Part shown: one piece after another, positions 1 through 64,000 of the stretch
Position numbering within the stretch: position 1 is the first letter of the stretch
Layout: each line of letters begins with the position of its first letter
Assembly: GCA_040753435.1 (NCBI GenBank)
Contig: JBFMEN010000062.1
Location: 6,726 to 70,725, forward strand
Direction of reading: 5' to 3'
Length of the DNA: 64,000 bases
Source of the DNA: Candidatus Omnitrophota bacterium
GTDB lineage: Bacteria > Omnitrophota > Gorgyraeia > Zapsychrales > JANLHA01
Made by a program: the position numbers and the translations under genes
The notes under the pieces: generated by a model
Database searches by the model: none
The model's input: the letters and a program-made list of their open reading frames with translations, nothing else
Told to the model about the DNA's origin: nothing

Positions 1-357
1 GGGCGCGTGGAAGTTTATGTGCATCCCGGTAATAAGCTGGTGGCTATTGTTGAGGTGAGCTGCGAAACTGATTTTGTCGCCAGGAATGAAGACTTTATCA
101 GGTTTTCGAAAGATGTCGCCATGCAGATCGGAGCGATGGCGCCTCGCTATATTAAAGAAGCGGATATTCCGGAAGATGTTTTGGCGAGCATTGAGGATCG
201 CAAGGCCTATGTTAAGGAAAAATGCCTTATGAACCAGGCATTTATCAAGGATTCAAGCAAAACCATTCAGGATTATCTGAATGAGGTGATCGCCAGGATC
301 GGTGAAAATATTTTTGTCAATCGCTTCAACCGGTATAAGGTCGGTGAAGGTGAGTAA
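1..357 (+). CDS. tsf: Elongation factor Ts, C-terminal part (5' end lies outside window)
   Basis: Open frame runs from window edge to TAA at 355-357; translation (..[28 protein letters not shown]..) matches EF-Ts C-terminal dimerisation region; followed by pyrH-frr as in the conserved tsf-pyrH-frr cluster. Confidence 0.9.
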
Positions 358-1069
358 AGGACCTGCCTACAAAAAAGTTCTGTTGAAACTCAGCGGCGAG
401 GCCATGATGGGCTCCCAGGAGCACGGGATCGAGGCCGAGATGTGCGCTTCGCTGGCGCGGCAAATTAAAGAGGTTTGCGATCTGGGGGTGACCGTTGCTC
501 TGGTTGTGGGAGGCGGCAACATTTTCCGCGGTCAGGTAGCTTCAAAGGAATTCGGGCTGGACCGTTCGGTCGCCGATTATATGGGAATGCTTGCAACCGT
601 CCTGAATGGTCTGGCGCTTCAGAATGCGCTGGAAAAGATCGGGGTGCCTACCAGGGTGATGACGGCGATCCACATGAGCGCCGTGGCCGAACCGTACATC
701 CGGCGGCGCGCGATGAGGCATTTGGAAAAGGGAAGGGTCGTCATTTTTGTATCGGGTACAGGGAATCCGTATTTTACGACTGACACGGCGGCGGCCTTGA
801 GGGCGGCGGAGATCAATGCGGACGTTATTTTCAAAGCTACAAAAGTTGACGGGGTTTATTCTGCCGATCCGGTGAAGGATAAAGATGCGGTCAAATTCGA
901 CCGTTTGATGTTTATGGATGTTTTGAAGAAGGATTTGAGAGTTATGGATGCCACGGCTGTCAGCATGTGTATGAACAACAATATCCCCATCGTCGTTTTT
1001 AATTTGACGGTGGAAGGAAATATCATGAAGGCCGTGATGGGGGAAAACATTGGGACCATCGTTCAATAA
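344..1069 (+). CDS. pyrH: UMP kinase
   Basis: Translation has [12 protein letters not shown]...[10 protein letters not shown], the PyrH amino-acid kinase signature; start uncertain among GTG 302/344/350 (overlaps tsf stop); 344 chosen by alignment to typical PyrH N-termini. Confidence 0.88.
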
Positions 1070-1080
1070 TGGAGGGGGCC

Positions 1081-1635
1081 ATGAAAGAAGTTAAGAAAGA
1101 TATTGAAGGAAAGATGCAGAAGGCGCTTGACGCAACGCGGCGTGAAATGTCTGAGGTCCGGACAGGCCGCGCCCATCCTGGTCTGATCGAAGGGATTCAT
1201 GTGGATTATTATGGGACTCCTACGTTACTGAAAACAATGGCGTCCATCACCATTCCCGACCCCCGCACTATCGTGATTCAGCCATGGGATCCTTCTGTCA
1301 TCCAGGCCATCGAAAAAGCGCTTCTGAATTCAAGCCTGGGGGTAACTCCGGCTGTTGATGGAAAGATCATTCGCGTAGGTCTTCCCCAATTGTCGGCCGA
1401 GCGGCGCCAGGAAATGCAAAAGCTCGCCAAGCATATGGCCGAGCAAGGGCGAGTTTCCTTGAGGACGATCCGCAGGGAAGCTAACGAAAAGATCAAGAAG
1501 ATGCAGTCGGAATCGCTCGTTTCGGAAGACGAAGGGTTCCGCGCCCAGGAAGAGATCCAGAAGCTCACGGACAAGTACATTAAAGAAATTGACGAGATGA
1601 TCGAGAAAAAGATAAAAGAATTGGTTGAGATTTAA
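1081..1635 (+). CDS. frr: Ribosome recycling factor
   Basis: 184 aa from ATG 1081, GGAGGG RBS at 1070-1076; sequence ...RTGRAHPGLIEGIHVDYYGTPTLL... matches Frr; position after pyrH. Confidence 0.9.
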   Translation: MKEVKKDIEGKMQKALDATRREMSEVRTGRAHPGLIEGIHVDYYGTPTLLKTMASITIPDPRTIVIQPWDPSVIQAIEKALLNSSLGVTPAVDGKIIRVGLPQLSAERRQEMQKLAKHMAEQGRVSLRTIRREANEKIKKMQSESLVSEDEGFRAQEEIQKLTDKYIKEIDEMIEKKIKELVEI

Positions 1636-1757
1636 TTTTTTTTGTGCTTTAATACACATTCTTTGAAAAAAACACAGGAAACACGTTGCAAGACACAAGG
1701 AGCTTTAAGCTTTTTGCTTTTTGTGGGCCTTGTGTCATGTGCCTTGTGATATGTTTC

Positions 1758-1833
1758 GACCCACTAGCTCATCTGGTAGAGCACAGCCCTTTTAAGGCTG
1801 GTGTGCCGCGTTCGAGTCGCGGGTGGGTCACCA
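1758..1833 (+). tRNA. tRNA-Lys (anticodon UUU), CCA encoded
   Basis: Acceptor stem gacccac/gtgggtc, anticodon stem cagcc/ggctg with loop CTTTTAA (anticodon TTT), T-arm ccgcg-ttcgagt-cgcgg, discriminator A then CCA. Confidence 0.85.
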
Positions 1834-1992
1834 ATTTAGTACTTAGTACTGAGAAATAAGTAGTAAGAAACAGGGTAAAATCATTTGGAAAAATGAAAAG
1901 GGCGGATAAAATAGAGAAGTAAGTTTTTAGGCTTGTTTTTCCGGTTTTTGGTTTTTCTTATTTCTTACTGCTTATTTCTTATCGCTATGACA

Positions 1993-2074
1993 GGGCGAGT
2001 GGCGAAATTGGTATACGCGCTAGTCTTAGGAACTAGTGCCGAAAGGCTTGGAGGTTCAAGTCCTCTCTCGCCCA
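1993..2074 (+). tRNA. tRNA-Leu (anticodon UAG), long variable arm
   Basis: Acceptor gggcgag/ctcgccc, anticodon stem ctagt/actag with loop CTTAGGA (anticodon TAG), long variable arm (tgccgaaaggcttgg), T-arm ggagg-ttcaagt-cctct; 82 nt. Confidence 0.8.
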
Positions 2075-2236
2075 TTTACGACGTAAGCAAAAGAGGCAAG
2101 TCGTAAAAAGATTTCTTTGAGAAACAGCAGTCGCCAAGCTGCAATAATGATTCATTGTCAGTAGAACGGTACAACAAAACGGAACTCCCGGTTTGTTGTT
2201 TTGCTTCGCACTGCGGCATATCTTAAGACTTAAGAT

Positions 2237-2310
2237 GCGGCGGTAATTCAGTTGGCTAGAATGCCACCTTGCCAAGGTGGATGTCGTGGGTTCGAATCCC
2301 ATCCGCCGCT
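2237..2310 (+). tRNA. tRNA-Gly (anticodon GCC)
   Basis: Acceptor gcggcgg/ccgccgc, anticodon stem ccacc/ggtgg with loop TTGCCAA (anticodon GCC), T-arm gtggg-ttcgaat-cccat; the antisense ORF 2033..2302 (GFEPTTS..) is the typical tRNA-antisense artefact. Confidence 0.85.
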
Positions 2311-2413
2311 TTTAAATGCTTTCTTCAACGCTCAGCGTGGACGAACAGGCCGGCAAAAACAGGTTCGTTTACAATGTTTTTACATTCGTCTTGCTTCAAG
2401 GAGGTTATTGTTT

Positions 2414-2884
2414 ATGAAGATACGAGATTTTTTGTGCAGTGAGGCCGTGACGGCTGATCTGAAATCAACAACAAAAAAAGAAGTCATTCAGGAACTTGTC
2501 GATCTTCTTGTGAAAGCAGGGGCGGTTGAAAAAAAGATCCGCGGGAAACTCGTCGATATCTTGATGGCCAGAGAATCCCTGGGGTCCACTGCTATCGGGC
2601 AGGGGATTGCCATTCCGCACGGAAAGTGCGAGCAAGTCCTGAAATTGACCGCAGCCCTGGGGATCAGCAAGACCGGAGTGAATTTTGATTCTCTTGATGG
2701 TGAACCAGCTTACATTTTCTTTTTGCTCGTGGCGCCAGTTGATTCTTCAGGACCTCATCTGAAGGCCCTGGCCAGAATTTCCCGTCTGTTAAAGGATAAA
2801 TTCTACCGCGAAAATTTAAAGAGTTCAAAAGACGCCAAAGAAATCTTGAGCCTTTTGAACCAGGAAGACAATTCCGCTCAATAG
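2414..2884 (+). CDS. ptsN: PTS EIIA-Ntr type nitrogen regulatory protein
   Basis: AGGAGG RBS at 2399-2404, ATG 2414; translation contains GQGIAIPHGK (EIIA fructose/Ntr family phospho-His motif); the annotated ORF start at 2252 would run through tRNA-Gly and is rejected. Confidence 0.8.
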   Translation: MKIRDFLCSEAVTADLKSTTKKEVIQELVDLLVKAGAVEKKIRGKLVDILMARESLGSTAIGQGIAIPHGKCEQVLKLTAALGISKTGVNFDSLDGEPAYIFFLLVAPVDSSGPHLKALARISRLLKDKFYRENLKSSKDAKEILSLLNQEDNSAQ

Positions 2885-2887
2885 ACC

Positions 2888-4126
2888 ATGTCCAGTAACC
2901 TGATCAAATGGCTTTACCCCGGCATGAATATCAAACGCTGGTTATTCATGTCTTTGTTAGGTGTCGGAATTGTCGCGGGCGGCGCGATGACCCTGGCCGC
3001 GGAATATCAGTTTGTGCGTGTTTTCGGCGTGGTCATCGTCCTTTGCGGCGTGGTTATGATCGTTATGGGCATGGGGAAAATGATTGTTTCCCTGATCACC
3101 CTTTTTCTTCCCAAAGGCGAACGCGAACTTGTTAATATTCTTTACCAGCGGCGGTACCTTGAACGGGGACCAAAGATCGTATGTATCGGAGGCGGACACG
3201 GGCTTTCCCATCTGCTGTTAGGTTTGAAAGAATACACATCGAACCTGACGGCCATTGTAACGGTCGCCGACAGCGGGGGTTCCTCTGGAAGACTGAGGGA
3301 GGAATTCAATATTGTCGCCCCGGGGGACATTCGTAACTGTCTCGTTGCCCTGGCCGACGCCCCGGCGTTAATGGGCGAGCTTTTTCAGTTCCGGTTTTCC
3401 CAGGATTCGGCCCTGCAGGGACACAATTTCGGAAATTTATTTTTAACCGCTATGGTTCAGTTGACCGGCGATTTCGAAAAAGCGGTCCAGGAATCCTCAA
3501 AGGTTCTTGCTGTCCGCGGCAATGTCGTTCCGTCTACGGTTTCAAACGTCCATCTCGTCGCCGAATATGAAGACGGAAGCGTGACGAAAGGGGAGGCTGA
3601 TATCCCCAACAGCCGCTCCCGGATTAAACGCGTGTTCCTGAATCCCGATCATCCTCCTGCGACCAAACAAGCCCTGGATGCGATTGCAGAGGCAGACATT
3701 ATCGTTTTCGGCCCAGGGAGTCTTTATACCAGCATTATTCCGAATATCATTGTCGATGGAATGACCGAGGCGATTTGCGCTTCGAACGCGTTTAAAATTT
3801 ATGTCTGCAATGTCATGACCCAGCCGGGGGAAAGCGGCGGATATTCGGCCGGCGATCATTTAAAGGCGATTATCGATCATTCGGACAGGGATTTGCTTGA
3901 CGCATGTCTTATCAATAATGCGGCGGTTCCGGATGAAGCCCTGCGGCGTTACCGGACCGGCGATTCATTCCCGGTTGAAGCCGATTGTGAACGCATCCGG
4001 GAAATGGGATACAAGGTTTACGCGACGGATTTGCTTGAGGTGGAGAACTTCATCCGCCATGATTCGGAAAAACTGACAAAGGCCTTAATCAGGCTGATCG
4101 AGCAATATAGGGTCATAAAAAGATAA
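2888..4126 (+). CDS. YvcK/CofD-family (UPF0052, gluconeogenesis factor-like) protein with N-terminal two-helix membrane extension
   Basis: Core ...KIVCIGGGHGLSHLLLGLKEYTSNLTAIVTVADSGGSSGRLR... is the YvcK/CofD signature; N-terminal ~90 aa are strongly hydrophobic (two predicted TM helices). Confidence 0.8.
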   Translation: MSSNLIKWLYPGMNIKRWLFMSLLGVGIVAGGAMTLAAEYQFVRVFGVVIVLCGVVMIVMGMGKMIVSLITLFLPKGERELVNILYQRRYLERGPKIVCIGGGHGLSHLLLGLKEYTSNLTAIVTVADSGGSSGRLREEFNIVAPGDIRNCLVALADAPALMGELFQFRFSQDSALQGHNFGNLFLTAMVQLTGDFEKAVQESSKVLAVRGNVVPSTVSNVHLVAEYEDGSVTKGEADIPNSRSRIKRVFLNPDHPPATKQALDAIAEADIIVFGPGSLYTSIIPNIIVDGMTEAICASNAFKIYVCNVMTQPGESGGYSAGDHLKAIIDHSDRDLLDACLINNAAVPDEALRRYRTGDSFPVEADCERIREMGYKVYATDLLEVENFIRHDSEKLTKALIRLIEQYRVIKR

Positions 4127-4389
4127 TGGAAAAAATAGAAAAAGACGTTACAATAAAGAACGCTCAAGGTCTTCATGCCCGTCCGGCCGCGTTATTCGTG
4201 CAGATTGCGGCCAAATACGACGCTTCCCTGACAGTGCAGAAGGGAAACGAAATCGTCAACGGGAAGTCGATCATGGGCATTTTAATGTTGGGCGCGCAAC
4301 AGAACAGCCAGATCAGGCTTTGCGCCGAAGGTGAAGACGCCCGGCAATTGATCGAGGATCTCGAGTCTTTTCTGCAAAAAAATGAATGA
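4126..4389 (+). CDS. ptsH: Phosphocarrier protein HPr
   Basis: 87 aa; GLHARPA active-site His15 motif; immediately upstream of ptsI with 8-nt overlap. Confidence 0.9.
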   Translation: MEKIEKDVTIKNAQGLHARPAALFVQIAAKYDASLTVQKGNEIVNGKSIMGILMLGAQQNSQIRLCAEGEDARQLIEDLESFLQKNE

Positions 4390-6142
4390 AATAATTTTAA
4401 AAGGTATTCCCGCCGCACCAGGCATCACGATCGGTCCAGCCTATATATTGGATAAGCAGGAAATTATTGTCGCTCCGCGTGACATCGTTGAACAGGAGAT
4501 CCCTATTGAGATAGCGCGTTTCGAAGAGGCGCTGATCAAAACGCGCGAAGAAATCGCCGGGTTGAAACGCAAGATCACCGATGAAATGGGGGCCCAGCAC
4601 GCCCAGATCTTCGACGCCCATTTGCTCGCCCTTGAAGACCGCATGCTGATTGAGGACGTCATCAAGGGCATCCGCCAGCAAAAGCAGTCTGCGGAGTTCG
4701 TCTTTTCGCGTGTCCTGAAAAAATATATCAAAATATTTTCCGAGATGCAGGACGAGTATCTGCGCGACCGCATGGCGGACATCAACGATATCGGACGACG
4801 GGTTTTAAAAAACCTGATGGATGAAGACAAGCTCCACGAGCTCGACACCCTGACTGAGGATCTTATTATCATCGCCCATGACCTTTCTCCCTCTGACACG
4901 GTCTGCATGTTCAGGAAGAACATCCTGGCCTTTGCCACGGACGTGGGAAGCCGGACGTCTCATACCGCGATCATGGCCAAGTCGCTCGGGGTCCCTGCTG
5001 TCGTCGGATTGAAGGATGCCACATTGCGGATCACGAATCAGGACACCCTGATCGTCGACGGCAGGATGGGTCTGATTATCGTTCACCCTTCGGCCCGAAC
5101 CCTTGATATTTATAAACAGGAGCAGGAACGTCTGGTTTCGTTGCGCCACCGTTTTGACGATGTCCGCGAACTTCCGGCCCAGACTATTGACGGGCACCGG
5201 GTTGAAATCATTGCAAACCTCGAGGTCCCGGATGAGTTGAGTATCGTGAAACGGCAGGGCGCCGACGGTATCGGCTTGTACCGGACAGAATATTTTTATA
5301 TGAACAGGGCGGACTTGCCAACGGAAGATGAACAGCTCGAGGCTTACAGCCGTGTAGGGAGAGAGATGGGATCGAAACCGGTCACTATCCGCACCGTCGA
5401 TCTTGGAGGCGATAAATTTATTTCCAGTGTTCAGATCCCGCGGGACATGTATCCGTTTCTGGGATGGCGTGCCATTAAATTCTGCCTGGCCCGCCCCGAT
5501 ATTTTCAAGACCCAGCTGCGGGCGTTACTGCGCGCTTCGGTCAGCGAAAACATCCGTATCATGTATCCCATGGTTTCAGGCGTGGCCGAACTCCGTCAGG
5601 CCAACGCGGTCCTTGACGAGGCTAAAAAGGAACTGCGCGAGGAAGGGATTCCCTTTAACGAACAGATGCAAGTCGGAGTGATGATTGAACTGCCTTCGGC
5701 GGCGATAACCGCAGATTTGCTGGCAAAGGAAGCCGATTTCTTCAGCATCGGCACCAATGATTTGATTCAGTATACCCTGGCCGTAGATCGCGGCAACGAG
5801 CAGATGGCGGACTTCTATGAGCCGAGCCATCCGTCGGTTCTTCGTTTTATCAGAATTACGATTGAGGCCGCCCATCGGGCCAACATCCGTGTGGCTTTGT
5901 GCGGTGAAATGGCCAGCGAGCCTCATCTTGCCCTGTTGTTGCTGGGGCTCGGGCTGGATGAATTCAGCATGCCTCCGTTAAGCATGCTTCAGATCAAAAA
6001 ACTGATCTGTTCGATTAGACTGAGTGATGCCCGCGCTCTTGCGGAACAAGTCCTTGAGATGCAGACCGGGCATGAGATTGACGCGTTTTGCAAGAAGCGG
6101 GTAAAGGAAATGGCTCCCAATGTGTTTAAAATGGACGAGTGA
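4382..6142 (+). CDS. ptsI: Phosphoenolpyruvate-protein phosphotransferase (PTS enzyme I)
   Basis: 586 aa; N-terminal HPr-binding domain, phospho-His domain (GSRTSHTAIMAKSLGVPAVVG) and PEP-utilising C-terminal domain (NDLIQYTLAVDRGN). Confidence 0.9.
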   Translation: MNEIILKGIPAAPGITIGPAYILDKQEIIVAPRDIVEQEIPIEIARFEEALIKTREEIAGLKRKITDEMGAQHAQIFDAHLLALEDRMLIEDVIKGIRQQKQSAEFVFSRVLKKYIKIFSEMQDEYLRDRMADINDIGRRVLKNLMDEDKLHELDTLTEDLIIIAHDLSPSDTVCMFRKNILAFATDVGSRTSHTAIMAKSLGVPAVVGLKDATLRITNQDTLIVDGRMGLIIVHPSARTLDIYKQEQERLVSLRHRFDDVRELPAQTIDGHRVEIIANLEVPDELSIVKRQGADGIGLYRTEYFYMNRADLPTEDEQLEAYSRVGREMGSKPVTIRTVDLGGDKFISSVQIPRDMYPFLGWRAIKFCLARPDIFKTQLRALLRASVSENIRIMYPMVSGVAELRQANAVLDEAKKELREEGIPFNEQMQVGVMIELPSAAITADLLAKEADFFSIGTNDLIQYTLAVDRGNEQMADFYEPSHPSVLRFIRITIEAAHRANIRVALCGEMASEPHLALLLLGLGLDEFSMPPLSMLQIKKLICSIRLSDARALAEQVLEMQTGHEIDAFCKKRVKEMAPNVFKMDE

Positions 6143-6227
6143 TTTTGCGTATGCTGTGGCGGATGTGTAGCGTATTGTTTATGGCGTATGGCAGTTATAA
6201 GCAATAAGCGATAAAGTGGAGGATATG

Positions 6228-6962
6228 ATGAAGGTACTGATTTTGGCGGCGGGATACGGGACACGGCTTTATCCGATTGTCAAGAACACGCCAAAGCCCC
6301 TGCTTGATATAGGGGGGAAGTCTTTGATCGATCATCTTCTCGATAAAGTAAAGACGGCGGGCGGGCTTTCGGAAGTGATCGTGGTGACGAATGACAAATT
6401 CTATGGCTTGTTTCACCTTTGGGCTAAGAAAAAGGATTTTTGCGCGCCTGTCACCGTCATCAATGACGGGACATCTTCACCGGAAGACCGTCTCGGTTCG
6501 GTCGGTGATATTGAATTCGTTCTTAATAATTATGTGATCGATGATGACCTTCTCGTGCTCGGAGGGGACAATCTTTTTGATTACACCCTGGACGACTACG
6601 TAGCCTTTGCCAGGAAAAATAATCCGTCGGTAACGATCGGTTTGTATGATATCCATTCTCTGAAAGATGCCGCGCGATTCGGTGTGGTTGAAATTTACGA
6701 CAACGGGCGGATCAGGACTTTTGAGGAAAAGCCGATGAGACCAAAATCATCGCTGATCGCGATGTGCTCGTACTATTTTCCTCAAAGATCGCTGGATCTG
6801 ATTCATGAATACATGCGAACCAACCGGCATACGGACAAGGCCGGTGATTATATCCAGTGGCTTGTCGGGAAAGCCGATGTGTATGGATTTGAGTTTAAAG
6901 GGACATGGTACGATATTGGCAGTATCGAGTCTTTAAAGGAAGCCCGGTCGAAATTCAAGTGA
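6228..6962 (+). CDS. Sugar-phosphate nucleotidyltransferase (NTP_transferase family; exact substrate unknown)
   Basis: [35 protein letters not shown] is the G-x-G-T-R nucleotidyltransferase motif; start ambiguous (GTG 6216, ATG 6225/6228) next to GGAGGA at 6218-6223. Confidence 0.75.
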
Positions 6963-7041
6963 GCCCGGGCTTCAGGAATATTCAAGTTGCTCAGCGACAC
7001 AATTTTATCAACTACTCATTGTTTTAAAGAAAGGACACGAC

Positions 7042-8223
7042 GTGAAAGGGCAATATTTCATCACCTCTGAATCTGTAGGAAAAGGCCATCCGGACAAAGT
7101 CTGCGATCAGATTTCTGACGCGGTGCTTGATTCGATTTTAAAGGAAGATCCGAGAGGCCGGGTCGCCTGTGAAACTTTTATTACCGCCGGTTTGGTTATC
7201 GTCGGCGGTGAAATCACGACAAAGACTTATGTGGACGTCCACCGCCTGGTACGGAACGTTTTGAGAGGAATCGGTTATACCCATCAAAAATACGGTTTCT
7301 CCGCTGACACCTGCGCGATCCTCAATGCCATTAACGGCCAGTCCCCTGACATTTCCCAGGGTGTTGATGCCGGAGGCGCCGGTGATCAGGGAATCATGAT
7401 CGGGTACGCCTGTGATGACACGCCCGAACTTATGCCGATGCCGATCATGCTGGCGCATCAGCTGGTGAAACGCATCGAGGACGTTCGGAAGGAAGGGATC
7501 CTTGCTTATCTCGGTCCCGATTGCAAAAGCCAGGTCACTGTCGAGTATGACGGAGACAGCGCCAGGCGCATTGACGCCGTTGTTCTGGCTTGCCAGCACA
7601 CGGAAGAGATCCTTGACAAGAGCGGCAAGGCGATCACACCCGAAGCTCGTCAGGAAATCATTGACGTGATTGCCAAACCCGTTGTTGGCCGCTTGATCGA
7701 TAAGAATACTAAATTTTATGTTAATGAAACAGGGAAATTCGTCGTTGGCGGACCTCAGTCCGACACGGGAATGACGGGACGCAAAATCATTGTCGATACT
7801 TACGGCGGCGTCGTTTCCCACGGCGGCGGGGCTTTTTCAGGAAAGGATCCGACCAAGGTTGACCGTTCCGCGACTTATATGGCCCGTTACGTCGCAAAAA
7901 ATATCGTTGCCGCCAAATTGGCCAGGAAGTGCTGGGTCCAGTTGGGTTATGCCATCGGAAAGGCTGAACCTGTTTCCGTGATGGTCGACACATTTGGCAC
8001 CGGGCATATTGCCGAGCAGAAACTTGTGGAACTTGTCCGCAAGCATTTTGATCTGACTCCCAAAGGAATTATCAAGGCCCTCGATCTGCTAAAACCGGTT
8101 TATCAGCAGACTGCGGCTTACGGGCATTTTGGCCGTCCGGAATTCTCCTGGGAGCAAACGGACAAGGCTGCCCAGCTTGAGAAAGACGCAAAACGGCAGG
8201 CGGAATTGGTAACGAATCAATAA
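7042..8223 (+). CDS. metK: S-adenosylmethionine synthetase
   Basis: GTG start 7 nt after AAAGGA; translation ..[24 protein letters not shown].. and [16 protein letters not shown] match MetK signatures. Confidence 0.9.
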
Positions 8224-8312
8224 TGAATTATTCGTTTTGGAGTTACCCGCCTTATCATCGGATATTGGGGCGGTCAATTTTTAATCAATTATAATTTTTC
8301 TGAGAGGAAGTC

Positions 8313-9710
8313 ATGCCCGATTATAAAGTGAAGGATATGTCCCTGGCGGCCTTCGGCCATAAAGAAATTGAATTGGCCGAGAAGGAAATGCCGGGGTTGA
8401 TGGCCCTGAGGAATAAGTACGGAAAAGACAAGCCGCTGAAAGGCGCCCGCATCACGGGTTCCCTTCACATGACGATTCAGACTGCGGTCCTGATCAAGAC
8501 GTTGCACGAGCTTGGCGCCGACGTGCGCTGGGCAAGCTGCAATATTTTTTCGACCCAGGATCATGCCGCGGCTGCAATCGCCGATCTTGGCATTCCGGTC
8601 TTTGCCTGGAAAGGGGAAGCCCTCAAGGATTACTGGTGGTGTACAAAAATGGCGCTTTCCTTCCCGGATGGAAAAGGTCCGACTCTGATCGTCGATGACG
8701 GCGGGGACGCGACTCTGATGGTTCACCGCGGTTTTGATGCGGAGAAAGACCCGTCGATCCTGGACCGTCATGCCGATACTGAAGACGAGGAGACTCTTAA
8801 CGCCTGTCTGAAAGAGATTCTCGCCGAGGACCCGCAAAAATGGCGGAAGATCGCCAAAGAGATCAAGGGGGTTTCCGAGGAAACGACGACCGGCGTTCAT
8901 CGGCTCTATCAGATGATGAAAGAGAAACGCCTTCTGTTTCCGGCTTTTAACGTGAATGATTCGGTAACAAAGTCCAAATTCGATAATCTTTACGGCTGTC
9001 GTGAATCCCTGGCCGATGGTATAAAGCGGGCGACTGATGTAATGGTGGCGGGAAAGGTCGTTATCGTCTGCGGTTACGGCGATGTCGGAAAGGGCTGCGC
9101 CCATTCGATGAGGAGTTACGGGGCGCGTGTCATCATTACCGAGATTGATCCGATCTGCGCTTTGCAGGCAGCCATGGAAGGGTATGAAGTGACCGTCATC
9201 GAAGATGCACTGACCGAAGGGGATATTTACGTGACCGCAACCGGAAACTGCAATGTCCTAACTGCCGAGCATATGTCGAAAATGAAAGACCAGGCGATTG
9301 TCTGTAACATCGGGCATTTTGATAATGAAATCGAGGTGGGGAAACTCCAGAAATGGCCAGGCATACGGAAAGAAAACATCAAGCCCCAGGTCGATCAGTA
9401 TTATTTTCCTGATGGCCATTCGATCATTTTGCTGGCCGAAGGCCGGTTGGTGAACCTGGGTTGTGCGACAGGCCATCCCTCATTTGTCATGAGCAATTCG
9501 TTCACGAACCAGACTCTCGCCCAGATTGAGCTTTGGACCAAGGACTATGCCATCGGCGTGTATTGCCTGCCCAAACATCTCGACGAGGAAGTCGCGCGGC
9601 TGCATCTTGGCCGGCTGGGAGTCAAATTAACGAAGCTGACGGAAAAACAGGCGAAGTACCTTGATATTCCTGTTAACGGCCCGTTTAAATCCGAACATTA
9701 CAGGTATTAA
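8313..9710 (+). CDS. ahcY: Adenosylhomocysteinase (S-adenosyl-L-homocysteine hydrolase)
   Basis: 465 aa; NAD-binding [10 protein letters not shown] and characteristic AhcY blocks ([24 protein letters not shown]); paired with metK (activated methyl cycle). Confidence 0.9.
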
Positions 9711-9717
9711 AAAGCTG

Positions 9718-9762
9718 AAGGATAAGGTCTGAAAGTTTTTTTCAACCTTATCCTTCCTTGTT
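9718..9762 (+). terminator. Hairpin terminator after ahcY
   Basis: Inverted repeat ggataaggt...accttatcc with T-rich loop/trailing ttgtttt immediately after ahcY stop. Confidence 0.5.
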
Positions 9763-9767
9763 TTATC

Positions 9768-10457
9768 ATGAAAGTCTGCCTCCGTTGCGAAGAGTTCTTT
9801 CAGGAAGGGACGATGGCTTGCAGCCGCTGCAACGGGCAGCTTGAAGAAATTTCGTTTGTCCAGGCGCTGCAGTTAACCCGTAAACGTTCCCTCGAGAAAC
9901 AAATCTCCAGCCAGGCGACAAGACCAGACGCTTATAAAGAATATTTGATCCGTCGTTATCTCGGCGATGATTCATTGTTTTTACTCTACGATATTGCCAG
10001 GAACCGCCTGAAACACGGCAGGGATCCAAAGCGTTTCTTTATTCAGCCGATCAACTTTACCGCCTTCTTTAACATCCCGTGGTTTCTTTTTAATGTTCTC
10101 AGCACCAATTCTTTTCATATGAGCCACACAGGTTTCTGCGAAAGATGCAGCTGTAAATTTATCCCCGGGCGCCATTCCCGGGAAGAATGCGACTACAATA
10201 CAGAGTATTTCAGCATTATTGACGATGTTATGACGGGAAACATTGTTAACACCCGTTTTATTTATAAACAATACGGGAGTGAAAATAAAAAGCAGGGTAA
10301 GCGCAGCGCCTATTATGACCTTTTTGAACGGAGGGTGAAGGTTGAAGCCTTTTTTGATTTGTTATCCATCGGGCTGTCATTAATGTTTTGGGTGTTCATC
10401 GTGATTTATATTACGTTTCCGTTCATTAAAGCGTTTTTTCAGGACATCTACGGTTAA
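9768..10457 (+). CDS. Hypothetical protein with N-terminal zinc-ribbon (CxxC..CxxC), second Cys cluster and C-terminal TM helix
   Basis: 229-aa ORF; MKVCLRCEEFF..CSRCNG and CERCSCKF...EECDY cysteine clusters; hydrophobic C-terminus; no recognised family. Confidence 0.5.
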   Translation: MKVCLRCEEFFQEGTMACSRCNGQLEEISFVQALQLTRKRSLEKQISSQATRPDAYKEYLIRRYLGDDSLFLLYDIARNRLKHGRDPKRFFIQPINFTAFFNIPWFLFNVLSTNSFHMSHTGFCERCSCKFIPGRHSREECDYNTEYFSIIDDVMTGNIVNTRFIYKQYGSENKKQGKRSAYYDLFERRVKVEAFFDLLSIGLSLMFWVFIVIYITFPFIKAFFQDIYG

Positions 10458-10470
10458 GGAGAGCGACGTT

Positions 10471-10662
10471 ATGGATGAACAGCGCCTTAAACAATTGGCC
10501 CTGGTCAGGGGGATTTGCGTGGGTTGGCTTGTGCTGATCACCGGATGCGCGATCCTCGGCCTTGCAACCGCGAATCTTTTCTGGCGGGATGCGGCCATTT
10601 TTCTTGCTGTCGTCGGTCTGACAGGCCTGACCTTTTCTCTTCAAAAGATAATTCAAAAATAA
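10471..10662 (+). CDS. Small two-TM membrane protein (hypothetical)
   Basis: 63-aa ORF directly after previous gene; two hydrophobic helices; could be spurious. Confidence 0.35.
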   Translation: MDEQRLKQLALVRGICVGWLVLITGCAILGLATANLFWRDAAIFLAVVGLTGLTFSLQKIIQK

Positions 10663-10729
10663 TGCAGAGAGAACCGTGATCGTCTCTGCCGAAACTCCCC
10701 CGGCTGGTTCCTGTCGTCACCCTGCAAAA

Positions 10730-11653
10730 TTAATGATTGATTTTTTCTGAAATCCAGTAAAGCGGGCGCTGTTTGACTTCTTTAAAGACAGTCATCAGAT
10801 ATTCGCCGAGAACGCCGATGAAGATCAACTGAAGCCCGCCGATAAAAAAGACGCCGACCAGGATGGAAGGGATGCCGGCCGGGGCTCCGTGGGCCAATTT
10901 ATCATAAATGATATAGAGAGCATACAGGACGCTTAAGGCGGCAATGAAAAATCCGAACGTTGAGCATGCGCGCAGCGGAACACTCGAGAACGAAAGCGTT
11001 CCGGTGATCGCCAGCTTAATCATTTTAATGAGACTGTATTTGGAAATCCCATTCCGGCGGGGATTTTCGCGGTACAAGATCCTGGCTTGATTAAAGCCAA
11101 TGTCCGAGACCATCCCCCGCAAAAACCGGTCGCGTTCGCGGTACTGACGCAGGCACTCAACGACCTTGCGGCTCAGCAGCCTGAAATCCGCCGCGCTGTT
11201 TACGAGATCGAGATGCGAGACGGCTCGGAGAAAACGGTAAAATAACCGGGAGGTGAGGTTTTTAAACCAGGGCATGTCCTTTTGTCTGTCCCTGACCGCG
11301 AACACGATGTCCGCGCCTTTTTCCCACGCATCCAGCATCGCCGGGATACTTTCCGGAGGATGCTGAAGATCGCTGTCCATTGTAATCACGGCCCGGCCTT
11401 CGGCATGATCAAGGCCTGCGGTCAGCGCGATCTGGTGCCCGAAATTTTTTGGAAAAAAGATCGCCTTCGCGTTTGTATGATTTTGACAAATTTCACGTAT
11501 TTTTTCCCGCGAGGAATCCGTCGACCCGTCATCGATAAACCACATTTCCCAGGTATATTTCTCCGGTATGGCGCGCCGTACCGATTCGTACAAGTCGTGA
11601 AGGTTGCCTTCTTCATTATGAACGGGGGTGACGATGGACAGATCAATTGGCAT
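10730..11653 (-). CDS. Polyprenol-phosphate glycosyltransferase, GT2 family (ArnC/GtrB/DPM1-like) with two C-terminal TM helices
   Basis: From ATG at 11653 (AGGAGG RBS upstream on - strand): MPIDLSIVTPVHNEEGNL...WFIDDGSTDSS...ITMDSDLQHPP, the GT2 DxD/DXSxD architecture, plus C-terminal hydrophobic pair as in GtrB/ArnC; the longer annotated ORF to 11797 overlaps the upstream gene and is rejected. Confidence 0.8.
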   Translation of the reverse strand: MPIDLSIVTPVHNEEGNLHDLYESVRRAIPEKYTWEMWFIDDGSTDSSREKIREICQNHTNAKAIFFPKNFGHQIALTAGLDHAEGRAVITMDSDLQHPPESIPAMLDAWEKGADIVFAVRDRQKDMPWFKNLTSRLFYRFLRAVSHLDLVNSAADFRLLSRKVVECLRQYRERDRFLRGMVSDIGFNQARILYRENPRRNGISKYSLIKMIKLAITGTLSFSSVPLRACSTFGFFIAALSVLYALYIIYDKLAHGAPAGIPSILVGVFFIGGLQLIFIGVLGEYLMTVFKEVKQRPLYWISEKINH

Positions 11654-13142
11654 AACGGATCCTCCTGAACATGACCCAGTGGTTGCTGACAAACATCGGG
11701 GACCACATCCCGCCCAGTAGTTCAAGATTCTGGTCGCCGCTGTAAGGGTTGTAAAGATAATAAAGCGTTCCCGGATCGACGATAATCTCCCTGACATTTG
11801 AAGTAAAAATAAAGTCGGGAAAGGTCTTCCCGTAATTCATGTTCGTCAGGCGCGGAATCGCGTAGCCCGGCTCAAAGGCGTTCGTCCGCACGGTTGCGCC
11901 ATTATCAATGACTTCATGTTTAAATACCGCGTTTTTAGCCATCCAGCGCTGTAGATTCATTGTGTCGTACTGGTAAGTTTCATGGTAATTCACCGCGCTT
12001 CCGCCGATAACAGTATTCAGCAGAAGGCCGGTGATTGCAAGAATAATGAAAAGTGAAACAGGAATGGTTTTTAACCGCGGGGCAAGAATCAGCGTGATGA
12101 TCAACGCGAAGAAAAGCGCGAGCGGGGTCACGTAGTGCCCCCATGAATTCCACGGCAGGATAATTATCGCGTAACCGAAATACGCAAAAAACGCCAGGAG
12201 CCGGCCGAACAATAATCCCGGATGGGAGGGCTGCTTTGCCGAGAAAGGGAACGCGATCAGCGTCAGCGCAATCCAGGGAGAATGATTTACCAAAACTTTA
12301 TTCAGCCACACCCGGAGATTAAAATTGATCCTCGCGAAATCAGTCAGTCTGTAATCTCCCGAGTAGGTGAGATCTTTTGAGATGCCGAATTTCATAATAA
12401 GAGCGTAAACAAGCGAAAGCGCAAGGATCAAGGTTCCGAGCAGGAAGACGTTTTTAAACTTTTTGAAACCTGCCAGCGCGGCAAAAACGATCATACTGGC
12501 GCCCAGGGCGATTCCGGCGGCAACAAAGGTTTCTTTGGACAGGAACGAGAGCAGCAGGAAGGCGGACGCACAAATGATTGTCGATGTTTTCAGACCTGTG
12601 CGGGATGTCTCAAACACCGGCGCTAGTGATCGATAGAACAGCAGGAATGCCAGGCCCGAGAACAGTGAGCCAAGGATTTCTACTGTCGACAAGAAAAAAA
12701 ACGCGTCATAGAATTTATAAAAGGAAAGGGCAATCGCGATAAAAAAAGGAGCGGCATATTTTTGCCGTGAAATAACGGCCGCCAGACAGCCCCAGACGCC
12801 CAGTGTCAGTATGACTTCAAACCAGCGGAAAATCAGAAAGGCCTTGGGGCTGCTGTGAAATAACGTGTAGAAAACGGCTGCGTGCGCGTTGTAAACAGGG
12901 AAAAAACGTCCTGTCTTAAGCAGGCCCTGGATTCCGTTGACCATTTGCTGCCAGATGGTTTCGGTGGACATGATGAAGGCGTGGTCATCCATGAGTCCCC
13001 AGGCCCAAACCTTGCTGATTAATGAAGAAAGGACCAGGAACAAGGGGACGAGAGCGGGGAGCCACCAGATATTCGCGAGGGAAATATCAGGCTGTTCTTG
13101 ACGACTTTTGCCTGAGAACCAGTGTTTGATGATATTGCTCAT
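11643..13142 (-). CDS. Polytopic membrane protein, putative GT-C-fold glycosyltransferase (ArnT/PMT-like)
   Basis: 499 aa, >10 predicted TM helices, acidic motif (GLMDDHAF) in first loop as in GT-C enzymes; stop overlaps start of the GT2 gene by 11 nt (translational coupling), mirroring ArnT/ArnC or GtrC/GtrB pairing. Family assignment is by architecture only. Confidence 0.65.
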   Translation of the reverse strand: MSNIIKHWFSGKSRQEQPDISLANIWWLPALVPLFLVLSSLISKVWAWGLMDDHAFIMSTETIWQQMVNGIQGLLKTGRFFPVYNAHAAVFYTLFHSSPKAFLIFRWFEVILTLGVWGCLAAVISRQKYAAPFFIAIALSFYKFYDAFFFLSTVEILGSLFSGLAFLLFYRSLAPVFETSRTGLKTSTIICASAFLLLSFLSKETFVAAGIALGASMIVFAALAGFKKFKNVFLLGTLILALSLVYALIMKFGISKDLTYSGDYRLTDFARINFNLRVWLNKVLVNHSPWIALTLIAFPFSAKQPSHPGLLFGRLLAFFAYFGYAIIILPWNSWGHYVTPLALFFALIITLILAPRLKTIPVSLFIILAITGLLLNTVIGGSAVNYHETYQYDTMNLQRWMAKNAVFKHEVIDNGATVRTNAFEPGYAIPRLTNMNYGKTFPDFIFTSNVREIIVDPGTLYYLYNPYSGDQNLELLGGMWSPMFVSNHWVMFRRIRYAN

Positions 13143-13312
13143 GGAATGTTTTTATTATAAATAAATTTATTTTGAGGGCAAGAGAAATAGTGCTTTCGAA
13201 TGTCAGGGCAAAAATACCCCCGACATTTCTTTAATAAAAAAACTTTTATATAACCTGTTTTTTCTATACAATATCACATATTCCATTAACAGCCGCAACC
13301 ATATTTATAAAG

Positions 13313-15337
13313 ATGAAAATCAAGAATGTTCTTATTTCGTTCCTGGGATTATCGCTGATCGGGGCGCTGGCCTACCGGGTGAATATGCACGCCGGTTTCG
13401 TTTTTGACGACTATAAAGTGATCATCTTAAACCCGGCGATCAGGCACTTGACCGATATTGTTTCCATTTGGAAACATGACCCCACGCGTTTCCTGCCCGC
13501 TCTGACCTTCGCCCTGAATTACCGGATTGCGGGGTTTGAGGTGTTTTCCTATCATCTTTTTAATTTGATTCTTCACGTTCTGGGAGGATTTTGCGTCTAT
13601 TGGCTGGTCGTCTTGCTGATGAAGGCCCCGGCCCTTAAACTGGAGGACCGTGAAGACAGCCAAATCTGGCCTTTCCTGGCCGCATTGATTTTTATTATCC
13701 ATCCGGTTCAGACCAGCACGGTTTCTTATATCGTGCAGCGTTCGACGATCATGGCGGGCATTTTTTATCTTCTGGCCATGATCGGTTATTTGAAATGGAG
13801 ACTTTATCCGGGAAGATTATCATTTTATTCTGGATTTGCCGCGGCCCTTGCCAGTTCCTTTTGCAAGCCGTCGGTAATTACGTTGCCGCTGGCGCTTGTT
13901 CTGCTCGAAGTTTTCTTTTTGAAAGGTGTGGAAAAAAAACGAAAGACCGGTTGGGGAATCGCTGCATTTCTGGCAGCCGTCATGATCGTGCCCGGGCTGC
14001 TGGCTTTGTTAAAAGAGATCAGTCCTTCGATCGGGACCTTTGTATCTATCACCCGTCAGACGCCTTTTGTTTCCCGCTGGGGATACCTGACCACGCAATT
14101 CAACGTCCTGGTTTATTACATCGGCCTGTTGTTTTTTCCGATCAGCCAAAATCTGGATTATGGATTTCCGTTTACCAAAGGGCTTCTGGCCTGGCCGACC
14201 TTTTTTTCTTTCGCGGTCTTGTGGTATCTCCTTTACATGGCATACCGTTGTCGCCGGGGAAGGATGTTCAGTTTTGTCGTTCTGTGGTTTTTCGTGACAC
14301 TGCTGCCGGAATCAAGTATTTTCCCGCTTGAGGACGCGCTGTTCGAACACCGCCTGTATCTGCCCCTGGCCGGTTTCGCGCTTGCATTGTCTTATGCCGT
14401 TGTTTTTAAAATTTCATGGAAACCTGCGAGGCTCAGCGCTTCTATGGCGTTGACGTTATTCCTGGCGTTTCTGACAGTCAGCAGGAATACTGTATGGTCT
14501 GATCCCGAGGCCCTGATGAAGGATAATATTGCCAAGTCGCCGCATCATTTGCGCCCCCGGTTTAATTTGAGCAGCCATTACATTAGGGAAGGGAATTTAG
14601 ACAAAGCCCGGAAGGTTATTGAAGAGGCCGCGGCCATCGCTCCGTGGCATCCGGACAATTATTTTAAGATTGCTTATATTTACGAGCTGCAGGGGCAGTC
14701 TGAATTGGCCATGATTTATTACCGGAAAGCGATTGATCTGGATCCTGAGCATGCCAGGGGGGAGTATTATTTAAGGCTGGCTCAGTTTAATATCGGCCGG
14801 CAACGCTGGGACAAGGCCGAGCCGCTTCTGGAGGAAGCGCTTAAACGCAGCCCCAAATCAGACGTGATTCACACGGAGATGGGCAATATCAATAATCTGC
14901 AGGGTGACAGCAAAAGGGCCTTTGAACATTACCAGGAGGCCGTCGAGCTAAACCCCTACAATGAAAACGCGCTGAACGGGTTGGCCACAATTTACGTACT
15001 CAGGGGCGATTATGATCAAGGGGTCGAAATTTATGAACGATTGATCCGGCTGGCGCCTGGGATGGAACTGGCGTATGTTAATCTGGCCAAGGTGTATTTT
15101 TTGAAAAAGGATTGGGAAAAATCAAAAGAGATATTTAACAAGGCGCTTAAGATCGGAGTTGATGATCCCGAGATCCTTGTACGTCTTGCCCAGATTAATA
15201 TCAATCTCAAGAATTATTTTGAAGCCCAGGACCAGATGGCCACGGCGATCAGGACATACCGGAAGCGCGGTCTCAATGAGGTCGCGGACCAGCTTCAGCA
15301 GCAGTATTTTGCAAAGGGACTTCCGCCGGAGAGCTAA
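13313..15337 (+). CDS. TMTC-like protein: N-terminal multi-TM (DUF1736-like) domain fused to C-terminal TPR repeats
   Basis: 674 aa; ~11 TM helices with early FVFDDY motif, then >=6 TPR-like repeats (..YFKIAYIYELQGQSELAMIYYRKAIDLDP.. etc.); architecture of TMTC/PMT-2-type protein O-mannosyltransferase homologues. Confidence 0.7.
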   Translation: MKIKNVLISFLGLSLIGALAYRVNMHAGFVFDDYKVIILNPAIRHLTDIVSIWKHDPTRFLPALTFALNYRIAGFEVFSYHLFNLILHVLGGFCVYWLVVLLMKAPALKLEDREDSQIWPFLAALIFIIHPVQTSTVSYIVQRSTIMAGIFYLLAMIGYLKWRLYPGRLSFYSGFAAALASSFCKPSVITLPLALVLLEVFFLKGVEKKRKTGWGIAAFLAAVMIVPGLLALLKEISPSIGTFVSITRQTPFVSRWGYLTTQFNVLVYYIGLLFFPISQNLDYGFPFTKGLLAWPTFFSFAVLWYLLYMAYRCRRGRMFSFVVLWFFVTLLPESSIFPLEDALFEHRLYLPLAGFALALSYAVVFKISWKPARLSASMALTLFLAFLTVSRNTVWSDPEALMKDNIAKSPHHLRPRFNLSSHYIREGNLDKARKVIEEAAAIAPWHPDNYFKIAYIYELQGQSELAMIYYRKAIDLDPEHARGEYYLRLAQFNIGRQRWDKAEPLLEEALKRSPKSDVIHTEMGNINNLQGDSKRAFEHYQEAVELNPYNENALNGLATIYVLRGDYDQGVEIYERLIRLAPGMELAYVNLAKVYFLKKDWEKSKEIFNKALKIGVDDPEILVRLAQININLKNYFEAQDQMATAIRTYRKRGLNEVADQLQQQYFAKGLPPES

Positions 15338-15355
15338 TAACTGGCAGCGTGCATC

Positions 15356-16003
15356 TCATCCGCCCAGCGTCACATCCTGCGTGTTATACCATTCCAATGC
15401 CTTAAAAAAGTGGTCCGGTTTGAAATCCGGCCAGTAATCATCGATGACGTAAATGTCCGAGTAAACCGTTTGAACCGGAAGGAATCCGCTCAAACGCCGT
15501 CGTCCTCCCCAGCGTATGATGAGCTCAATGCGCGAAATGTCCGCCGAATTTAAATGTTTGCCGATATTGCGGCTGGTAATTTTGCGCTCCGGCTTGTTAA
15601 GGTTTGCCAGGTCCCATTGCCAGCCGTAGTTCACAAGGAAGTTCACCTTGATCCCGCCATTACCGAAATGGATTCTTTTCGTGAAAGGAAGAAGCTGCCT
15701 GGGAAATTTCGGGGAACTGGTGTCTCCGATGACCAGGAGCGAGGCGTTATCGTGTGACAACAGTTCAACGGCCTTGACGCAGGCTTTTGTAAAGGCCGTT
15801 GTCTGCTCCGAAGAGCGTTTTGTGTTGTCAACGGTGAACCCGTAAAAGGTCATTTCCCTGATGCCGGTTTCCTTGCATAATTTGAAGAGCTGAAGGCCGG
15901 GCATGAGACCGTTTTCGTAGCCGTCTTCTTTCGGGGATCCGCGCCGCTCTGCCCAGCGCCGGTTTCCGTCAGGGATAATGCCTATGTGCCCGGGAATTCT
16001 CAT
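15356..16003 (-). CDS. uppS: Isoprenyl transferase (cis-prenyltransferase, undecaprenyl-diphosphate synthase family)
   Basis: HIGIIPDGNRRWA motif and ...FLPVQTVYSDIYVIDDYWPDF.. C-terminal block typical of UPP synthase family; 215 aa (short). Confidence 0.8.
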   Translation of the reverse strand: MRIPGHIGIIPDGNRRWAERRGSPKEDGYENGLMPGLQLFKLCKETGIREMTFYGFTVDNTKRSSEQTTAFTKACVKAVELLSHDNASLLVIGDTSSPKFPRQLLPFTKRIHFGNGGIKVNFLVNYGWQWDLANLNKPERKITSRNIGKHLNSADISRIELIIRWGGRRRLSGFLPVQTVYSDIYVIDDYWPDFKPDHFFKALEWYNTQDVTLGG

Positions 16004-16122
16004 ATTTCATAAACTCCTTACTGGCCTTATTTTATTGAAGTCCCCGCCAAAAACAAATTCTGGATTCCGCGATTTTCCTGACTAATTCCACTTTTTCAGA
16101 TTGAAAAGATTTTTCGGGCCAA

Positions 16123-18276
16123 TTAACCCTGCGGTTCCGGCAGTCCGCCCGGCTGGTTAAATAACATAAGATGCACTGCGTAGTTCATGGCCCCGTCTTG
16201 ATGCACGTTCTGATTTATAGAGACCAAATCTTTGATTGAAAAAAATCCGTGCGTGCGGTTAAGGGTGATGAGAGGCGTTCCTTTTCCGGAAATGATGACG
16301 CGGTTTCCTTTCAGCGCGATTTCGGGCTTTTCATTATAAAGAAGAACCGGACACAGGTCTTCGACAGCGGGAAGCCAGGTTTTCCCGTCGGAATAGTCCA
16401 CTGGAACAACGTGGCGCAGGCGCGGGTTTAAGGGGTTCAGAATCATCTTGAGCCCGGGGCTGATGATGATTTCATTATCCTTTCCGTTGTCGAAAAAACT
16501 TTCCGCGTGGAGGATCAGAAAGTAATTAAACGCCGGCATGGCCATGGGCAGAATAAATCCTGAAGCGATCGAAACCGCCGAGCCGATTATGAGCAGCATG
16601 GCCATCAGCATTTCGATGTTCAGGGTTGCAATCCCGAAGCCAAGCAGGAAACCTGCGGTACTAACGACAAAGGTGAAAAAATCACTGACCCCTTCCACAA
16701 GGTTGCTGTACCGCGAAAGACCGGTTTTGACAGCCTGTTCGCCGGTGATGACCTCGGCCGTCGCCAGTTCCTTCCAGTAAAGTTCCCCGTAAATGGAAAC
16801 CGCGTTGTCCATGAGCCACCATAACAGGAAGAAAATAAGGTACTGCATCGGCGTCAAACGGGGAAAAAATCTCAGCAGGGGAAGATGAAGAAACGTTTTT
16901 TCCGGGATCAGCAGGACAAAAAGAAAAACCATGATAATGTTGAGGACCGCGAAGTACCGGAAAAACCGGATGAGATTATTGTTGGCATCGTAATTCTGGA
17001 GGCGTTTTTGCCACAGGCTTCCGGAATCCTTTTGGCTGATCCGGGTATCCGCCCGCCGGTAAAAAACGACATCACGGTTCACTTCTTCCGCGATCTTCAG
17101 CCGGATGAGAGGAAGGACGTAGCGCTCCAGGACATAGGTGATGAAATAAAAAATACTGATGACAACGAAACCGGCGATCGTGATCTGCCCGGCGTAGGCG
17201 ACGATCGCGACAAAGAACACGCCCAGCAGCATCTGGCTGAAATAGGCGTAGAATAGCCAGAAACCTTCGCCGGTGCGGTAGAGAGGGCTGAAGTTAAGCG
17301 CGCGGAACCAGTACTTCACCCCGGAAGTGATGCTCAGGCGTTCCGTGACATACAAGGCGTAATAAGGCCCCTGGAAGGACAGCCCGGAATCGCCAAGCGT
17401 GCGGATCTTTCTCCAGACCCCGGCTTTTTTCAAGTCTGATTTAAATTGTGAACGCTCTTCCGAGGTTATGTGTTCCTGATTAAAGCTCGGAAGGGAAAGG
17501 CCGGTTTTGTAGGAAAGGGTCGTGTGGAACTGGTCCTGATAATGTTTGCCGGAAGAGTCCTTGGTGAAGATAAAAACAATCCTTTCCACCTCCAGGCCGA
17601 ATTCTTTGAAGACTTTGTAATAAATGAAACGCTCCGGCAGCCGCAGGGAAGGGCTCGTGGGATGTTTGATAAGGATCACGTATAATGTGTCACCCAATTT
17701 CAGCAGTTCCGCCATGGCATCGGCCTTGGGCCGTCCGTTTTTTAAACTGAATGAATGGAACAGGTAGAGAGGGGAAGAGTACTCCCCCTTGTCGTGTTCG
17801 GAAATATAGGCCTGCAAGACAGGGTTGATATCGATGATTTTTGAAATATCTTCGTGCTGGGAATCTGCCGGCCGGACGCGGGTAAAATGGCTGTATTCGC
17901 GTTGAAGTTTCTTGGAAAAATCAGGTATGGCCAGGTTTTTAAAGCCGTCGGTTTTGCGGCTTTGGCGCCATTTCAGAATAACGGCGAGAATGACCGCCGT
18001 GAGAGCCAGACCGGCGATGATGGAGGCAATCCCGCCGAGTTTGAGGAAATCCTGGCTGTTTTCAGAGGAAATAATGTTAAGAAGGCTTGAATTGCCGGAA
18101 AAAAAGGAAAAGAAATTTTCGATGATATTGTCGAACATAAATGTTTTCTTGCCCGCTAAAAAGTGTTTTCCGCTTTCGGGGAGGCCTATTATAACAGAAA
18201 AACCGGCCGGGGGAAACAAAGCCAGGCGAAAGCGCCGCGTGTTTTTGTCCGGAAAAATGCGGATCAGACCTGACAT
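16123..18276 (-). CDS. Large polytopic membrane protein, function unknown
   Basis: 717-aa ORF (alternative start ATG 18138 gives 671 aa); one N-terminal TM, ~230-aa loop, ~8 TM helices, ~110-aa C-terminal soluble domain; no family recognised. Confidence 0.6.
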   Translation of the reverse strand: MSGLIRIFPDKNTRRFRLALFPPAGFSVIIGLPESGKHFLAGKKTFMFDNIIENFFSFFSGNSSLLNIISSENSQDFLKLGGIASIIAGLALTAVILAVILKWRQSRKTDGFKNLAIPDFSKKLQREYSHFTRVRPADSQHEDISKIIDINPVLQAYISEHDKGEYSSPLYLFHSFSLKNGRPKADAMAELLKLGDTLYVILIKHPTSPSLRLPERFIYYKVFKEFGLEVERIVFIFTKDSSGKHYQDQFHTTLSYKTGLSLPSFNQEHITSEERSQFKSDLKKAGVWRKIRTLGDSGLSFQGPYYALYVTERLSITSGVKYWFRALNFSPLYRTGEGFWLFYAYFSQMLLGVFFVAIVAYAGQITIAGFVVISIFYFITYVLERYVLPLIRLKIAEEVNRDVVFYRRADTRISQKDSGSLWQKRLQNYDANNNLIRFFRYFAVLNIIMVFLFVLLIPEKTFLHLPLLRFFPRLTPMQYLIFFLLWWLMDNAVSIYGELYWKELATAEVITGEQAVKTGLSRYSNLVEGVSDFFTFVVSTAGFLLGFGIATLNIEMLMAMLLIIGSAVSIASGFILPMAMPAFNYFLILHAESFFDNGKDNEIIISPGLKMILNPLNPRLRHVVPVDYSDGKTWLPAVEDLCPVLLYNEKPEIALKGNRVIISGKGTPLITLNRTHGFFSIKDLVSINQNVHQDGAMNYAVHLMLFNQPGGLPEPQG

Positions 18277-18433
18277 GGACAGGTCTGATTCCTTTTTTTC
18301 CTGTTTTCATTTTCGTTTTTCGCTGGTATTGTAATGTTAATCATTTTAAAAGACACGCTGTCCGCGGGTGATGGCAGGTACGCTGGAGACGAATCGCCTC
18401 GATCCCGCGCAAATCTAAAAGGAGGGGATTATT

Positions 18434-18991
18434 ATGTGGATTGTCCTTGGTATCGCCGCAATTATTTTTATTTCCGCAGTCTCGATGTACAACTCGCTCA
18501 TCGGTAAGCGCAATCAGGTGCAGAATATTTTCGCCGGTATCGATGCTGTTCTCAAAAAACGTTACGACCTTGTGCCCAACCTTGTGGCCGCCGTCAAGAA
18601 TTACATGCAGCATGAGGCCGGAGTTCTGACCGGGATCACCGGGCTCCGTGCCAAAGCGGTTTCCGGCGGACTTTCCGACAATGAAAAGGTCGAGCTGGAC
18701 AATAAACTGACCAAAGCCATCGGCGGCATTATGGTTGCGGTCGAAAATTATCCGGACCTTAAGGCCAGCGAAAATTTTCTTCAGCTTCAGCGCTCGCTGA
18801 ACGAGATCGAGGAACAGCTTTCTGCCGCCCGCCGCGCCTACAACGCCGCGGTCACTGATTACAATAACGCCGTCGAAATGTTTCCCACCAATATTTTTGC
18901 CTCCGGGATGAACTTCAAACTCAAGCAGGTGTTTGAGATCGCCGAACAGGAGCGCCAGAATGTGGATGTGGCCGGGCTTTTTAAATCGTAG
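18434..18991 (+). CDS. lemA: LemA family protein
   Basis: 185 aa; N-terminal TM then ..YNSLIGKRNQVQNIFAGIDAVLKKRYDLVPNLV.. and ..YNNAVEMFPTNIFASGMNFK.. are LemA family blocks. Confidence 0.85.
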   Translation: MWIVLGIAAIIFISAVSMYNSLIGKRNQVQNIFAGIDAVLKKRYDLVPNLVAAVKNYMQHEAGVLTGITGLRAKAVSGGLSDNEKVELDNKLTKAIGGIMVAVENYPDLKASENFLQLQRSLNEIEEQLSAARRAYNAAVTDYNNAVEMFPTNIFASGMNFKLKQVFEIAEQERQNVDVAGLFKS

Positions 18992-19004
18992 CAGGGGATG
19001 ATCA

Positions 19005-19973
19005 ATGAAAACCCGCGAAGATTTGAAAAGTTTTTTTGATGTTGTCCTGTCGCCAGGCCTCAAGGAACTGGAAAAGAAACGCTTAAAAGTTTTGAACTCG
19101 GTTATTCTGGTTGAGGCGGGGGTATTGGCCGTCACGTTGCTTGTCGCCGGGCTTGTTTACAATTCCGGCGGAGGCGAGCCGCTGCTCTCTGTTCTCTTCA
19201 TCGGGGTACTAGTCATGGCCGGTTTGTTCGCTGTGCTCACGCACAGTTTTCGTTCTCCGTTTAAAGAAACTGTGATCAGGCCTCTGGTCCGTTTTTTCGA
19301 TGAAAGCCTGAGTTATACCCCGGATGGTTGTATTTCCTGTGACCTTTACACCTGTTCGAAATTGTTCCTGCATCATGTCGATGAATACCGCGGCGACGAC
19401 CTGGTCGAGGGTATGATCGGAAAGACCCGGGTCAAGTTCTCTGAACTTCATACGCAGTACAAGGTCGAGACGAGGGATAGTAAAGGCCGCAGACAGACCC
19501 AATGGCATACGATCTTTAAAGGGCTTTTTTTCATTGCCGACTTTAACAAGAATTTCAGCGGCCGGACCGTGGTCCTTCCGGATCAGGCCGAAAGGTGTCT
19601 CGGCGGGTTCGGAAAATTCCTGCAGTCAAAAAATGTGTCGCGGGATCCTTTGGTCAGTATGGACGACCCCGGGTTTGAAAAGGAATTTGTCGTTTACGGA
19701 ACCGATCAGATAGAGGCGCGGTACATTTTGACATCGAGTCTGATGAGCCGCGTTATGAATTTCCGGCGCAAAACCGGAAGGAATCTGTACCTGTCGTTTA
19801 TCGATTCGGCGATTTTTATCGCGATCCCGTACGCGAAAAATTTGTTTGAACCCAATATCTTCCGGACCCTGCTGGACTTTAAACCGGTCGAAGAATATTT
19901 TAATGATTTGAATACGGCATTGAGCATCGTCGAGGAACTGAACCTGAATACGCGGATCTGGAGCAAAGTATAA
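19005..19973 (+). CDS. LemA-associated membrane protein (DUF3137-like), hypothetical
   Basis: 322 aa, two N-terminal TM helices followed by soluble domain; immediately downstream of lemA; family call is from memory of LemA neighbourhoods, not verified. Confidence 0.55.
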   Translation: MKTREDLKSFFDVVLSPGLKELEKKRLKVLNSVILVEAGVLAVTLLVAGLVYNSGGGEPLLSVLFIGVLVMAGLFAVLTHSFRSPFKETVIRPLVRFFDESLSYTPDGCISCDLYTCSKLFLHHVDEYRGDDLVEGMIGKTRVKFSELHTQYKVETRDSKGRRQTQWHTIFKGLFFIADFNKNFSGRTVVLPDQAERCLGGFGKFLQSKNVSRDPLVSMDDPGFEKEFVVYGTDQIEARYILTSSLMSRVMNFRRKTGRNLYLSFIDSAIFIAIPYAKNLFEPNIFRTLLDFKPVEEYFNDLNTALSIVEELNLNTRIWSKV

Positions 19974-20060
19974 AGGAAAGCCGGACTGCGATTAATCTGA
20001 TACCGGCCGTTTCGAAATTTGGCATTTGAGGTATGGGCGGCGACTGCCCCGATTCCCCTG

Positions 20061-23000
20061 TTACTGATTTAATAAAACCGGCAGGTCGTAAACAGGCTGG
20101 ATTTGAATGATGACCGGGGTCAGCCCCTGGATGGGCAATTCGGGATTAACGCGAAGTTCATCCGGAATGTTTAACCGGATGCCTTGCCCCCGGCGACCGA
20201 GTTTGAGCCGGGAGGGATTAAGATCAATACCGCCCGGCGGTTGATCTGCTCCTGTCCTGGCGGAATCAACGGATTGTTTGATCTGCTTGATTTTTTTTGT
20301 CAGTAATTCATCATGTCCTCCGAACATCGCATATTGCAAAGCGCGCAGCAAGTAGTGCGGATGATAAGCATCTTTTCCTCCGGAAAATGTTTTTCCTTTT
20401 AATGCGATGGATCTCGCCTTTCCCTGCAAATGCAGCCGCGCCGTCTTTCCGTCAGCCGTTATGACAAGCCATTCTCCGTCGAACGACAATTTCAGAATCT
20501 CGCCCTGGACATAGTATTCGCCCAGCTCATGAAATATGGAAATGCTGTTATCGGATAAATCCCGGGCCAGAGCGATCAGCTTTTTTTCAAAAGAAGCGAT
20601 GCCGAGGAAATCCGCAACCGGATCGGTAAACAGCCTGAGCTCCGGCGGTGAATTTTCCAGTAATCGCAGGAATGCGTCGATGATCTGCTGATTATGCGGG
20701 TTGACACTCTCATTTTTTAATCCGGTTAAAGCAGTCTCAAGATGCCCGCGGCCGTTCTCGACCGTTATCAGATCCCGCACGCCGAGCAAATGGTTTTCCC
20801 TGTCGTAAAGATGGAGTTCATCTTCCCCGCCATCATCATTGCTGACAATTTCTCCGTGAGCGTTTTTGCCGATCAAACCGGCGAGGACGGGAATCGTTTC
20901 ATTAAGAAAAGGTTCTGTGACCCGATCCTCCTTCTGCCCAAATGAGAAATACCGGACGCTTCCGTCACCGTTATGGTTAACACCCAAAAGCGCCCGTAAT
21001 TGCCGCTGTTGTTCGGGCGTTAACGTTATAAAGATCGTAAGGTCTTCCCTGAAGGCGATCTTTTCAATTGTTTCCGCCCGGACGATGTGTTTGCCTTTGA
21101 GCTCGCTGTCTTCTCCGGTCGCTTCCTTAATCCCTTTCAGCATTGTCGATCTGGGATCTTCTTCGGATTCGGAAAAACCCGTGGCTTGCGTTCCGCGATT
21201 TGCTGCGGTCACGATGCTGAAGGAATCTGTGATCGTTATTGACGCCTTTTGAAGGAGGTTCAGGACCCGGGTAGCATAATCCCCGCAGTAGCAGGAGTCG
21301 ATCATAATAACGAGGTCCGAAAGAACGCCTCCGGAACCAGAGGCCCGTTCGATGAGATCATCTGCGAGTTCCTTGTAGCTGATTCCGTCGGGATGCGAGA
21401 GGTTCTCTGATTTTTCTTTGCCTTCCTGCCCGCCGCGCAGCCAGAAATGATTTGGACCGCCGTGGCCGTTAAGGTAAATAAAGGTCTTTCCTGGAGAAGT
21501 CCGGATCTCTTTTCTCAGCGCGTCCTTTCCGTAATAAGCCAAACCGTCGTAGGCCTTGACGCGCTTATCGAAAGAGTCTTCGCCGGGTCTGGCGCCGATG
21601 AACTGGCTGATGAAATTTTTAATATATTCTGTTGAAAAGATAAGGCTGTCGTCATTGGTGCCGATAATAACGGAGTAGCCCCGATCAAGAAGTGTTTTTT
21701 CAAGAAAGTCTTCGCGGATTTTGAGGATGAACGGGATGAGCGCGGAGATCTTTTCATCATCCAGGCCCAGGCCGTGTGTTTTTAAAACAGTGTCAACCGC
21801 GCGCGCGACGGAGAATTGGTTCACGGAATGAAGGTCTTTTGTCATTTTACTGAATTCTTTATTTGAGTAGATCAGCAGATAATCTTGCAGCGAAATGACC
21901 CCCTTGCCCAGTTCAGCCCAGCGATAGGAGAGATTAAGAAAAAGCCTTTTTTGCGGATGTTCATTCGATAAATTGAACCCGACGGCCCATATCGCCCATG
22001 TTGCGATGCCCTTGTCCTCCTCATAAAGTTTGAGGATCGCAGGAAGGAGGTGATTTTTTAAGATACCTTCCGGATCTGCCCCGATGCTTTGACTGACTGT
22101 TCCGATCGCGTCCACTGCCTGGTTGAAGACTTCGTCATTCTCATCTTTTAATCCGTAATTGAAGATGACAGGAATAATTTCATTTTTAAGGAGCGGGAGG
22201 TCGGTCAATCCCATCTTGGCCAGCGAAGAGATGGCCCAGTCGGCGGATATGCCGTCTTTGTTCCTGATTCCGTTCAGAATTGAGTTGATGATCGCAAGTC
22301 TTGCCGGAGATTCTTCAGGAACTTCTTCCCGGATGTTTTCCAGAACCATGGCGGCATGAAGCCGGAACCATTCGGAAAAGAAAAGGGAGTGGACCAGGGT
22401 GGGAATAATCTTTTCTTCAAGAACCGGATCATCTTTCAGCTGCAGGGCAGCATTTTTCAGCAGGGCAAATGACCTGATTCCAAGGTTCTCATCCAGCAGA
22501 AAAGGCAGGAGATGTTTTTTGGTGAATTCTGGTTCCTGAAGATCAATGATGGCCTGGCCGGCGCCCTTAATAATGATACCGGCGGAGATTTCTCTCCTTG
22601 CGATCAAATCCAGTACCGGTTGAATGACGCGGGTTTTGACGAAATGTTTCTTGCCGGCGGTATCCGCGTCTCCGTCCATTTTTGCGATGATGGTGAAGAT
22701 AGTGTTTTCTATTGCCTGGTCCGGATTCCTGTCCTTCAGCCTGGAGATCAGGAAATCAACTGCTTCCGGTCCCATCGCCGTCAGTTCCTTCCACTGCCGG
22801 CCGGCATAATAAAAAATTTTCTTGTCTTCCGGCAGTAGAGGCTCCCAGCCGATTTTTTTCAACACATCAGCGCCGTGCAGGCGGACCGACGGTTCGGGAT
22901 TGGTCAGATTGCCCCGGAATTTATTAATAATCATATCTTTGACGGGATTCGGCTGTGAAAATGATCGCGCAACCAGGATCAGTTCCCCGGACACGTCGCC

Positions 23001-25124
23001 AGGCGCGGCCAGCAGCAGGCCGGTGATTTGTTTTTTCAAAGGATTTGAATCCGGCACTGATGCGGCGATTCTGGCGAGCGCCCGGAATGGAGAATTTTCA
23101 CCGGTCATTGTTGATTCGGCCGCTTCGTCAATCAGGAAAAGACTGATTTTTTGAATAGCCTTTTTATCACAATGGGGGGAAGATGCGATCATTCCCAGGA
23201 CAGTGTAAGGGGAAGTGTCTTCAATATATTTTTCAGATGACGCTTTTTCTATCATTAACGGGATGACTCGTTGAGTGACGTAGTCCTGATCCGGGAGCGA
23301 GGCCGAGATGACGCCGATCGTCCAGAAGAGATCCTGTTTGAACGGGAGCCCGTTGTCATTGACGGCTTTAAGCAGAAGATCCAGGGCCGCGGCTCCCGCT
23401 TCGGCCAGGGCATCCCATTTTTCATGCGCGAGCAGGTATCCGATGTAGGCCTGGCCATCGCCGGGTCTTTTCGGTTGCGCGTTGCTTTGTTCAAGGATTC
23501 CGGCGGCGATTTTGCGGATATCGTTGTTATTGACGTTTTCAAGAATTTTTAAAGCGGCCGGGATGACCATCGTCCGGATCCGCGGATCTGGTTTATCTTT
23601 TTCCGCGGTTTCCCCAACAGATACAAGATCGGGGCGGTTTTCCGCAAGCGCGATCCGGTACAGTAACTTCGCGGCCTCTTCACGGACTCTCCAGGGTTCT
23701 TTTTCATCAAGAATGGCGTCGATGAGTAAGGGAGCCGCGGCCAGCCCGGTTACGATGACTGGTTCAGCAAACGAAAGGATGTTCTGCCGGTAAAGATCGA
23801 GATGGCTTTTGACCCTTTCCCGTGCAGTAGCATTGATATTCTTTTTTTCCTCATCGGTTAACGGAGCGGCGCGCACCAGGGACTCTTCTGCCGGGAAAAA
23901 TGCCTTTTTGTCGATCTGCTCATTTGAAAGATAATCAGGATTGATCCTGACGATTAGATTCTGATCAGCGCCGGCATCAATCAATCCGGAACCGCTGTTT
24001 AACAGGAGCGCGGAGGCTAAAACGACAAGACCCCGGATCCCTTTTTTAACAATTCCGGCTGATTGTTTGTTCAAAGGTTTTCTAATGATTTTTTTGCTGA
24101 TGTCTTTCCCGAAATCCGCTCCGCCGGAAAAATATCTTTTTGGGGTTGATGTTCTGGTCGCGGGATCGTATTCCTCGCGGATGTAGTCATAAACGCCTTT
24201 TTGGAAGGCTTCGAGATAACGCCGGTAAATTTTCGACGTTGCATCCGTGTCCTCAATATTGATCCCGTTCACCAGGTTCCGGTCTGCGTAAACTTTGTTC
24301 AGGATCGCTTCCTTGAGGTTTTCCTTGAACCAGGCGGCCAGGATCAGCGCGTGATAAATCTGTCTGAGCTGGGCGAAATGAGCGCCCTGATTGACCTCGC
24401 GTTCGATCTCGGGGATAATGATTTCTTTTAACACTTCCCGGCGGAATTCCGTTTCTTCAGGATTATCATGGGTTTCATTGGCGGAACCTTGGTAGTCGCT
24501 TTCCAGCATGACTTTGAGCCGGCTTTCCTGGATGCAGGCGATGTCCTGGTCTTCATAAATAACTGCGGATTCTGGAACGATCCAGACTTTGTTAAAGGCG
24601 TCTACAGGGATATCTGTTGTCCCGTAACGGGCCAGCGCTTTTTCCCGGACGGTTTTCCAGAATTTTTTTCCGGGCGTTTCTTCCGGATACATAAGTGAGG
24701 CGGTCAGTTGTTTTAAAATATAATCCTGTGCAAGAAGGTCGCGGCCCATTTCGGTTTGGCCGAATTTATCAGGGATAATGCGATCCTTTTCCATGGGGGA
24801 GAGGTTGACCCAGAGGTCTTCTTCCGGCACGGTTAAAGACGCCATAAAATACTGGATGATTTTTTTTGATTCCGCTTCCAGCGCGATTGCATCAGGTGCC
24901 TGGTCACCGGTATCGATGATAAAGTCAAAATGGAACGGGTTTTCCGGATCGATGATAACGCCCTTTAAAAGTGGCGGGGTAAAAATTTTGCTTGGGGCGA
25001 CCATGGCGCCGGGTACAGGAAGGTTGAGCAGTTCCTGGGTATAGGCGGGAGTAAGCGCCGAATTCACAGAAAAAGACGCCAGAATCAGGCAGAGAACACT
25101 GTTTTTGATGAACTTGTTTATCAT
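20061..25124 (-). CDS. Giant secreted multidomain protein: signal peptide + novel N-terminal domain (shared with 27324..29849) + HEAT/ARM-like repeats + clan-CD (caspase/clostripain-like) cysteine peptidase domain + shared C-terminal ~60-aa motif
   Basis: Start ATG 25124 chosen (AGAAGAGA RBS, good signal peptide MINKFIKNSVLCLILASFSVNSA); alternative ATG 25172. Peptidase signature FIYLNGHGGPNHF ... ~50 aa ... LVIMIDSCYCGDY (hydrophobic strand-His-Gly and hydrophobic strand-Asp-x-Cys) around 21280-21470. Confidence 0.8.
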   Translation of the reverse strand: MINKFIKNSVLCLILASFSVNSALTPAYTQELLNLPVPGAMVAPSKIFTPPLLKGVIIDPENPFHFDFIIDTGDQAPDAIALEAESKKIIQYFMASLTVPEEDLWVNLSPMEKDRIIPDKFGQTEMGRDLLAQDYILKQLTASLMYPEETPGKKFWKTVREKALARYGTTDIPVDAFNKVWIVPESAVIYEDQDIACIQESRLKVMLESDYQGSANETHDNPEETEFRREVLKEIIIPEIEREVNQGAHFAQLRQIYHALILAAWFKENLKEAILNKVYADRNLVNGINIEDTDATSKIYRRYLEAFQKGVYDYIREEYDPATRTSTPKRYFSGGADFGKDISKKIIRKPLNKQSAGIVKKGIRGLVVLASALLLNSGSGLIDAGADQNLIVRINPDYLSNEQIDKKAFFPAEESLVRAAPLTDEEKKNINATARERVKSHLDLYRQNILSFAEPVIVTGLAAAPLLIDAILDEKEPWRVREEAAKLLYRIALAENRPDLVSVGETAEKDKPDPRIRTMVIPAALKILENVNNNDIRKIAAGILEQSNAQPKRPGDGQAYIGYLLAHEKWDALAEAGAAALDLLLKAVNDNGLPFKQDLFWTIGVISASLPDQDYVTQRVIPLMIEKASSEKYIEDTSPYTVLGMIASSPHCDKKAIQKISLFLIDEAAESTMTGENSPFRALARIAASVPDSNPLKKQITGLLLAAPGDVSGELILVARSFSQPNPVKDMIINKFRGNLTNPEPSVRLHGADVLKKIGWEPLLPEDKKIFYYAGRQWKELTAMGPEAVDFLISRLKDRNPDQAIENTIFTIIAKMDGDADTAGKKHFVKTRVIQPVLDLIARREISAGIIIKGAGQAIIDLQEPEFTKKHLLPFLLDENLGIRSFALLKNAALQLKDDPVLEEKIIPTLVHSLFFSEWFRLHAAMVLENIREEVPEESPARLAIINSILNGIRNKDGISADWAISSLAKMGLTDLPLLKNEIIPVIFNYGLKDENDEVFNQAVDAIGTVSQSIGADPEGILKNHLLPAILKLYEEDKGIATWAIWAVGFNLSNEHPQKRLFLNLSYRWAELGKGVISLQDYLLIYSNKEFSKMTKDLHSVNQFSVARAVDTVLKTHGLGLDDEKISALIPFILKIREDFLEKTLLDRGYSVIIGTNDDSLIFSTEYIKNFISQFIGARPGEDSFDKRVKAYDGLAYYGKDALRKEIRTSPGKTFIYLNGHGGPNHFWLRGGQEGKEKSENLSHPDGISYKELADDLIERASGSGGVLSDLVIMIDSCYCGDYATRVLNLLQKASITITDSFSIVTAANRGTQATGFSESEEDPRSTMLKGIKEATGEDSELKGKHIVRAETIEKIAFREDLTIFITLTPEQQRQLRALLGVNHNGDGSVRYFSFGQKEDRVTEPFLNETIPVLAGLIGKNAHGEIVSNDDGGEDELHLYDRENHLLGVRDLITVENGRGHLETALTGLKNESVNPHNQQIIDAFLRLLENSPPELRLFTDPVADFLGIASFEKKLIALARDLSDNSISIFHELGEYYVQGEILKLSFDGEWLVITADGKTARLHLQGKARSIALKGKTFSGGKDAYHPHYLLRALQYAMFGGHDELLTKKIKQIKQSVDSARTGADQPPGGIDLNPSRLKLGRRGQGIRLNIPDELRVNPELPIQGLTPVIIQIQPVYDLPVLLNQ

Positions 25125-25389
25125 TCTCTTCTCAGGTAAAAAAGGTAATATAAGGAATTTAAAGCTAAGCATAGAACATTTTTGAGCAAAAAACCAGTGC
25201 TTCCCCGGGTTATTTTATTCAAAAGTGGACACTTTTTGACGAATTCCGGCCGGATATTCTTCCGATATTTCAGGACCTGCCGTGCTTGCAGATTAACTTG
25301 TCCCTGTTCGTTGACATCCCGGTCTGATCGGCTATAATTTCATGGGATGAGACAAACGATGGATTGATTCATAACGATGGAGGTGTGTG

Positions 25390-25848
25390 ATGAGAAAAGG
25401 TTTATTAAGTGCAGTGATGGTTTTGGCCCTGATGGTTTCTCCGGTTTTTGCGCAAGAGCCGGCAGCGCCGCAGGAAGGCACAGTTCAGCCGGGGGCCGGT
25501 TACGGCTATGGCATGAAAAATCGTGAAATGATGGGGCGCGGCAAGTTCCTGGAGAAGAAGATGATGATGGGAAAGATGTGTGCCGCGGGCGACATCATGA
25601 AAATCATGATGAAGACGACCGTGACTGTCACGCCCGATGGCGGCGTTATTGTCTTGCGGGGAAACAGTCTGGCGAAGTATGACAAAAATCTGAATCTCGT
25701 CAAAGAGGTTCAATTGAAAGACATGACCGAAGAGATTCAGCAGAAGATGCAAAAGATGATGAAGGAATGCCCGGTGATGCAGCAGAGAATGGGTGATGAT
25801 GATATGATGATGGAACCCGAAGAGATGGAGCCTGAGCCGGCGGAATAA
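25390..25848 (+). CDS. Methionine-rich secreted protein (signal peptide; ~28 Met in 152 aa)
   Basis: GGAGGTG RBS then ATG 25390; N-terminal signal peptide LLSAVMVLALMVSPVFAQEP; Met-rich blocks KKMMMGKM, MKIMMK, MQKMMKECPVMQQRMGDDDMMMEPEEME. Confidence 0.7.
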   Translation: MRKGLLSAVMVLALMVSPVFAQEPAAPQEGTVQPGAGYGYGMKNREMMGRGKFLEKKMMMGKMCAAGDIMKIMMKTTVTVTPDGGVIVLRGNSLAKYDKNLNLVKEVQLKDMTEEIQQKMQKMMKECPVMQQRMGDDDMMMEPEEMEPEPAE

Positions 25849-25861
25849 TTTTTTTTGTGAG

Positions 25862-25894
25862 TAGAGACGTCCCGGCGGGACGTCTCTACTCGAG
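25862..25894. terminator. Perfect 16-bp-arm palindromic stem-loop after Met-rich gene
   Basis: gagtagagacgtcccg / cgggacgtctctactc inverted repeat, preceded by T8 run; orientation of termination ambiguous. Confidence 0.5.
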
Positions 25895-26135
25895 GTGGTG
25901 TGAACATATCGGGCGGGTTTTCCCGCCCTTTTTTATCGCGATTGCAGGAAAGGGAACTCACTTCCCTGTAATAAAAAATAATTAGTGACAGGCACGCTTT
26001 AATTTTTTGAAAGGAAAAGTGAAGAGCGAAGAGCGAGGGGTGACCAGGAGCGAATTAAAAAAGAACGAAAATGCTTATTAAATTTGTTTAGGGAAAAATA
26101 AGGGAGCAAAACAATTTCAAAAAGGAGAGAAGGCG

Positions 26136-27278
26136 ATGAGCACGAAACCGGCGAAAATGAAAGACCGTAAATTATTGGCCGGTCATCCGCCGGCACAAAC
26201 CCTTCTTGCTTCCCCGTTAGACAGTTCTTACTCACGATTATTAACTGATATCACCACTGCCTTTCGTACCGGACTTCTTCAGGCGCAGCAACTGCTCGAA
26301 TACGCGCGGCTTGAGACCCACTGGCTGGTCGGGCGGCACATCGTTGTTTACGCCGCGTTTCCGCACAGCGCTTACCCGCTCACTACAGAATTTTACATTA
26401 AACTGAGCAATGATCTGCGTGAGCAGGAAGGGATCGAGATGAGCAAGGACATGCTTCAGCGTTCGGCACAGTTTTTCCGCAATTATGAAATCTTCCCTGA
26501 CCGAACACCGCTGACATGGACGCATTATCTCATCCTGATGCGGGTGACCGATGAAAAAATACGTCTTCAACTGGAGCGCAAGGCGATCAAACAAGGATTT
26601 ACCGTCAAGGAATTAATGGCTGAGTTGGACCGGTTAAAACTGGAGAGCTCTGTCATTCAGATCAACTCCGCCGGCAAACTGGTCTTTGAGCGCGGCAAAC
26701 CTTACACGTACCGGATTTGCGAGAACGAGGATGTGGAAGGGAAAAAGATCCTGGCCATCGATTGCGGTTTCGGCATGTGCCGGGATATCCCGAAGGGAAC
26801 CAGGCAACAGTTAAGTTCCGGGCAGATAGTCTGCACGCAAAAGAGGGCGGACGGCGAATACAGTCTGACCGCGAATAACAAGCGCCGCGGACAGAATTAC
26901 ACCTATCCTGCCAGAGTCCTTAAAATCATCGACGGCGACACGCTTGATCTTCGGATCGACCTTGGATTTTATTTGCGGCTGATCTGTGAGCGCGTCCGCC
27001 TGCGCGGGATCGACGCGCCGGAAATGACCGGGAAGGGCGGGCCCGGAGCCAAAGATTTTCTTGTCAAAACTCTTTCGAAATGTCCCGTTATTGTGGTCCG
27101 CACCACCAAAGCATCCGGGCAGGAGGCTCCCGACGCCAAAGAAAAATTCGGCCGCTGGCTGGTTGATGTGTTTTTTCTGCCGGAGAATGATGATGCGACG
27201 GAGATTGCGGAAAAAGGGATGTATCTGAATCAGTTGATGCTGGATGAAGGCCATGCGGAGATTTACAGGATCAAGTAG
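26136..27278 (+). CDS. Fusion protein: DUF1016(YhcG)-N-terminal-like domain + C-terminal staphylococcal-nuclease (SNase/thermonuclease)-like domain
   Basis: C-terminal ..ARVLKIIDGDTLDLRIDLGF...ERVRLRGIDAPEM.. is the SNase GDT / RLxGIDAPE signature; N-terminal region (..LLEYARLETHWLVGRHIV..) resembles YhcG-type N-domain; no signal peptide. Confidence 0.7.
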   Translation: MSTKPAKMKDRKLLAGHPPAQTLLASPLDSSYSRLLTDITTAFRTGLLQAQQLLEYARLETHWLVGRHIVVYAAFPHSAYPLTTEFYIKLSNDLREQEGIEMSKDMLQRSAQFFRNYEIFPDRTPLTWTHYLILMRVTDEKIRLQLERKAIKQGFTVKELMAELDRLKLESSVIQINSAGKLVFERGKPYTYRICENEDVEGKKILAIDCGFGMCRDIPKGTRQQLSSGQIVCTQKRADGEYSLTANNKRRGQNYTYPARVLKIIDGDTLDLRIDLGFYLRLICERVRLRGIDAPEMTGKGGPGAKDFLVKTLSKCPVIVVRTTKASGQEAPDAKEKFGRWLVDVFFLPENDDATEIAEKGMYLNQLMLDEGHAEIYRIK

Positions 27279-27323
27279 AGGCAAAATTTTGCGTCTCTAC
27301 CAAGGATAAATCTTAGATATCTA

Positions 27324-29849
27324 TCAATCCAACCGCGCCGCCAGATCCTGTTCCTTTGTTTCAATCGCCTTTTGATCAAATCCTAAAAGGGGAAGGATAT
27401 TCTGGACAGGAGTTACATTGATGATAACCGGCGCCAAACCGTCGATATCCATGTCCGCCAGACCGTCCATCGCCCGGGGATTGAACCGGATACCGGTCTT
27501 TTCGCCATGCATGGTGAAATTGATTTCATTCATATCGATACCGCCGTTGATTTTAGTATCTTCATTTTTGACTAACATGGCTGAATCAATCCCCGCTTTT
27601 TCAGCCAGGGCTAGCATAGTGTTTCTGAGCACTTCGCGCGATTGCGCTTCATCATCGCTCACTCCCCTGACAGGATAGACATTCCCTGCGGTATCGTAGA
27701 GGGTCATTCCAAGGTCCCGGTAAACTTTTGCGGTTGCTTCTCCCCAGTTCTTTTTAAATAATTGCTCTATTCTGTTAATAGCAGCGTGAACTAAAATGAG
27801 ATTTTTTTTGCCAAAATCAGGATTAGGAGAACCGGCCCGGAAATTTTCAGTTAGAATTTTTAATTCATGCATCGCGTCCGCAACCTCTTTAAAAGGAGGA
27901 AAGAAGGAAGGGTTCATGGTATTGGGGTCGATTCGGACCATAAAATCGCCGTAATCTTTAATTAAATTTTCCATTATCCGTTTATGCCGGGGAGTATTGA
28001 CTATTTTTCTCAGAAGTGCTTCAGGATGATCGAAAACTTTTTTTGCGATTTCTTCCCTGACCCTGCGGACTGGTAAATTTTCACGGATGTTGATGGTGTT
28101 GCCGGCGACATCAATTTTTGATATGGACAATACGTTTTTGTCGAGAACGATTTTCTTAATCTTGTCCATAAATTTTTGCATTTTTTCATTATCTTTCCAG
28201 GCTTCTTCAAACTCATATCCGTAAACTTCTCCGATTACGGCGTCATTCAGTTTAATGAATATGGGCCTGCGGGCTTGGTATAAGTGTCTTGCTTTGATTT
28301 GATCAAGAGCCAATCGTAATATTCTTGGGAAATACAGACCTTCGACAAGATAGTCCAGCGTCAGCATTGCCTCGTCGGTTGCAGCCGGCATTCTTCGGGA
28401 AGCCGACACCTTGATACGGTTTTCGGCAACTGTAAAGTTATTGATGCTGTCGACATCAGCGAGAGCGCCTGTTACCGATTCCTTGAGCTTTTTCATATCG
28501 GATTCGAAGTATAACGCGGCATGGTAATTCCAGGGACGTATTGCCATGATTGGTAAACCATTGAGATTCAGGATAACATTCTGGTATTTTGCCAAAGACA
28601 CCTGCGTAAGGAGTACAGGAAGTTTTTCTTGGATAAATTTGCTTAATGTCAGCATCTCTTCGCCGATAGGCGCAACCGGAATTCCGTTTTTTTCAGGAAC
28701 GGTGCGCATTTCGACCTCGAAGGCTGAGCCCTGAATCAATCCCAGGCTGCCGGGATTGCTGACATTCCTGGTGATCATGGCTTCATCCCTGAACCCGCCG
28801 GAAAAATATTGTTTTGGGATGACGGCTTGGGAAAGCGCATCGTAGTCTTCTTTAATGAAATTGAAAACTCCTTTTTCATAGGCCTTTATGTATTGATCGT
28901 AAATTTCATTAATAACATTCACCGGCCGGTCATTCGCCAGTTCAATGCCGCCTGTCTTTTTTTGATCCACATAAATTTTTGAAAGCACGGAATCTTTCAC
29001 GGCTTGCTTGTACCATTTGGCCAGGATCAGGGAATAGTAGATCTGGCGCAGGGGCGCGAAGGTTTCACCGTTATTGATTTCTTTTTCGATCTCGGGCAGG
29101 ATGAGTTCTTTGATGACGTCCTGGGCAAGGTCTTCAACGCTTTCGGGATTATTCAGTGGAGAATCCCGGCCGCCTTGTGTCTTTTGATAGTCCCTGTCCG
29201 TCATGACTTTAAGATGCGCGTCCACAATGAAGACCGTTTGATCATGCTCGTAGAGGGTGGCGCTTTCCGGCAAAATCCATACCTTGTTGAATAAATCGGT
29301 CCTGACATCTGTCGTTCCAAACTTTTCGTACGCCTGTTGATGAATGCGGTTCCAGAATTTCGCCCCCAGTTCACTGTCGGGATTGGTCAGCGTGGCTGAT
29401 AATTGTTTCAGAATATAGTCCTGGGCAAGCAAGTCCCGTCCGAGTTCAGTTCTGCCAAGTTCCTCAGGAATAATACGGTCGGCTTCATAAGGAGAAAGGT
29501 TGACCCAAAGGTCATTCTGGGGGATCGTCATTGAAGCCAGAAAGTATCTGACCAGCCGCTCACTTTCCTGTCTAACTTCGTCGGCGTTAAACCCGCTGTT
29601 ACCGCTGTCGACGATGAAATTAAAATCCAGGAGATCTTCGGAATTGACGGTTAGACCTTTAAGCAAAACCGGAATAAATGCAGGGCTGACATTTACCATG
29701 GTCCCTGGAACAGGCAGGTTGAGCGCTCCAACCGATTGGGCCAGCGCCAGTGAAGGGTTAAGAGCGGTCCAGAAAAACAGGACGTTCATGATTAAAGACA
29801 ATGATTTGCAAAACGAACGCTTGTGTTGCTTTCGAAATGGCCGGAACAT
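27324..29849 (-). CDS. Secreted paralogue of the giant protein: signal peptide + shared N-terminal domain + divergent central region + shared C-terminal motif
   Basis: Start ATG 29849 (AGGAGA RBS; MFRPFRKQHKRSFCKSLSLIMNVLFFWTALNPSLALA signal peptide). Residues ~45-400 align block-by-block with the giant protein (LNLPVPG, DLWVNLSP, GRDLLAQDYILKQL, FNKVWI.PESA, LRQIY, YFSGG). Confidence 0.8.
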   Translation of the reverse strand: MFRPFRKQHKRSFCKSLSLIMNVLFFWTALNPSLALAQSVGALNLPVPGTMVNVSPAFIPVLLKGLTVNSEDLLDFNFIVDSGNSGFNADEVRQESERLVRYFLASMTIPQNDLWVNLSPYEADRIIPEELGRTELGRDLLAQDYILKQLSATLTNPDSELGAKFWNRIHQQAYEKFGTTDVRTDLFNKVWILPESATLYEHDQTVFIVDAHLKVMTDRDYQKTQGGRDSPLNNPESVEDLAQDVIKELILPEIEKEINNGETFAPLRQIYYSLILAKWYKQAVKDSVLSKIYVDQKKTGGIELANDRPVNVINEIYDQYIKAYEKGVFNFIKEDYDALSQAVIPKQYFSGGFRDEAMITRNVSNPGSLGLIQGSAFEVEMRTVPEKNGIPVAPIGEEMLTLSKFIQEKLPVLLTQVSLAKYQNVILNLNGLPIMAIRPWNYHAALYFESDMKKLKESVTGALADVDSINNFTVAENRIKVSASRRMPAATDEAMLTLDYLVEGLYFPRILRLALDQIKARHLYQARRPIFIKLNDAVIGEVYGYEFEEAWKDNEKMQKFMDKIKKIVLDKNVLSISKIDVAGNTINIRENLPVRRVREEIAKKVFDHPEALLRKIVNTPRHKRIMENLIKDYGDFMVRIDPNTMNPSFFPPFKEVADAMHELKILTENFRAGSPNPDFGKKNLILVHAAINRIEQLFKKNWGEATAKVYRDLGMTLYDTAGNVYPVRGVSDDEAQSREVLRNTMLALAEKAGIDSAMLVKNEDTKINGGIDMNEINFTMHGEKTGIRFNPRAMDGLADMDIDGLAPVIINVTPVQNILPLLGFDQKAIETKEQDLAARLD

Positions 29850-30181
29850 TTTGTCTCCTGGTTGATAAAACTGCTTCCTTTGAATGACGGATTCTCTGAA
29901 TCTGAAGTTTCCAAAAACTGGAGCGATTAATTTAAGAATTAGAGAAAAGTGGATTAACTTTATCATATAAAATTATACAAAACAATGGGACAAGCCTGGA
30001 TAAACCAGGACACGAAAGCAGAAACCACCACTATTTTAAAAAAATTTTTAAAAAAGGAGAAAAATGTCAGTAAATATTCCCTCCGCCTATGGTTTTTAAT
30101 AGTAATTTGTAGTTCAATATAGATAATTCACATAAATCAACAATTGCAACCGGTTAAGGCCGGAACAGAGGGGATAGTTCA

Positions 30182-31363
30182 ATGATCGACACCAGGAAAA
30201 AAAATATTTTGTTAGTAGAAGATGAAGATGATTCCCGCCAGCTTATGGCCAAAAAACTGGAGTCCCGGGGATATCATGTTTTGCAGGCTGCCGATGGAAA
30301 CGATGCGCTGGAAATCGCTAAAAATAACCCGCTGGACTTGATTATCACGGATATTATTATGCCTCACATGGACGGGAACCAGTTGATAAAGGAATTGTCA
30401 AATCTGCATTCCTGTAAAAATATCCCGATTATTGTCATAACCGTGCGGAAAAACATGAAGGATTATTTTGAAACGCTGGGCGCTGTCGGATTTATCGCCA
30501 AACCGTTTTCGCCCGAAACCCTGATTATGCAGGTGCGCGGTGTTCTTGAGCAGCCCGAAAAGAAAAAAGAGGCGATTGACATGCAGAAACGCATTCTGGT
30601 TTCAGGCGCTCATATCGGCTGCGTCGAAGATATCTGCGAGACGCTCAGAGAGGCGGGTTATCACGTCGATTTTGTGCCGTCATCGGAACAGATCATTTCA
30701 AAAGCCGTGTTATTTCTTCCGGATCTTTTGATTTTTGAAACACAGATGGTGGGAGTTCCATTGCCGCACGAAGTTATAAAGATAGTCCGGCAAATGCCGC
30801 AGTTTAAGCGCACGCCCATTTTGATTTATAGCAAATGTGACTCAGAGGGACAAAAGAAACTACACGACGCGTTTTATCAGGAAAAGCTCAATGCCATAGC
30901 TTGCGCCAACCGTTGTCTTGATGAAGGGGCGACTGAGAATATGGGCATGCTGGATAAAGGCATACTTTTGGGATACGTTGCGAAATACTTGAGAAAAGGG
31001 ACCGTTATTGTAATCGACGATGATAAGGGGATGCTTTTGTTGCTGAAAAATAAACTGGAGGCGCAGGGCTGCCATGTGCTGACAGCGGTTGACGGAGAAA
31101 AAGGAATAGAATTGATCAGGAGGATCAAACCCGATTTGATTCTGCTCGATATTTTGATGCCGAAGATCGGCGGATATGAGGTGCTGGGAGTTTTGGAACA
31201 GGACCCGATAATGCGGGAGATCCCTGTTATTATGCTGACGGTTAAAAGCGAAGAGAGCGATATTCAGAAGGCTCTGGATCTGGGCGCGAGGGATTATATT
31301 ATCAAACCTTTTCACGCGGAATTGTTGTTGAAAAGGATCGAAAATTATTTGCAGCAGCCGTGA
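30182..31363 (+). CDS. Response regulator with three receiver domains and no output domain (middle domain is a pseudo-receiver)
   Basis: REC1 (LLVEDEDD...LIITDIIMP) and REC3 (VIVIDDDK...LILLDILMP) carry acidic pocket and acceptor Asp; middle domain has SG instead of acidic pair and Glu at acceptor position (LLIFETQM). Confidence 0.8.
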   Translation: MIDTRKKNILLVEDEDDSRQLMAKKLESRGYHVLQAADGNDALEIAKNNPLDLIITDIIMPHMDGNQLIKELSNLHSCKNIPIIVITVRKNMKDYFETLGAVGFIAKPFSPETLIMQVRGVLEQPEKKKEAIDMQKRILVSGAHIGCVEDICETLREAGYHVDFVPSSEQIISKAVLFLPDLLIFETQMVGVPLPHEVIKIVRQMPQFKRTPILIYSKCDSEGQKKLHDAFYQEKLNAIACANRCLDEGATENMGMLDKGILLGYVAKYLRKGTVIVIDDDKGMLLLLKNKLEAQGCHVLTAVDGEKGIELIRRIKPDLILLDILMPKIGGYEVLGVLEQDPIMREIPVIMLTVKSEESDIQKALDLGARDYIIKPFHAELLLKRIENYLQQP

Positions 31364-31489
31364 AGGCAAATTAGAGTGAAGAGCGAAAAATGACGAGCGA
31401 ATGTTTATTGACAGGCTTGCCGGTGATGGCTATACTTTTGACGTTCTGCAAATAATAAAACTTAAGTATGTCCTGAAGGTTAAAATTTT

Positions 31490-31876
31490 ATGGGTTTTAT
31501 TTTCTTGATAAGTTTGTTCGTCGTCATCATTCTCTGTTTGGCTCTGGTCGTCTCAGTTCTGCTGGTTAATCCGTATTATGGATTTCAAATGCACAAAGGA
31601 AAAAGGCAGGGGCAAAGGCTGATTTCTTCGGGACCGTATCGGTTTGTCAGGCATCCGGGATATTTATCTGGCGTTGTGTTGTGCCTTGGTCTCATCATGC
31701 TGTCCTTATTTTTATCGATAGTTGTACGTGCCATCATTTTTATTTACATATTTATTACGCTGATTGAAGTTTTTAAGATGACCGCCAAAGAGGATGAACT
31801 GCTTCACAAAGACCTCGAAGGTTACTCTCAGTATGCTCAGAGAGTTCGATACAGGTTGTTTCCCTGGATTTGGTGA
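31490..31876 (+). CDS. ICMT / phospholipid-methyltransferase family membrane protein (short)
   Basis: 128 aa, 3-4 TM helices, ..SGPYRFVRHPGY.. motif typical of isoprenylcysteine carboxyl methyltransferase family. Confidence 0.55.
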   Translation: MGFIFLISLFVVIILCLALVVSVLLVNPYYGFQMHKGKRQGQRLISSGPYRFVRHPGYLSGVVLCLGLIMLSLFLSIVVRAIIFIYIFITLIEVFKMTAKEDELLHKDLEGYSQYAQRVRYRLFPWIW

Positions 31877-32050
31877 ATTTGGATGTATTGACAACGTTTG
31901 TTTTCATGTTATACTTTTGTCACATCTTAACGATGAAGGTGAAGAAATGACAAACGCATTTAACAAAAAACTTTCCGCTTTAATCATTACGGTCCTTGCC
32001 GTCGGAAAGGAGTGCGCCGTCTAGTCTTCACCCAACATGCGATTTTTTCA

Positions 32051-32089
32051 ATGCCCTGCGGTGGAGACGCCAGCAGGGCATTTTTTTTG
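32051..32089 (+). terminator. Rho-independent terminator
   Basis: Stem atgccctgc(32051-59)/gcagggcat(32073-81) followed by T8. Confidence 0.65.
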
Positions 32090-32263
32090 AATTGCCCCCA
32101 GTTTGCAGTTAGCTGCCAGCCGGGCATGATGTGAGTAGCGTTTTATGAAAAATATTACCAGGAAAATTCTATCCCTTAAGGCCGTCGCGGCTGTATCAGC
32201 CGTTGTCCCGGTCATCGTGCGTCCGCCGCCCTGAGGGTATTTTCTATAGATAGTGTTTTACAG

Positions 32264-32296
32264 CCCTCTGGACGGAAAGACCAGAGGGTTTTTTTA
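32264..32296 (+). terminator. Rho-independent terminator
   Basis: Stem ccctctgg/ccagaggg with 9-nt loop, followed by T7. Confidence 0.65.
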
Positions 32297-32390
32297 TGGC
32301 ATCAAGAACACTTGAGATCGATGACAATGAAGAAAATAAGATTTTTAGTGCTCTTGGGGTCACAGGGTCTTTTAAAAGAAAGGAAAAAAG

Positions 32391-32738
32391 ATGGACATCA
32401 TGATTGAATTAATGACGCGTGATACTGCACGCACATTTCCGCGCTTCCTTGAGGGTTTCCTTAAGGAAGAACGTTTGAAGGGACTGTTTTACGGGCCGGA
32501 CAATCGCGGAAGACGGCAGATTTTTATTCTGCTGGATGAAGGGCTGATGGATCACGCCCTAACGATGTTGGGCAATGACCAGGATATCCTGTGGTTCAGA
32601 GAGTTTGAGCGGATTGAACCGAATTTTCTAAAGGGGGTTAACCATTTGTTAAATCAGCCCGGAATGGCTGAAGAGGAGAAGCATTGGAGAGAAGATTATG
32701 AGTATCGTGAAACATTTTTACCGCGGAACTGGTGGTGA
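32391..32738 (+). CDS. Hypothetical protein (115 aa)
   Basis: ORF with AAAGGAAAAAAG upstream; no recognisable motif. Confidence 0.45.
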   Translation: MDIMIELMTRDTARTFPRFLEGFLKEERLKGLFYGPDNRGRRQIFILLDEGLMDHALTMLGNDQDILWFREFERIEPNFLKGVNHLLNQPGMAEEEKHWREDYEYRETFLPRNWW

Positions 32739-32852
32739 GATGAGCGTTTTTTGTTCTCAAATGACCGCTAAAAATATGGAAAAATTTAAAAAATGACCAA
32801 TGATTTTGAAAGTACTTGATGTTTTTGAGTATTTTAGGCTTAAATTTTTTAA

Positions 32853-32880
32853 TTTACTTCTATTTTTTATATGCTAGAAT
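32853..32880 (+). promoter_or_regulatory. Candidate sigma70-type promoter for ilvC
   Basis: TTTACT - 16 nt - TAGAAT about 70 nt upstream of ilvC start in AT-rich leader; pattern match only. Confidence 0.35.
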
Positions 32881-32952
32881 AAAAAACAATTTTCGTGGTA
32901 AAAGGCTAAAAAAAATATTTAAATTCAACGTTTTTTAAAGGAAGGATTGGAC

Positions 32953-33945
32953 ATGGCTAAGATTTATTATGACTCGGATGCGGATTTGAACGCAATCAAA
33001 AACAAGGTGATCGGCGTTATCGGTTATGGAATTCAAGGCCGTGCTCAAGCCCTTAATCTGAGGGATTCCGGACTCAAGGTGATGGTCAGTGAAGTGAAGG
33101 GTACCCAAAATTATCAGCAGGCCATTGATGACGGTTTCAAGCCGGTTGAAGCCAAGGCCATTGCCAAAAAAGCCGATATCATTCAGATTTTGACCCAGGA
33201 TCATGTACAGTCTTCTCTTTACCGTAAATCCATCCGCCGTTATTTGCAGGAAGGAAAATCCCTGGTTTTTTCACATGGGTTTAACATTCATTTTAAACAG
33301 ATTGTTCCTCCTGAAAATGTCGATGTCTGGATGATTGCTCCGAAAAGCCCGGGCGCGCTTGTACGTCGTCAATTTGAAGAAGGCCGCGGCGTTCCGTGTT
33401 TGGTCGCCGTTTATCAGGATGCTTCGGGAAAAGCGTTTGCCGACGCTTTGGCTTATGCCAAGGGCATTGGAGGAACGCGCGCCGGAGTCATTGAAACGAC
33501 ATTTAAAGAAGAAACCGAAACAGATTTGTTCGGCGAGCAGGCTGTTCTTTGCGGAGGAGCCAGCGAACTTGTCAAAGCCGGTTTTGAAACCCTTGTCAAC
33601 GCTGGTTATCAGCCTGAAATCGCTTATTTTGAATGTCTGCATGAGCTAAAACTTATTGTGGACCTATTCTATGAGGATGGCATCCAGGGCATGAGAAAAC
33701 GGGTTTCCGACACGGCGGAGTATGGAGATTATTCGAGAGGAAGCAGGATTATTACCAAAAAAACCCGTAAGGAAATGCAGAAAATTTTAAAAGAAATTCA
33801 AAACGGCAAATTCGCAAGGGAATGGATTCGTGAAAATCGCAGAGGTCGCCCCAACTTTAACCAGATGCGCGCCGAAGGCGAGAAGCATCCGATTGAAAAA
33901 GTCGGTAAAGAACTGCGTGCGATGATGTCGTGGATGAAAAAATAA
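32953..33945 (+). CDS. ilvC: Ketol-acid reductoisomerase
   Basis: [33 protein letters not shown].. class-I KARI; RBS AAAGGAAGGA 7 nt upstream of ATG 32953. Confidence 0.9.
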
Positions 33946-34038
33946 CTAGGGCCCCAGTGCCCAGGTGCCCAGCACCCCCAGGAATTGATTTTACGGGGGA
34001 CCGGGGAACCCGGGGATCAGGGGAACTGAGGAATAAAA

Positions 34039-35541
34039 ATGGACAAAGTCTTAATTTTCGATACGACCCTGCGTGACGGGGAGCAGGCCCCCGGCGCCAG
34101 TATGAATCAAGCAGAAAAGATGGAAGTCGCCCATGTCCTGGAACGGCTGGGCGTTGATATCATCGAAGCGGGATTTCCTGTCAGTTCTCCCGGAGATTTT
34201 GCTTCTGTTAAAATGATCGCCAAAGAGATCAAGAATGCGACTATCTGCGGGCTTGCCCGTTCGATGAAAAAAGATATCGATGCCGCCTACGATGCGGTCC
34301 GGGAAGCCAATAGCGGACGCATTCACGTGTTCATCGCCACTTCGCCTATCCACATGCAGCATAAGTTAAAGAAGAATCCTGAAGAGGTCTTGCAGATGGC
34401 GATTGAAGCTGTCAAATATGCGAAGTCCAAAATCGCCGACGTGGAATTTTCAGCTGAAGATGCGACTCGCAGCAATCCGGAGTTTTTATACCGGATTGTT
34501 GAGCAGGTGATCGAGGCCGGCGCTGTAACGGTCAATATCCCTGATACCGTCGGGTATACCAATCCCCAGGAATTCGCCGCCTTGATTTCCGGAATCATGA
34601 ACAATGTTCCCAATATCGGCCGGGCTATTATATCCGTTCATTGTCACGATGACCTGGGATTGTCGGTAGCCAATTCCCTGGCCGCTGTTAAAAACGGCGC
34701 CCGTCAAGTGGAGTGTACGATCAACGGGATCGGAGAGCGGGCTGGAAATGCGGCGATGGAAGAAATCGTCATGGCGTTAAAAACACGCAGAGATTATTTC
34801 GGGGTTGATTCAGGGATCAATACCAAAGAAATAACCAAGGCTTCACGTTTGGTGTCCAAGTTAACCGGATTTCCTGTCCCTCCGAACAAGGCTATTGTCG
34901 GAGCCAATGCTTTTGCACATGAATCCGGTATTCATCAGCACGGAATTTTGAATGAGCGGTTGACGTATGAGATCATGAAAGCCGAGGATGTAGGCGTGGT
35001 CGGCTGCGGCCTCGTTTTGGGAAAGCATTCCGGGCGACACGCCTTTAAGGCGAGACTGATTCAGTTGGGTCTGGAGCTCACTGAAGACCAGATTGACCAG
35101 GCCTTCGAGCGCTTTAAAGACTTGGCCGATAAAAAAAAGGAAGTCTTTGATAAAGATATTTTGGCTATTGTTGAGGATGAATTTGAAACGAATGCCGAAC
35201 CTGTTTGGGTTCTTGAGGATTTAAAGACTACCAGCGGCCTGAATATGAAACCGCTGGTCACTGTGGTTTTAAAATCAAAAGACAAAATTTTTGCGAAAGA
35301 ATCTTCAGGGGACGGTCCGGTCGACGCTTGTTATAAGGCGATTGATGCAGTGACAAACGTTTCCGGAACATTACTTGATTATTCCATTCAATCAGTAACA
35401 AAAGGCAAGGACGCGATGGGTGAGGTGACGGTACGCGTTAATTTTAACGATAAAACCGTTATTGCCCATGGAGCCAGTACCGATATTATCGCGGCTTCGG
35501 CCAAGGCGTATATTAACGCGTTGAATAAAGTGGTAGCATAG
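34039..35541 (+). CDS. leuA: 2-isopropylmalate synthase (or closely related citramalate synthase)
   Basis: LIFDTTLRDGEQAPGASM, HCHDDLGLSVANSLAAV, and C-terminal LeuA dimerisation/regulatory domain; 500 aa. Confidence 0.88.
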   Translation: MDKVLIFDTTLRDGEQAPGASMNQAEKMEVAHVLERLGVDIIEAGFPVSSPGDFASVKMIAKEIKNATICGLARSMKKDIDAAYDAVREANSGRIHVFIATSPIHMQHKLKKNPEEVLQMAIEAVKYAKSKIADVEFSAEDATRSNPEFLYRIVEQVIEAGAVTVNIPDTVGYTNPQEFAALISGIMNNVPNIGRAIISVHCHDDLGLSVANSLAAVKNGARQVECTINGIGERAGNAAMEEIVMALKTRRDYFGVDSGINTKEITKASRLVSKLTGFPVPPNKAIVGANAFAHESGIHQHGILNERLTYEIMKAEDVGVVGCGLVLGKHSGRHAFKARLIQLGLELTEDQIDQAFERFKDLADKKKEVFDKDILAIVEDEFETNAEPVWVLEDLKTTSGLNMKPLVTVVLKSKDKIFAKESSGDGPVDACYKAIDAVTNVSGTLLDYSIQSVTKGKDAMGEVTVRVNFNDKTVIAHGASTDIIAASAKAYINALNKVVA

Positions 35542-35547
35542 CTAAAG

Positions 35548-36001
35548 ATACAAGATACAAGTTACAAGAAAAACCCAGAGTACCCCGAATAGAAAAATTA
35601 ATAAGAAGGGTGAAATGGGAGAGAATCAAGGGTATAGAAAATTAATTGTCTGGCAAAAATCAAATTCGCTGGCACTAAAAATTTATAAAATTACACGTAA
35701 GTTTCCGAAATAAGAAGTTTGCGGTATTATATCTCAATTAAGAAGGGCCGCTTTATCTGTACCAACTAACCTGGTCGAAGGACATGGAAGGCATAACCCA
35801 AAAGAGATGAAGAGATTTGTAACGATTGCCTTGGGCTCGTTAGTTGAAACGGAATATTTACTTAATTTTTCTCAAGATTTAGAATTTTTATCAGAAACAG
35901 AATATGATCAGATTGAACATGATCGTTGTGAAGTTGGAAAGCTTTTGTTTGGTTTGTTTCAGAAATTATAATTCTTTTATTTTTTTCTTGTAACTTGTAA
36001 C
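35548..36001. repeat. Inverted-repeat-bounded insertion carrying a four-helix-bundle (23S-rRNA-IVS-type) gene
   Basis: Perfect 16-bp IR caagttacaagaaaaa (35558-73) / tttttcttgtaacttg (35982-97), each extended by 7-mer tandem repeats (atacaag x2 + ttacaag; cttgtaa x2). Confidence 0.55.
35615..35971 (+). pseudogene. Four-helix-bundle protein (TIGR02436-type, 'S23 ribosomal protein' family) interrupted by in-frame TAA at 35711-35713
   Basis: MGENQGYRKLIVWQKSNSLALKIYKITRKFPK*EVCGIISQLRRAALSVPTNLVEGHGRHNPKEMKRFVTIALGSLVETEYLL.. ; the stop sits where family members have Glu (GAA->TAA); frame continuous to TAA 35969-71. Confidence 0.7.
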
Positions 36002-36016
36002 TATTCATAAAAAATA

Positions 36017-36883
36017 ATGCCAAATAAAGTAACCACCTACGGCCTCATTGGTTTTCCTCTTGGCCACAGTCTTTCCCCATGTATGCATAATACAGCGTTC
36101 CGTGCCCTGGATGTCCCTGCAGTCTATGAGTTATTTCCATTGAAGGAGCACGAGGTCGAGCCTTTTATCAAACACCTTCGTGACAAGGATTGCCATATAT
36201 TCGGAGTGAATGTTACAGTTCCTTATAAAGAGAAGGTAATGCCGTTACTGGATGCGTTATCCCCATTTGCCGAAAAGGCCGGAGCTGTCAATACGATCGT
36301 GGTTGATAAAAACAGAAGGCTTACCGGGCATAATACCGATGGCCCCGGGTTTATGTCCCATTTAGCGGAACTCGGTTTTGATATAAGCGGGAAACGGGTT
36401 TCATTAATTGGAGCGGGAGGCGCTGCGCGCGCCATTATTGCTGTCTTATGTCTGATGGATCAAAGGCCGGGAAGCGTTTTTGTTTATGATATCGATAGCG
36501 AGAAGGCTGATAATCTCGTGGCCGATCTTGGCTCCCGGATGGACACTTCAATTGTCCAGGTCGTTCGAAGTATCGATGACCTGAATATTGAAATTGCTGA
36601 CTTGCTCATTAATGCCACACCGGTCGGCCTGAAGTCTTCAGACCCGGTTCTTTTTGAGAAAGAACTGTTGCATCCGGATATGCTTGTGTATGATTTGATC
36701 TATAACCCCAGAGAGACAAAACTGCTGGCTATGGCCAGGGAGCGGGGCGCGAGGATCTCGAATGGTCTCGGAATGCTTTTTTATCAGGGTGTTCTTGCAT
36801 TCGAGCACTGGGCTGGTTATGAAGTTATGCCTGCGATCCGCGAACAGATGAGAATGAGTTTGGAGATTGGGGAAGTGATTTAA
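36017..36883 (+). CDS. aroE: Shikimate dehydrogenase
   Basis: YGLIGFPLGHSLSP..., GAGGAARA NADP-binding loop; 288 aa. Confidence 0.88.
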   Translation: MPNKVTTYGLIGFPLGHSLSPCMHNTAFRALDVPAVYELFPLKEHEVEPFIKHLRDKDCHIFGVNVTVPYKEKVMPLLDALSPFAEKAGAVNTIVVDKNRRLTGHNTDGPGFMSHLAELGFDISGKRVSLIGAGGAARAIIAVLCLMDQRPGSVFVYDIDSEKADNLVADLGSRMDTSIVQVVRSIDDLNIEIADLLINATPVGLKSSDPVLFEKELLHPDMLVYDLIYNPRETKLLAMARERGARISNGLGMLFYQGVLAFEHWAGYEVMPAIREQMRMSLEIGEVI

Positions 36884-36983
36884 ACAGCGAAGAGCATAGA
36901 GCGAAGAGTGAGTGTAGAGCCAAGCGTCCCATAGCTTTTCGTTGGTCGCTTTTTCTTAAAGTCATAAGCACAAAGGAGACAAG

Positions 36984-37991
36984 ATGCCCGAATTCTTTAT
37001 CGGTTTGTTCGTATTTTTCTTCGGAGCATGTATCGGAAGTTTTTTAAATGTCTGTATTGTTAGAATGCCAAAAGAGTTGTCTGTTGTTACTCCCCGTTCC
37101 CATTGCTTTTCCTGTCAGCAATTGATCCCCTGGTATGATAATATCCCCCTGGTTTCGTATTTCATTCTTAAAGGAAAATGCCGTAAATGCGGAGCACCCT
37201 TTTCATTTCGTTATTTATTGATCGAGTGGCTCACTGCCTTCACGTTTTTGGGTTTTTATCTGTATTTCGGGCTGACAACGCAGATGGCGGCGTATTTAGT
37301 GATGGTTTCGGCATTTATTGTCGCGACCTTTGTTGACTTTGAGTTGAGAATCATTCCCGATGAAATCAGCGTAGGAGGGATGTTCGCCGGTTTATTGCTG
37401 AGCGTCTTTTTCGTTGACCTTCATTCAGCGTTTTTCCATCAATTGGCTATGGGACGGATCATTATGTGGATTATCGTTGGAGTTTGTTTGGGAGTCCATC
37501 TTATCGAGTTTTTGGTATTGAAGCGGGACTTTGACAGGGAGGACCTGTTTTTGTTCAGCGTCATTATCGGGATGGTGGCTGCCGAAGCGCTGATTACTTT
37601 ACTGATGAGCGGTCCTTTAGCAGGTTCAGATTTCTGGCTGATCCGGCATTTAAAAAGTCTTGACGCGTCGTTGATCGGGCTGTTGCTCGGAGGAGGCGTG
37701 ATTTATGTCATGGGCCTTTTGGGCGATTTTATTTTTAGAAAAGAATCCATGGGCGGCGGCGATGTTAAACTGATGGCATTGATCGGGGCTTTCCTGGGAT
37801 GGAAACTTGCACTGGTGGCTTTTTTTGTGGCGCCGTTTTTCGGAGCGGTTTACGGGATCATCGAGAAGATCAGAACAAAAGACAGCGCTATTGCCTATGG
37901 TCCGTTTATCGTGATGGGCGCGTTGATCAGCCTGTTCTTTGGTGATGTCATCATTGCCTGGGTGCTGAGTCAGTATGGCCTTACCGTTTGA
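36984..37991 (+). CDS. pilD: Prepilin (type IV leader) peptidase / N-methyltransferase, A24 family
   Basis: N-terminal zinc-binding CFSCQQLIPWYDNIPLVSYFILKGKCRKCG motif and multi-TM peptidase A24 body. Confidence 0.85.
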   Translation: MPEFFIGLFVFFFGACIGSFLNVCIVRMPKELSVVTPRSHCFSCQQLIPWYDNIPLVSYFILKGKCRKCGAPFSFRYLLIEWLTAFTFLGFYLYFGLTTQMAAYLVMVSAFIVATFVDFELRIIPDEISVGGMFAGLLLSVFFVDLHSAFFHQLAMGRIIMWIIVGVCLGVHLIEFLVLKRDFDREDLFLFSVIIGMVAAEALITLLMSGPLAGSDFWLIRHLKSLDASLIGLLLGGGVIYVMGLLGDFIFRKESMGGGDVKLMALIGAFLGWKLALVAFFVAPFFGAVYGIIEKIRTKDSAIAYGPFIVMGALISLFFGDVIIAWVLSQYGLTV

Positions 37992-37995
37992 GGCA

Positions 37996-38172
37996 GTAAC
38001 AAGTAACAAGTAACAAGTTACAACTGACAAGAAAATAAAAAGAAACAGAGATAATAAAAATAGTGATATTTGATGGAGCTGGTAGTAAGTAGAAAGTTTA
38101 AAGAACAAGATCCGCAAATTCATAAGCTTTTATTTGTTTTTTCATTCTTGTTGCTTGTAACATGCAACTTGT
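37996..38172. repeat. Miniature inverted-repeat element related to the 35548-36001 element (no ORF)
   Basis: Left: (gtaacaa)x3-gttacaactgacaagaaaataaaaag; right: ttttcattcttgttgcttgtaacatgcaacttgt; shares ACAAGTTACAA / ACAAGAAAA cores with the other element; ~105 bp non-coding interior. Confidence 0.45.
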
Positions 38173-38184
38173 CACTTTAATAAT

Positions 38185-38760
38185 TTGACAATCACAATGT
38201 TCAATAGTAAAATCCGCGCGATGATTGATAAGAGAAATATTGTTCTGGTCGGATTTATGGGAGCGGGCAAGACAACGATTGCCCGGATGCTTGCTGATCG
38301 CCTCAAAAGAAGGTTAGTCTCGACGGATGACGCGATCGTTCAGAGAGAAGGCCGCTCGATCAATGAGATCTTCTCGCATGACGGCGAAAAATATTTCCGG
38401 GAGCTTGAGGCGTGTGTGGTCGCGGATCTTTCCGCCAAAACGAATTTGGTTGTTGATTGCGGCGGCGGTGTTGTTCTTCGAAAATCGAATCTTGATGTTC
38501 TGAAACAAAACGGGGTTGTGGTACATCTGAAAACCAGTCCTGAAACTGTTTATTCCCGCATTAAAAATGAGACGCATCGTCCCTTGCTTAACGTTCCCGA
38601 TCCTTTATGCGCGATAAAAAATTTAATGGAACAACGCGCGATGTTTTATGCCCAGGCAGACTGGCAGGTTTTGACGGATGGACGAAAGGCAGACGATATT
38701 GTGAATGAGATCATTGATATTTTTAAAAGGTCACATGACACAAAGTCACGAGTCGCATGA
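38185..38760 (+). CDS. aroK: Shikimate kinase
   Basis: NIVLVGFMGAGKTTIARMLA Walker A and SK family body; start may be a downstream ATG. Confidence 0.85.
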   Translation: MTITMFNSKIRAMIDKRNIVLVGFMGAGKTTIARMLADRLKRRLVSTDDAIVQREGRSINEIFSHDGEKYFRELEACVVADLSAKTNLVVDCGGGVVLRKSNLDVLKQNGVVVHLKTSPETVYSRIKNETHRPLLNVPDPLCAIKNLMEQRAMFYAQADWQVLTDGRKADDIVNEIIDIFKRSHDTKSRVA

Positions 38761-38835
38761 AGTGACATGGTGAGTTTGTGACCTTTCGGCAGCTTGTTGC
38801 TGCCAATATTCTCCGTGGCTGGAGAAAGGAAGTCC

Positions 38836-39936
38836 ATGACGGAGAATGAGGCGTTGTTGGGTTTGAACGCGGTCCCGGGCCTGGGCAGTGTTCGGATCCG
38901 CCGCTTGGTTGAGAAGTTCGGTTCTGCCCAGGCAGTTTGGAAACAGCGAAGCGCTGAGACGCTTTGCCGCACGGAAGGTTTCGGACGGGATCTTGCCGAT
39001 CATGTTTTAAACTTTGACATGCGGATGTTTCTGGAAAATGAGAGTGCCCTGATTGAAAAATTCAGGATTTCCATCGTTACGCTCTTTGATGATTTTTATC
39101 CTCCTTTTCTAAAAGAGATCAGTTGCCCTCCGATGGTTCTTTATGTAATGGGACGGAAAGAGTTTTTGCCGGAACCCGGAATCGCGATCGTTGGTTCCCG
39201 CAGGGCTTCTTACTACGGGATATCCGTTGCCCGCATGCTCGCCGGTGATTTGGCCCGCGCCGGGGTTACGGTCATTTCGGGAATGGCCCGAGGCGTCGAT
39301 ACAGCCGCCCACGCAGCCAGTCTGGAGGCGGGAGGTAAAACGATTGCCGTTTTGGGAAGCGGACTGGCCTGTTTGTATCCAAAGGAGAATGAGAAACTTG
39401 CCAGGATGATTTCCGGAAATGGTTGCGTGATTTCAGAGTTTCCTATGAGTGCGGGGCCGTCGGCCCGGCATTTTCCAAGGAGAAACCGGGTCATCAGCGG
39501 GTTATCACGAGGGGTAGTTGTCGTTGAGGCCGCTTCGCGAAGCGGTGCGTTGATTACCGCAGAATGTGCGCTTGAGCAAGGCCGGGAGGTTTACGCGGTA
39601 CCCGGAAAAGTAGGGCATCCCCAGGCCTTTGGAGTGAACGCGTTGATCCAGCAGGGGGCGAAACTGGTGATGAGCGCCCATGATATTTTCGAGGATCTGC
39701 AAATGACCGGCGCTGCGGTTGATGACGGCGTTGAGTGCAAAGATGACTGGTTGTCGGGTCTCTCCAGGGGAGAGCGCGATGTTTTAGCTTTATTATCCGA
39801 TGAGCCGTTGCATATTGACGAAGTAATCGAGAAGACCTCCTTGAACCAGCAGGGTGTGTTGAGCATGTTGTCGCAATGGGAATGTCTTGGCAGGGTAAAG
39901 CGTTTGCCCGGGCAGTATTTTGTGAAATTGAAATAA
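38836..39936 (+). CDS. dprA: DNA-processing protein DprA (Smf)
   Basis: ATG 38836 after GGAGAAAGGAAG; Rossmann-like DprA core (GIAIVGSRRASYYG...VISGMARGVDTAAH) and C-terminal winged helix. Confidence 0.85.
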   Translation: MTENEALLGLNAVPGLGSVRIRRLVEKFGSAQAVWKQRSAETLCRTEGFGRDLADHVLNFDMRMFLENESALIEKFRISIVTLFDDFYPPFLKEISCPPMVLYVMGRKEFLPEPGIAIVGSRRASYYGISVARMLAGDLARAGVTVISGMARGVDTAAHAASLEAGGKTIAVLGSGLACLYPKENEKLARMISGNGCVISEFPMSAGPSARHFPRRNRVISGLSRGVVVVEAASRSGALITAECALEQGREVYAVPGKVGHPQAFGVNALIQQGAKLVMSAHDIFEDLQMTGAAVDDGVECKDDWLSGLSRGERDVLALLSDEPLHIDEVIEKTSLNQQGVLSMLSQWECLGRVKRLPGQYFVKLK

Positions 39937-39963
39937 TGATCTGTAACTATTGGGATTTCAGTT

Positions 39964-41964
39964 ATGATAAAAAAATTGGTTATTGTCGAGTCTCCGACGA
40001 AAATAAAGACAATCAGTAAAATTCTGGGAAACAAGTTTAAAGTTACATCATCCATGGGTCATTTGATCGATCTCCCGAAATCCACCCTGGGAGTAGATAT
40101 CGAGCATGACTTCGAACCAAAGCTAATCGTTGTCCGATCAAAACAAAAAATTCTTTCTCAATTAAAGAAAGATTCCGAAAGCAAAGATGAGATTTATTTC
40201 GCGACTGACCCTGACCGCGAGGGCGAGGCCATCGGTTGGAATCTCGCGCAAAGTATCGGCGACGGGAAAAAAATTTACAGGGTGACGTTCCAGGAGATCA
40301 CCAGGGATGCGGTTCTAAAGGCTTTCCAGCATCCGCGCGATTTTAATCAAAACCTGATCAGCGCCCAGACTGCACGGCGGGTGCTTGACCGTATAGTGGG
40401 GTACAAAATCAGTCCGTTGCTGTGGAGCAAGGTGGGTTCGCGGTTGAGCGCCGGCCGCGTTCAATCTGTTGCCCTGCGGCTCATTGTCGAGAGGGAAAAG
40501 GAAATAGGCTCCTTTATTCCTAAAGAATACTGGAAGATCAGCGTCGATCTCCGGAAGGCCGGTCTGAGCGATGTCCTGACCGCTGAGCTGGAAAAACTTA
40601 ATGGCGAAAAATTCGAGTTGCTTTCTGAAGCCGAAGCCAGTCAGGTTGTTGAAAGGCTGCGCGGGCAGGAATTCCGCATCACGAATGTTTCCGACAGCAA
40701 GCGCCAGCGCAATCCTTTACCCCCGTTTATTACCAGCACGCTTCAGCAAGAGGCTTTTAACAAGTCTGGTTTCAATGCCGACCGGACGATGCGTACCGCC
40801 CAGGAATTGTATGAAGGGATTGAAATCGGAGGCGGGGAATCAGTAGGTTTGATCACTTATATGAGAACGGATTCGGTCAATATTGCCCAAGAGGCGATGG
40901 GAAAGGTCCGCGACTTTATCAAAGAACGATACGGGGACGCCTATCTTCCGGAAACGGCGAACAAATACAAGTCGAAGAAAAGCGCGCAGGAAGCCCACGA
41001 GGCGATTCGTCCGACGGATATCACGCGAACACCTTCCGATCTCAAGGCCTACCTCGATCAGGATCAATACAAACTTTATGAATTGATCTGGAACCGTTTT
41101 GTCAGTTGCCAGATGACTCCGGCTGTTTTTAAAAACCGGAAGATCGAAATCATGGCCGGGGAGGCTCAATTCGGCGTTTCTGGTTCCAATATTGTTTTCG
41201 ACGGATTTCTGAAACTTTACAGGGATCAGGAAGAAGAGGAATCCACGTTAGATTTTTCCAATTACGCTAAAAACGACATTCTTGATCTTCTTGAGGTAAA
41301 ACCTTCACAGCATTTCACCAAACCGCCGGCACGTTTTTCTGATGCCAGTCTTGTTAAAGCCCTCGAGGAGCAGGGAATCGGAAGGCCAAGCACGTATGCG
41401 TCGATCATTCAGACTTTAGTCAGCCGCAATTATATCCTCCGCCAGCGCGGTTATTTTACCGCGACGGAATTGGGAATTAAGGTCTCCGACCTCCTTGTTA
41501 AATTTTTCCCGCGGATCATGGATATAGGTTTTACCGCCGGGATGGAAGAGGAGCTGGATCAGGTGGAGGAAGGGACTGTGGAGTATGTGCATCTGCTGCA
41601 GAGTTTCTACGCGCCTTTCAAGAAAGAACTGGAGTTCGCCGGAAGCAACATGACACGCACGGTGAATTATGTTGAAGAAACATGCCCGGAATGCGGACGA
41701 CAGATGGTCGTCAAATGGGGGAGGCGGGGAAAGTTTTTAAGCTGTTCCGGATTCCCCAAATGCAAGTTTGCGAAACCGATCACGACCGGGGTGAAATGCC
41801 CCCAGGAAGGATGTGACGGCGAACTGGTTCAGAGGCAATCCCGCGGCCGGCATTTTTACGGATGCAGCCGTTATCCAAAGTGTAATTACACTACGAATAC
41901 CTTGCCCAGGAAAGAAGAGGAAGGGGCGAAAGACGAAAATAGCAAGACGGATGGTTCAAACTGA
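39964..41964 (+). CDS. topA: DNA topoisomerase I
   Basis: TOPRIM N-terminus (LVIVESPTKIKTI, ATDPDREGEAI), active-site Tyr region, C-terminal CxxC zinc ribbons. Confidence 0.9.
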   Translation: MIKKLVIVESPTKIKTISKILGNKFKVTSSMGHLIDLPKSTLGVDIEHDFEPKLIVVRSKQKILSQLKKDSESKDEIYFATDPDREGEAIGWNLAQSIGDGKKIYRVTFQEITRDAVLKAFQHPRDFNQNLISAQTARRVLDRIVGYKISPLLWSKVGSRLSAGRVQSVALRLIVEREKEIGSFIPKEYWKISVDLRKAGLSDVLTAELEKLNGEKFELLSEAEASQVVERLRGQEFRITNVSDSKRQRNPLPPFITSTLQQEAFNKSGFNADRTMRTAQELYEGIEIGGGESVGLITYMRTDSVNIAQEAMGKVRDFIKERYGDAYLPETANKYKSKKSAQEAHEAIRPTDITRTPSDLKAYLDQDQYKLYELIWNRFVSCQMTPAVFKNRKIEIMAGEAQFGVSGSNIVFDGFLKLYRDQEEEESTLDFSNYAKNDILDLLEVKPSQHFTKPPARFSDASLVKALEEQGIGRPSTYASIIQTLVSRNYILRQRGYFTATELGIKVSDLLVKFFPRIMDIGFTAGMEEELDQVEEGTVEYVHLLQSFYAPFKKELEFAGSNMTRTVNYVEETCPECGRQMVVKWGRRGKFLSCSGFPKCKFAKPITTGVKCPQEGCDGELVQRQSRGRHFYGCSRYPKCNYTTNTLPRKEEEGAKDENSKTDGSN

Positions 41965-41989
41965 ACGCCTTTTTTGATATAATTCAGTT

Positions 41990-42853
41990 ATGAACCGCTA
42001 CATTGACAAATTCCTGTCTTATCTTGAGATTGAGAAAAACTATTCACGTCATACTGTTGTCAATTATGCAGTCGATTTGAATGAGTTTTTAAAATTCATC
42101 GGTGATTCCACATCAGTCCAGGCTGTTTCTTATTTGCATTTCAGGCGGTTTCTGGCGCATTTGCGGCTGATGAATTACAAGTCCAGAACGCTGGCCAGAA
42201 AACTTTCCTCCATGCGGAGTTTTTTTAAATTCCTTCATCGCGAAGGTTTGATCAAGGATAACCCTTCGTTATTATTATCGACCCCTAAAATCGACAAGAC
42301 CCTTCCTAAATTTCTCTCTGAACAGGATACGGTTAAACTCTTGGAAGCGCCTTCTGGTCGTTCCGAAACGGCCCTGAGGGACCGGGCCATGTTTGAAACG
42401 CTTTACAGCTCCGGGATCCGTGTCTCCGAACTCGTGGGGATGAATGTTGACAGTGTGGATACGATCGGCAATATGGTGAAAGTTGAGGGAAAAGGCAAGA
42501 AAGAACGCCTGGTCCCAATCGGAGACGTGGCGGTTTCAGCCATCCGTGATTATTTGGCGTCCAGACAGAATACAGCCCGCGCGCTTTTTTTAAACACAAA
42601 TGGAAATCGGTTGACGGACCGCAGCGTCCGCAATATCATTAACAAGTATATTTTAAAAACAAGCGTCCTGATGCGCGTGTCTCCGCATACGTTAAGACAT
42701 TCTTTTGCGACCCATATGCTTGATCATGGCGCTGACCTGCGTTGTGTCCAGGAACTTTTGGGGCATAGCCACTTATCGACGACCCAGATTTACACTCATG
42801 TGACCACCGACAAGATGAAAAAGGTCTATGATCAGGCGCATCCGCGGGCGTGA
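41990..42853 (+). CDS. xerC: Tyrosine recombinase XerC/XerD family
   Basis: N-terminal SAM-like core-binding domain; catalytic RHSFATHMLDHGADLRCVQELLGHSHLSTTQIYTHV block. Confidence 0.85.
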   Translation: MNRYIDKFLSYLEIEKNYSRHTVVNYAVDLNEFLKFIGDSTSVQAVSYLHFRRFLAHLRLMNYKSRTLARKLSSMRSFFKFLHREGLIKDNPSLLLSTPKIDKTLPKFLSEQDTVKLLEAPSGRSETALRDRAMFETLYSSGIRVSELVGMNVDSVDTIGNMVKVEGKGKKERLVPIGDVAVSAIRDYLASRQNTARALFLNTNGNRLTDRSVRNIINKYILKTSVLMRVSPHTLRHSFATHMLDHGADLRCVQELLGHSHLSTTQIYTHVTTDKMKKVYDQAHPRA

Positions 42854-42957
42854 TTGAAGGAAAGGAAAAAGCGGGAAGCGAAAAGGAAAGGGGTAGTAAT
42901 TACTGGAACAAATGAGTCTGGGCCTTTCGCCTGTCGATTTTCGTTTGATGAATTAAT

Positions 42958-44250
42958 ATGTTTATCCTTTATGATATTTTCTTTATCGTGTTTGCTCTCG
43001 CTTATTTCCCGTATGTTCTGCTAAAAAGGAAATGGCATCCGGGATTCGTGATGCGTTTCGGGATCTTTCCTGAAGATATCAAGCAAAAACTTTTATCTGA
43101 AAAAAACATCTGGGTTCATGCCGTCAGTGTAGGTGAAGTTATGGCGGTTAAACATTTTGTCCGGCGGCTGAAGGAACTCCATCCTGATGCGCAGATCGTG
43201 ATCTCAACAGTGACGGTCACTGGAAATCAACTTGCCAGAGAACATTTCTCCGAAGCTGTTACTATTTTTGCTCCGCTTGATTTTTCATTGTTTGTCCGGT
43301 CACACCTCCGGTTGATCCGTCCGGAAATTTACATTGCGGCCGAAACAGAGATATGGCCTAACATTTTTTACGCGATGTCCCGGAAAGGGATCCCGGTCAT
43401 TCAAATCAATGGCCGCATTTCCGATAAAAGTTATCGGCGTTATCGGAGATTGCGGGGGGTTTTAAAAACAGTTCTGTCCCATGTCACGCGTTTTGCAATG
43501 CAAACTCCGGTTGATGCCCAGCGGATTATCAGTATCGGCGCCGACCCAAAAAAAGTTACCGTGACCGGTAATATGAAATTTGATGATATTCTTTCCGGTC
43601 AGCCTGCGCCGGAACGGATCTTCGCAAGGGAAGGGGCCAGGGTTATCGTTGCCGGCAGCACTTATCCCGGGGAAGAGGATATCCTGGTTAAAATTTTCCT
43701 CAAACTGAAGCAAAAATACCAGGATATCGCAATGATCCTCGCCCCAAGGCATATTGAACGCGCCGCTGATATCGAAGGCTTTCTTGTTAGAAATGACTGC
43801 CATTTCTCCCGGCTTTCCGGAATTATTAATAAAGGAAAATATGCCGAGGATATTCTTCTGGTCGATACTATTGGTCATTTGCGGGGTCTTTATGCCCAGG
43901 CGACGATCGTCTTTGTGGGAAAAAGTTTAACGGGGCGGGGAGGCCAGAATATTTTGGAACCTGCCTCGTTTGCGAAACCGATCATCGTCGGTCCCTATAT
44001 GGATAACTTTCGTGCCATCACCGACCTCTTTTCGAGAGCCGGCGCTTTGATCACCGTTTATAATGAAGAAGAACTTCGGGAAGCAATCAGCGCCTTGCTG
44101 GATGATCCTGATGAGGCTTCACGGTTGGGAAGGAGCGGTTATCAAGTCATCAAGGGCCAGCAAGGATCAGTCGAGAAGACGCTTCAGGAAGTGGAAAAGC
44201 TCCTGGCGGCCTCCAGGAAACAATGCTCCTGTAAATTCTCCAAGCCATAA
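42958..44250 (+). CDS. waaA: 3-deoxy-D-manno-octulosonic acid (Kdo) transferase
   Basis: N-terminal membrane anchor, WVHAVSVGE motif and GT30 body. Confidence 0.85.
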   Translation: MFILYDIFFIVFALAYFPYVLLKRKWHPGFVMRFGIFPEDIKQKLLSEKNIWVHAVSVGEVMAVKHFVRRLKELHPDAQIVISTVTVTGNQLAREHFSEAVTIFAPLDFSLFVRSHLRLIRPEIYIAAETEIWPNIFYAMSRKGIPVIQINGRISDKSYRRYRRLRGVLKTVLSHVTRFAMQTPVDAQRIISIGADPKKVTVTGNMKFDDILSGQPAPERIFAREGARVIVAGSTYPGEEDILVKIFLKLKQKYQDIAMILAPRHIERAADIEGFLVRNDCHFSRLSGIINKGKYAEDILLVDTIGHLRGLYAQATIVFVGKSLTGRGGQNILEPASFAKPIIVGPYMDNFRAITDLFSRAGALITVYNEEELREAISALLDDPDEASRLGRSGYQVIKGQQGSVEKTLQEVEKLLAASRKQCSCKFSKP

Positions 44251-44390
44251 TTCTTTGGATTGCTCCCAAGTGACAGCCCAAAACGGTATTCTTTATATTA
44301 GTATCTATACTAGATTTCTTTAATATTTCCTGTAAAATAGCTAATGCTTTTATTTCCTCCAGCATTTCAACAATACTGACGTTTAAATTT

Positions 44391-45482
44391 ATGTTAACGA
44401 AAGAACATGGCCGTTTGTATTATTTGAAGCTTGTCCATGACCAGAAGTGTGGATGGGCAGCTGTTTTGCCTCGCAGCATCCTGAGATTTTGTTCATGGAT
44501 TTATGGCCTTATTGTCAGGGGAATGCGTTGGGCCTATCAGCGGCGGTTATTAAAATCCTATCAGTTAGGGCGTCCCGTGATTTCGGTCGGCAATGTCACC
44601 TGGGGAGGAGTCGGAAAGACTCCTTTGGTTGAATTGATCGTTGAAATGTTATGGAACTCCGGAAAAAAACCGGTTGTCCTGATTCGTGGATACATGCCCG
44701 GAAAAAAAGAATTGAGGGAAGCGATCAGTGATGAAGCCCAGGTATTAAACCAGGCATTTAACGGACGGGTGCCGGTGATCGTGAACCGGGACAGGGTCCA
44801 GGGCGCTTTGAATGTCCCTGCGAATTATGCCCACGATATTTTTGTTCTTGACGATGGTTTTCAGCAGTGGCGGATCAGGAGGGATTTGAATATCGTGGCC
44901 ATTGACAGCCTGAACCCTTTCGGGAATTACAGCCTTATTCCAAGAGGAATTCTCCGGGAACCGCTGACGGCATTGAAGTACGCTGATTTGATCGTTCTGA
45001 TGAAAGCTGATTTGGGTTCCGGACATCTTTACCGGGTAAAGCAGGAGTTGAAACGTTTTTGTCCCCGGGCCGGTATCGTTGAAGCCGTTCATGAGGCAGA
45101 GAATTTTTTTGATCTGCGGAGCAGAAAACAACGCGGTTTGGCGGAATTATCGGGAGAGAAGGTGATGCTGGTCTCAGGCATTGGCACCCCCCAGGCCTTT
45201 GAGCATACCGCGAAAGAAACGGGTTTGAACGTCCAGGAGCATTTTATTTATCCCGATCATCATTGTTACCGGCAAGAGGATGTCCGGAAGATTGCCGGGC
45301 AGATGACGGAATTGGGGATATCCGTACTGGTGATGACGGCGAAAGATGCGGTAAAGCTTGACGATGAACTTTTGAAACTCTTTCCTGCGGAAGCGTTGCT
45401 TTTTGTTTTAAAAGTTAAAGTTCGTATTATCGAGGGAGAAAAGATTTTTTCTGATGCAATTCATCATCTCTATAATCATTAA
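44391..45482 (+). CDS. lpxK: Tetraacyldisaccharide 4'-kinase
   Basis: P-loop GNVTWGGVGKTP and LpxK family body; follows waaA. Confidence 0.85.
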   Translation: MLTKEHGRLYYLKLVHDQKCGWAAVLPRSILRFCSWIYGLIVRGMRWAYQRRLLKSYQLGRPVISVGNVTWGGVGKTPLVELIVEMLWNSGKKPVVLIRGYMPGKKELREAISDEAQVLNQAFNGRVPVIVNRDRVQGALNVPANYAHDIFVLDDGFQQWRIRRDLNIVAIDSLNPFGNYSLIPRGILREPLTALKYADLIVLMKADLGSGHLYRVKQELKRFCPRAGIVEAVHEAENFFDLRSRKQRGLAELSGEKVMLVSGIGTPQAFEHTAKETGLNVQEHFIYPDHHCYRQEDVRKIAGQMTELGISVLVMTAKDAVKLDDELLKLFPAEALLFVLKVKVRIIEGEKIFSDAIHHLYNH

Positions 45483-47427
45483 TATTGTTGCTTCATTTCT
45501 TCGTCTGATGCCGTTATCTGCGGCTGCAATGATCGGCCGTCTTGCAGGAAGGGTTTTTTATATTCTTGATAGACGGCACCGCAATCAGGTTTATCAGAAT
45601 TTAAAGATCGCTTTTGCCGATCAAATGACACTGGATGAAATCAAGGCCTTGACGCTGAAGTTTTTCATTAATCTGGGGATGAATTTCGCGGAATTTCTCA
45701 GACTTCCGCAGATGTCGCCTGAACATGTTAAAAAACTGATTGAATGTGACGGGAAAGAAAGGTTCGAAGAGGTCATGAAGTCCGCAAAATGCGGCGCTGT
45801 GATGATGACAGCTCATTTTGGAAACTGGGAGTTGTCCCCGCTGGCAATGTCGGTTTTCGGTTTCCCGCAAAATCTTATTTTTAAAACCCAGGATAGCGCC
45901 TCTGCGTTTAATAAAGTGATGATGAAATGCCGGCGGGATGCGTACCGAAGTTATGGCAGCTGCATCAAGCTGTATGAACGGGGGGTAGGCGCCAGGAAAT
46001 TACTGGAAGCCCTTCAGAATCGCGAACTCGTCGGTATGGTGATCGACCAGGGGGGGAAAGATGGTATTCCAGTTCAATTTTTAGGCCGGAGAACAAGTTT
46101 TTCGTCAGGCGGGGTACGGCTGGCGCTGAAAACAGGAGCGCCGATTTTTATAGGCGGCATGGGACGGAAAGATGGAGTTTATCACCGGCTTCTTATCCGT
46201 TATTTTCCGAATGAAGCCGCTAATGAGAAGGATAATGTCGCTCTTTATCTTCAGGGGATCGCCAATCAAATGGCTGCGATGGTTCGGGAAGCGCCGGAAC
46301 AATATATGTGGATGTATAAATTATGGAAATTCGATCCTTCCTGCAACGTCATTATTCTTGATGACGGGAGAGTCGGGCATTTGCGCCAGTCCGAGGGAGT
46401 GGCCAAGACAATCAGCCGGGAAATCGTTCAGCGCGGAGGCAGCGTATCTGTCAAGACGGTCAAGGTCGAATACCCGGGTAAATTTTCCCAAATGATACTG
46501 ATTTTATGTTCCTGGATCGGGCCCATACTCCCTATGTTTGTCTTGGTGAAGCTGCTGAAGAAATACCTTAAGCCGGAGACGTTTCAAGGGCTGACCGCTA
46601 TGAAGGCGGACATCGTGATTTCCGCGGGATCTTTGAGCGCTCCCGTCAATTATGTTATTTCCAGGGAGCATTGCGCAAAGAATATTTTAATTCTCCGGCC
46701 GAACCTTTTGCCATGGTCAAGGTTTGATTTGGTAATTTTACCCAGGCATGATGTGGACGCCAAAAAGGTTTCCGGTGATCGGGTTGTTTTGACCAAAGGT
46801 GCTGTTAACCTGATTGATGAGGATTATCTCAGCCTCCATGCGGAAAAACTGCTTCAGCGGTTTTCGCATCTGAAATTGCGGGATAAGTTTAAGATCGGGG
46901 TGTTGCTGGGCGGGGATACCAAAAATTACGTTCTGGATGAGAGCGCAGTGAAGATACTGGTCCATCAGCTGAAAGATGCGGCAGAACAGCTGGATGCGGA
47001 CATCCTCCTGACAACGTCAAGGCGGACATCGTCAAAAGTCGAGAATCTGTTGGCCCGGGAACTTAAAAAATATCCGCGCTGCCAGCTGCTGGTCATCGCC
47101 AATCGTAACAATGTTGCCGAGGCTGTGGGAGGGATTTTGGGACTATCTGATGTTCTGGTCGTGTCCGGCGACAGTATTTCCATGATTTCTGAATCTTCGG
47201 CGTCCGGGAAAAAGACCATTGTTTTTCCAGTAAAAAAACGATCGACAAAGGGCGAGGAGCATAAACATAATCAATTCATTGACCGGTTAAACACCGAAGG
47301 CTATATTTTATGCTCCGATCTTAGAATGATTGCCTGTTCCATTTTTGATTTAGCTAAAAACAAAATTTGCACAAGAAGACTTGATGATGACGAAACGATC
47401 CGTAATGGTGTGTTAAGGATTTTATAA
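45454..47427 (+). CDS. Fusion: lipid A lauroyl/myristoyl acyltransferase (LpxL/HtrB family) + C-terminal ELM1/DUF1022-like predicted GT-B domain
   Basis: N-terminal ~300 aa have LpxL-family features (TAHFGNWE, IDQGG); C-terminal ~350 aa begin ..VIILDDGRVGHLRQSEGVA.. resembling ELM1-family (DGxxGHxNQ) proteins; ELM1 call is from memory. Confidence 0.7.
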   Translation: MQFIISIIINIVASFLRLMPLSAAAMIGRLAGRVFYILDRRHRNQVYQNLKIAFADQMTLDEIKALTLKFFINLGMNFAEFLRLPQMSPEHVKKLIECDGKERFEEVMKSAKCGAVMMTAHFGNWELSPLAMSVFGFPQNLIFKTQDSASAFNKVMMKCRRDAYRSYGSCIKLYERGVGARKLLEALQNRELVGMVIDQGGKDGIPVQFLGRRTSFSSGGVRLALKTGAPIFIGGMGRKDGVYHRLLIRYFPNEAANEKDNVALYLQGIANQMAAMVREAPEQYMWMYKLWKFDPSCNVIILDDGRVGHLRQSEGVAKTISREIVQRGGSVSVKTVKVEYPGKFSQMILILCSWIGPILPMFVLVKLLKKYLKPETFQGLTAMKADIVISAGSLSAPVNYVISREHCAKNILILRPNLLPWSRFDLVILPRHDVDAKKVSGDRVVLTKGAVNLIDEDYLSLHAEKLLQRFSHLKLRDKFKIGVLLGGDTKNYVLDESAVKILVHQLKDAAEQLDADILLTTSRRTSSKVENLLARELKKYPRCQLLVIANRNNVAEAVGGILGLSDVLVVSGDSISMISESSASGKKTIVFPVKKRSTKGEEHKHNQFIDRLNTEGYILCSDLRMIACSIFDLAKNKICTRRLDDDETIRNGVLRIL

Positions 47428-47469
47428 AATTGATTATTGTTTGGGATTTGGGTTTTTGGAATTGTGATT

Positions 47470-49581
47470 ATGAGTAAAAAAATGCGAATTTTACAAATTT
47501 TACCTGAACTTAATGTGGGTGGGGTCGAGACGGGGACTGTCGATTTCGCCAAGTATCTGAAAGAACACGGGCATTACCCTGTTGTGGTTTCAAACGGAGG
47601 GGACCTTGTCAGGGAGCTCACCGATCGCGGGATTCATCACTACAGATTGCCGGTCCATCATAAAAATCCTTTTTCTGCGTTGTCGTGCATCCGAAAGCTT
47701 CGGGAGATCATCCTGGAGGAACACATTGATATTGTCCATGCCCGTTCCAGGGTTCCGGCCTGGATCGCCTTTTTCGCCTGCCGTAAAACGCCCGCCCAGT
47801 TCATCACTACGTGCCATGGCCATTACTCGGTCCAGTTTTTTTCAAGGATAATGTCTTTCTCCAAACTGGTTATCGTGCCAAGCAACGTGATCGGCCGGCA
47901 TATGATGGAGGCTTTTCATGTCCCGGCGGAACATATCAGGTGTATTCCCCGGAGTGTGGATTTGACGCGTTTTAATATTGAACGGGAAGATCATACCGGT
48001 CAAAACCAGATTGTAACCATTGTAGGACGTCTTACTCCATTGAAAGGCCATGTTTATTTTTTAAAAGCCATGGCCAAACTTGTTCGTTCCATGCCCTACG
48101 TTAAGGTGTTGATTGTCGGCGATGCCCCAAAGAAAAAGGAATCTTACCGCAAGGAGCTCGAGGTTTTGACGCGTCACCTCGGTCTTTCCGAGCATGTGGA
48201 ATTTCTGGGCCGACGGAAGGATGTCCCTCAAATTATGGCTGCGAGTGATGTGGTCGTTATGTCGTCGATCGAACCTGAGGCGTTCGGACGGGTTATTATC
48301 GAAGCCCAGGCCGTAGGGACTCCGGTTGTCGCGACGAATGTCGGCGGTATCGTGGAAGTTCTGGAGCATGAGAAGACCGGACTTCTGGTCCTTCCCAAAG
48401 ATCCTGACGCCATGGCGAATGCGGTCATGCGGCTTCTGAATGAAAAAAAATTTGCCAAAGAGATGGCGGCGCGCGCCAGAAAACATCTGGAAGAAAATTA
48501 TACCCTTGACCGCATGGCGGGGCAGACTATCAGTGTGTATGAGGAATTGATGGAACAACTTAATTTATTGGTTATTAAAATGACGGCATTGGGTGACGTT
48601 GTGTTGATCACGGCCTCATTAAAGGCATTGCGACGCAGTTATCCCCGCGCGCGGATCTGCTGTTTAGTGGATGAGTCGTGCAAGGACATTCTGCGGAAAT
48701 GTCCCTATCTTGATGAACTGATTGTTATTGATTTGAAAGGCAGGGACAGAGGCCCTCTTGGAATCTTGAAGGCAGGGTTGCGTCTGACGGGATATCATTT
48801 TGACAAGGTAATTGATTTTCAGAACAATCAGAAAAGCCATTTGCTCGCTGCCATGACCTTTGCTCCGCATATTTACGGTTACCGCAATAAAAAATTAGGT
48901 TTTCTGGTTACCGATCCCGTTGTTAATCCGGATCACGATCTCCCCCCCGTAGAACATCAGTTTAAAGTTCTGAATCTCATGGGGATTAAACCGGACCCGG
49001 AGGATTTACTGGAAATTTATCCTTCTTCAACAGACGTACAAAAGGCCCAGGCCCTGCTGGATTCAGAATGGGTCAGCTCCGGGATGAAGCTGGTCGGAAT
49101 AAACCTTTCGGCGTCATTGAAATGGAAGACGAAGAACTGGCCGTTGAAAAAAATGGCCAGACTCTGTGATTTGATGGCGGCCGAAAATGTGCGCGTAATG
49201 ATTACCGGAACCGGCAAGGATAAAGAGACCGCCGATGAATTGATGCGTCTCACAAAATCCAAACCGGCGAATTTTGTCGGGCGCACCAAGATCAATGAAT
49301 TGGCCGTGTTGATCAGGCGGTGCGATGTTTATATTACCCCGGATTCGTCACCCATGCATTTGGCCGCGGCTGTCGGGACGCCTTTCATTGCCTTGTTCGG
49401 TCCGACTTCGGCCAAGCGCCATCTTCCTCCGAACCGTTCATCGATCGTCATTCAGAGGAAAATGGACTGCGCCCCTTGCTATAACGCCAGGTTCTGCCGG
49501 ATTCTCAATCATGCCTGTATGGAGGACATACGCGAAGAAGAGGTTTTTGAGGCGGTCAAAAAATTGATAAATAGGAAATAG
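47470..49581 (+). CDS. Fusion: GT4 glycosyltransferase + GT9 ADP-heptose:LPS heptosyltransferase
   Basis: N-terminal half MRILQILPELNVGGVETGTVD.. and E-x7-E-type C-terminal GT4 block; second half LLVIKMTALGDVVLITASLKAL.. and ..PDSSPMHLAAAVGTPFIALFGPT.. is heptosyltransferase family. Confidence 0.75.
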   Translation: MSKKMRILQILPELNVGGVETGTVDFAKYLKEHGHYPVVVSNGGDLVRELTDRGIHHYRLPVHHKNPFSALSCIRKLREIILEEHIDIVHARSRVPAWIAFFACRKTPAQFITTCHGHYSVQFFSRIMSFSKLVIVPSNVIGRHMMEAFHVPAEHIRCIPRSVDLTRFNIEREDHTGQNQIVTIVGRLTPLKGHVYFLKAMAKLVRSMPYVKVLIVGDAPKKKESYRKELEVLTRHLGLSEHVEFLGRRKDVPQIMAASDVVVMSSIEPEAFGRVIIEAQAVGTPVVATNVGGIVEVLEHEKTGLLVLPKDPDAMANAVMRLLNEKKFAKEMAARARKHLEENYTLDRMAGQTISVYEELMEQLNLLVIKMTALGDVVLITASLKALRRSYPRARICCLVDESCKDILRKCPYLDELIVIDLKGRDRGPLGILKAGLRLTGYHFDKVIDFQNNQKSHLLAAMTFAPHIYGYRNKKLGFLVTDPVVNPDHDLPPVEHQFKVLNLMGIKPDPEDLLEIYPSSTDVQKAQALLDSEWVSSGMKLVGINLSASLKWKTKNWPLKKMARLCDLMAAENVRVMITGTGKDKETADELMRLTKSKPANFVGRTKINELAVLIRRCDVYITPDSSPMHLAAAVGTPFIALFGPTSAKRHLPPNRSSIVIQRKMDCAPCYNARFCRILNHACMEDIREEEVFEAVKKLINRK

Positions 49582-49654
49582 CGGCGAGGCGGCCTGCTTC
49601 GCCGTAGAACCCAAGGCTGCGCAGAGGGCTGGTTGCCGCTGTGCAAAAGTAAAA

Positions 49655-50803
49655 ATGAAGATCCTTTTTTTAACAACTCATTTTAACACCGGCGGAATCA
49701 CGAATTATATTATGACCCTTTCAAGCCAGATGGTGAGAGACGGTCATCATGTCATTGTCGTCTCGAGCGGGGGAAATTGTGTTGAGGGGTTGGAGGGGCC
49801 GGGCACACGCCATGTCGAGATGAGTATCAGGACTAAATCGGTGTTTTCCCCAAAATTGATTAGGGCTGCATTCCGGATTAAACAACTTATCAGGGATGAG
49901 AACATTGAAATTATTCATGCCAATACCCGGGTGACCCAATGGCTTGCATGTTTGGTCTCTTCCATGACCGGCGTTCCGTATGTTTCAACCTGCCATGGTT
50001 TTTTTCGTCCACGGTTTTTCCGAAAGATTTTTCCCTGCTGGGGCAAAAAAGTCATAGCGATCAGCGATCAGGTGGGTGAGCATTTGACGAAGGACTTTGG
50101 AGTTGATTCCGGGAGGGTCGCCGTTATTCGTAACGGAATAGACCTGGATCGTTTTTCCCCGGTGACGAAAGATGCCAGGCGGGCGCTTCAGATGAAAGCC
50201 GGATTTGACGGGGTCAAAATTATCGGGATCGTGGCGCGGCTGGCTGATGTCAAAGGGCATCATATTTTGATTGACGCTGTCAGGATTATGCGGGGCAGTA
50301 TTCCGCGCATCAGACTTTTGATCGTGGGAGAGGGGAAAGAAGAAACCCGCCTCAGGCGCCAGGTCGAAAAACTCGGGCTTTCCGATATCGTTCTTTTTCA
50401 GCCGATCGTTAACCGGACCAGCGAAATTTTACAGTTACTGGATTGTTTTGTTTCTCCTTCATTGAAGGAGGGGCTGGGGCTGTCTGTTATGGAAGCCCAG
50501 GCTTCAGGACTGCCTGTGGTTGCTTCCAGGACCGGAGGGATCCCGTCGTTAATTGAGGACGGGATAACGGGGGTCCTGGTGGAACCTGGCAATGTCGACA
50601 TGCTCGTAGATAAGATGATTACGGTGCTGAATGACGATGAGTTTTGCGATGCTCTTGCCAGGAACGCCAGACAGAAGGCAGAACGTGAATACGGAGCGGA
50701 AATGATGGCGGAGAAAACCATGGAAGTTTACCAGAGCCTTGGTTCCCGGAATCGCGAACTCAAAAATTCGAAGCGCGAAATGCGAAATTCGAAGGAAATT
50801 TAA
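49655..50803 (+). CDS. Glycosyltransferase family 4
   Basis: MKILFLTTHFNTGGITNY..., EGLGLSVMEAQASGLPVVASRTGGIPSLIEDG block. Confidence 0.8.
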   Translation: MKILFLTTHFNTGGITNYIMTLSSQMVRDGHHVIVVSSGGNCVEGLEGPGTRHVEMSIRTKSVFSPKLIRAAFRIKQLIRDENIEIIHANTRVTQWLACLVSSMTGVPYVSTCHGFFRPRFFRKIFPCWGKKVIAISDQVGEHLTKDFGVDSGRVAVIRNGIDLDRFSPVTKDARRALQMKAGFDGVKIIGIVARLADVKGHHILIDAVRIMRGSIPRIRLLIVGEGKEETRLRRQVEKLGLSDIVLFQPIVNRTSEILQLLDCFVSPSLKEGLGLSVMEAQASGLPVVASRTGGIPSLIEDGITGVLVEPGNVDMLVDKMITVLNDDEFCDALARNARQKAEREYGAEMMAEKTMEVYQSLGSRNRELKNSKREMRNSKEI

Positions 50804-50972
50804 AAGGTAAATGTTTTCAAAGCTCAAAAAATTTTTTCTAAAAATGATTTATGTTTAAATGCCAATATTTCGAATTGCAATTTAGTTTGAACTTTGATAT
50901 TCGGGTTTCGGATTTAACGTCCACAGGCGATATTTGCCACCTGGTTTCCAGATTGGATTAAAGGATGGATTC

Positions 50973-52016
50973 ATGAAAAATATTCTTGTCGTCAATGTCA
51001 ACTGGTTGGGAGATGTTATTTTTTCAACGACCGTATTTAAGGCATTGCGTCTTCAATTTCCTGATGCCAGAATTTGTTGTATGGCTGTTCCGCGAGTCGT
51101 TCCCGTTCTCGAATGCTGCCCTTACGTCGATGAGATTATAGTTTATGATGAGAAAGGGGCTCACCGCTGGCTTTGGCAGAAGTTAAAATTGATCATGAAG
51201 CTGCGGAAATACCACTTTGATGCCGCCTTCCTGCTTCATCGTTCATGGACACGGGCTTTCATGGTTTATCTGGCTGGGGTACGCCAGCGGGTGGGGTATG
51301 ATGTGAAAGATTTGGGAAGATTGCTGACCCGCAAGGTTGATGTTCCCGAAGGAAATATTCATCGGGCGGATTATTACCTGCACGTCATTGAATCATTCGG
51401 GATTCCGGTCACAGACCGGACCATTGAATTGTCCGCGCCGGAAGACGCCAGACGGCAGGTTGACAGTTTCCTCATGCTGAAAGGAATTCGAAAAGATGAT
51501 TTTCTGGCTGTTGTCAACCCGGGAGGAAACTGGCCTTTAAAGCGCTGGCCTAAGGAAAATTTTGCGCTGCTTATCGAACGCATGATCAGGGAGTTGAAGA
51601 TCAGGGTCGTCATTTCCGGTTCCGCGGGAGATGAGGCCCTGGCCGATGAGATCAGGGAGGCGTCGCATGTTGTTCCTTTGGTTATGGCCGGCAAAACTTC
51701 TCTTCCCCAGATTTTCGCGTTAATGAAGCGTGCGAATATTGTCATATCTGCAGATTCAGGTCCAATGCATATGGCTTCGAGCGCAGGGACTCCGACGATA
51801 GCTATTTTCGGACCGACCCGTCCCGAGGTCACCGGACCGAGAGGAAAAGGGGAAGTGATCATACTTCAGAAAGAACTTGAATGCAACAAACAGGCTTGTT
51901 ATAACCTCGATTGCCCGGATAATCGGTGTATGCGGGCAGTAACAGTAGACGAAGTTTTCGACAGGGTGCTGGCATGTTATCAGTCATGGTCCGCGGCCAG
52001 GAAGCAGGGGAGTTGA
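50973..52016 (+). CDS. ADP-heptose:LPS heptosyltransferase (GT9)
   Basis: MKNILVVNVNWLGDVIFSTTVFKAL.. and ..ADSGPMHMASSAGTPTIAIFGPT.. Confidence 0.8.
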   Translation: MKNILVVNVNWLGDVIFSTTVFKALRLQFPDARICCMAVPRVVPVLECCPYVDEIIVYDEKGAHRWLWQKLKLIMKLRKYHFDAAFLLHRSWTRAFMVYLAGVRQRVGYDVKDLGRLLTRKVDVPEGNIHRADYYLHVIESFGIPVTDRTIELSAPEDARRQVDSFLMLKGIRKDDFLAVVNPGGNWPLKRWPKENFALLIERMIRELKIRVVISGSAGDEALADEIREASHVVPLVMAGKTSLPQIFALMKRANIVISADSGPMHMASSAGTPTIAIFGPTRPEVTGPRGKGEVIILQKELECNKQACYNLDCPDNRCMRAVTVDEVFDRVLACYQSWSAARKQGS

Positions 52017-52017
52017 C

Positions 52018-53004
52018 ATGGCGAAAAAAATAAATCCGGATGACGTTAAAAAAGTTCTTGTCATTTCATTATCCAACCTCGGGGACATTATCCTGACATT
52101 TCCCGTGATCGATATTTTGCGTCGTGATTTTGCCCAGGCAGATCTTTCTGTCATGATTGGTCCCAGGGGTAAATCCCTTTTAATAGATAATCCCAAAGTT
52201 GATCATCTTTATATTTATGACAAGCACATGGGATTGCGAAACAAGATCCGATGGATCGCTCAGCTGCGGAAAGAGAAGTTTGATTTGATCGTTGATTTGC
52301 GGCATGGGATTCTACCGCTTATTTTAAGAACAAAATACCGGACGCCTTTGATCAGACGGCGAATCCTTGACGAGCATTACCGTGACCAACACTTGAGGTA
52401 CCTGTATGCCGTTCATCCCGCCCATTTATCCAATGAGCGCTATGCGTTTTATCCCCTGGAAAAAGATGTGGATTCTGTCAAGTCAATCCTGCGCGAACAC
52501 TTCCAGCCCGAGGATCCGATCGCCGTGATGGCTCCCGGTGCGGCAGATCACCGTAAACGATGGACCGAAGACGGTTTCGCGAAAGTCGCCGATCAGCTTG
52601 CCCAACAAAAGGGATTGCATATTGTTTTTGTCGGAAGCGAAAACGATTCGCCGATCATCTCAAGAATCATGGCCAGGATGCAGCGATCGGCCCTTGATTT
52701 AAGCGGAAAGATCTCTTTCCCCCAGACTGGAATTATCATGCGGCTTGCAAAGATTGTTATCGCCAACGACAGTTCTGCCATGCATCTGGCGAGTTATCTG
52801 GGCGTTCCGCTTATTGCTTTATATGGGCCTACTAATCCGGTTAAGAGCGGGCCGTGGGGGAATTGGTCGGGATTTATCCAGCATAATGAAGACTGCATGG
52901 CCTGTTGTGAAAAGATTCCTGATGCCGAACATTCCTGCATGAATGCGATTCAGCCCGCTGAAGTGATTGCGATGGCTGAGCGTTTGATGAACCCCAGTTT
53001 TTAA
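52018..53004 (+). CDS. ADP-heptose:LPS heptosyltransferase (GT9)
   Basis: ..KKVLVISLSNLGDIILTFPVIDIL.. and ..NDSSAMHLASYLGVPLIALYGPT.. Confidence 0.8.
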   Translation: MAKKINPDDVKKVLVISLSNLGDIILTFPVIDILRRDFAQADLSVMIGPRGKSLLIDNPKVDHLYIYDKHMGLRNKIRWIAQLRKEKFDLIVDLRHGILPLILRTKYRTPLIRRRILDEHYRDQHLRYLYAVHPAHLSNERYAFYPLEKDVDSVKSILREHFQPEDPIAVMAPGAADHRKRWTEDGFAKVADQLAQQKGLHIVFVGSENDSPIISRIMARMQRSALDLSGKISFPQTGIIMRLAKIVIANDSSAMHLASYLGVPLIALYGPTNPVKSGPWGNWSGFIQHNEDCMACCEKIPDAEHSCMNAIQPAEVIAMAERLMNPSF

Positions 53005-53148
53005 CATGTAATATTTAATTAAATCTCAAATTCTAAAACATAAATTTTCAACAAATTCAGAATAAAAAACTAACGTTTTAACTTTGAACCTGGAATTTTT
53101 AAAACAGATTATTTAAAGAGCATATTTAATGAGGGGTTTGATATTCAA

Positions 53149-54183
53149 ATGAAGAAAATTCTGCTTATCAGGACGGACCGGATCGGCGATGTGATCCTGA
53201 CCCTGCCCGCCGTCCATACCTTGCGGGAACAAATGCCGGGGGCGAAAATCTCAATGCTGATTTCCCCGTTGACATTAGATCTGGTTTCCGGGCATCCAGA
53301 TATCGACGAGGTCCTGATCGATGATAAAGATGGCCGGCACAAAGGCGTTCGCGGATTTTTGAAATTGGTTGAGGAAATCCGGAGCAAAGAGTTCGCTGTC
53401 GTGATCAATTTTCATACCAAAAAACGGACCAACCTGTTATGTTTTTTGTCCGGGATTCCCCATCGTATTGGTTATCGGAATGAGAAGTTCGGTTTTCTGC
53501 TTACAGAGAAAATTCCGGATGTCCGTCCTCAAGGGAAAAAACATGAGTCGGAGTACTGTTTTGACCTGTTAAAGCCGTTAGGAATATCGACGGGAACGCT
53601 CACTATGTCCCTTCCTTATCAAGAGAGCGCGGAACAATGGGCGGCCGGCTTTTTTCAACAGCTGGGAGTGAAGACAAAGGGTTTAAAATATGTCGCTCTT
53701 CATTTAGGCGCCAGCTGTCCGACCAAGCGATGGCCGGTCATGAATTTTGCCGCGCTTGTCAGAAATATTTATGACAGGCATCCGGTTCAATTTATTTTAA
53801 TCGGAACCATGGATCAGAAGCCACTGGTCGTGGAATTGAAGCGAATTGTGCCGCACGTACCGTTTGAAGACCTGTCCGGGAAACTTTCCCTGTCAAAGAC
53901 GGTGTCGGTAATCAAGCGTTGCGATCTTTTGATCTCAAATGATTCCGGTCCAGTGCACATTGCGGCCGCGGCCGGAACGCCAGTTGTTTCCATCTTTACG
54001 CGAAATCAACCTGGAATTAACCCTGGAAGATGGCGTCCTTTAGGTCCTTGTTCTGTTTTTGTGGCTCCTCCTCAAGATATGAGTATTTCCTTTGCCAAAG
54101 GAGAGGTCCGGGATGACAGATTTCTATATTGTATTACGCCTGAACAAGTTTTGACTGTTGTTGACGCTGTTTTACAAGTGTGA
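53149..54183 (+). CDS. ADP-heptose:LPS heptosyltransferase (GT9)
   Basis: MKKILLIRTDRIGDVILTLPAVHTL.. and ..NDSGPVHIAAAAGTPVVSIF.. Confidence 0.8.
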   Translation: MKKILLIRTDRIGDVILTLPAVHTLREQMPGAKISMLISPLTLDLVSGHPDIDEVLIDDKDGRHKGVRGFLKLVEEIRSKEFAVVINFHTKKRTNLLCFLSGIPHRIGYRNEKFGFLLTEKIPDVRPQGKKHESEYCFDLLKPLGISTGTLTMSLPYQESAEQWAAGFFQQLGVKTKGLKYVALHLGASCPTKRWPVMNFAALVRNIYDRHPVQFILIGTMDQKPLVVELKRIVPHVPFEDLSGKLSLSKTVSVIKRCDLLISNDSGPVHIAAAAGTPVVSIFTRNQPGINPGRWRPLGPCSVFVAPPQDMSISFAKGEVRDDRFLYCITPEQVLTVVDAVLQV

Positions 54184-54272
54184 TAAAATCAGCTCCTCTT
54201 TTAAGTACTATTCTAATTTATAGAGTAATTTCCAGGAATTTTCCTATAAGTTTTCCCTGAAAGGAGGGACTT

Positions 54273-55295
54273 TTGAGCACGTATAAAGGCATTATTGCCA
54301 AATTCAAGACGAAAAAAGTCCTTGTTGTAGGTGATATTATTCTGGACCGGTATATTCAAGGCAGCGTTTCGCGGATTTCTCCCGAAGCCCCTGTCCCTAT
54401 CGTTTTAGAAGAAAAATCAAGCTATCAGCCTGGCGGGGCGGCTAATGTCGGTCATAATCTGGCTGTTTTAGGGGCTGAAGTTGTGCAAGTTGGCAGAATC
54501 GGCAGTGATTTCGAAGGCCAATTATTGAAAAGGGCGATTAAGAATAAAGATATTGACATCAGCGGGATTTTTATTGACAAGCATGTCTCCACAATCACCA
54601 AGACCCGTGTGATTGCCCAACATCAGCAGGTTGTCCGAATCGACAAAGAGGATTCGGGCGCGGATATTCAGGACCCGTTGCTGAATAAGATTAAATCTTT
54701 TCTGCAAGACAAGATTAACAAGGTTGATGCTGTTATCATTTCAGATTACGGGAAGGGAATGATCACTCCGGAGTTGGTTACAGTGGTCACAAGCATGGCG
54801 ATACAAAATGGGATCCCGGTGACGGTGGATCCGAAAGTGGAACATTTTGGTTGTTATAAGCGTGTTACCTGCATTACGCCCAATTTAAAAGAAGCCGAGA
54901 ATGCGATCAGAAATATAAAAATACGGGAAGATGACGGACATATTTTGGGTTTGAATAATGATAAGCTGATGACAATGGAAGATATTGAAACGGCCGGCGA
55001 CCGTTTATTAAAATATTTGAACTCGGAAGCTCTCCTTATAACGCTGGGGGAACAGGGTATGCGGCTTTTTGAAAAAGGAAGGAAACCTTACGGAATCGAG
55101 ACCAAGGCACAGGAGGTCTTTGATGTGACTGGAGCGGGAGACGCTGTTATTTCTGTTTTTACATTGGCCTTAACCGCAGGGGCAACGAGACGCCAGGCGG
55201 CGGAATTGGCTAACTATGCCGCAGGTATCGTGGTTGGAAAGATGGGGGCGGCCGCAGCGACGCCGACCGAAATTTTACAGGCTGTTAAAGCTTGA
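54273..55295 (+). CDS. D-beta-D-heptose 7-phosphate kinase (HldE kinase domain / RfaE domain I; PfkB family)
   Basis: VLVVGDIILDRYIQGSVSRISPEAPVPIV..GGAANV.. and C-terminal DVTGAGDA; stand-alone kinase without the adenylyltransferase domain. Confidence 0.8.
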   Translation: MSTYKGIIAKFKTKKVLVVGDIILDRYIQGSVSRISPEAPVPIVLEEKSSYQPGGAANVGHNLAVLGAEVVQVGRIGSDFEGQLLKRAIKNKDIDISGIFIDKHVSTITKTRVIAQHQQVVRIDKEDSGADIQDPLLNKIKSFLQDKINKVDAVIISDYGKGMITPELVTVVTSMAIQNGIPVTVDPKVEHFGCYKRVTCITPNLKEAENAIRNIKIREDDGHILGLNNDKLMTMEDIETAGDRLLKYLNSEALLITLGEQGMRLFEKGRKPYGIETKAQEVFDVTGAGDAVISVFTLALTAGATRRQAAELANYAAGIVVGKMGAAAATPTEILQAVKA

Positions 55296-55365
55296 GACAA
55301 GGTCACCGGATCATCGGTATTTACCTATGAGATATTACTGGTGACAGATGATGTTGAGGGAGTTT

Positions 55366-56115
55366 ATGAAGACAAAAGCAATCGGCGTTATTCCGGCACG
55401 TTGGGCTTCTACGCGTTTTCCCGGAAAGGTTCTGGCGGACCTGAACGGCAAGCCGATGATTTATTATGTTTGGCGGCAGGCCAGGAAGTCGTCGCTGCTT
55501 CAAGATGTCATTATTGCCTGCGATGCGGAGCATGTTGAGAAAGCGTGCAAGGCCTTTGGGGCGAAAGCCGTCATGACTTCTTCGGAGCACCAGTCAGGGA
55601 CGGACAGGATTGCCGAGGCAGTCAGAAATGTGGATGCAGATATCGTTGTCAATATTCAGGGGGATGAACCGTTAATTTCTCCCGATGTTATTGACAGGCT
55701 TGCAGCGGAGTTAATAAATGCCGACAAACATTGCCCGGTGGCTACGGTAATTAAGCGGATTGATGATGAGGCGGATGTTGCGAACCCCAATGTCGTAAAG
55801 GTTGTCGTCGACTGTAATGGTTATGCCCTGTATTTTTCACGTCATGGAATTCCGTATCATCGATCAAGAAAAGAATGGGGAAGTGGTACTGTCTATTTCA
55901 AGCATTTGGGGATTTATGCCTACCGGAAGAATTTTTTGATGGGCTTTCATTCACTGCCTGTTTCATTTTTGGAAGAAGCCGAGAAACTGGAACAGCTCCG
56001 GGTTCTTGAAGCCGGGCTGAAGATTAAAACTATCACCACCGAAAGTGAGACTCTCGGAGTGGATACACCCGAAGATCTTGAGCGGGTAGCCAGGGTACTA
56101 AAGGAAGACCAATAA
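55366..56115 (+). CDS. kdsB: 3-deoxy-manno-octulosonate cytidylyltransferase (CMP-Kdo synthetase)
   Basis: [32 protein letters not shown].. and NIQGDEP. Confidence 0.85.
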
Positions 56116-56984
56116 TGAAAATGACAAAGATGATTAAAGTAAACGACGTGGTGTTTGGGGGAAATCATCCTTTTGTGCTGATTGCCGGCCCTTGTGTGAT
56201 CGAGGGGAAAAAGATTGTTTTTGAGATAGCTGAATATCTCAAGGATGTGACGACACGGCTCAAAATCCCGTTTGTTTTTAAGGCGAGTTTTGACAAGGCC
56301 AACCGGACATCATTAAAATCCTTTCGCGGCCCCGGGCTGGACAAGGGATTGGATATTCTGGCCGCGGTCAAAAAAACATTTGATGTGCCCATCCTGACGG
56401 ATATTCATCTGCCGGAGCAGGCCCAACCCGCCGCAGGTATCGCCGATATTTTGCAGATTCCAGCGTTTCTGTGCCGTCAGACAGACCTGTTAACAGCGGT
56501 GGCTAAAACAAAGAAGGTCGTGAACATTAAAAAAGGGCAATTCATGGCCCCCTGGGATATGAAGGAGGCGGTCGCGAAGGTCGCTGACAGCGGGAACAAA
56601 AATATTTTACTGACCGACCGCGGGGTTTCTTTTGGTTATAACACACTCGTTTCGGATCTGCGCGGTCTTGCCATTATGCGCGAGACTGGATATCCGGTTA
56701 TTTTTGACGCGACCCACAGTGTTCAACAGCCAGGCGGACAGGGGGCGACTTCGGGAGGGCAAAAAGAATTTGTGCCTTTGCTGTCGCGGGCGGCCGTTGC
56801 GGCGGGATGTGACGGGCTTTTTATGGAGGTTCATCCTGACCCGGATAAGGCGAAATCCGACGGCCCGAATATGCTGGCCCTGGACTCGCTGGAAGATCTT
56901 TTGATCGATGTAATTGCGATTGATACAATCGTGAAACGAAGAGCACATGTGCTCCAGAGTTCATGTGCACATGAAAAACCTTGA
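56115..56984 (+). CDS. kdsA: 2-dehydro-3-deoxyphosphooctonate aldolase (Kdo-8-P synthase)
   Basis: ..[11 protein letters not shown].., [26 protein letters not shown] blocks. Confidence 0.9.
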
Positions 56985-57038
56985 GTCACTTGCGCGCCTG
57001 CGCTCCGGTGCTCTTGTGCCCTTTCAAAAGGACAAATT

Positions 57039-57998
57039 ATGTCACTTGCTTACGCAAAAAAGCTGATCCTCACCGAAGCCGAGGCTGTGAAGACTTTGGT
57101 TAATAAACTCGACAAAAATTTTTTAAAGGCCCTGGATTTGATTGCCAAATCAAAAGGACGCCTGATCGTTGCCGGGATGGGCAAGACGGGGATTATCGGC
57201 CGGAAGATAGCGGCCACGCTGTCGTCGACGGGTACGCCCAGTATTTTTATGCACAGCGCCGAAGCCGTTCACGGAGATCTGGGGCAGGTAACCAGGGATG
57301 ATATCGTCATCATCATTTCGACCAGCGGTGAAACAGAAGAAACAACGCGGCTTGCCCCGTTGTTAAAAAAGATCGGGGCCACGACCATTGCCGTTACCGG
57401 TAACCCGAAATCGACGCTGGCGAAATCCTGTGATGTTATCCTTGATGTGGGAGTGGCACGCGAAGGCTGTCCGCTGGGTGTGGCTCCAATGGCTTCTACC
57501 ACAACGACATTAGTGCTGGGGGATGCCCTGGCTGCCTGTTTGATTATCCGAAAAAATTTTCGAAAAGAGGATTTTGCCTTTTATCATCCCGGAGGGTCTC
57601 TTGGCAGACAACTGTACCTCAAGGTTGAAGATATTATGAGGAAAGGCGGAAATTACCCGCTTGCCAGGGCAAACACCAGGATTAAAGACGTGCTGGTCGC
57701 CATTACAAAGGCCAGATGCGGCTCCGCCTGCGTAGTTGACGGGAAGGGGAAACTGATCGGGATTTTAACGGACGGCGATATCCGCCGGCATTTTGAGCAT
57801 GAGGATATCTTTCTGACACAGAAGGTCAGTGAGGTCATGACCAAGGGACCGGCAACCATTAATCAATCCGAGCTTGCGGTTGAAGCGTTTCATCTGTTGA
57901 AAGAACGGAAGATTGATGAGCTGCCGGTCATTGATGATCATGGAAAATCAGTCGGGCTTCTTGATATTCAGGATCTTTTGAGGGCGGGACTATTTTAA
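57039..57998 (+). CDS. kdsD: Arabinose-5-phosphate isomerase (SIS + tandem CBS)
   Basis: SIS domain GRLIVAGMGKTGIIGRKIAATLSSTGTPS and C-terminal CBS pair. Confidence 0.85.
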   Translation: MSLAYAKKLILTEAEAVKTLVNKLDKNFLKALDLIAKSKGRLIVAGMGKTGIIGRKIAATLSSTGTPSIFMHSAEAVHGDLGQVTRDDIVIIISTSGETEETTRLAPLLKKIGATTIAVTGNPKSTLAKSCDVILDVGVAREGCPLGVAPMASTTTTLVLGDALAACLIIRKNFRKEDFAFYHPGGSLGRQLYLKVEDIMRKGGNYPLARANTRIKDVLVAITKARCGSACVVDGKGKLIGILTDGDIRRHFEHEDIFLTQKVSEVMTKGPATINQSELAVEAFHLLKERKIDELPVIDDHGKSVGLLDIQDLLRAGLF

Positions 57999-58015
57999 TC
58001 AGGAGGGATCAGGAC

Positions 58016-58516
58016 ATGAATGATCTGCTGAAAAAAATCAAGGTTCTGATTATGGATGTGGACGGGGTGCTGACAGACGGTAAAATCGTTCTTGATTCGA
58101 ACGGGAACGAATTAAAATTTTTTTGTGTTAAAGACGGATTCGGGTTGACGCGGTGGCGCAGTCACGGGAAGCACACGGCCATTATTTCCGCACGTTTTTC
58201 AAAATCCGTCGAACTGAGGGCTGAAATGCTCGGAATCGATCTGGTGTTTCAGAGCGCCGACCGGAAAGAAGACTATTATCAAAAAGTTCTTCAGACCTTT
58301 GGAGTAAGCGACGGACAGGTTTGTTATATCGGCGACGATCTGAAAGATATCCCGGTGATGCGTCGGGCCGGTTTGGGGGTTGCTGTCGCCAATGCATCCG
58401 CCGAAACAAAGGCGGCGGCGAATTATGTTACTGCGGCGAACGGCGGAAACGGGGCCGTTCGAGAAGTCATTGAGATGATTTTAAAAGCGCAAAATTTATG
58501 GAAGCTTGAGCCATGA
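58016..58516 (+). CDS. kdsC: 3-deoxy-D-manno-octulosonate 8-phosphate phosphatase (HAD)
   Basis: IKVLIMDVDGVLTDGKI.. and ..YIGDDLKDIPVMRRAGLGVAVANA.. Confidence 0.85.
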   Translation: MNDLLKKIKVLIMDVDGVLTDGKIVLDSNGNELKFFCVKDGFGLTRWRSHGKHTAIISARFSKSVELRAEMLGIDLVFQSADRKEDYYQKVLQTFGVSDGQVCYIGDDLKDIPVMRRAGLGVAVANASAETKAAANYVTAANGGNGAVREVIEMILKAQNLWKLEP

Positions 58517-59382
58517 GCAGTCTGAGAGATAAAAAGTTCCTGCCAATACCGTCAAATTTATCTGTTCTGACGCTGGCGTCAGCGCTGATATTAGCGCTGT
58601 TGTTGACGCCGGGACTTCTTGCGCAGGAGGTTGTGACGCAGCAGGTGGATGGTTTTACCCTGGAGGGATTTGATGAGAACGGGCAGCGATCCTGGGAAGT
58701 TAATGGGCAGACGGCCGACATCTTCGGGGATACGATCAAGATTTTAAATGTCGACGCGAATACTTATGGGGAACAGGAAGTCAACCTGAAAGCCGACACC
58801 GGGGAAGTCGACAAGAAAAGCGGCAATGTTCATTTGCAGGACAACGTGGTGATCACGACCAGGGAGGGAAGTCAGCTTAAGACAGATTCCCTTGACTGGG
58901 AAAAAGAGAAAAATCTGGTTGTCACTGAGGATTCGGCGGAGATTACGGATAAAGCGATCAAGGCAACCGGGGTGGGTTTAACAGCCCATCCTGAACTTAA
59001 GACGGCCCAGCTCGAAAAAAATATCGTTGTTGAAGTTGAGGCCGAAAAAGCCGATTCCGAGAATCAAAAAGAACAAATCGTGATTACATGTGACGGGCCT
59101 ATGGAGCTTGATCAGAGGAACAATCTGGCGATCCTCAAGGAGAACGTTGTCGCCATCAGAGGGGACGAGACTCTTAAGGCGGATTTGGTTGAAGTGTTTT
59201 TTGACCCGGTTACGCGCCGCATTGTTTCGATTATCTGTACGGATAATGTATCGGTTCAGCGCGGGGATAATATTTCTTATGCTGATAAGGCGGTTTATAA
59301 TGCTGCTGACCAAAAAGTTATTTTTATCGGTCGTCCCAAGCTGATCATGACATCAGAAGAGAAGAATAAGTCTTTTTTTTAG
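58513..59382 (+). CDS. LptC/LptA (OstA-like) domain periplasmic protein
   Basis: N-terminal signal-anchor; two successive beta-jellyroll-like segments; location between kdsC and lptB exactly where lptC-lptA sit in the conserved kdsD-kdsC-lptC-lptA-lptB operon. Confidence 0.6.
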   Translation: MSSLRDKKFLPIPSNLSVLTLASALILALLLTPGLLAQEVVTQQVDGFTLEGFDENGQRSWEVNGQTADIFGDTIKILNVDANTYGEQEVNLKADTGEVDKKSGNVHLQDNVVITTREGSQLKTDSLDWEKEKNLVVTEDSAEITDKAIKATGVGLTAHPELKTAQLEKNIVVEVEAEKADSENQKEQIVITCDGPMELDQRNNLAILKENVVAIRGDETLKADLVEVFFDPVTRRIVSIICTDNVSVQRGDNISYADKAVYNAADQKVIFIGRPKLIMTSEEKNKSFF

Positions 59383-59465
59383 AATTTTAGCTAAATAATC
59401 TTTAATTTTATGGAAACAGTATTATAATAACCTTTTCTTAGACAGCCCTGGAGTGATTTCACGTT

Positions 59466-60194
59466 ATGTCCGTTCACCTTTTAGAAACACATGAATTGGG
59501 AAAAACTTACGGCGGCCGTAAAGTCGTTGACGGCCTCAGTATTTCGGTTGGCCGCTCTGAAATCGTTGGAATTCTCGGCCCTAACGGAGCCGGGAAGACG
59601 ACATCTTTCTATATGATCGTTGGCATTATTTCGTGCGATACCGGGAATATTTATTTTGATCAGGTCGATATAACCCGCTTACCGATTCACGAACGATGCC
59701 GTTTGGGAGTCGGATATCTGGCGCAGGAACCCTCTATTTTCCGGAAACTGACGGTTGAAGAAAATATCATGGCGGTGCTTGAGACGCTCAGGATAAGCCC
59801 CCGGGAACGGCGCCGCAGATTAAATTCGTTGCTTGAAGAATTAAATATTGCCCATCTGGCCAAAAGTAAAGCTTATACTTTATCAGGCGGAGAGCGGCGC
59901 CGGCTTGAAATCACCAGGGCTCTGGTGAACAATCCTTCGTTCTTGCTGCTGGACGAGCCGTTTTCAGGCATTGATCCGATTGTAGTTGCTGAGGCGCAGG
60001 AAATCATCCGCGATTTGAAAAACAGGGGGTTGGGTATCTTGTTGACGGACCATAATGTCCGTGAGACATTGTCTATCACAGACAGGGCTTATTTAATCGT
60101 TGACGGAAAAATCCTGATTTCGGGAACGGCCGAAGACCTGATCAATAATCCGAAGGCTAAAGAAATTTATCTTGGCGAAAAGTTCAGGATGTGA
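59466..60194 (+). CDS. lptB: LPS export ABC transporter ATP-binding protein
   Basis: GPNGAGKTT Walker A, LSGGERRRLEI signature, LLLDEPF Walker B; ~240 aa with LptB C-terminal tail. Confidence 0.9.
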   Translation: MSVHLLETHELGKTYGGRKVVDGLSISVGRSEIVGILGPNGAGKTTSFYMIVGIISCDTGNIYFDQVDITRLPIHERCRLGVGYLAQEPSIFRKLTVEENIMAVLETLRISPRERRRRLNSLLEELNIAHLAKSKAYTLSGGERRRLEITRALVNNPSFLLLDEPFSGIDPIVVAEAQEIIRDLKNRGLGILLTDHNVRETLSITDRAYLIVDGKILISGTAEDLINNPKAKEIYLGEKFRM

Positions 60195-60237
60195 TCAATC
60201 AAAAGCTAAATCAACCTAAAATTTTACAACAAGAGGA

Positions 60238-61149
60238 ATGAAACAAATGAAGGTTGCAATAAAAAAACTGGATGCTTTAAAAAGGGAGTTGAATTTTGAA
60301 GTTTCAAAAGAACGTGTATCGAAGAAGATAGAAGAAGTTTTCAAGGATATAACCCGTGAAGCCAAAGTGAAAGGTTTCAGACCGGGTAAGGCGCCGCGGC
60401 ATGTGATTGAATCTGAGTATGGCGGCCTGGCTAAGGAAGAAGCGATCAAGAAGATTATCCCTGAGGTTTATCAGGAAGCCCTGGAAAAAGAATCAATCTC
60501 TCCCCTTGATTATCCTGAAATCGGTGCAGTGGAGTTTAAGGACGGAATCCTGAAGTTTACGGCGGGGATCGAGGTCAAACCGGAGGTTAAGGTTACCAAT
60601 TACAAAGGGATTGCCGTCACCAGGAAAAGTTCAGCTGTTACTGATGAAGAACTTGCCAAAACCTTGGAATATTTTCAGAAGGGTCAGAGCAAGGAAGGGG
60701 AAAAGACTGAGATTAATGATGATTTTGTTAAGGGGCTGGGGTATCCCAATCTGGATACGTTTAAAGATTCTCTTAAGCGGCAAATGGAGATCGACAAGGA
60801 CCGCCAGAACCGTATGGATGTGGAGCGGCAGATTACCGATGTATTGGTGAAAAATGCGAAACTGACGGTTCCTCAATCGCTGGTTCAGAAGCAGCAGGAG
60901 TACCGTTTAAGCGATTTGAAGCGGCGTTTGAAATCCCAGGGGCTGCCTGATGAGGAGATTGAGAAGCGCGCGAATGAAATGACGAAAGATATGAAGGAAC
61001 TGGTAGAGCGGGACGTTAAATTGTTTTTGATTTTTGACAAGATCGCGGAAGATGAAAAAATTCAGGTCAAACAGGGAGAGAATGTGCCGGCAAAGGTGAT
61101 GGAGTTTCTTATGAAAGAGGCTCAATGGCAAGACGAAAAGATAAAATAA
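60238..61149 (+). CDS. tig: Trigger factor lacking the PPIase (FKBP) domain
   Basis: N-terminal ribosome-binding domain with GFRPGKAP signature, then C-terminal chaperone arms; only 303 aa, central PPIase absent; followed by clpP as in tig-clpP-clpX. Confidence 0.8.
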   Translation: MKQMKVAIKKLDALKRELNFEVSKERVSKKIEEVFKDITREAKVKGFRPGKAPRHVIESEYGGLAKEEAIKKIIPEVYQEALEKESISPLDYPEIGAVEFKDGILKFTAGIEVKPEVKVTNYKGIAVTRKSSAVTDEELAKTLEYFQKGQSKEGEKTEINDDFVKGLGYPNLDTFKDSLKRQMEIDKDRQNRMDVERQITDVLVKNAKLTVPQSLVQKQQEYRLSDLKRRLKSQGLPDEEIEKRANEMTKDMKELVERDVKLFLIFDKIAEDEKIQVKQGENVPAKVMEFLMKEAQWQDEKIK

Positions 61150-61171
61150 TTGTCAATGAAGGAGGGAGAGC

Positions 61172-61771
61172 ATGGATGCGTTTTCGCAATTAATTCCGAT
61201 GGTGGTTGAAAAATCAACGCATGGCGAACGGGCGTATGATATTTATTCAAGATTGTTAAAAGAACGGATAGTCTTTATTGGAACGGCTATCGATGATAAC
61301 GTGGCAAACGTTATCATCGCTCAACTGCTTTTCCTGCAGAGTGAAGACGCCCACAAGGACATTCATATTTATATCAATTCTCCGGGGGGGGCTGTGACTG
61401 CGGGGCTGGCCATTTATGACACGATGCAATTTATTAAGCCCGATGTCTCCACGTATTGTATAGGGCAGGCAGCCAGTATGGGGGCTGTTTTGCTTGCGGC
61501 TGGGACAAAGGGAAAACGTTTTTCTTTGCCTTACTCAAGGATCATGATTCATCAGCCCTGGGGGGGAACGCAGGGAACGGCCAGTGATATTTCGATTCAG
61601 GCCAAAGAAATTCTGAGAATGAAGGAAGAGCTTGCAAAAATCCTTGCTTCCCACACCGGGCAAACCGTGGGAAAGGTTGTTGAAGACTCGGATCGTGATT
61701 TTTTCATGTCGGCCCAGGAGGCCAAAGAATACGGACTGGTCGATCAGGTTATTGTCTCGGCGAAAAAATAG
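61172..61771 (+). CDS. clpP: ATP-dependent Clp protease proteolytic subunit
   Basis: ..[14 protein letters not shown].. (Ser), MIHQP (His), 199 aa. Confidence 0.9.
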
Positions 61772-61828
61772 ATAAAAATTTTTTAAGTGATTTCAGATCA
61801 TTTATACCGAAAGGAAGGGGAGCAGGTT

Positions 61829-62968
61829 ATGAAACGAAATCTTTTGTTAACACCGGGCCCAACCCAGGTTCCACCAAATCTATGTGAGGTATTGGGAAGA
61901 CCGATTATTCATCATCGAACGCCCCAGTTTCAGTCTTATTTAAAGGAAGCGATCGAGGGCCTGCAGTTTGTCCTGCAGACGAAAAATGATGTTTATTTGA
62001 TGGCATCTTCAGGGACGGGAGCGATGGAAGCAAGCATGTGCAGCATGATTTCCGAGGGAGACAAAGTCATTACCGTTGAATCGGGGAAATTTGGGGAACG
62101 CTGGACAGAGTTAGCAAAGGCCTTTCGCGCCCAGCCGATTGTTATGCAGATCAAATGGGGGACAGCCGTCAAGGCTGCCGAGATTGAAGTGAAGTTAAAA
62201 GAAGATCCTTCGATCAAGGCTGTTTTTATCACATTATGTGAAACCTCGACCGGTGTTTCTCCTGATGTCAAAGCGATTGCTGATGTCGTCAGAAAAACCA
62301 ATGCCATCCTGGTGATTGATGCCGTTAGCGGTCTTGGGATCATGGATTTGAAAATGGACGAGTGGGGAATCGATGTGGTTGCCTCCGCTTCGCATAAAGG
62401 GTTTATGCTTCCTCCCGGGCTGGCCTTCGTTGCAGTTAGCCCGAAAGCCAAGGCCATGATGGAGAAATCAACCGCTCCCAAGTATTATTTCGATTTGCGC
62501 AAATATGCCAAAATGTATGATAAGGTGGATACTCCGTTCACTCCTGCCATCGGTATCGTGATTGCCCTTACTGAAAGCTTGAAAATGTTTAAGGAAAAGG
62601 GGCTGGAGGCGGCTTTTGCTTCCTATGCCAGGTTAGCAAAAGGCGTGACGGCAGCGGTGGAGGGGTTGGGACTTGAAGTTTATCCTGTCCCTGAAGCAAG
62701 ATCCAATGTGTTAACCGCCGTCAGGATTCCGGAAGGAATTGACAGCGGAAAAGTTGTAAAGTTGATGAGAGACACTTACGGCATTTCCGTGGCCGGAGGC
62801 CAGGGTGATCTTAAGGGCAAGGTTATCCGTATAGCTCATATGGGTTGTCTTGATGAGTATGACATTATTACCGGTATCTCGTGTCTTGAAAAAGTTCTCA
62901 AACAGTTGGGATACAAGTTTGAATTGGGCGCAGGGGTTGCGGCTGCCCAGCGGTATTTCAATAGTTAA
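61829..62968 (+). CDS. Class-V aminotransferase (serine-pyruvate / phosphoserine aminotransferase type)
   Basis: LLTPGPTQVP N-terminus, PLP-Lys region ..VVASASHKGFMLPPGLA..; AGGAAGGGGAGCAGG RBS before ATG 61829; adjacent to serA. Confidence 0.8.
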   Translation: MKRNLLLTPGPTQVPPNLCEVLGRPIIHHRTPQFQSYLKEAIEGLQFVLQTKNDVYLMASSGTGAMEASMCSMISEGDKVITVESGKFGERWTELAKAFRAQPIVMQIKWGTAVKAAEIEVKLKEDPSIKAVFITLCETSTGVSPDVKAIADVVRKTNAILVIDAVSGLGIMDLKMDEWGIDVVASASHKGFMLPPGLAFVAVSPKAKAMMEKSTAPKYYFDLRKYAKMYDKVDTPFTPAIGIVIALTESLKMFKEKGLEAAFASYARLAKGVTAAVEGLGLEVYPVPEARSNVLTAVRIPEGIDSGKVVKLMRDTYGISVAGGQGDLKGKVIRIAHMGCLDEYDIITGISCLEKVLKQLGYKFELGAGVAAAQRYFNS

Positions 62969-62986
62969 TAAGGGAAAGGGTTTGTT

Positions 62987-64000
62987 ATGAAAATTCTTAT
63001 TACTGATAAATTAGAAAAAGAAGGCATTGATATCTTTAAAGCCGTCAAGGATTTTCAAGTTGACTGCAAGTATGATTTGACTCCGGAGCAGTTGAAAGAG
63101 GAGATTAAGGGTTACGATGCCCTGATCATTCGAAGCGGGACAAAGGTGACGGCTGAGATCATAGAAGCCACTGATAAACTAAAGTATATAGGACGGGCCG
63201 GGGTGGGGTTGGATAACGTAGATTTAAAAGCGGCCACGAAGAAGGGAATTGTGGCCATGAATACGCCGGCCGGTAATACCACGGCGACGGCCGAGCAGAC
63301 GATGAGTTTGATCCTTTCGCTGGCTCGCAAGATTCCGCAAGCCTACAATTCGGTGCGGGCTGGAAAGTGGGACCGTTCCAGTTTTAAAGGAGTCGAGCTT
63401 TATGGCAAGATTATCGGTATTGTTGGTCTGGGAAGAATCGGATCAACAGTCGCCCGCATGGCCAAAGGTTTCGGAATGAAAGTTATCGGGTATGATCCCT
63501 ATCTTTCGGCGGAAATCGGTGAGAAACGCGGAATCGAAATGGTGGGTTTGGAGGATTTGCTGAAGCAGTCGGATTTTATCACGCTCCATCTTCCGAAAAC
63601 ACCTGAAACTGTCGGTATCATTAATGAGAATGAGTTTGCCATGATGAAGCCGACTGCACGGGTGATTAACTGTGCCCGCGGTGGAATTATCGATGAAGAT
63701 GCATTGGTGAAGGCGCTTAAGGAAAAGCGAATCGCAGGAGCGGCGGTTGATGTTTACGCAAAAGAGCCGCCAGATCCAAAACATCCTCTTTTCGAATGTG
63801 ACAATTGCGTGACAACTCCCCATTTGGGCGCTTCAACTTCTGAAGCCCAAATCAATGTGGCCATTGAAATTGCGGAGACGGTGCGTAACGCCTTACTGGG
63901 AAAAGGCATCGCCAATGCGGGCAATTTCCCGTCGGTGTCAGCCGAAGCTTACGCGGTTCTTTCGCCCTATATCAGTTTAGGAGAGAAGATGGGGTTGTTT
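62987..64000 (+). CDS. serA: D-3-phosphoglycerate dehydrogenase (3' end beyond window)
   Basis: Open frame from ATG 62987 to window end: MKILITDKL..., NAD-binding GIVGLGRIGSTVARMA, catalytic ..RGGIIDEDAL.. His/Glu region; not in supplied ORF track because no stop within window. Confidence 0.85.
   Translation, partial: MKILITDKLEKEGIDIFKAVKDFQVDCKYDLTPEQLKEEIKGYDALIIRSGTKVTAEIIEATDKLKYIGRAGVGLDNVDLKAATKKGIVAMNTPAGNTTATAEQTMSLILSLARKIPQAYNSVRAGKWDRSSFKGVELYGKIIGIVGLGRIGSTVARMAKGFGMKVIGYDPYLSAEIGEKRGIEMVGLEDLLKQSDFITLHLPKTPETVGIINENEFAMMKPTARVINCARGGIIDEDALVKALKEKRIAGAAVDVYAKEPPDPKHPLFECDNCVTTPHLGASTSEAQINVAIEIAETVRNALLGKGIANAGNFPSVSAEAYAVLSPYISLGEKMGLF

Follow-up and report, generated by a model that had tools for sequence, protein, structure and literature searches.

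Whether four closely spaced genes in an Omnitrophota metagenome-assembled genome form a single lipid-linked glycosylation module is the question raised by this locus, which lies in a window of 64,000 nucleotides (the whole stretch of DNA analysed). The first-pass annotation had grouped a GT2 glycosyltransferase, a GT-C-type membrane protein, a TMTC-like protein and a cis-prenyltransferase in this way. The positions of the four ORFs were confirmed, as were the overlap of 11 nt, the divergent gap of 170 bp and the convergent gene order, and a fifth gene lies next to them:

10730-11653, minus strand: GtrB-type GT2 gene, 307 aa
11643-13142, minus strand: 499-aa GT-C-fold membrane protein gene
13313-15337, plus strand: 674-aa TMTC-like gene
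15356-16003, minus strand: 215-aa cis-prenyltransferase gene
16123-18276, minus strand: 717-aa multi-TM orphan gene, 5' of the cis-prenyltransferase gene

The evidence favors a unit of two genes that resembles Gtr systems and includes a new GT-C member, located beside unrelated genes, and not a four-gene module.

The intergenic and overlapping regions include the following features:

11643-11666, minus strand: translational-coupling junction, read from sequence
13143-13312: divergent intergenic region, 170 bp
13181-13154, minus strand: sigma-70-like site, TTGCCC-16-TATAAT (consensus scan, weak)
13245-13272, plus strand: sigma-70-like site, TTTATA-16-TACAAT (consensus scan, weak)

The GT-C and GT2 genes overlap by 11 nt (ATGCCAATTGA, 11643-11653), with the TGA of the 499-aa gene at 11645-11643. 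The GT2 reading frame is open to 11797, and homology begins at the ATG at 11653. A perfect AGGAGG (11666-11661) sits within the 3' end of the 499-aa gene, followed by a 7-nt spacer and this ATG (11653-11651), which supports ATG 11653 as the start codon as well as translational coupling of the two genes. Operon genes often share short overlaps, and the 11-nt overlap is by itself unremarkable; evidence beyond chance comes from the recurrence of GT-C/GT2 adjacency in other genomes (see below). The pair is flanked by gaps of 272 bp and 170 bp, the latter with the two sigma-70-like sites placed back to back, and no ORF that fits a GtrA-type small flippase is present between or beside the two genes. 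The stop codons of the TMTC-like and cis-prenyltransferase genes converge and are 18 bp apart.

The product of 10730-11653 is, as judged by homology, a full-length GtrB-type polyprenyl-phosphate glycosyltransferase. Its GT-A domain is detected by Pfam PF00535 (2e-36, residues 6-168), the translation contains a DXD motif (D93-S-D95, within MDSDLQH), and hydropathy indicates two C-terminal TM helices at about residues 225-243 and 253-271. Residues 3-303 align with residues 26-328 of Synechocystis GtrB (PDB 5ekp; 9.2e-73, 248 bits), and ArnC is also matched in the PDB search (1.6e-39, 139 bits). The best NCBIfam match is PgfS (1.9e-71, 240.8 bits), followed at some distance by ArnC (1.1e-45, 156 bits), both over the full length. 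These matches bear out the earlier description of the protein as GtrB/ArnC-like, but the NCBIfam scores lie below the equivalog cut-offs (500 bits for PgfS and 529 bits for ArnC), and therefore no sugar specificity is assigned.

Sequence searches against Pfam, NCBIfam and the PDB gave no match for the 499-aa protein. About 11 TM helices are predicted from the secondary structure of its model (DSSP) and from hydropathy, with the K/R-rich N-terminus inside (topology inferred), and several features can be placed on this topology:

11646-11930, minus strand: predicted periplasmic alpha/beta C-terminal domain, residues ~405-499
12984-12989, minus strand: codons of D52-D53 in the motif WxWGLMDD, first extracytoplasmic loop, a putative catalytic acidic pair
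12531-12536, minus strand: codons of K203-E204, predicted periplasmic end of TM5

A GT-C fold is assigned on the basis of a confident AlphaFold2 model (pLDDT 91.3, pTM 0.90), whose top Foldseek matches are ArnT, DPY19, STT3, AftA, PglB, ALG3 and AftB. ArnT is the best of these (5f15, E 1.2e-5, TM 0.47; 5ezm, 6.3e-5). Nine different solved GT-C enzymes are matched at a probability of ~1, with TM-scores <0.5, and every match at that probability is a GT-C enzyme, whereas MFS and other transporters reach TM-scores of only ~0.1-0.16 and probabilities <0.3.

The protein belongs to a small, unannotated GT-C-fold family (89 cluster representatives) in which a DD and a KE motif are invariant. D52-D53, directly after TM1, and K203-E204 are preserved in 32/32 family members, the DD motif extends to remote relatives, and conserved positions are concentrated on the side predicted to face the periplasm. 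None of the Pfam GT-C families (PMT_2/GT83, PMT/GT39, YfhO, STT3, DUF1736 etc.) matches any of the 32 members at E<=1, and sub-threshold PMT_2 matches are found in only two remote relatives. There is, however, a transitive profile link, from the 499-aa protein to its remote relatives (E 4.5e-46) and from those to bacterial TMTC-like proteins (92% probability, E 6e-7). In hhalign, K203-E204 falls on the K185 position of the TMTC-like protein, within the KE(T/Q)xxT motif, at low probability. Together, the modelled fold and the profile link sustain the original classification as a GT-C-type membrane protein.

A comparison of related loci supports the proposed pairing of donor synthase and transferase. 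Members of the 499-aa family adjoin a polyprenyl-phosphate-sugar synthase gene in 12 of 18 loci (the window included), and in 10 of 16 genome loci a GT2 of ~260 aa is encoded immediately downstream, often overlapping. Among solved structures, this shorter GT2 comes closest to Pyrococcus Dol-P-Man synthase (1.4e-16), ArnC and GtrB, and in most relatives the partner is TM-less and DPMS-like, not GtrB. In the locus most closely related to the pair (L008), a GtrB-type orthologue (70% identity) is found one gene away from the GT-C gene. The pairing is considered conserved because of the 12 loci and because the GT-C family is accompanied by synthases of two types that are not orthologous. Gene clusters of the relatives also contain GT4, Wzy_C, SAM-methyltransferase, sugar epimerase/dehydratase and MBOAT genes.

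The divergently transcribed 674-aa protein consists of two parts:

13313-14524, plus strand: membrane GT-C domain, residues 1-~404 (hhalign)
14525-15337, plus strand: C-terminal TPR array (Pfam)

Its sequence identifies it as a true homologue of eukaryotic TMTC1-4, protein O-mannosyltransferases of the GT-C/PMT clan (PMC7801869), with which it shares the order of an N-terminal membrane domain and a C-terminal TPR array. When it was aligned by hhalign with animal TMTC1-4, using sequences from the supplement of PMC7801869, a probability of 99.95% was obtained (E 1.7e-38, 367 columns). The TPR array (residues ~410-650) is matched by Pfam TPR_2 (1.1e-32) and >20 other TPR models; because the corresponding domain of TMTC proteins is lumenal, a periplasmic location is predicted for the array. 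The TMTC architecture noted at first pass, with FVFDDY (residues 29-34) and a TPR array, is thereby upheld.

Conservation over 120 homologues highlights DD32-33, R59, HP130-131/T134, QR142-143, K185(P186)...T190, D282-Y283 and E345-H-R347-L-Y349. The catalytic and ligand motifs described for TMTC proteins are M1 DD, M2 SHKSYRP, M4 KE(T/Q)xxT, M5 DW and M7 ERxxY (PMC7801869). M1 is present (DD32-33), only R59 and F..LN remain of M2, M4 keeps K185 and T190, M5 has DY for DW, and in M7 the arginine is shifted by one position; the elements in common with TMTC1-4 are DD, R..(S/T)F.LN, HPxxT, K....T, D-aromatic and E.R.Y. The modelled metal-binding glutamate of M4 is a proline (P186) in this protein; among the homologues, the position is glutamate in 86/120 and proline in 22/120. 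No Pfam model matches the membrane domain; DUF1736, which covers the TM7-TM8 loop, matches neither the 674-aa protein at E<=10 nor any of 26 homologues at E<=1, although hhalign nonetheless aligns this region with TMTC. The family assignment by HMM suggested for the two membrane proteins gave no annotated family for the 499-aa protein and TMTC, without DUF1736, for the 674-aa protein. Bacterial TMTC-like proteins are abundant (at least 689 matches), and no functional study of them was found in the literature searched. Relatives of the 674-aa protein are stand-alone genes. It presumably represents an independent periplasmic glycosyltransferase acting on proteins and, unlike its eukaryotic counterparts, would work in the bacterial periplasm with an undecaprenyl-type donor.

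The convergent 215-aa protein was initially labelled a UPP synthase. The cis-prenyltransferase fold and motifs are clear (Pfam Prenyltransf PF01255, 5.5e-44), but the match to TIGR00055 is marginal (111.2 bits, cut-off 109.55), and E. coli UppS is only distantly similar (5.6e-27, 98 bits). Much closer are PDB 7vq9 (9.4e-87, 294 bits) and MM_0014 of Methanosarcina mazei (7caq; 3.3e-83, 282 bits), with 59% identity to the latter over 210 residues. The C-terminus reads QDVTLGG, a TLGG ending shared by 78/80 metagenome relatives, and lacks RXG, the C-terminal motif of homodimeric long-chain cis-prenyltransferases (PMC8131916). By sequence, this is an enzyme of the type of MM_0014 and M. acetivorans MA1831, of the same length class and with TLGG in place of RXG, although encoded by a bacterium (an Omnitrophota MAG); it is not a canonical UppS. 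Of the original label, the cis-prenyltransferase part stands, and "UPP synthase" is likely an annotation error, corrected here. MM_0014-type enzymes are widespread and highly conserved in metagenomes. The neighboring 717-aa protein has no Pfam or NCBIfam match and a single homologue among 5.8 billion proteins, and its gene is conserved beside the cis-prenyltransferase gene only in the closest syntenic relative (L002).

That relative bears directly on the four-gene reading, in which a carrier produced by the cis-prenyltransferase is loaded by the GT2 and then serves as donor for both GT-C enzymes, for instance in a two-step protein O-glycosylation. The genes are tightly packed, with the promoter-like sites back to back in the 170-bp gap and little space between the convergent stops; as GT-C enzymes, the two membrane proteins each require a polyprenyl-phosphate sugar; and the TMTC-like, cis-prenyltransferase and 717-aa genes are syntenic in one relative. 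In L002, however, ahcY, ORF229, the TMTC-like gene, the cis-prenyltransferase gene and the 717-aa gene (MP717) are collinear with the window at 66-78% nucleotide identity, and the GT2/GT-C pair is missing, with other genes in its place and no counterpart for positions 10443-13381 of the window. L008 keeps the pair and has no TMTC-like or cis-prenyltransferase gene within 6 kb downstream (the upstream side is a contig end). TMTC-like loci in five other genomes contain no GT2 or cis-prenyltransferase gene within 5 kb, and in 79 of 80 related cis-prenyltransferase loci all of the other genes are absent within 7 kb; in only one of the 80 does a TMTC-like gene adjoin. The four-gene arrangement is thus not conserved in relatives, and the TMTC-like and cis-prenyltransferase genes are not supported as conserved partners of the pair. 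The supply of the polyprenyl carrier by this cis-prenyltransferase also finds no support, since the products of MM_0014, the prototype, are C25-40 and irregular compounds, and no role in the synthesis of carrier lipids is attributed to this enzyme (PMC8131916). A single module of all four genes, as initially proposed, is accordingly unlikely.

What remains is the translationally coupled pair (11643-13142 and 10730-11653), which probably represents a Gtr/Arn/Pgf-like functional unit that glycosylates a periplasmic acceptor. Given its full-length homology, the GtrB-type GT2 would act at the cytoplasmic side of the membrane and move a sugar from a nucleotide sugar onto polyprenyl (undecaprenyl) phosphate. 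A flippase, for which the locus has no GtrA-like gene, would turn the lipid-linked sugar to the periplasmic side, where the 499-aa enzyme would take it as the donor and glycosylate the acceptor, using an active site that may be built from the invariant DD of the first external loop, the KE pair and other conserved residues, all predicted to be on the periplasmic face. As judged from the GT4, Wzy_C and other genes in the clusters of relatives, the acceptor would most likely be a surface polysaccharide or an LPS-type glycan that receives side-chain decoration.

Gtr serotype conversion uses a GtrA flippase, a GtrB Und-P-glucose synthase and a GtrC GT-C enzyme. The pair resembles this system in the full-length alignment of the GT2 with GtrB (5EKP), including the two C-terminal TM helices, in the direct coupling of the synthase gene to a GT-C-fold transferase gene and in the O-antigen-like clusters of its relatives. 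It differs in the lack of a gtrA-like gene at this locus, in gene order (GT-C, then GT2), in the lack of sequence similarity of the 499-aa family to annotated GtrC, YfhO or PMT_2 families, and in the TM-less synthases of most relatives. In the streptococcal GtrB/PgtC2 and PgfS/PgfM1 protein O-glycosylation systems, a GtrB-type synthase likewise serves a GT-C enzyme with an extracytoplasmic acidic motif, and PgtC2 and PgfM1 are YfhO-family GT-Cs (PMC12041528). PgfS is the best family match of the GT2, albeit below its cut-off; the 499-aa protein has no YfhO match, and no Ser/Thr-rich acceptor genes were identified here.

ArnC and ArnT are the Und-P-L-Ara4FN synthase and the GT83 lipid A transferase, respectively, and follow the same donor-synthase/GT-C logic. 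A comparable modification of lipid A or LPS core, with a glycolipid and not a polysaccharide or protein as the acceptor, would agree with ArnT as the best structural match and with the strong full-length ArnC match. However, the GT2 is much nearer to GtrB and PgfS (248 and 241 bits) than to ArnC (139-156 bits), the TM-score to ArnT is 0.47, no family member matches PMT_2, no other arn genes (arnA/B/D/E/F) are found in the window or related loci, and the latter resemble Wzy-type polysaccharide clusters; this alternative is improbable. Even less credence is given to the 499-aa protein as a transporter, flippase or polymerase of similar multi-helix architecture, with the adjacent GT2 feeding lipid-linked sugar export. 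Such a role would fit with the missing sequence-family assignment, the TM-scores below 0.5 and a locus without the flippase that some protein must provide, but it conflicts with the exclusively GT-C Foldseek matches at a probability of ~1, with the link to TMTC-like GT-Cs, with the periplasmic clustering of conserved residues and with the invariant DD and KE, which match GT-C catalytic motifs (PMC7801869).

That a polyprenyl-phosphate-sugar synthase and a GT-C enzyme combine for periplasmic glycosylation is well known (from Gtr, Arn, Pgf and mycobacterial Ppm/Pmt), and these findings overturn nothing in current understanding. The locus does add a GT-C family missed by current HMM libraries, and, given its clear DD and KE catalytic-motif candidates and conserved synthase partner, this family could be adopted by Pfam or CAZy and is directly testable. 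The locus also supplies a bacterial TMTC homologue. A bolder and rather doubtful proposal is that the "WGLMDD/KE" family is a distinct, undescribed CAZy-level GT-C family of Omnitrophota, Planctomycetota and Anaerolineae, always accompanied by a dedicated polyprenyl-phosphate-sugar synthase, which here might join the TMTC homologue in a two-enzyme, GtrB-fed periplasmic protein O-glycosylation. If true, eukaryotic O-mannosylation by TMTC proteins would have a prokaryotic counterpart in this pathway, and perhaps an ancestor.

The first-pass annotation described a four-gene lipid-linked glycosylation module, and all four open reading frames, as read from the sequence, occupy the positions it gave:

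10730-11653, minus strand: GT2 glycosyltransferase
11643-13142, minus strand: 499-aa membrane protein
13313-15337, plus strand: 674-aa TMTC-like protein
15356-16003, minus strand: 215-aa cis-prenyltransferase

The reported 11-nt overlap between the 499-aa gene and the GT2 gene is exact (ATGCCAATTGA), as is the 170-bp spacing between the divergent 499-aa and 674-aa genes. The convergent stop codons of the 674-aa and cis-prenyltransferase genes lie 18 bp apart. The GT2 frame is open to 11797, but homology starts only at the ATG at 11653, which follows an AGGAGG and a 7-nt spacer within the final codons of the upstream gene. A 355-aa GT2 ORF starting at 11797 was rejected as a real gene, since homology begins at M49 and the Shine-Dalgarno sequence precedes that ATG. 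Scanning the locus for promoters and terminators gave weak consensus matches only. The surrounding genes are housekeeping in character (ptsI-like, CofD, NTP-transferase, metK, ahcY and LemA).

The GT2 protein matches the Pfam GT2 family (2e-36), and its top NCBIfam models are PgfS (1.9e-71) and ArnC (1.1e-45), both matched over the full length and both far under their equivalog cut-offs. The nearest solved structure is Synechocystis GtrB (5ekp, 9.2e-73, residues 3-303), followed by ArnC (1.6e-39). Because of the full-length GtrB, ArnC and PgfS matches, together with a DSD motif and two C-terminal TM helices, the protein is classified as a predicted GtrB-type polyprenyl-phosphate glycosyltransferase, in keeping with its earlier GtrB/ArnC-like label. 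An NTP_transferase of the sugar-1-phosphate nucleotidylyltransferase type (6216-6962, plus strand; Pfam 5.9e-42) is encoded 3.7 kb from the GT2 gene, upstream of metK and ahcY, and could make a nucleotide-sugar donor.

The 499-aa protein has no match in Pfam, NCBIfam or PDB sequences, and neither 32 members of its family nor their alignment (A3) yielded anything usable in Pfam, NCBIfam or PDB sequence and profile searches. A word-indexed search with the protein found one homologue; exhaustive searching with HMMER turned up 89 cluster representatives, of which 45 scored below 1e-30. Sixteen residues are invariant in A3: D52, D53, Y92, F95, Y145, K203, E204, Y260, W279, H287, W290, Y321, P330, W331, F345 and E424. 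An AlphaFold model built from only two sequences was discarded (pLDDT 40), and that built with A3 reached a pLDDT of 91.3 and a pTM of 0.90. When the latter was compared with the PDB by Foldseek, all matches with a probability of about 1 were GT-C enzymes: ArnT (two entries, 1.2e-5 and 6.3e-5, TM 0.47-0.48), DPY19, STT3 (three entries), AftA, PglB, ALG3 and AftB. Transporters gave a TM of about 0.12 and probabilities below 0.3.

Profile comparisons link the family to TMTC proteins transitively. Using hhalign, A3 matches a set of remote relatives with a common WGLMDD motif (E 4.5e-46), and these relatives in turn match the profile of the bacterial TMTC-like proteins (92% probability, E 6e-7) and the animal TMTCs (77%, 2e-5); direct comparison of the 499-aa family with TMTC-like and TMTC profiles is insignificant (probability 1-10%), the signal appearing only via the remote relatives. 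Two of the latter also have sub-threshold PMT_2 matches. Assignment by HMM, proposed as a check at first pass, thus finds no Pfam or NCBIfam family for the 499-aa protein, whereas the model and Foldseek place it among GT-C enzymes. The original GT-C reading is borne out by these matches and by the transitive link to the TMTC-like profile, and we assign the protein a GT-C fold, in a family currently without annotation. DSSP assignments from the model, combined with hydropathy, point to a cytoplasmic N-terminus and 11 TM helices, a topology under which the invariant residues and the C-terminal alpha/beta domain would all be periplasmic.

Members of the 499-aa family were examined in sixteen genome loci, mostly from Omnitrophota, with two from Planctomycetes, one from Anaerolineaceae and one labelled Elulimicrobium. 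In ten loci, a 253-268-aa GT2 gene directly follows the GT-C gene, often overlapping it. The GT2 proteins of these ten loci share at least 53% identity and lack C-terminal TM helices; among solved structures they come closest to Pyrococcus dolichol-P-mannose synthase (1.4e-16, covering the whole catalytic domain), ArnC and GtrB, and among NCBIfam models to ArnC, PgfS, PpgS, AglJ and Dol-P-hexose transferase. The nearest relative of the 499-aa protein (49% identity), in locus L008, has a GtrB-type orthologue 70% identical to the window GT2, with one methyltransferase gene separating the two. An adjacent synthase is absent in six loci (L001, L004-L007 and L016). Counting the window, the GT-C family and a polyprenyl-P-sugar synthase occur together in 12 of 18 loci, and the synthase/transferase pairing proposed at first pass is therefore conserved. 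As the family pairs with two non-orthologous synthase types, there is good evidence for functional coupling of transferase and synthase. In the Anaerolineaceae bacterium BD1 locus (L010, 3458-7441), a full-length homologue of the 499-aa protein is followed by two partial copies (5203-5697 and 5591-6664) that may represent a second, frameshifted paralogue, and then by a 255-aa GT2 resembling dolichol-P-mannose synthase.

Genes for GT4, Wzy_C, SAM-methyltransferase, epimerase/dehydratase and MBOAT proteins adjoin the 499-aa relatives, which points to the pair decorating a surface polysaccharide, as judged from these distant relatives. Methyltransf_23 SAM-dependent methyltransferase genes adjoin the family in L008 (1525-2352), L013 (4994-5932), L019 (5033-5980) and L018 (8189-9586), the last fused to a GT2. 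Their recurrence hints that the transferred sugar or acceptor glycan may be methylated.

The pairing does not extend to a conserved four-gene module. In the closest syntenic relative, L002, five genes keep the order seen in the window, with nucleotide identities of 66-78%: ahcY, a 229-aa protein gene, the TMTC-like gene (protein 63% identical to the 674-aa protein), the cis-prenyltransferase and a 717-aa protein gene. Window positions 10443-13381, which include the GT2/GT-C pair, have no counterpart there; the same slot (L002 1453-2831) encodes a 65-aa ORF, a cupin and a PCMT-type methyltransferase. The slot between the 229-aa and TMTC-like genes thus carries different cargo in the two contigs. 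L008 keeps the pair, and neither a TMTC-like nor a cis-prenyltransferase gene was found in the 6 kb downstream, the upstream side ending at the contig end. In five other TMTC-like loci, neither a GT2 nor a cis-prenyltransferase lies within 5 kb, and among the 80 best cis-prenyltransferase loci in metagenomes, TMTC-like or 717-aa neighbours are found in the L002 contig only. Within the window, the TMTC-like and 499-aa families are each represented by a single gene. The 229-aa protein (9768-10457, plus strand) has N-terminal CxxC...CxxC (zinc-ribbon-like) motifs, one C-terminal TM helix and no Pfam match; homologues occupy the corresponding place in L002, and one immediately follows a 243-aa GT2 in L003. 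Two very large minus-strand ORFs, at 20061-25172 (1703 aa) and 27324-29966 (880 aa), lack Pfam matches at E<=1e-5.

The 674-aa protein has a TPR array as its C-terminal half. Its N-terminal 400 residues have no Pfam match, DUF1736 included, and no PDB sequence match, and searching the PDB with a profile of the TMTC-like membrane domain gave 0 matches; this region has at least 689 homologues, some named 'protein O-mannosyl-transferase' by JGI. Eight TMTC1-4 membrane-domain sequences were rebuilt from the supplementary alignment of PMC7801869, and hhalign matches them to the bacterial family with a probability of 99.95% (E 1.7e-38, 367 columns). TMTC motifs include M1 (DD), M4 (KE(T/Q)xxT, with a modelled metal-binding Glu), M5 (DW) and M7 (ERxxY) (PMC7801869). 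The 674-aa protein has M1, and of M2 only R59 and F..LN; in M4, K185 and T190 are present with the Glu replaced by Pro (residue 186), M5 reads DY rather than DW, and M7 reads EHRLY rather than ERxxY. At the position following the conserved Lys, 86 of 120 homologues have E, 22 have P and 10 have Q. The 674-aa protein and its nearest relatives form a KP subgroup, reminiscent of the KPP motif of ArnT/PMT_2 proteins. Given the hhalign match, along with the TPR array, the TMTC-like label is right at the level of homology; the DUF1736 model proposed as a check gives no match. One Omnitrophota contig, L003 (8001-16547), has three TMTC-like/TPR paralogues inside 9 kb, and the gene order Hpt, TMTC-like, 336-aa, DUF1318 is common to L003 and L100.

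The cis-prenyltransferase matches Pfam Prenyltransf (5.5e-44) and barely reaches the TIGR00055 cut-off (111 bits against 109.55). Among solved structures it comes closest to 7vq9 (9.4e-87) and to MM_0014 of Methanosarcina mazei (7caq, 3.3e-83), and E. coli UppS reaches only 5.6e-27. At 59% identity, it is closely related to the archaeal MM_0014/MA1831 'versatile' cis-prenyltransferase and has the same TLGG C-terminus, shared by 78 of 80 metagenome relatives, and no RXG motif. MM_0014 makes C25-40 and irregular (geranyllavandulyl) products, and the M. mazei carrier lipid is attributed to other paralogues (PMC8131916). The original designation of the window gene as a UPP synthase supplying the glycosyl carrier is not justified, because the encoded enzyme is of the MM_0014 type, whose prototype is not tied to the M. 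mazei carrier lipid. Proteins with 65-75% identity to the window enzyme are encoded at more than 400 metagenome loci, in varying gene neighbourhoods; apart from the order shared with L002, a search for a conserved neighbourhood found none. Directly upstream of the cis-prenyltransferase lies the gene for the 717-aa multi-TM protein (16123-18276, minus strand; 671 aa per NCBI), which has no Pfam or NCBIfam match and a single homologue among 5.8 billion proteins, which is 64% identical and sits at the corresponding place in L002; with a single relative, no family-level inference is drawn.

The supported unit is the two-gene GT2/GT-C pair. In the proposed mechanism, the GT2 would load a sugar onto polyprenyl phosphate in the cytoplasm, the lipid-linked sugar would be flipped across the membrane, and the GT-C enzyme would transfer the sugar in the periplasm. 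The pair would work like the Gtr and Arn systems and the streptococcal GtrB/PgtC2 and PgfS/PgfM1 systems (PMC12041528). It differs from these in having no GtrA gene, in a GT-C family unrecognised by current HMM libraries, and in that most members of this family have a TM-less synthase resembling dolichol-P-mannose synthase rather than a GtrB-type one. Such a pair would be no surprise to a specialist; its value lies in annotation and in offering a candidate that can be tested.

What the first reader, a model, noticed from the sequence alone, without database searches (positions are those of the whole stretch)
20061..29966. Locus of two paralogous secreted giant proteins with shared, unrecognised N- and C-terminal modules, flanking a Met-rich protein and an SNase-like nuclease
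Two proteins (about 1690 aa and 840 aa) on the minus strand each carry a signal peptide. They share a roughly 350-aa N-terminal domain with many identical blocks (LNLPVPG, DLWVNLSP, GRDLLAQDYILKQL, FNKVWI.PESA, LRQIY..LILA.W, YFSGG). They also share a roughly 60-aa C-terminal motif. Their central regions are unrelated: HEAT repeats plus a caspase-like peptidase in one, and an unrecognised region in the other. They face outward from a small cluster holding a Met-rich secreted protein and a YhcG-N/SNase fusion. Conserved termini with a variable cargo centre is the layout of polymorphic surface or effector protein families. I do not recognise the shared N-terminal domain as any described family.
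Basis: seen in the sequence. Interest (0 to 1): 0.85.

Follow-up and report, generated by a model that had tools for sequence, protein, structure and literature searches.

The report
Omnitrophota exported proteins with swappable centres
The two genes belong to a very large, undescribed protein family found only in the candidate phylum Omnitrophota, in which a signal peptide, a constant ~310-residue front module and a constant ~57-residue end module bracket a middle part that differs almost completely from one copy to the next.

Summary
Protein A (20061..25172, minus strand, about 1687 aa) and protein B (27324..29966, minus strand, 841 aa) share an N-terminal module (45% identity over 354 aa, E=3e-98) and a C-terminal module (36% over 73 aa, E=1e-5). 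Their centres are unrelated.

This is not a local curiosity. A profile of the N-module finds 8406 cluster representatives, essentially all from Omnitrophota MAGs, always at the N-terminus behind a Sec-type signal peptide. About 90% of complete members end in the same 'GGIDLN…PVIINITPV…LPLLLG' module. Centres range from about 100 to over 4400 aa. They carry HEAT or ankyrin repeats and cytoplasm-type enzymes such as NDK, adenylate kinase, NUDIX and radical SAM.

Neither module matches Pfam, NCBIfam, PDB sequences or PDB folds.

AlphaFold confidence, one compensatory Phe/Leu pair and strong N–C co-inheritance suggest that the two modules pack together into one constant "clasp" domain. Its likely role is a shared export or anchoring handle for variable cargo. 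That role is inferred, not shown.

The Met-rich and nuclease genes between A and B are not part of the system. The HEAT and caspase-like calls for A are only weakly supported.

The parts
20061..25172 (-). Gene A: family member, 1703-aa ORF (likely 1687 aa from M17 at 25124)
25038..25124 (-). A signal peptide (about residues 17-45; basic n-region, hydrophobic core, small-residue site before ELLNLPVPG)
   Evidence: family statistics
24120..25037 (-). A N-module (about residues 46-351, LNLPVPG … RYFSGG)
20235..24119 (-). A variable centre (residues 352-1646). Holds HEAT-like helical repeats (weak, about residues 440-1100), then a region with a conserved His/Cys pair, then an unassigned region
21183..21680 (-). 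Possible clan-CD (legumain/caspase-like) cysteine peptidase core inside A. NGHGGPNHFWL (His1237) and IDSCYCG (Cys1294) are invariant in the only two homologues
   Evidence: Pfam Peptidase_C13 E=0.11 only; alignment. Inconclusive
20064..20234 (-). A C-module (residues 1647-1703, GGIDLNPSRL…GLTPVIIQIQPVYDLPVLLNQ)
27324..29966 (-). Gene B: family member, 880-aa ORF (841 aa from M40 at 29849 = NCBI AB1650_08065)
29739..29849 (-). B signal peptide (residues 40-76, …SLALA|QSVGALNLPVPG)
28686..29738 (-). B N-module (residues 77-391 to QYFSGG, plus a confidently modelled beta-strand at 415-426)
   Evidence: Most of the module has pLDDT 85-97; the conserved last ~30 residues before and including YFSGG have pLDDT below 50
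27546..28685 (-). B variable centre (about residues 428-807), helical, with no family assignment
27378..27545 (-). B C-module (residues 808-863, GGIDMNEINF…GLAPVIINVTPVQNILPLLGF)
   Evidence: pLDDT 83-95
27327..27377 (-). B variable charged tail after the C-module (17 aa). Family tails are 0-58 aa, median 5
25387..25848 (+). Intervening gene, not part of the family system: signal-peptide protein, 15% Met
26136..27278 (+). Intervening gene, not part of the family system: DUF1016_N + SNase-like fusion

Best explanation
A and B are two members of a very large, Omnitrophota-restricted family of Sec-exported modular proteins.

Each member has four parts:
1. A cleavable signal peptide.
2. A constant N-module of about 310 aa (extended by a further strand in B's model).
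3. A freely replaceable centre of about 100 to over 4400 aa.
4. A constant C-module of about 57 aa.

Proposed mechanism:
- After export, the C-module packs against the beta-sheet and helical face of the N-module. The C-module is strand-strand-helix followed by the long hydrophobic strand 'PVIINITPV'.
- The two ends therefore close into one constant 'clasp' domain of about 400 aa, and the cargo loops out from it.
- The clasp is the common handle by which one envelope component anchors or passes on whatever is inserted between the two halves. That component could be an anchor or an outer-membrane export route. The organism is diderm: lipid A genes and a prepilin peptidase lie in the window.
- The cell would thus display or release a large, fast-changing repertoire of binding repeats and enzymes at its surface or at the contact with host or prey cells.

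What is shown: the architecture, the family size, the phylum restriction, the cargo turnover, and the absence of any known homologue or fold.
What is inferred: export (from the signal peptides), N–C docking (AlphaFold confidence plus one covarying pair), the handle function, and the final location.
For: **Paralogy.**

**Family size and range.**
- 1104 and 3625 database hits, nearly all labelled Candidatus Omnitrophica/Omnitrophota.
- 8406 representatives at E<=1e-3, 6840 at <=1e-30. The N-module starts within the first ~50 residues in the 150 listed.
- At least 588 genomic stretches. All 80 best loci are from Omnitrophota MAGs, some deposited under the label 'uncultured Planctomycetales'. The 80 best loci include 8 from one MAG.

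**C-module.**
- Present exactly once, at the very end, in 154 of 185 proteins.
- In stop-to-stop segments of the loci, 59 carry both modules. C-only segments either run off the locus or are split genes.
- Proteins of 3701, 4553 and 4969 aa still end in it.

**Signal peptides.**

**Cargo diversity.**, from precomputed Pfam: HEAT, ankyrin, NDK, adenylate kinase, NUDIX, radical SAM + B12, GDH, methyltransferases, receiver, GGDEF, HATPase_c and others.

**Cargo turnover.** 1572 pairs have 80-90% identical N-modules. Any centre similarity occurs in 1.1% of them.

**N and C modules co-inherit.** Mantel r=0.70, against a maximum of 0.07 in 500 permutations.

**Docking.**
- In the full-length model of B, the C-module has pLDDT 83-95 and the N-module 85-97, while the centre is mostly below 50.
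- Mean-field DCA ranks N-col273/C-col33 and N-col56/C-col33 6th and 10th of about 78,000 pairs. Both are above the maxima of three pairing shuffles, and N56-N269 closes the triangle.
- N56 and C33 swap Phe and Leu reciprocally: Fisher p=2e-5 over 62 sequence clusters.

**No partner gene.** No conserved neighbour gene exists, so any partner is shared and encoded elsewhere.

**Diderm context.** Kdo transferase, LpxK, lipid A acyltransferase, heptosyltransferase and a prepilin peptidase lie at 36984..49581.
Against: - No coordinates or PAE were available. High pLDDT of the C-module does not prove that it touches the N-module.
- Only two inter-module DCA pairs exceed the shuffle noise, and that shuffle removes phylogeny.
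- Many cargo domains need a cytoplasm: ATP- or NAD-dependent enzymes, and radical SAM with Fe-S clusters. This is hard to reconcile with Sec export into a periplasm or the outside.
- A subset (41 of 154) has hydrophobic segments after the N-module, some strongly TM-like at residues ~380-500. Topology may therefore differ among members.
- No anchor, secretion partner or localisation datum exists.
- The very high conservation of polar residues in the N-module (WVNLSPxExDRIxP…TEMGRDLLxxDYxLKQ) would also fit a catalytic or ligand-binding site.
Confidence: 0.45

Rival explanations
1. Head-to-tail assembly. The C-terminal strand of one member completes the N-module of another, as in donor-strand complementation. 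Many paralogues would then co-polymerise into a heterogeneous surface coat or fibre, each subunit displaying a different centre.
For: - AlphaFold and DCA cannot tell intra-chain from inter-chain contacts.
- Both modules are unusually conserved across paralogues: median 58% (N) and 37% (C) identity over 258 proteins. This is expected if every C must fit many Ns.
- Few covarying pairs are seen.
- Many paralogues occur per genome, often in tandem arrays.
- A cultured Omnitrophota member is described as a 'coated coccus' (PMC10066038).
Against: - N and C sequence types track each other strongly (Mantel r=0.70). This fits self-pairing at least as well.
- No polymer has been observed.
- The monomer model already gives confident modules.
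Confidence: 0.15
2. The constant N+C domain is itself an enzyme or a processing device rather than a passive handle. For example, it could release the centre by cleavage at the invariant Gly-Gly junctions (…YFSGG / GGIDLN…), or it could act on an envelope component.
For: - The N-module has invariant polar residues (N, D, E, R, K, Q, Y, T) concentrated in WVNLSP…TEMGRDLL…DYxLKQ and E…N…F…RQ.
- GG is invariant at both junctions.
- The conserved 30 residues before YFSGG are modelled with pLDDT below 50 in both models, like a linear recognition segment.
Against: - No invariant Cys, His or Ser nucleophile.
- No fold or sequence similarity to any hydrolase.
- Glycines at domain junctions are common hinges.
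Confidence: 0.12
3. The centres work in the producer's own cytoplasm. Only the N-module is outside, and the proteins are membrane-tethered scaffolds or sensors.
For: - Cargo is dominated by cytoplasm-type domains, including radical SAM, kinases, receiver and GGDEF domains.
- Some members have a strong hydrophobic helix directly after the N-module, e.g. P0152, P0144, P0138.
Against: - 113 of 154 members, including B, have no hydrophobic segment after the N-module; A's only one (~residue 449, KD 1.79) is weak.
- The C-module would then sit on the opposite side of the membrane from the N-module. That conflicts with the covariation and co-inheritance signals.
- P0210 carries an internal Tat-like signal, implying exported cargo.
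Confidence: 0.1
4. The resemblance is chance, an assembly artefact, or two unrelated neighbours.
For: None found.
Against: - E=3e-98 between A and B.
- Thousands of independent relatives from many assemblies share the same architecture.
Confidence: 0.01

Closest known systems
Polymorphic toxin/effector systems (Rhs, CdiA, MafB-type proteins)
   Same: Constant trafficking modules combined with rapidly exchanged cargo. Many paralogues per genome, often in tandem. Cargo exchange is far faster than divergence of the constant parts.
   Different: - The variable part is in the middle, between two constant ends, not at the C-terminal tip.
- There is no conserved adjacent immunity gene.
- There is no sequence or fold relationship.
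- Cargo is mostly repeats and housekeeping-type enzymes rather than nucleases or deaminases.
Cargo proteins with a conserved sorting or anchoring domain (T9SS C-terminal domain proteins, LPXTG/PEP-CTERM proteins, SLH-anchored enzymes)
   Same: A signal peptide, a diverse functional part and a short conserved C-terminal module shared by many otherwise unrelated proteins of one lineage.
   Different: - A ~310-aa N-module is obligatorily coupled to the C-module.
- The C-module has no TM helix or basic tail, and is followed by a variable acidic tail.
- There are no hits to any NCBIfam or Pfam sorting-signal model.
Giant Omnitrophota proteins ('Archaeovorins'; West-Roberts et al. 2023 bioRxiv 10.1101/2023.11.21.568195; Seymour et al. 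2023 PMC10066038)
   Same: - Same phylum.
[quoted passage not shown]
- Overlapping cargo repertoire: HEAT_2, HATPase_c, radical SAM, NUDIX, HAD, GGDEF.
- Long members have almost no Pfam hits.
   Different: - The giants are reported at 10,000-147,000 aa with many TM helices. A and B are 1687 and 841 aa with no convincing TM helix after the signal peptide (A has one weak hydrophobic segment).
- The longest complete members seen here are 4969 aa. A further 14 run off the 10-kb flank at over 3660 aa.
- Whether the giants carry these N- and C-modules could not be tested.
Beta-strand complementation / domain-insertion architectures (e.g. donor-strand complemented pilins)
   Same: A terminal hydrophobic beta-strand is inferred to complete a fold formed by a distant part of the chain, or of another chain.
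   Different: No homology. The contact is inferred from pLDDT and one compensatory pair only.

Membership tests
New Omnitrophota N/C-module family (defined here) | N-module directly behind a Sec-type signal peptide | tested here: met
   A and B. Family:
New Omnitrophota N/C-module family (defined here) | Single C-module (GGIDLN…PVIINITPV…LLG) at the extreme C-terminus | tested here: met
   A 1647-1703 and B 808-863
Polymorphic toxin systems (Rhs/CdiA-like) | Variable C-terminal toxin tip plus adjacent cognate immunity gene; RHS/YD or haemagglutinin repeats | tested here: not met
   The variable part is central. No Pfam RHS or haemagglutinin hits. No conserved neighbour
T9SS cargo | Por_Secre_tail-type C-terminal domain | tested here: not met
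   No NCBIfam or Pfam hit at E<=0.1
Two-partner secretion (TpsA) and autotransporters | N-terminal TPS domain, or C-terminal/N-terminal beta-barrel translocator | tested here: not met
Sortase/exosortase-type sorting signals (LPXTG, PEP-CTERM, GlyGly-CTERM) | Signature motif + TM helix + basic tail at the C-terminus | tested here: not met
   No NCBIfam hit. The C-module is followed by 0-58 acidic or variable residues, and its hydrophobic stretch is broken by prolines
Omnitrophota giant proteins (Archaeovorin-type) | ORF over ~10,000 aa with many TM helices; shared N-terminal region | not testable with these tools
   Giant sequences were not retrievable. A and B are far shorter. Family members reach at least 4969 aa
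HEAT repeat proteins (centre of A) | Pfam HEAT/HEAT_2 above gathering score | tested here: inconclusive
   HEAT_2 24.5 bits (cutoff 27.7), HEAT 22.4 (23.5), HEAT_EZ 18.5 (27). HEAT is the commonest cargo in relatives
Clan CD cysteine peptidases (caspase/legumain-like; centre of A) | His-Gly … Cys catalytic dyad on the caspase-hemoglobinase fold | tested here: inconclusive
   GHG (His1237) and DSC (Cys1294) are invariant in 3 sequences. Peptidase_C13 E=0.11, 12.5 bits against a cutoff of 22.8. No PDB sequence hit. The fold was not modelled
DUF1016_N / SNase (gene 26136..27278) | Pfam domains above gathering score | tested here: met
   DUF1016_N 46.8 bits (cutoff 32.8). SNase 20.4 bits, just below the cutoff of 21

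The most novel reading that the evidence does not exclude
The N+C clasp is a phylum-specific delivery chassis. Any gene inserted between the two halves is exported and handed to the cell surface or into attached host or prey cells. One member (P0210) seems to have captured a whole gene still carrying its own Tat-like signal. Omnitrophota would thereby send out hundreds of different cytoplasm-type enzymes (NDK, adenylate kinase, NUDIX, radical SAM, dehydrogenases) and HEAT or ankyrin binders. The same chassis may underlie the multi-thousand-residue and giant proteins of the phylum. It may also assemble head-to-tail into the cells' coat.
Probability: 0.25. Interest if true: 0.9.

Novelty: new variant of a known kind. 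Interest (0 to 1): 0.72.

Why it matters
Omnitrophota are uncultured, mostly ultra-small bacteria thought to live as epibionts, parasites or predators. How they act on other cells is an open question. Attention so far has gone to their poorly annotated giant ORFs.

A family with thousands of distinct members would give that question concrete, testable objects:
- two short HMM-definable modules;
- a predicted signal-peptide cleavage site;
- a predicted N–C contact;
- minimal members of about 600 aa suitable for expression.

The family shares a single undescribed export or anchor handle and carries an enormous, fast-changing set of enzymes and binding repeats.

The family also explains a practical nuisance. 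Many members in public MAGs are 'partial'. That would be expected if assemblies break in these repeated, conserved modules, though this was not tested.

Finally, the presence of cytoplasm-type enzymes behind Sec signal peptides is a real puzzle, whatever the answer.

Tried and rejected
**Searches that found no known family or fold**
- Pfam and NCBIfam scans of A, B and their sub-regions gave no family for either module.
- The N-module profile against all PDB sequences gave zero hits at E<=10.
- The afdb50 fold library was unavailable.

**Look-ups that failed**
- Exact-sequence contig look-ups for B failed with both start choices.

**Searches for a partner gene**
- Clustering all ORFs in 80 loci found only generic response regulators (12 loci) and antisense shadow ORFs.
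- I therefore rejected the idea that the Met-rich and nuclease genes belong to the system.

**Limits of the covariation analysis**
- Beyond the top two inter-module DCA pairs, scores are within the shuffle noise (1.0-1.4). I did not use them.

**Side claims about A and the long members**
- A search with A residues ~1100-1634, meant to verify the peptidase, returned two unannotated homologues only.
- Pfam on three 3100-3400-aa members returned almost nothing.

**Tool caveat**
- The search for homologous proteins appears to list only hits up to about 1.75x the query length.
- The 339-550-aa hits are therefore mostly fragments, not a short subfamily.

**Literature**
- Three Omnitrophota papers were searched and none describes these modules.
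Full report
**What is in the window.**
- Two long minus-strand ORFs are present: A at 20061..25172 and B at 27324..29966.
- They are separated by two plus-strand genes.
  - One is a 153-aa signal-peptide protein with 15% methionine, at 25387..25848.
  - The other is a DUF1016_N + SNase-like fusion at 26136..27278.
- BLASTP of A against B gives 45% identity over 354 residues at the N-terminus (E=3e-98). It gives 36% over 73 residues at the C-terminus (E=1e-5). Nothing aligns in between.
- No further copy exists in the 64 kb.
- B from M40 is identical to NCBI 'AB1650_08065 hypothetical protein [Candidatus Omnitrophota bacterium]'.
- The surroundings are ordinary chromosome: uppS, ilvC, leuA, metK, ahcY, topA, dprA and xerC-like genes. 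There is also a lipid A/LPS core cluster and a prepilin peptidase. The host is therefore a diderm with type IV pilus or T2SS-type machinery.

**The family.**
- A search with A's N-module returned 1104 hits, the best 120 at 48-63% identity.
  - Nearly all named ones are from Candidatus Omnitrophica/Omnitrophota MAGs.
  - Many are 'partial', and several come from one MAG.
- A profile of 42 N-modules was run against 1.84 billion cluster representatives.
  - It found 8406 proteins at E<=1e-3 and 6840 at <=1e-30.
  - In the 150 listed, the match begins within the first ~50 residues of proteins 420-4969 aa long.
  - All 80 best loci are from Omnitrophota MAGs, some deposited under the label 'uncultured Planctomycetales'.
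  - The 80 best loci include 8 from a single MAG.
- I extracted the ORFs from these loci.
  - The N-module always lies 33-86 codons from the ORF start.
  - Complete ORFs are 404-3361 aa.
  - Fourteen ORFs run off the 10-kb flank at over 3660 aa.
- Almost all complete ORFs end in the same sequence.
- A local HMM of this C-module is present exactly once, at the very end, in 154 of 185 family proteins. The tail after it has a median of 5 aa and a maximum of 58.
- In stop-to-stop segments of the loci, 59 carry both modules. C-only pieces either run off the locus start or are the second half of split genes.
- Members of 3701, 4553 and 4969 aa also end in the C-module.
- Family genes are often in head-to-tail tandem arrays.
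- A and B look like such a pair with two unrelated genes inserted between them. Those genes, and all other neighbours, are not conserved next to family members elsewhere.

**Signal peptides.**
- I examined 164 gene-called members.
- The conserved 'LNLPxPG' begins a median of 39 residues from the start.
- 96% have a hydrophobic 10-mer (Kyte-Doolittle >=2.0).
- The preceding n-region has a median of 3 Lys/Arg and 0 Asp/Glu.
- A small-residue site of the type '…YA|QS' precedes the motif.
- This is a heuristic reading, not a SignalP call.

**The centres.**
- Precomputed Pfam domains of 120 relatives of B include the following:
  - HEAT and ankyrin repeats;
  - aldose 1-epimerase;
  - NDK, adenylate kinase, NUDIX, dCMP deaminase, PRTase, UDPGP;
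  - radical SAM with a B12-binding domain;
  - Glu/Leu dehydrogenase, ROK, PfkB, HAD, methyltransferases;
  - receiver, GGDEF and HATPase_c domains;
  - glycosyltransferases.
- About half of the 120 have no domain at all.
- Three 3100-3400-aa members gave one marginal Pfam hit between them.
- One paralogue from the same MAG (P0210) has a complete twin-arginine-like signal directly after the N-module. It looks as if a whole exported gene had been captured.
- Pairs of members with 80-90% identical N-modules number 1572. Any centre similarity occurs in only 1.1% of them.
  - Part of the data set is pre-clustered at 50% identity. This removes orthologues with similar centres, but it does not create the many near-identical-module, unrelated-centre pairs.
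- N- and C-module distances are strongly correlated: Mantel r=0.70, against a maximum of 0.07 in 500 permutations.
- The C-module occurs in at least three sequence types that appear, from the members read, to follow the N-module subfamily.

**What the modules are.**
- Neither module hits Pfam or NCBIfam at E<=0.1.
- The N-module profile hits no PDB sequence at E<=10.
- An AlphaFold model of A's N-module alone has pLDDT 70 and pTM 0.65. It is mixed alpha/beta: two beta-hairpins and long helices.
  - It has no Foldseek match with E<=1e-3 in the PDB.
- A full-length model of B was built with 54 relatives carrying both modules.
  - pLDDT is 85-97 over most of the N-module.
  - It is about 90 for an extra strand 25-35 residues after YFSGG.
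  - It is below 50 for most of the centre.
  - It is 83-95 for the C-module, which is strand, strand, helix and then a 12-residue strand over 'LAPVIINVTPVQ'.
- The strongly conserved ~30 residues ending in YFSGG are low-confidence in both models.

**Do the ends touch?** The tools return no coordinates or PAE, so I tested covariation.
- I ran mean-field DCA on 258 proteins: 343 N-module columns plus 55 C-module columns, Meff 222.
- N-col273/C-col33 ranks 6th and N-col56/C-col33 ranks 10th of about 78,000 pairs. N56/N269 ranks 15th, which closes the triangle.
- Three shuffles of the N–C pairing gave maximum inter-module scores of 0.92-1.39, against the observed 1.84 and 1.56. Lower-ranked inter-module pairs are within noise.
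- C33 is the residue before 'PVIINI'. N56 lies in the 'FxFDFI' strand.
- The two positions exchange Phe and Leu reciprocally. Counted over 62 sequence clusters, Fisher p=2e-5. Over 20 clusters, p=0.02.
- Together with the high pLDDT of a very hydrophobic 57-residue module, this makes N–C packing likely. I put it at roughly 0.6.
- None of this can separate contact within one chain from contact between chains.

**Interpretation.**
- Shown:
  - a phylum-restricted, very large family;
  - a fixed architecture of signal peptide, N-module, variable centre and C-module;
  - rapid centre replacement;
  - no known homologue or fold.
- Inferred: Sec export, a composite N+C 'clasp' domain, and its use as a common anchoring or export handle.
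- The main difficulty is that much of the cargo looks cytoplasmic. That keeps two alternatives open.
  - In one, the centres act in another cell's cytoplasm. Transfer of predator molecules into prey has been reported for the one cultivated Omnitrophota member (PMC13153191).
  - In the other, a subset is membrane-tethered with the centre inside. Of 154 members, 41 have hydrophobic segments after the N-module.
- Published work on Omnitrophota giant ORFs notes signal peptides and N-terminal regions without identifiable domains, with a similar domain repertoire. It does not describe these modules.
- Whether the giants share these modules could not be tested here.

**Side claims.**
- A's HEAT repeats are all below gathering scores. 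They are plausible all the same, because HEAT is the commonest cargo in relatives.
- The 'caspase-like peptidase' rests on three points:
  - an NGHGGPxHxWL … IDSCY pattern that is invariant in A and its only two homologues;
  - a Peptidase_C13 hit at E=0.11 covering the dyad region;
  - no PDB sequence hit.
- That call is therefore inconclusive.

Noticed in passing
window 25387..25848 (+): A 153-aa protein with a Sec-type signal peptide (…SPVFA|QEP). It has 23 Met (15%) in runs such as MMMGKM, IMMK, KMMKE and DDMMME. No Pfam or NCBIfam family. This could be a Met-rich periplasmic metal (Cu/Ag)-binding type protein, which is a guess from composition only.
   Followed up: partly
window 26136..27278 (+): A fusion of DUF1016_N (the YhcG N-terminal domain, 46.8 bits) with an SNase-like nuclease half (20.4 bits, just under the cutoff) instead of the usual PD-(D/E)xK C-terminal domain. 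It lies convergent with gene B, with 45 bp between the stops.
   Followed up: partly
P0210 (AB1650_09900, same MAG as the window), residues ~393-425: A complete twin-arginine-like signal (TRRKFLKIMGISGLAAAFSKLVPW) sits directly after the N-module. It looks as if a whole Tat-exported gene had been captured between the N- and C-modules.
   Followed up: no
L014 9804/9878, L069 9731/9764, L057, L036, L030, L042, L016, L028: Family genes stand head-to-tail. The C-module of one member ends a few tens to a few hundred bases before the next member's start. Several upstream members are over 3100 aa and run off the locus.
   Followed up: partly
B residues 367-391 and A residues ~328-351 (…GVFNFIKEDYD…IPKQYFSGG): The last ~30 residues of the N-module are among the most conserved in the family. 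Both AlphaFold models give them pLDDT below 50. This is a possible linear recognition or processing segment next to the invariant Gly-Gly.
   Followed up: no
L078 9878..12852, L063 9878..13592, L029 7931..17211: A few members are split into an N-module ORF and an overlapping C-module ORF in another frame. These are frameshifts: pseudogenes, sequencing errors or programmed shifts. L029 also contains a masked run.
   Followed up: no
window 36984..37991 and 42958..49581 (+): A prepilin peptidase (A24) and a lipid A / LPS-core cluster (Kdo transferase, LpxK, lipid A acyltransferase fused to an ELM1-like domain, GT4+GT9 fusion). The organism has an outer membrane and type IV pilus or T2SS-type machinery.
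   Followed up: partly
window 16123..18276 (-), 18341..19135 (-), 11643..13142 (-), 9768..10457 (+): Four sizeable ORFs (717, 264, 499 and 229 aa) near the finding have no Pfam family at E<=1e-3 (the 229-aa ORF was scanned at E<=1e-5). 19005..19973 (+) is a DUF3137 protein.
   Followed up: no
tool behaviour: the search for homologous proteins listed only hits up to about 1.75x the query length (550 aa for a 315-aa query; 1512 aa for 880 aa). Length distributions from that tool are therefore truncated.
   Followed up: yes

Follow-up and report, generated by a model that had tools for sequence, protein, structure and literature searches.

A conserved C-terminal tag and a constant N-terminal domain enclose unrelated cargo in a large Omnitrophota protein family: a possible post-export localisation tag

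Introduction

The closest described counterparts of the proteins reported here belong to several protein export and attachment systems. The T9SS CTD of Bacteroidota is an autonomous beta-sandwich of about 70–100 residues, and T9SS cargo has no constant N-terminal domain. PEP-CTERM, LPXTG and GlyGly-CTERM signals stand at the C-terminus of many exported proteins and show lineage-specific expansions. TpsA proteins combine a signal peptide, a constant N-terminal domain of ~300 aa and a long variable passenger, are often very large, and have no conserved C-terminal tag. In LapA/MpIBP-type T1SS adhesins, constant ends surround a long variable middle and serve localisation. The autotransporter (type Va) has a C-terminal beta-barrel of 250–300 aa (PF03797), and the chaperone–usher donor strand is a short hydrophobic terminal strand, unstructured alone and ordered in the sheet of its partner.

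Omnitrophota are widespread, uncultured and ultra-small bacteria, thought to be parasites or predators, and, as their strangest trait, they export proteins, giant ones among them, that are rich in enzymes normally found inside cells. Published work predicts the giant Omnitrophota proteins to be exported or membrane-bound (including bioRxiv 10.1101/2023.11.21.568195). Here, we describe two genes from a 64-kb window of a Candidatus Omnitrophota MAG, the whole stretch of DNA that was analysed, as members of a huge and previously undescribed Omnitrophota family, defined here by a constant N-terminal domain (N-domain) and a conserved C-terminal tag (C-tag).

Results

Both genes lie on the minus strand (Table 1), and the same intervals read on the plus strand yield no meaningful protein. 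Reverse-complement translation of 20061–20252 gave the tail of gene A, GADQPPGGIDLNPSRLKLGRRGQGIRLNIPDELRVNPELPIQGLTPVIIQIQPVYDLPVLLNQ, up to the stop codon, and minus-strand translation of 27324–27557 gave that of gene B, TKINGGIDMNEINFTMHGEKTGIRFNPRAMDGLADMDIDGLAPVIINVTPVQNILPLLGFDQKAIETKEQDLAARLD, likewise closed by a stop. In a pairwise BLASTP alignment, the two tails were 36% identical across 73 residues (E 1e-5). A profile HMM derived from 72 tails, all taken from other genomes and with both window proteins excluded, was run against the six-frame ORFs of the window; it matched gene B (E 1.7e-25) and gene A (E 3.6e-12), in both cases at the C-terminus, and gave no third match at E ≤ 10 among all these ORFs. 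Translation, BLASTP and the leave-out HMM thus bear out the ~60-aa C-terminal motif that a sequence-only reading of the window had proposed: the shared tail is real, and its similarity lies far beyond chance. Gene A stops directly after LPVLLNQ and has no acidic tail; in gene B, the motif is followed by a further 19 residues.

Table 1. Positions and content of the two tag-bearing genes of the window and of their terminal modules
Feature	Coordinates	Strand	Content	Basis	Identifiers
Gene A	20061..25124	−	1687 aa; signal peptide, N-domain, ~1290-aa cargo with weak HEAT repeats, C-tag	ORF list and exact-sequence look-up	NCBI MEW5895687.1, AB1650_08050, hypothetical protein
Gene A N-terminus	24120..25124	−	signal-peptide-like MINKFIKNSVLCLILASFSVNSALTPAYTQ and constant N-domain, final YFSGG	translation, local N-domain HMM match	
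Gene A C-tag	20064..20252	−	aa 1641–1703 of the ORF; GGIDLN...GLTPVIIQIQPV..LPVLLNQ	translation	
Gene A stop codon	20061–20063	−			
Gene B	27324..29849	−	841 aa; signal peptide, N-domain, ~370-aa helical cargo without family match, C-tag		NCBI MEW5895690.1, AB1650_08065, hypothetical protein; = P0002, 100% identity
Gene B N-terminus	28794..29849	−	signal-peptide-like MFRPFRKQHKRSFCKSLSLIMNVLFFWTALNPSLALA, then QS, and constant N-domain, final YFSGG	translation	
Gene B C-tag	27327..27557	−	GGIDMN...GLAPVIINVTPV..LPLLGF and 19-aa tail DQKAIETKEQDLAARLD	translation	
Gene B stop codon	27324–27326	−			

The two proteins had also been taken as otherwise different, which is not the case: genes A and B have in common an N-terminal domain of ~350 aa (45% identity, E 3e-98, BLASTP), preceded in both by a signal-peptide-like N-terminus. 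Pfam HEAT matches in the gene A cargo remained below cut-off, the full gene B protein had no match in Pfam or NCBIfam, and neither protein has internal TM segments.

This architecture is the usual build of the family: a Sec-type signal peptide, an N-domain of ~350–390 aa running to YFSGG, the cargo and then the tag. The N-domain carries the constant motifs LNLPxPGxMV, DLWVNLSPYE, FNKVWI and YFSGG, in this order, and had no match in Pfam, NCBIfam or the PDB, the last by either sequence profile or fold. Of the 124 N-domain members with a complete N-terminus, 104 combine a basic n-region with a hydrophobic core and a site that resembles a cleavage site, ..PPGYAQS. Since the window encodes waaA, lpxK and lpxL-like genes, an outer membrane is expected in this organism. 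Gene B has more than 3,625 homologues; a repeat homologue search with alignment A2 returned short fragments only.

The cargo between YFSGG and GGID spans 160–2,928 aa (median 714, n = 119) and includes mutually unrelated Pfam families, among them HEAT, ankyrin, NUDIX, radical SAM, REC, NDK, UDPGP and kinases. Because the cargo is wholly unrelated across members, the constant ends must have been kept while cargo was repeatedly exchanged. The cargo domains are of cytoplasmic type, and export is predicted from the N-terminus alone. Most complete proteins have both N-domain and tag (107 in the collected set); at least one complete N-domain protein (P0075) has no tag. Family genes often stand in tandem arrays, and in one clean gene fission (the L044 pair) an N-domain-only gene adjoins a cargo-plus-tag gene.

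The tag is ~60–75 residues long (~65 typically), with the profile GGIDxN..G.G..I.F....I.GFxPVIINxTP..S.LPLLGL followed by an acidic tail (net charge −1.9). Positions G7, G8 and P46 are invariant, and I9, D10, N12, G22, G43, I48, I49, P53, L61 and G62 are conserved at ≥90%. The profile matched 5,504 protein clusters at E ≤ 1e-3 and 1,620 at E ≤ 1e-10, counted as clusters at 50% identity, so that the motif is by no means private to the two paralogues. It formed the C-terminal end in 150 of the 150 best of the 5,504 matching clusters, and in 217 local HMM matches the match ended 0–41 aa from the C-terminus, mostly 0–2 aa. The shortest tag-bearing proteins have about 70 aa and the longest 6,249 aa, and each has one tag: no internal full copy was present, even in proteins of 3,000–6,000 aa. 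Matches were confined to Omnitrophota, with 43 of 43 genome loci lying in Omnitrophota-type MAGs, and a scan of viral contigs found none.

The tag is also portable beyond the family build: with no N-domain present, it is fully conserved in P0213, after a lipoprotein-type signal, and in P0190, after a plain signal peptide. Some tag genes have no signal peptide of any kind, namely the 112-aa L015 mini-gene and the second member of the L044 fission pair, which is awkward for a purely post-Sec signal. Three other apparent tag-only proteins were rejected as artefacts: the ORF that precedes P0128 (L046/L047) is a frameshifted cargo ORF, P0259 overlaps with the terminal part of a 3,304-aa gene, and P0127 lies at a contig end. 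Because several tag-only proteins proved to be artefacts, most representatives lacking both N-domain and signal peptide cannot be trusted. Two further ideas on the tag were discarded. A post-YFSGG segment as the duplicated first half of the tag, as if cargo had been inserted into a contiguous ancestor, received an hhalign probability of 1.2%; a post-N-domain strand travelling with the tag was seen in only 4–5 of 116 N-domain-less proteins, and the same unit is present in the interior of long proteins as well.

The tag gave no match in Pfam, NCBIfam or, by sequence profile, the PDB, and thus corresponds to no known wall-binding, membrane-binding or sorting domain in these databases. Neither of the outcomes that would have counted against the sequence-only reading, a motif confined to the two paralogues or one matching a known binding domain, was obtained. 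The Kyte–Doolittle maximum over 19 residues is ~1.1 against a threshold of 1.6, and the stretch holds three prolines. The sequence-only reading had judged the motif unlike T9SS CTDs, PEP-CTERM and LPXTG signals, and the database searches agree, as does the failure of the defining features of these signals.

AF2 modelling gave no strands for the gene A tag alone (74-sequence alignment, pTM 0.20), while in full-length gene B the tag was modelled with strands at 770–772, 778–782 and 804–815 (12 residues) and a helix at 791–798, at a block-mean pLDDT of 77–92 over residues 771–820; this comparison is between different paralogues, gene A for the tag alone and gene B for the tag in context. The gene B N-domain was modelled as mixed alpha/beta, with helices and hairpins (pLDDT ~90 over residues 45–330), and has two 13-residue hairpin strands (190–202 and 205–217) and a 12-residue strand (376–387). 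Because the predicted strands appear in the full-length protein and not in the tag alone, the tag does not look self-folding and looks like a docking strand.

The 64-kb window encodes no sortase-, exosortase- or translocon-like gene and no other candidate receptor or machinery gene. Apart from antisense shadow ORFs and REC domains of a generic kind, neighbour clustering over 43 other loci recovered no recurrent gene family. The dedicated sortase/exosortase-like or secretion gene that the sequence-only reading had envisaged alongside the motif was thus found neither here nor recurrently at those 43 loci. What stands of its sorting or anchoring domain is a portable, conserved terminal module on unrelated middles; the sorting role itself is a prediction.

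Discussion

We tentatively propose, as a reading that may well prove wrong, that the tag is a post-export localisation or attachment tag of this Omnitrophota family, acting by beta-strand addition to a partner. A signal-peptide-bearing member would first be exported by Sec. The conserved segments of the tag (GGIDxN, one strand and one helix, both short, the long hydrophobic strand GFxPVIINxTP, and LPLLGL) would then add beta strands to a partner, which could be a receptor in the envelope or an N-domain, be it that of its own protein or of a different family member. Docking of this kind would set the final place of the protein in the envelope of an LPS-bearing diderm, whatever the cargo; the protein might be retained, attached to the surface or passed on to an outer-membrane step. 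A classical sorting domain is disfavoured by the lack of an autonomous AF2 fold, by the lack of a TM helix with a basic cluster, by the usual pairing with the N-domain and by the few tag genes that have no signal peptide.

The context-dependent AF2 strands may be explained equally well or better by docking of the tag onto its own N-domain. Such an intramolecular clasp, the main rival and one to be taken seriously, although we consider it less likely than not, would pair the tag strand with the N-domain sheet or with a post-YFSGG strand and leave the cargo as a giant inserted loop, so that the terminal position of the tag would stem from insertion topology and not from sorting. It is in line with N-domain strands that match those of the tag in length in the full-length model, the only model in which tag strands appear, as well as with the co-occurrence of both modules in most complete proteins and with the clean gene fission. 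The pairwise distances of N-domain and tag also co-vary (Mantel r 0.65 against a maximum of 0.18 in 999 permutations, n = 125), although any two segments of a single gene would be expected to diverge together. Similarly, the best inter-module MI-APC pairs, N299–C14, N304–C18 and N303–C14, rank 3rd, 7th and 20th of 42,520, but they essentially reflect a division of the family into two subfamily states and not independent covariation. A clasp also fits poorly with P0213, P0190 and the L015 mini-gene, in which the tag is fully conserved although no N-domain is present in cis, and with the complete but tagless N-domain protein P0075. Co-divergence of the termini, the frequent tandem arrays and the N-domain shared by the two window paralogues would all be expected if the tail had no special role and were only a terminus conserved within a paralogous family, such as a small oligomerisation or capping element spread via duplication. 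We regard this as decidedly improbable: the ends are retained though the cargo between them is unrelated, the tag is present on non-family N-termini, and its invariant residues across 5,504 clusters argue for a specific constraint.

Processing of the proteins would give the boundaries another meaning. The Gly-Gly pairs of YFSGG and xVGGID, together with DxAML and SSSPV linkers, could be cleavage sites at which the tag, and the N-domain too, is cut away after export so that the cargo is released, for instance by C39-type double-glycine peptidases. The double-glycine leaders of class II bacteriocins are hydrophobic at −4, −7 and −12. The residues before either GG misfit this pattern, with Asp or Glu usual at −4 before GGID, and C39 cleavage at the GG boundaries was rejected for want of a leader-like context. 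The GG is nevertheless invariant at both boundaries, and DxAM[L] and SSSP are enriched 5-fold and 11-fold, clustering 7–20 aa before GGID and 0–50 aa after YFSGG. C39 and S8 peptidase domains within giant Omnitrophota proteins have been proposed to cut them into pieces (bioRxiv 10.1101/2023.11.21.568195). Overall, processing seems improbable: no linked peptidase gene was found in the 64-kb window or at the 43 loci, and sixty conserved residues far exceed the needs of a cleavage site. The least credible of these alternatives is one-step, type I-like secretion, in which an ABC transporter/TolC-type system would read the ~60 C-terminal residues and the N-domain would serve as a LapA-type retention plug. 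The layout is analogous, with one constant module at the N-terminus, a long middle that varies and, at the extreme C-terminus, a signal that is not cleaved; the tail is acidic, and a few tag proteins have no signal peptide. Against this, most members carry the Sec-type signal peptide that T1SS substrates lack, RTX repeats (HemolysinCabind) and nearby ABC/MFP genes are missing, and the tag is far more conserved than known T1SS signals.

On a larger scale, N-domain and tag together might be the signature of a hitherto unrecognised, phylum-wide export or display route that carries cytoplasmic-type enzymes and HEAT/ankyrin scaffolds, hundreds to thousands of them, through the inner membrane and then fixes them on the cell surface or delivers them to prey, a speculative and fairly unlikely extension. 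In one version of it, tags would dock in trans into N-domains and build a head-to-tail multi-enzyme coat. Such a coat would resemble the one that other Omnitrophota encode as single giant polypeptides.

The two constant ends provide a profile-searchable handle on a family of thousands of proteins, and both merit Pfam/NCBIfam models, as members are now called "hypothetical" or named by their cargo. Should the tag act as a localisation signal, the proteins that bear it would make up the cargo list of an envelope pathway in a PVC-group phylum, and it would point to the 65 residues worth manipulating in experiments; should it be a clasp onto the N-domain, the family would offer a natural scaffold for the display of arbitrary domains.

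Comparison with known systems

With the T9SS CTD, the tag shares a length of ~60–100 residues, a place at the extreme C-terminus of many unrelated Sec-signal proteins and a restriction to one phylum-level lineage. That lineage is, however, a PVC-group phylum and not Bacteroidota. The window proteins have no match to Por_Secre_tail or type B CTD models (Pfam/NCBIfam at E ≤ 0.1 gave only weak HEAT), no T9SS gene (PorK/L/M/N, SprA, PorU/V) lies within the 64-kb window, and the tag, modelled alone for one paralogue with AF2, is not predicted to be an autonomous beta-sandwich. In addition, a constant N-terminal domain usually accompanies the tag, and an acidic tail follows it. PEP-CTERM, LPXTG and GlyGly-CTERM signals are similar in their C-terminal position on many exported proteins and in their expansion within lineages, but the tag has no tripartite motif, TM helix or basic cluster and instead presents a proline-rich stretch and an acidic tail; PF07589, PF00746 and the NCBIfam CTERM models did not match the window proteins. 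The autotransporter barrel is several times longer than the ~65-aa tag, which has no Pfam match.

TpsA proteins are comparable at the other end, and here too an outer-membrane partner could recognise the constant N-terminal region. The N-domain differs in having no PF05860 match, a predicted mixed alpha/beta make-up in place of a beta-helix and no PDB fold match, and no TpsB/Omp85 gene adjoins the window genes. The constant ends of LapA/MpIBP-type adhesins find a parallel in this family, which differs by its Sec signal peptides, its lack of RTX repeats and the absence of linked ABC/MFP genes. The chaperone–usher donor strand offers a mechanistic analogy only: it is N-terminal, about 10–15 residues long and not homologous to the tag, and no chaperone or usher genes were found.

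The giant Omnitrophota proteins (archaeovorins) come from the same phylum. Their ORFs exceed 20 kb and encode many TM helices, whereas the window proteins have 841 and 1,687 aa and no internal TM helix. Keyword searches in papers on Omnitrophota yielded no mention of either a constant N-domain or a C-terminal tag. The tag also ends proteins of 3,000–6,249 aa. The family and the archaeovorins resemble each other in their unusual cargo repertoire of HEAT, radical SAM, NUDIX, REC and sugar/nucleotide enzymes.

Two Window Proteins Share Both Ends

The two minus-strand family genes of the window, gene A and gene B, come from a Candidatus Omnitrophota MAG and encode proteins whose C-terminal tails align at 36% identity over 73 residues (BLASTP, E 1e-5). 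Translation of the reverse complement of 20061–20252, the 3' end of gene A, gives ...GADQPPGGIDLNPSRLKLGRRGQGIRLNIPDELRVNPELPIQGLTPVIIQIQPVYDLPVLLNQ, and that of 27324–27557 in gene B gives ...TKINGGIDMNEINFTMHGEKTGIRFNPRAMDGLADMDIDGLAPVIINVTPVQNILPLLGFDQKAIETKEQDLAARLD; we refer to the conserved module of about 65 residues as the tag. A profile of 72 tails from other genomes, omitting both window proteins, was run against all six-frame ORFs of the window and recovered gene B (E 1.7e-25) and gene A (E 3.6e-12), with no further copy at E ≤ 10. When all six frames were scanned with a regular expression, the two motif halves occurred together only in these two ORFs; the single extra GG[IVL]D match, at 26672, reads into stop codons. 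These searches confirm the C-terminal motif described by the sequence-only reading, which had assigned it to otherwise different proteins. The middles do differ, but the first ~350 residues are also common (45% identity, E 3e-98, BLASTP). Since genes A and B share both ends and differ between them, they are paralogues.

Features in the window and at related loci
Feature	Position	Strand	Remarks
Gene A	20061-25124	-	1687 aa, MEW5895687.1, NCBI 'hypothetical protein'
Gene B	27324-29849	-	841 aa, MEW5895690.1, NCBI 'hypothetical protein'
DEAMI in gene B	about 28773-28787	-	aa ~394-398, just past YFSGG
DSAML in gene B	about 27573-27587	-	aa 794-798, ~10 aa ahead of GGID
153-aa ORF	25387-25848	+	between genes A and B; no family match
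DUF1016_N + weak SNase-like nuclease gene	26136-27278	+	between genes A and B
717-aa ORF	16123-18276	-	near gene A, no Pfam match
499-aa ORF	11643-13142	-	near gene A, no Pfam match
264-aa ORF	18341-19135	-	near gene A, no Pfam match
229-aa ORF	9768-10457	+	near gene A, no Pfam match
Prepilin peptidase (A24) gene + LPS core/lipid A block	36984-37991 and 42958-47427	+	LPS block: Kdo transferase, LpxK, lipid A acyltransferase fused to ELM1-like domain
Fission pair	L044 5001-8531 (= L027 2689-6264), contig JBBRHV010000048.1		514-aa N-domain-only gene (P0042, end ..HSF-TGA-CTG-TAA); ATG of 659-aa HEAT+tag gene immediately next, no signal peptide; T2SS-E/PilB-type ATPase gene three genes upstream (L044)
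Free-standing tag gene	L015 5893-6231		112 aa; between yidC-parA-parB and 1044-aa beta-helix/FlgD-Ig protein

Family Anatomy

The N-terminus of complete members has a basic stretch and then a hydrophobic core that leads to a ..PPGYAQS-like site; a simple hydrophobicity test classed 104 of 124 N-termini as signal-peptide-like. The constant N-terminal module (N-domain) follows directly, with about 60 invariant columns and the pattern LNLPxPGxMV ... DLWVNLSPYExDRIIP ... LAQDYILKQL ... FNKVWIxPE ... NFAxLRQIY ... YFSGG. The variable cargo between YFSGG and GGID spans 160–2,928 residues (median 714, n = 119). The tag, with the consensus xVGGIDMNxIxxxRxGxGxxIxFDP(10)IxGFxPVIINxTPxxSxLPLLGL, has invariant G7, G8 and P46 and eleven more positions conserved at ≥90%; behind it comes a tail that gene A lacks, with a median of 16 residues, a net charge of −1.9 and frequently ..E[VL]SxLN at its end. 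A strong transmembrane segment lies just past the N-domain in about 15 of 107 members, and none is found there in most, including genes A and B.

Two motifs mark the cargo boundaries, 0–50 aa past YFSGG and 7–20 aa ahead of GGID: D-x-A-M-[LIMF] (242 occurrences family-wide versus 48 in shuffles) and SSSP/SSP[VIL] (149 versus 14). A related longer unit, S.VG..[FY].L.M.I.PQ....D.AML, is also present inside long proteins (P0202, P0231). These elements could serve as linkers or as sites of processing.

Family-wide, the cargo domains are overwhelmingly of cytoplasmic type (radical SAM + B12-binding, REC, GGDEF, HATPase, NUDIX, NDK, adenylate and guanylate kinase, PRTase, Glu dehydrogenase), in contrast to the Sec-type signal peptides at the start of the same proteins. 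The gene A cargo (aa ~1230–1315, window ~21230–21480, minus strand) contains ..YLNGHGGPNHF.. and ..IMIDSCYCGDYA.., a His-Gly/Cys pattern, which together with a Peptidase_C13 (legumain/caspase clan) match below the Pfam cut-off (E 0.068) may indicate a clan-CD protease module.

Family genes often lie in same-strand tandem arrays (L005, L008, L011, L027, L038, L039, L021). At L027, the N-domains of two neighbouring copies look almost the same across the N-terminal part that was aligned, suggestive of a recent duplication or of gene conversion; genes A and B, by contrast, are only 45% identical and are separated by unrelated genes.

Distribution of the Tag

A search with full-length gene B returned more than 3,625 homologues, nearly all labelled Omnitrophota or Omnitrophica and all matching through the N-terminal ~40% only. 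Their middles vary widely in Pfam content, including HEAT, ankyrin, aldose epimerase, REC, methyltransferases, NUDIX, NDK, radical SAM, UDPGP, adenylate kinase, glutamate dehydrogenase and others. Among the 120 homologues listed, ~95 end in the tag, and most of the others end abruptly, as if cut by contig ends; P0042 and P0075 were the two checked for this.

A tag profile built from 74 sequences and run exhaustively with HMMER against 1.84 billion representatives matched 5,504 clusters at E ≤ 1e-3, of which 1,620 also pass E ≤ 1e-10. The tag stands at the very protein end in all of the 150 best clusters, at protein lengths from 67 to 6,249 aa. In 217 local matches, 0–41 residues (mostly 0–2) separate the match from the C-terminus, and none of these proteins has a second full copy. 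Scanning one genome per GTDB species yielded 43 loci with family members. The MAGs that carry them are labelled Omnitrophota or 'uncultured Planctomycetales', the exceptions being a single Desulfuromonadaceae bin, a single 'uncultured bacterium' and a single 'bacterium'; IMG/VR viral contigs contained no tag. These clusters and loci therefore carry the tag beyond the two window paralogues.

Structure Prediction

In a full-length AlphaFold2 model of gene B (36 family members), N-domain residues 45–330 form helices and two long hairpins (62–81 and 190–217) at pLDDT ~90, a 12-residue strand (376–387) follows YFSGG, and the cargo is modelled as helices with low confidence. Tag residues 771–820 reach block-mean pLDDT values of 77–92, with strands at 770–772 and 778–782, a helix at 791–798 and a 12-residue strand at 804–815 (GLAPVIINVTPV). 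The gene A tag modelled alone (74 sequences) gave a pTM of 0.20 and zero strands. With strands in the full-length model and none in isolation, the tag looks like an element ordered only against a partner, in a comparison of predicted secondary structure and confidence values that mixes paralogues (gene A alone, gene B in context). Foldseek found no credible relatives of the gene B model in the PDB or BFVD.

Genomic Context

The window is ordinary chromosome (pyrH, frr, ptsI, metK, ahcY, uppS, ilvC, leuA, aroE, aroK, dprA, topA, xerC) and also encodes a prepilin peptidase and waaA, lpxK and lpxL-like genes; this gene content indicates an LPS-bearing diderm, predicted to have an LPS outer membrane and type IV pilin-like substrates. 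The two genes between A and B may represent a small insertion of a mobile or defence type, and the 264-aa ORF, which overlaps a well-supported DUF3137 gene (19005–19973, plus strand), may not be real. The sequence-only reading had suggested looking for a dedicated sortase/exosortase-like or secretion gene. In the window, no gene for secretion, a sortase or a peptidase lies beside genes A and B, and no gene family recurs beside family members over the 43 loci.

Possible Roles of the Tag

The tag is phylum-restricted, cargo-independent, strictly C-terminal and predicted to lack a fold of its own, and it almost always accompanies the N-domain, on proteins for which Sec export is predicted. Its best explanation, which we hold tentatively, is a post-export localisation or attachment tag: after export, it would add a strand to an envelope partner, and the protein would thereby be localised or attached. 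The proposed sorting or anchoring domain is thus supported in part: it is a real, sequence-novel and portable module whose sorting role and dedicated machinery are putative.

The main rival, which we consider somewhat less likely, is an intramolecular clasp of the tag onto its own N-domain, displaying the cargo as a loop. The two modules show correlated pairwise distances, with a Mantel r of 0.65 against at most 0.18 in 999 permutations (n = 125), although such co-divergence is expected inside one gene. Three of the 20 best MI-APC pairs join an N-domain helix (positions 299–304, ..AKWYKET..) to tag positions 14 and 18, but this covariation amounts to a two-state subfamily split. A clean gene fission on one contig, where TGA-CTG-TAA-ATG separates an N-domain-only gene from a HEAT+tag gene, would also suit a clasp. 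However, fully conserved tags are found in P0213, after a lipoprotein signal, and in P0190, after a plain signal peptide; a 112-aa gene after yidC-parA-parB carries the tag on its own, and one complete N-domain+NUDIX protein lacks it. Many other proteins that seemed to consist of the tag alone were set aside, being fragments or products of frameshifts. The localisation and clasp readings would merge if N-domains served as the trans receptor. It is improbable that the invariant GG boundaries are processing sites, and still less probable that the tag has no special role. The tag and N-domain provide two searchable handles on the role of the exported and giant multi-enzyme Omnitrophota proteins.

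Comparison with Known C-Terminal Signals

C-terminal sorting tags are an already known kind of feature. Neither the N-domain nor the tag matched Pfam (E ≤ 0.1), NCBIfam or PDB sequences; neither is mentioned in the parts of the Omnitrophota literature on giant proteins and genomes reached by keyword search, and a broader literature search found nothing. With a Kyte-Doolittle maximum of ~1.1 and three prolines, the tag has no transmembrane helix, and a basic cluster is absent too, so that it does not have the three-part build of PEP-CTERM, LPXTG and GlyGly-CTERM signals; no T9SS CTD model matches it, which bears out its reported dissimilarity to T9SS CTDs, PEP-CTERM and LPXTG. Its length falls short of what an autotransporter barrel needs. 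A type I-like secretion signal is the least probable reading of all, as the absence of RTX repeats and the Sec signals of most carriers both count against it. By sequence comparison, the tag is without homology to any known C-terminal sorting tag and without their defining features, and its pairing with a constant N-terminal domain, the two enclosing cytoplasm-type cargo, has no direct counterpart.

Follow-up and report, generated by a model that had tools for sequence, protein, structure and literature searches.

The methionine-rich gene at positions 25390 to 25848 lies on the forward strand of a 64-kb window, the whole stretch of DNA that was analyzed. The open reading frame (ORF) is real, and its ORF call, its composition, and a database identity all define the coding sequence. 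It runs from an ATG at 25390 to a stop codon at 25846-25848 and encodes a 152-aa precursor with 23 Met. The product is identical to the NCBI hypothetical protein AB1650_08055 from a Candidatus Omnitrophota MAG. A Shine-Dalgarno sequence, GGAGG, is read from the forward strand at 25379-25383, 6 nt upstream of this ATG. It favors the ATG at 25390 as the start codon over a GTG at 25387.

Met makes up 15.1% of the precursor (23/152) compared to an average of ~3% in the window's other ORFs with 150 aa or more, where the second-highest Met content is 6.8%. At a rate of 3%, the binomial probability of at least 23 Met in 152 residues is 2e-10. An earlier, sequence-only reading of this DNA had proposed a Met-rich ORF here. 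The ORF and its strong Met enrichment stand, and all three Met clusters quoted in that reading are found in the product. The count of ~28 Met was too high, since the precursor has 23. Moreover, the 152 aa given for the mature protein are the length of the precursor; the predicted mature protein has 131 aa and 20 Met. Emphasis had also been placed on MxM-type motifs, but the spacings MM (7), MxxxM (4), and MxxM (3) dominate, and MxM occurs just twice.

The gene is flanked by its own putative control elements. A promoter-like site composed of TTGACA, a 16-nt spacer, and TATAAT is located at 25311-25338 on the forward strand and ends 51 nt before the ATG. It agrees with the consensus at 12 of 12 positions and, by this consensus match only, is a candidate promoter. 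MerR/CueR-type promoters are expected to have a spacer of 19-20 bp; the site was rejected as one of these, with its spacer of 16 bp. Downstream of the gene, a perfect 33-bp palindrome (16+1+16) is found at 25859-25891, and its RNA forms a 15-bp hairpin. No other copy of the palindrome arm is present elsewhere in the 64-kb window, and with this single copy, the palindrome was rejected as a dispersed repeat and is not a REP-like element here. The sequence-only reading had the palindrome closing the gene. The palindrome is indeed perfect, but with no T-run after it, it does not on its own make a canonical terminator. It is the next hairpin that qualifies. This intrinsic-terminator-like element, GGGCGGG-TTTT-CCCGCCC (25911-25928) with a T6 run (25911-25934, forward strand, from sequence and fold), begins 19 nt past the palindrome end and has the two parts of a Rho-independent terminator, a GC-rich hairpin directly before a U-run. 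The region from 25840 to 25945 has a fold z-score of -6.3. From the consensus promoter-like site, the strong Shine-Dalgarno sequence, and the terminator of its own, the gene seems self-contained and is probably a stand-alone monocistronic unit. The palindrome might act as a stabilizing hairpin of this transcript unit.

On the other side of the candidate promoter, the divergent gene encodes a protein of 1,703 aa with HEAT repeats and a His-Gly...Cys (caspase-like) region. This giant protein matches Peptidase_C13 (PF01650) at E=0.15 only, and its assignment as a protease is weak. A control region of ~215 bp at 25125-25389 had been described between the two genes. These figures are inconsistent, as that span is 265 bp when measured to Met17, an internal start within the giant ORF; the divergent gap is ~217 bp solely if the giant ORF begins at its longest ATG (25172). 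The other neighbors are a DUF1016_N-SNase fusion, an 880-aa paralogue of the N-terminal part of the giant protein, and a double-receiver response regulator. When the ORFs of the 64-kb window were searched with the proteins that recur beside relatives of the Met-rich gene, none was identified as a P1B ATPase, multicopper oxidase, RND pump, or YHS-permease. A short ICMT-like ORF, at a distance of 5.6 kb, was the sole match.

The precursor is composed of a predicted signal peptide, a low-complexity arm, a small β-sheet core between two Met-lined helices, and a C-terminal tail. The N-terminus, MRKGLLSAVMVLALMVSPVFA/QE, resembles a Sec signal peptide (residues 1-21, 25390-25452), with MRK, a hydrophobic core, and a predicted cut after VFA21. 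The mean Kyte-Doolittle hydropathy of residues 5-19 is 2.4. Across the family, the cleavage site is conserved as F-A followed by E or Q (A in 86%, E/Q in 87%). Export through Sec and cleavage by SPase I are predicted on these sequence features alone.

AlphaFold2 (AF2), run with the family alignment, gives a model with a disordered arm, a helix at residues 66-74, four strands within residues 76-108, and helices at residues 110-126 and 128-140. A model of the core alone reproduces the same topology. The arm corresponds to the Met/Gly/Lys-rich region of residues 22-62 (25453-25575), predicted to be disordered from its pLDDT and its family columns. Residues 31-51 have a pLDDT below 50, and the family alignment repeats columns of the MM-G-K-G-M type in this arm. 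The first helix lies in the short Met-lined segment MCAAGDIMKIMMK (residues 63-75, 25576-25614), where the family columns 63, 69, 70, 73, and 74 are 75-86% Met. The four strands form the conserved β-meander core, TTVTVTPDGGVIVLRGNSLAKYDKNLNLVKEVQ (residues 76-108, 25615-25713), with a pLDDT of ~96, and here the query retains 12 of the 12 columns that are conserved at ≥90% in the family. The second Met-lined helix spans residues 110-128 (25717-25773) and ends with Cys127-Pro128. Here, columns 116, 120, and 123, spaced i, i+4, i+7, have Met in 74-83% of the family, and the Cys and Pro are conserved at 88% and 78%, respectively. The tail of residues 129-152 (25774-25845) is acidic, contains Met, and is variable in the family; the helix predicted after Cys-Pro falls largely within it. 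All of these segments are encoded on the forward strand. At two of the family Met columns the query has other residues, Ile69 and Ile116, and it is without the CPMH motif of some relatives, with MCAAG in its place.

The fold cannot be assigned to a solved family because Foldseek searches of the PDB with the full and core-only models return no match at E<0.05. The top-ranked structures are individual propeller blades (NHL, WD40, hemopexin, and sema), on which the meander superposes at ~1 Å. CopK, a copper protein discussed below, is absent from the best 50 matches of either model, though the small size of the domain limits the power of Foldseek.

The protein belongs to a large family. Pfam and NCBIfam scans of the query return noise only, and a word-indexed search with the query finds 6 relatives only. 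An exhaustive profile search finds 1,113 clusters (50% identity) at E≤1e-3 and 832 at E≤1e-10, and when the family profile served as the query of another indexed search, 296 proteins were returned, nearly all of which are unnamed or "hypothetical". The family comes from little-studied anaerobes and spans Omnitrophota, Planctomycetota, Fibrobacterota, and Desulfobacterota. Most members are 105-170 aa and share a common architecture: Sec signal peptide (F-A, then E/Q), Met/Gly/Lys arm, Met helix, core, Met helix ending in Cys-Pro, and variable tail. The core, DGGVIVxxGNKLxKYDKxLNLVKE, is nearly invariant, and in its extended form it reads s-M-V-A-T-s-D-G-G-V-I-V-l-a-G-N-K-L-x-K-Y-D-K-d-L-N-L-V-K-E-v-E-I-K. 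No literature was found for the core peptide motifs or for Met-rich proteins upstream of copA, and no published metal-binding data were found for family members. The family is large, phylogenetically distinct, and undescribed, with no name, Pfam or NCBIfam model, or solved relative.

Met enrichment is a property of the whole family. Among 244 proteins, the mean Met content is 14.7% and the 5th percentile is 9.5%, with 2/244 below 7%. The sequence-only reading had singled out orthologues lacking Met enrichment as evidence against its proposal; the relatives found here keep the enrichment. The enrichment is also positional, beyond composition, as the eight family columns 63, 69, 70, 73, 74, 116, 120, and 123 are 74-86% Met. 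Other potential ligand motifs are found in subsets of the family. Of the 244 members, 41 carry CPMH, CPLH, or CPMC, and 32 have an HxxHH-type C-terminal motif. In the family architecture, the arm often has G-M-C-P-M-H. Tandem duplications occur naturally within the family, and in two members (P0010 and P0018) a monoheme cytochrome c domain (PF13442, 45-49 bits) is fused to the protein.

The genomic neighbors of relatives were compared at 80 loci, one genome per species, by calling ORFs and clustering three neighbors per side. By record label, 45 loci belong to Omnitrophota, 21 carry a Planctomycetota label, 5 each belong to Fibrobacterota and Desulfobacterota, and 4 are unclassified. The commonest neighbor, in 21/80 loci, is a P-type ATPase with YHS, HMBD, E1-E2, and HAD domains. 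In 18 of the 76 loci that have a downstream gene, this ATPase follows directly at +1 in the same orientation, and the gap between the two genes has a median of 15.5 bp. CPC, YNx4P, and MxxSS are all present in 17 of these ATPases, a combination that we take to be the P1B-1 Cu+/Ag+ signature. Two further family members, P0156 and P0157, were found independently and are also directly upstream of such ATPases. Copper pumps number ~1-3 genes per genome, so an ATPase at +1 in 24% of loci is far above chance, measured against this general baseline and not a computed control. In many relatives, the family gene and a CopA-type P1B-1 ATPase appear to be co-transcribed.

Other recurrent neighbors are less common. 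An ICMT/PEMT-like membrane protein is found in 8/80 loci; a YHS-ArsP_1 permease, DUF5676, and an Rrf2 regulator in 5/80 each; a multicopper oxidase encoded by a separate gene in 4/80; an RND pump (ACR_tran) and a small Cys-rich membrane protein in 3/80 each; and, by eye, a MerR-like regulator in 2/80. Taken together, an ATPase, YHS-permease, multicopper oxidase, or RND pump lies within three genes in 28/80 loci, and an obvious metal-handling neighbor is missing in 52/80. Linkage with the giant gene, which the sequence-only reading had emphasized, was found in only 2/80 loci. In both, the homologues of the giant and 880-aa proteins are downstream of the family gene, on the same strand and not divergent (L045, after a 339-bp gap; L058, ~2 kb away).

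With moderate confidence, we regard the protein as Sec-exported and periplasmic, a binder of soft metal ions with Cu(I) as the main ion and Ag(I) as a possible second. The sequence-only reading had proposed such a Cu(I)/Ag(I) binder, and the family lends it support through conserved Met, ATPase synteny, and sub-threshold likeness to CopK, but no copper gene lies beside this copy. For the copy in the window, we infer from the family only that its role is most likely copper binding outside the cytoplasm. In the proposed mechanism, Cu(I) would be held by Met thioethers on the two amphipathic helices and on the flexible Met/Gly-rich arm. The Cys-Pro that ends the second helix may add to the ligand set, and the small, rigid four-strand β-meander would serve as a scaffold. 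In the relatives linked to an ATPase, the protein could accept or buffer Cu(I) in the periplasm once the pump has moved it out of the cytoplasm. This role would suit anaerobes, to which the O2-dependent oxidation of Cu(I) is unavailable. The copy in the window would be a general periplasmic Cu(I) buffer made from a stand-alone gene. In all of this, the ORF, its composition, the family with its conserved positions, and the synteny of relatives are observed, whereas export, metal binding, the ligands, and the pairing with the ATPase are inferred.

Alternatively, the protein could protect against oxidation. In that case, exposed periplasmic Met would be sacrificed to scavenge reactive oxygen, chlorine, and nitrogen species and thereby shield the envelope proteins of an anaerobe. 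Redox-stress genes are found near some members, including Fe/Mn superoxide dismutase (L006), desulfoferrodoxin and hemerythrin (L008), rubrerythrin (L002), and, by eye, thioredoxin reductase-like and hybrid-cluster-protein-like neighbors (3 loci each) and Tpx-like neighbors (2 loci). These neighbors are each rare, and they are varied, whereas the Cu ATPase recurs at one position, and an antioxidant role leaves that synteny unexplained. No methionine sulfoxide reductase was recognized by eye among the recurrent neighbor clusters, which are partly annotated. A consensus promoter would fit a constitutive protective protein, but the position-specific Met, the Cys-Pro, and the CPMH and HxxHH motifs suggest ligand geometry over bulk Met. 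We consider a sacrificial antioxidant unlikely.

A chaperone is quite unlikely as well. In this explanation, the protein would be an ATP-independent periplasmic chaperone or sensor accessory similar to Spy, CpxP, or ZraP, with flexible Met-rich surfaces that bind unfolded clients. The query and most members have no Spy/CpxP/ZraP or PF13801 match. The NCBIfam Spy model is matched by 2/139 members (best E 5e-5), and P0086 carries the JGI label "Spy/CpxP family protein refolding chaperone". P0005 and P0007 weakly match PF13801 (Metal_resist/Spy-like) at E ~1e-3, with 19-20 bits against a cut-off of 29.2, but the matching segment is an added N-terminal part outside the family core. Moreover, the predicted fold is a β-meander with two helices, in contrast to the all-helical cradle of Spy. 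Histidine kinases and response regulators lie beside some members, as a sensor accessory would have it, yet proteins of the Spy type do not explain the ATPase synteny.

Finally, though the two genes are adjacent and divergent in the window and L045 and L058 have giant or 880-aa homologues downstream of the family gene, it is very improbable that the protein is a partner or processing substrate of the 1,703-aa protein, the alternative raised by the sequence-only reading, because the linkage is not conserved beyond those two loci and differs in orientation there, the window has two paralogues of the giant gene within 10 kb and the rate of adjacency in Omnitrophota is by our estimate close to chance, the caspase-like region is a doubtful protease, and the family is present in phyla where no such neighbor was seen.

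Periplasmic binding of Cu(I) would matter most in anaerobes, where the handling of Cu(I) in the periplasm is poorly understood. CueO, the best-known detoxifier, requires oxygen. To our knowledge, only a few proteobacterial lineages have CusF, CopK, or PcoE. The present family is unnamed and comprises more than 1,000 clusters, and its genes directly precede those of CopA-type pumps in Omnitrophota, Planctomycetota, and other phyla. Given its size, its namelessness, and this position, the family is a concrete candidate for the periplasmic partner that is missing. Small and easily expressed, the protein lends itself to a direct test of copper binding. Defining the family would also make many "hypothetical proteins" candidates for copper homeostasis. 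A bolder proposal, which we think speculative and rather doubtful, is that these proteins, with a fold not recognized before, accept Cu(I) in the periplasm and do for anaerobes of the PVC group and related bacteria what CusF, CopK, and PcoE do elsewhere. One propeller-blade-like meander with Met-lined helices at its sides would make up the protein, which may oligomerize into a copper sponge with multiple sites, and in the fusions to cytochrome c, the binding of Cu(I) would be coupled to electron transfer. If true, the cytochrome c-fused relatives would provide an O2-independent route for Cu(I) handling.

Among known copper proteins, the closest comparison is to CopK. CopK is a periplasmic protein of Cupriavidus metallidurans that binds Cu(I) and Cu(II), and its gene is part of a copper-resistance determinant. 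Like the family described here, it is small, Sec-exported, Met-rich, and β-rich. It is also the only curated family that members match repeatedly, with all matches below the curated thresholds: PF11525 is matched by 2/139 members (best E 1.1e-5, read as sub-threshold) and NF033793 by 12/139 (best E 6.7e-5, likewise read as sub-threshold). The query itself has no CopK match, even at E≤10. A profile search of PDB sequences finds CopK (2k0q) at E=0.15. With hhalign, the family matches CopK at 66% probability and a CopK-family alignment at 69% (E ~5e-5), over 28-29 columns that correspond to CopK mature residues 40-67. The aligned stretch of ~29 residues lies in the core and pairs sMVATsDGGVIVlaGNKLxKYDKdL of the family with GKVMETRDGTKIIMKGNEIFRLDEAL of CopK. 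A shared hairpin module is suggested by this alignment.

The Cu(I) site of CopK is reportedly formed by four Met, at positions 28, 38, 44, and 54. Of these, only Met44 and Met54 lie in the aligned stretch. Met44 pairs with Thr79 of the query, where 79% of the family has Val, and Met54 pairs with Leu89, where 42% of the family has Met. The four-Met site of CopK is not kept in the query. A title cited in PMC3847284 describes the Cu(I) site of CopK as all-thioether. The N-terminal sheet of CopK and its FKDGKMGMEN motif, invariant among CopK homologues, have no counterpart in the family. The family, in turn, has features beyond those of CopK, namely the pair of Met-lined helices, the Cys-Pro, and the long Met/Gly arm that is predicted to be disordered. 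CopK is confined to Cupriavidus-like Betaproteobacteria, whereas the family is found in the four phyla named above. Membership in the CopK family was rejected on the sub-threshold scores, the short alignment, the missing FKDGKMGMEN, and the ligand Met that are not kept; Foldseek, with its limited power for so small a domain, does not retrieve CopK either.

Other likenesses are more local. Many members share C-P-M-H in their N-terminal arm with the HMBD (PF19335) of the adjacent ATPases, but this is a motif of four residues with no domain-level match, and the query is without it. For CueO-type multicopper oxidases, it has been proposed that Cu(I) is recruited by segments that are lined with Met and either helical or flexible (PMC11494321 and PMC12041951). 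The family has segments of a similar kind. The Met-rich domains of CueO are inserts in an O2-dependent enzyme, whereas the family protein is stand-alone and has no oxidase domain.

Met-rich periplasmic copper proteins are already well known as a kind (PMC3847284, PMC4335983, and PMC11494321). Among these, PcoE has been called an initial copper sponge (PMC3847284). The sequence-only reading had named CusF, CopC, and PcoE as likely relatives, and the profile searches speak against membership in any of them: the query has no match to CusF (PF11604), CopC (PF04234), or PcoE/SilE at E≤10, and all three are absent from the 25 commonest matches of 139 family members at E≤0.1. The likeness to PcoE/SilE and CusF of Enterobacteria lies in the proposed role, that of a small, periplasmic, Met-rich protein that sequesters or passes on Cu(I)/Ag(I) near an efflux system. 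As in PcoE/SilE, a large share of the protein is disordered, here by prediction. There is no sequence relationship to PcoE/SilE or CusF, and the family has a rigid β-meander core of its own. The partner also differs, as for this family it would be a P1B ATPase and not mainly an RND pump.

Many family members carry the C-P-M-H motif in their Met-rich arm (family alignment A2), and the adjacent YHS/HMBD P1B-1 ATPases (loci L012-L083) contain it as well. An HxxHH-type C-terminal tail, such as SEHESHH, is found in 32 of the 244 family members. The protein encoded by the Met-rich gene (25390-25848, forward strand) has neither C-P-M-H nor an HxxHH-type tail.

Several relatives are built from more than one domain. 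P0010 and P0018, both cluster representatives, carry a monoheme cytochrome c domain fused to two tandem Met-rich modules, and this domain matches PF13442 above the gathering score. These fusions hint that the family includes a redox-linked variant. Whole-module tandem duplication occurs naturally in P0008, P0009, P0012, P0014 and P0096, each with two matched stretches. Because the conserved four-strand meander resembles a propeller blade, oligomerisation of single-module members is a possibility. P0007 and P0005 are longer relatives with a Spy/Metal_resist-like N-terminal extension. They share a gene order of TatA, a HAD hydrolase, an unknown protein of 254-267 aa and the family gene, located in L002 (7710-13491) and on an ERZ1426817 contig; the family gene of L002 is followed by one for an unknown protein of 1,091 aa. 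At another locus (L001, 2218-3248), the P0003 gene overlaps the start of a gene for a DsbD_TM/CcdA-type thiol-disulfide membrane protein by 4 bp, an arrangement that could relate to the family's conserved Cys-Pro.

Two further genes on the forward strand of the window have counterparts at the relatives' loci. Downstream of the Met-rich gene, at a distance of 5.6 kb, an ORF (31490-31876) encodes a short, 128-aa ICMT/PEMT-like membrane protein, which matches a recurrent cluster of ICMT/PEMT-like neighbours of the relatives (E 6e-9). The members of this cluster mostly lie two genes upstream of the family genes and co-occur with the ATPase in 7 of the cluster's 8 loci. The ORF in the window may be a remnant of this copper-locus arrangement, or a coincidence. 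The second gene (26136-27278) encodes a 380-aa fusion protein composed of a DUF1016_N domain (E 4e-12) and a C-terminus that is weakly staphylococcal-nuclease-like (E 7e-4); a homologue lies ~4 kb from the family gene in L059.

Between the Met-rich gene and the divergent giant gene, the spacer of the consensus promoter at 25311-25338 holds a short imperfect inverted repeat, CCGGTCTGATCGG, which could serve as an operator. The giant ORF (20061-25172, reverse strand) encodes 1,703 aa. Its true start is likely Met17 (25124), which is followed by a signal-peptide-like segment. An 880-aa protein encoded at 27324-29966, also on the reverse strand, is homologous to the giant protein over an N-terminal part of ~400 aa, an extent judged by eye. 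The same ORFs at the relatives' loci match both proteins, and L045 and L058 contain homologues. The 1,703-aa protein contains HEAT repeats. Its match to Peptidase_C13 is weak (E=0.15), and its His-Gly...Cys region, at about residues 1232-1297, is similar to clan-CD peptidases.
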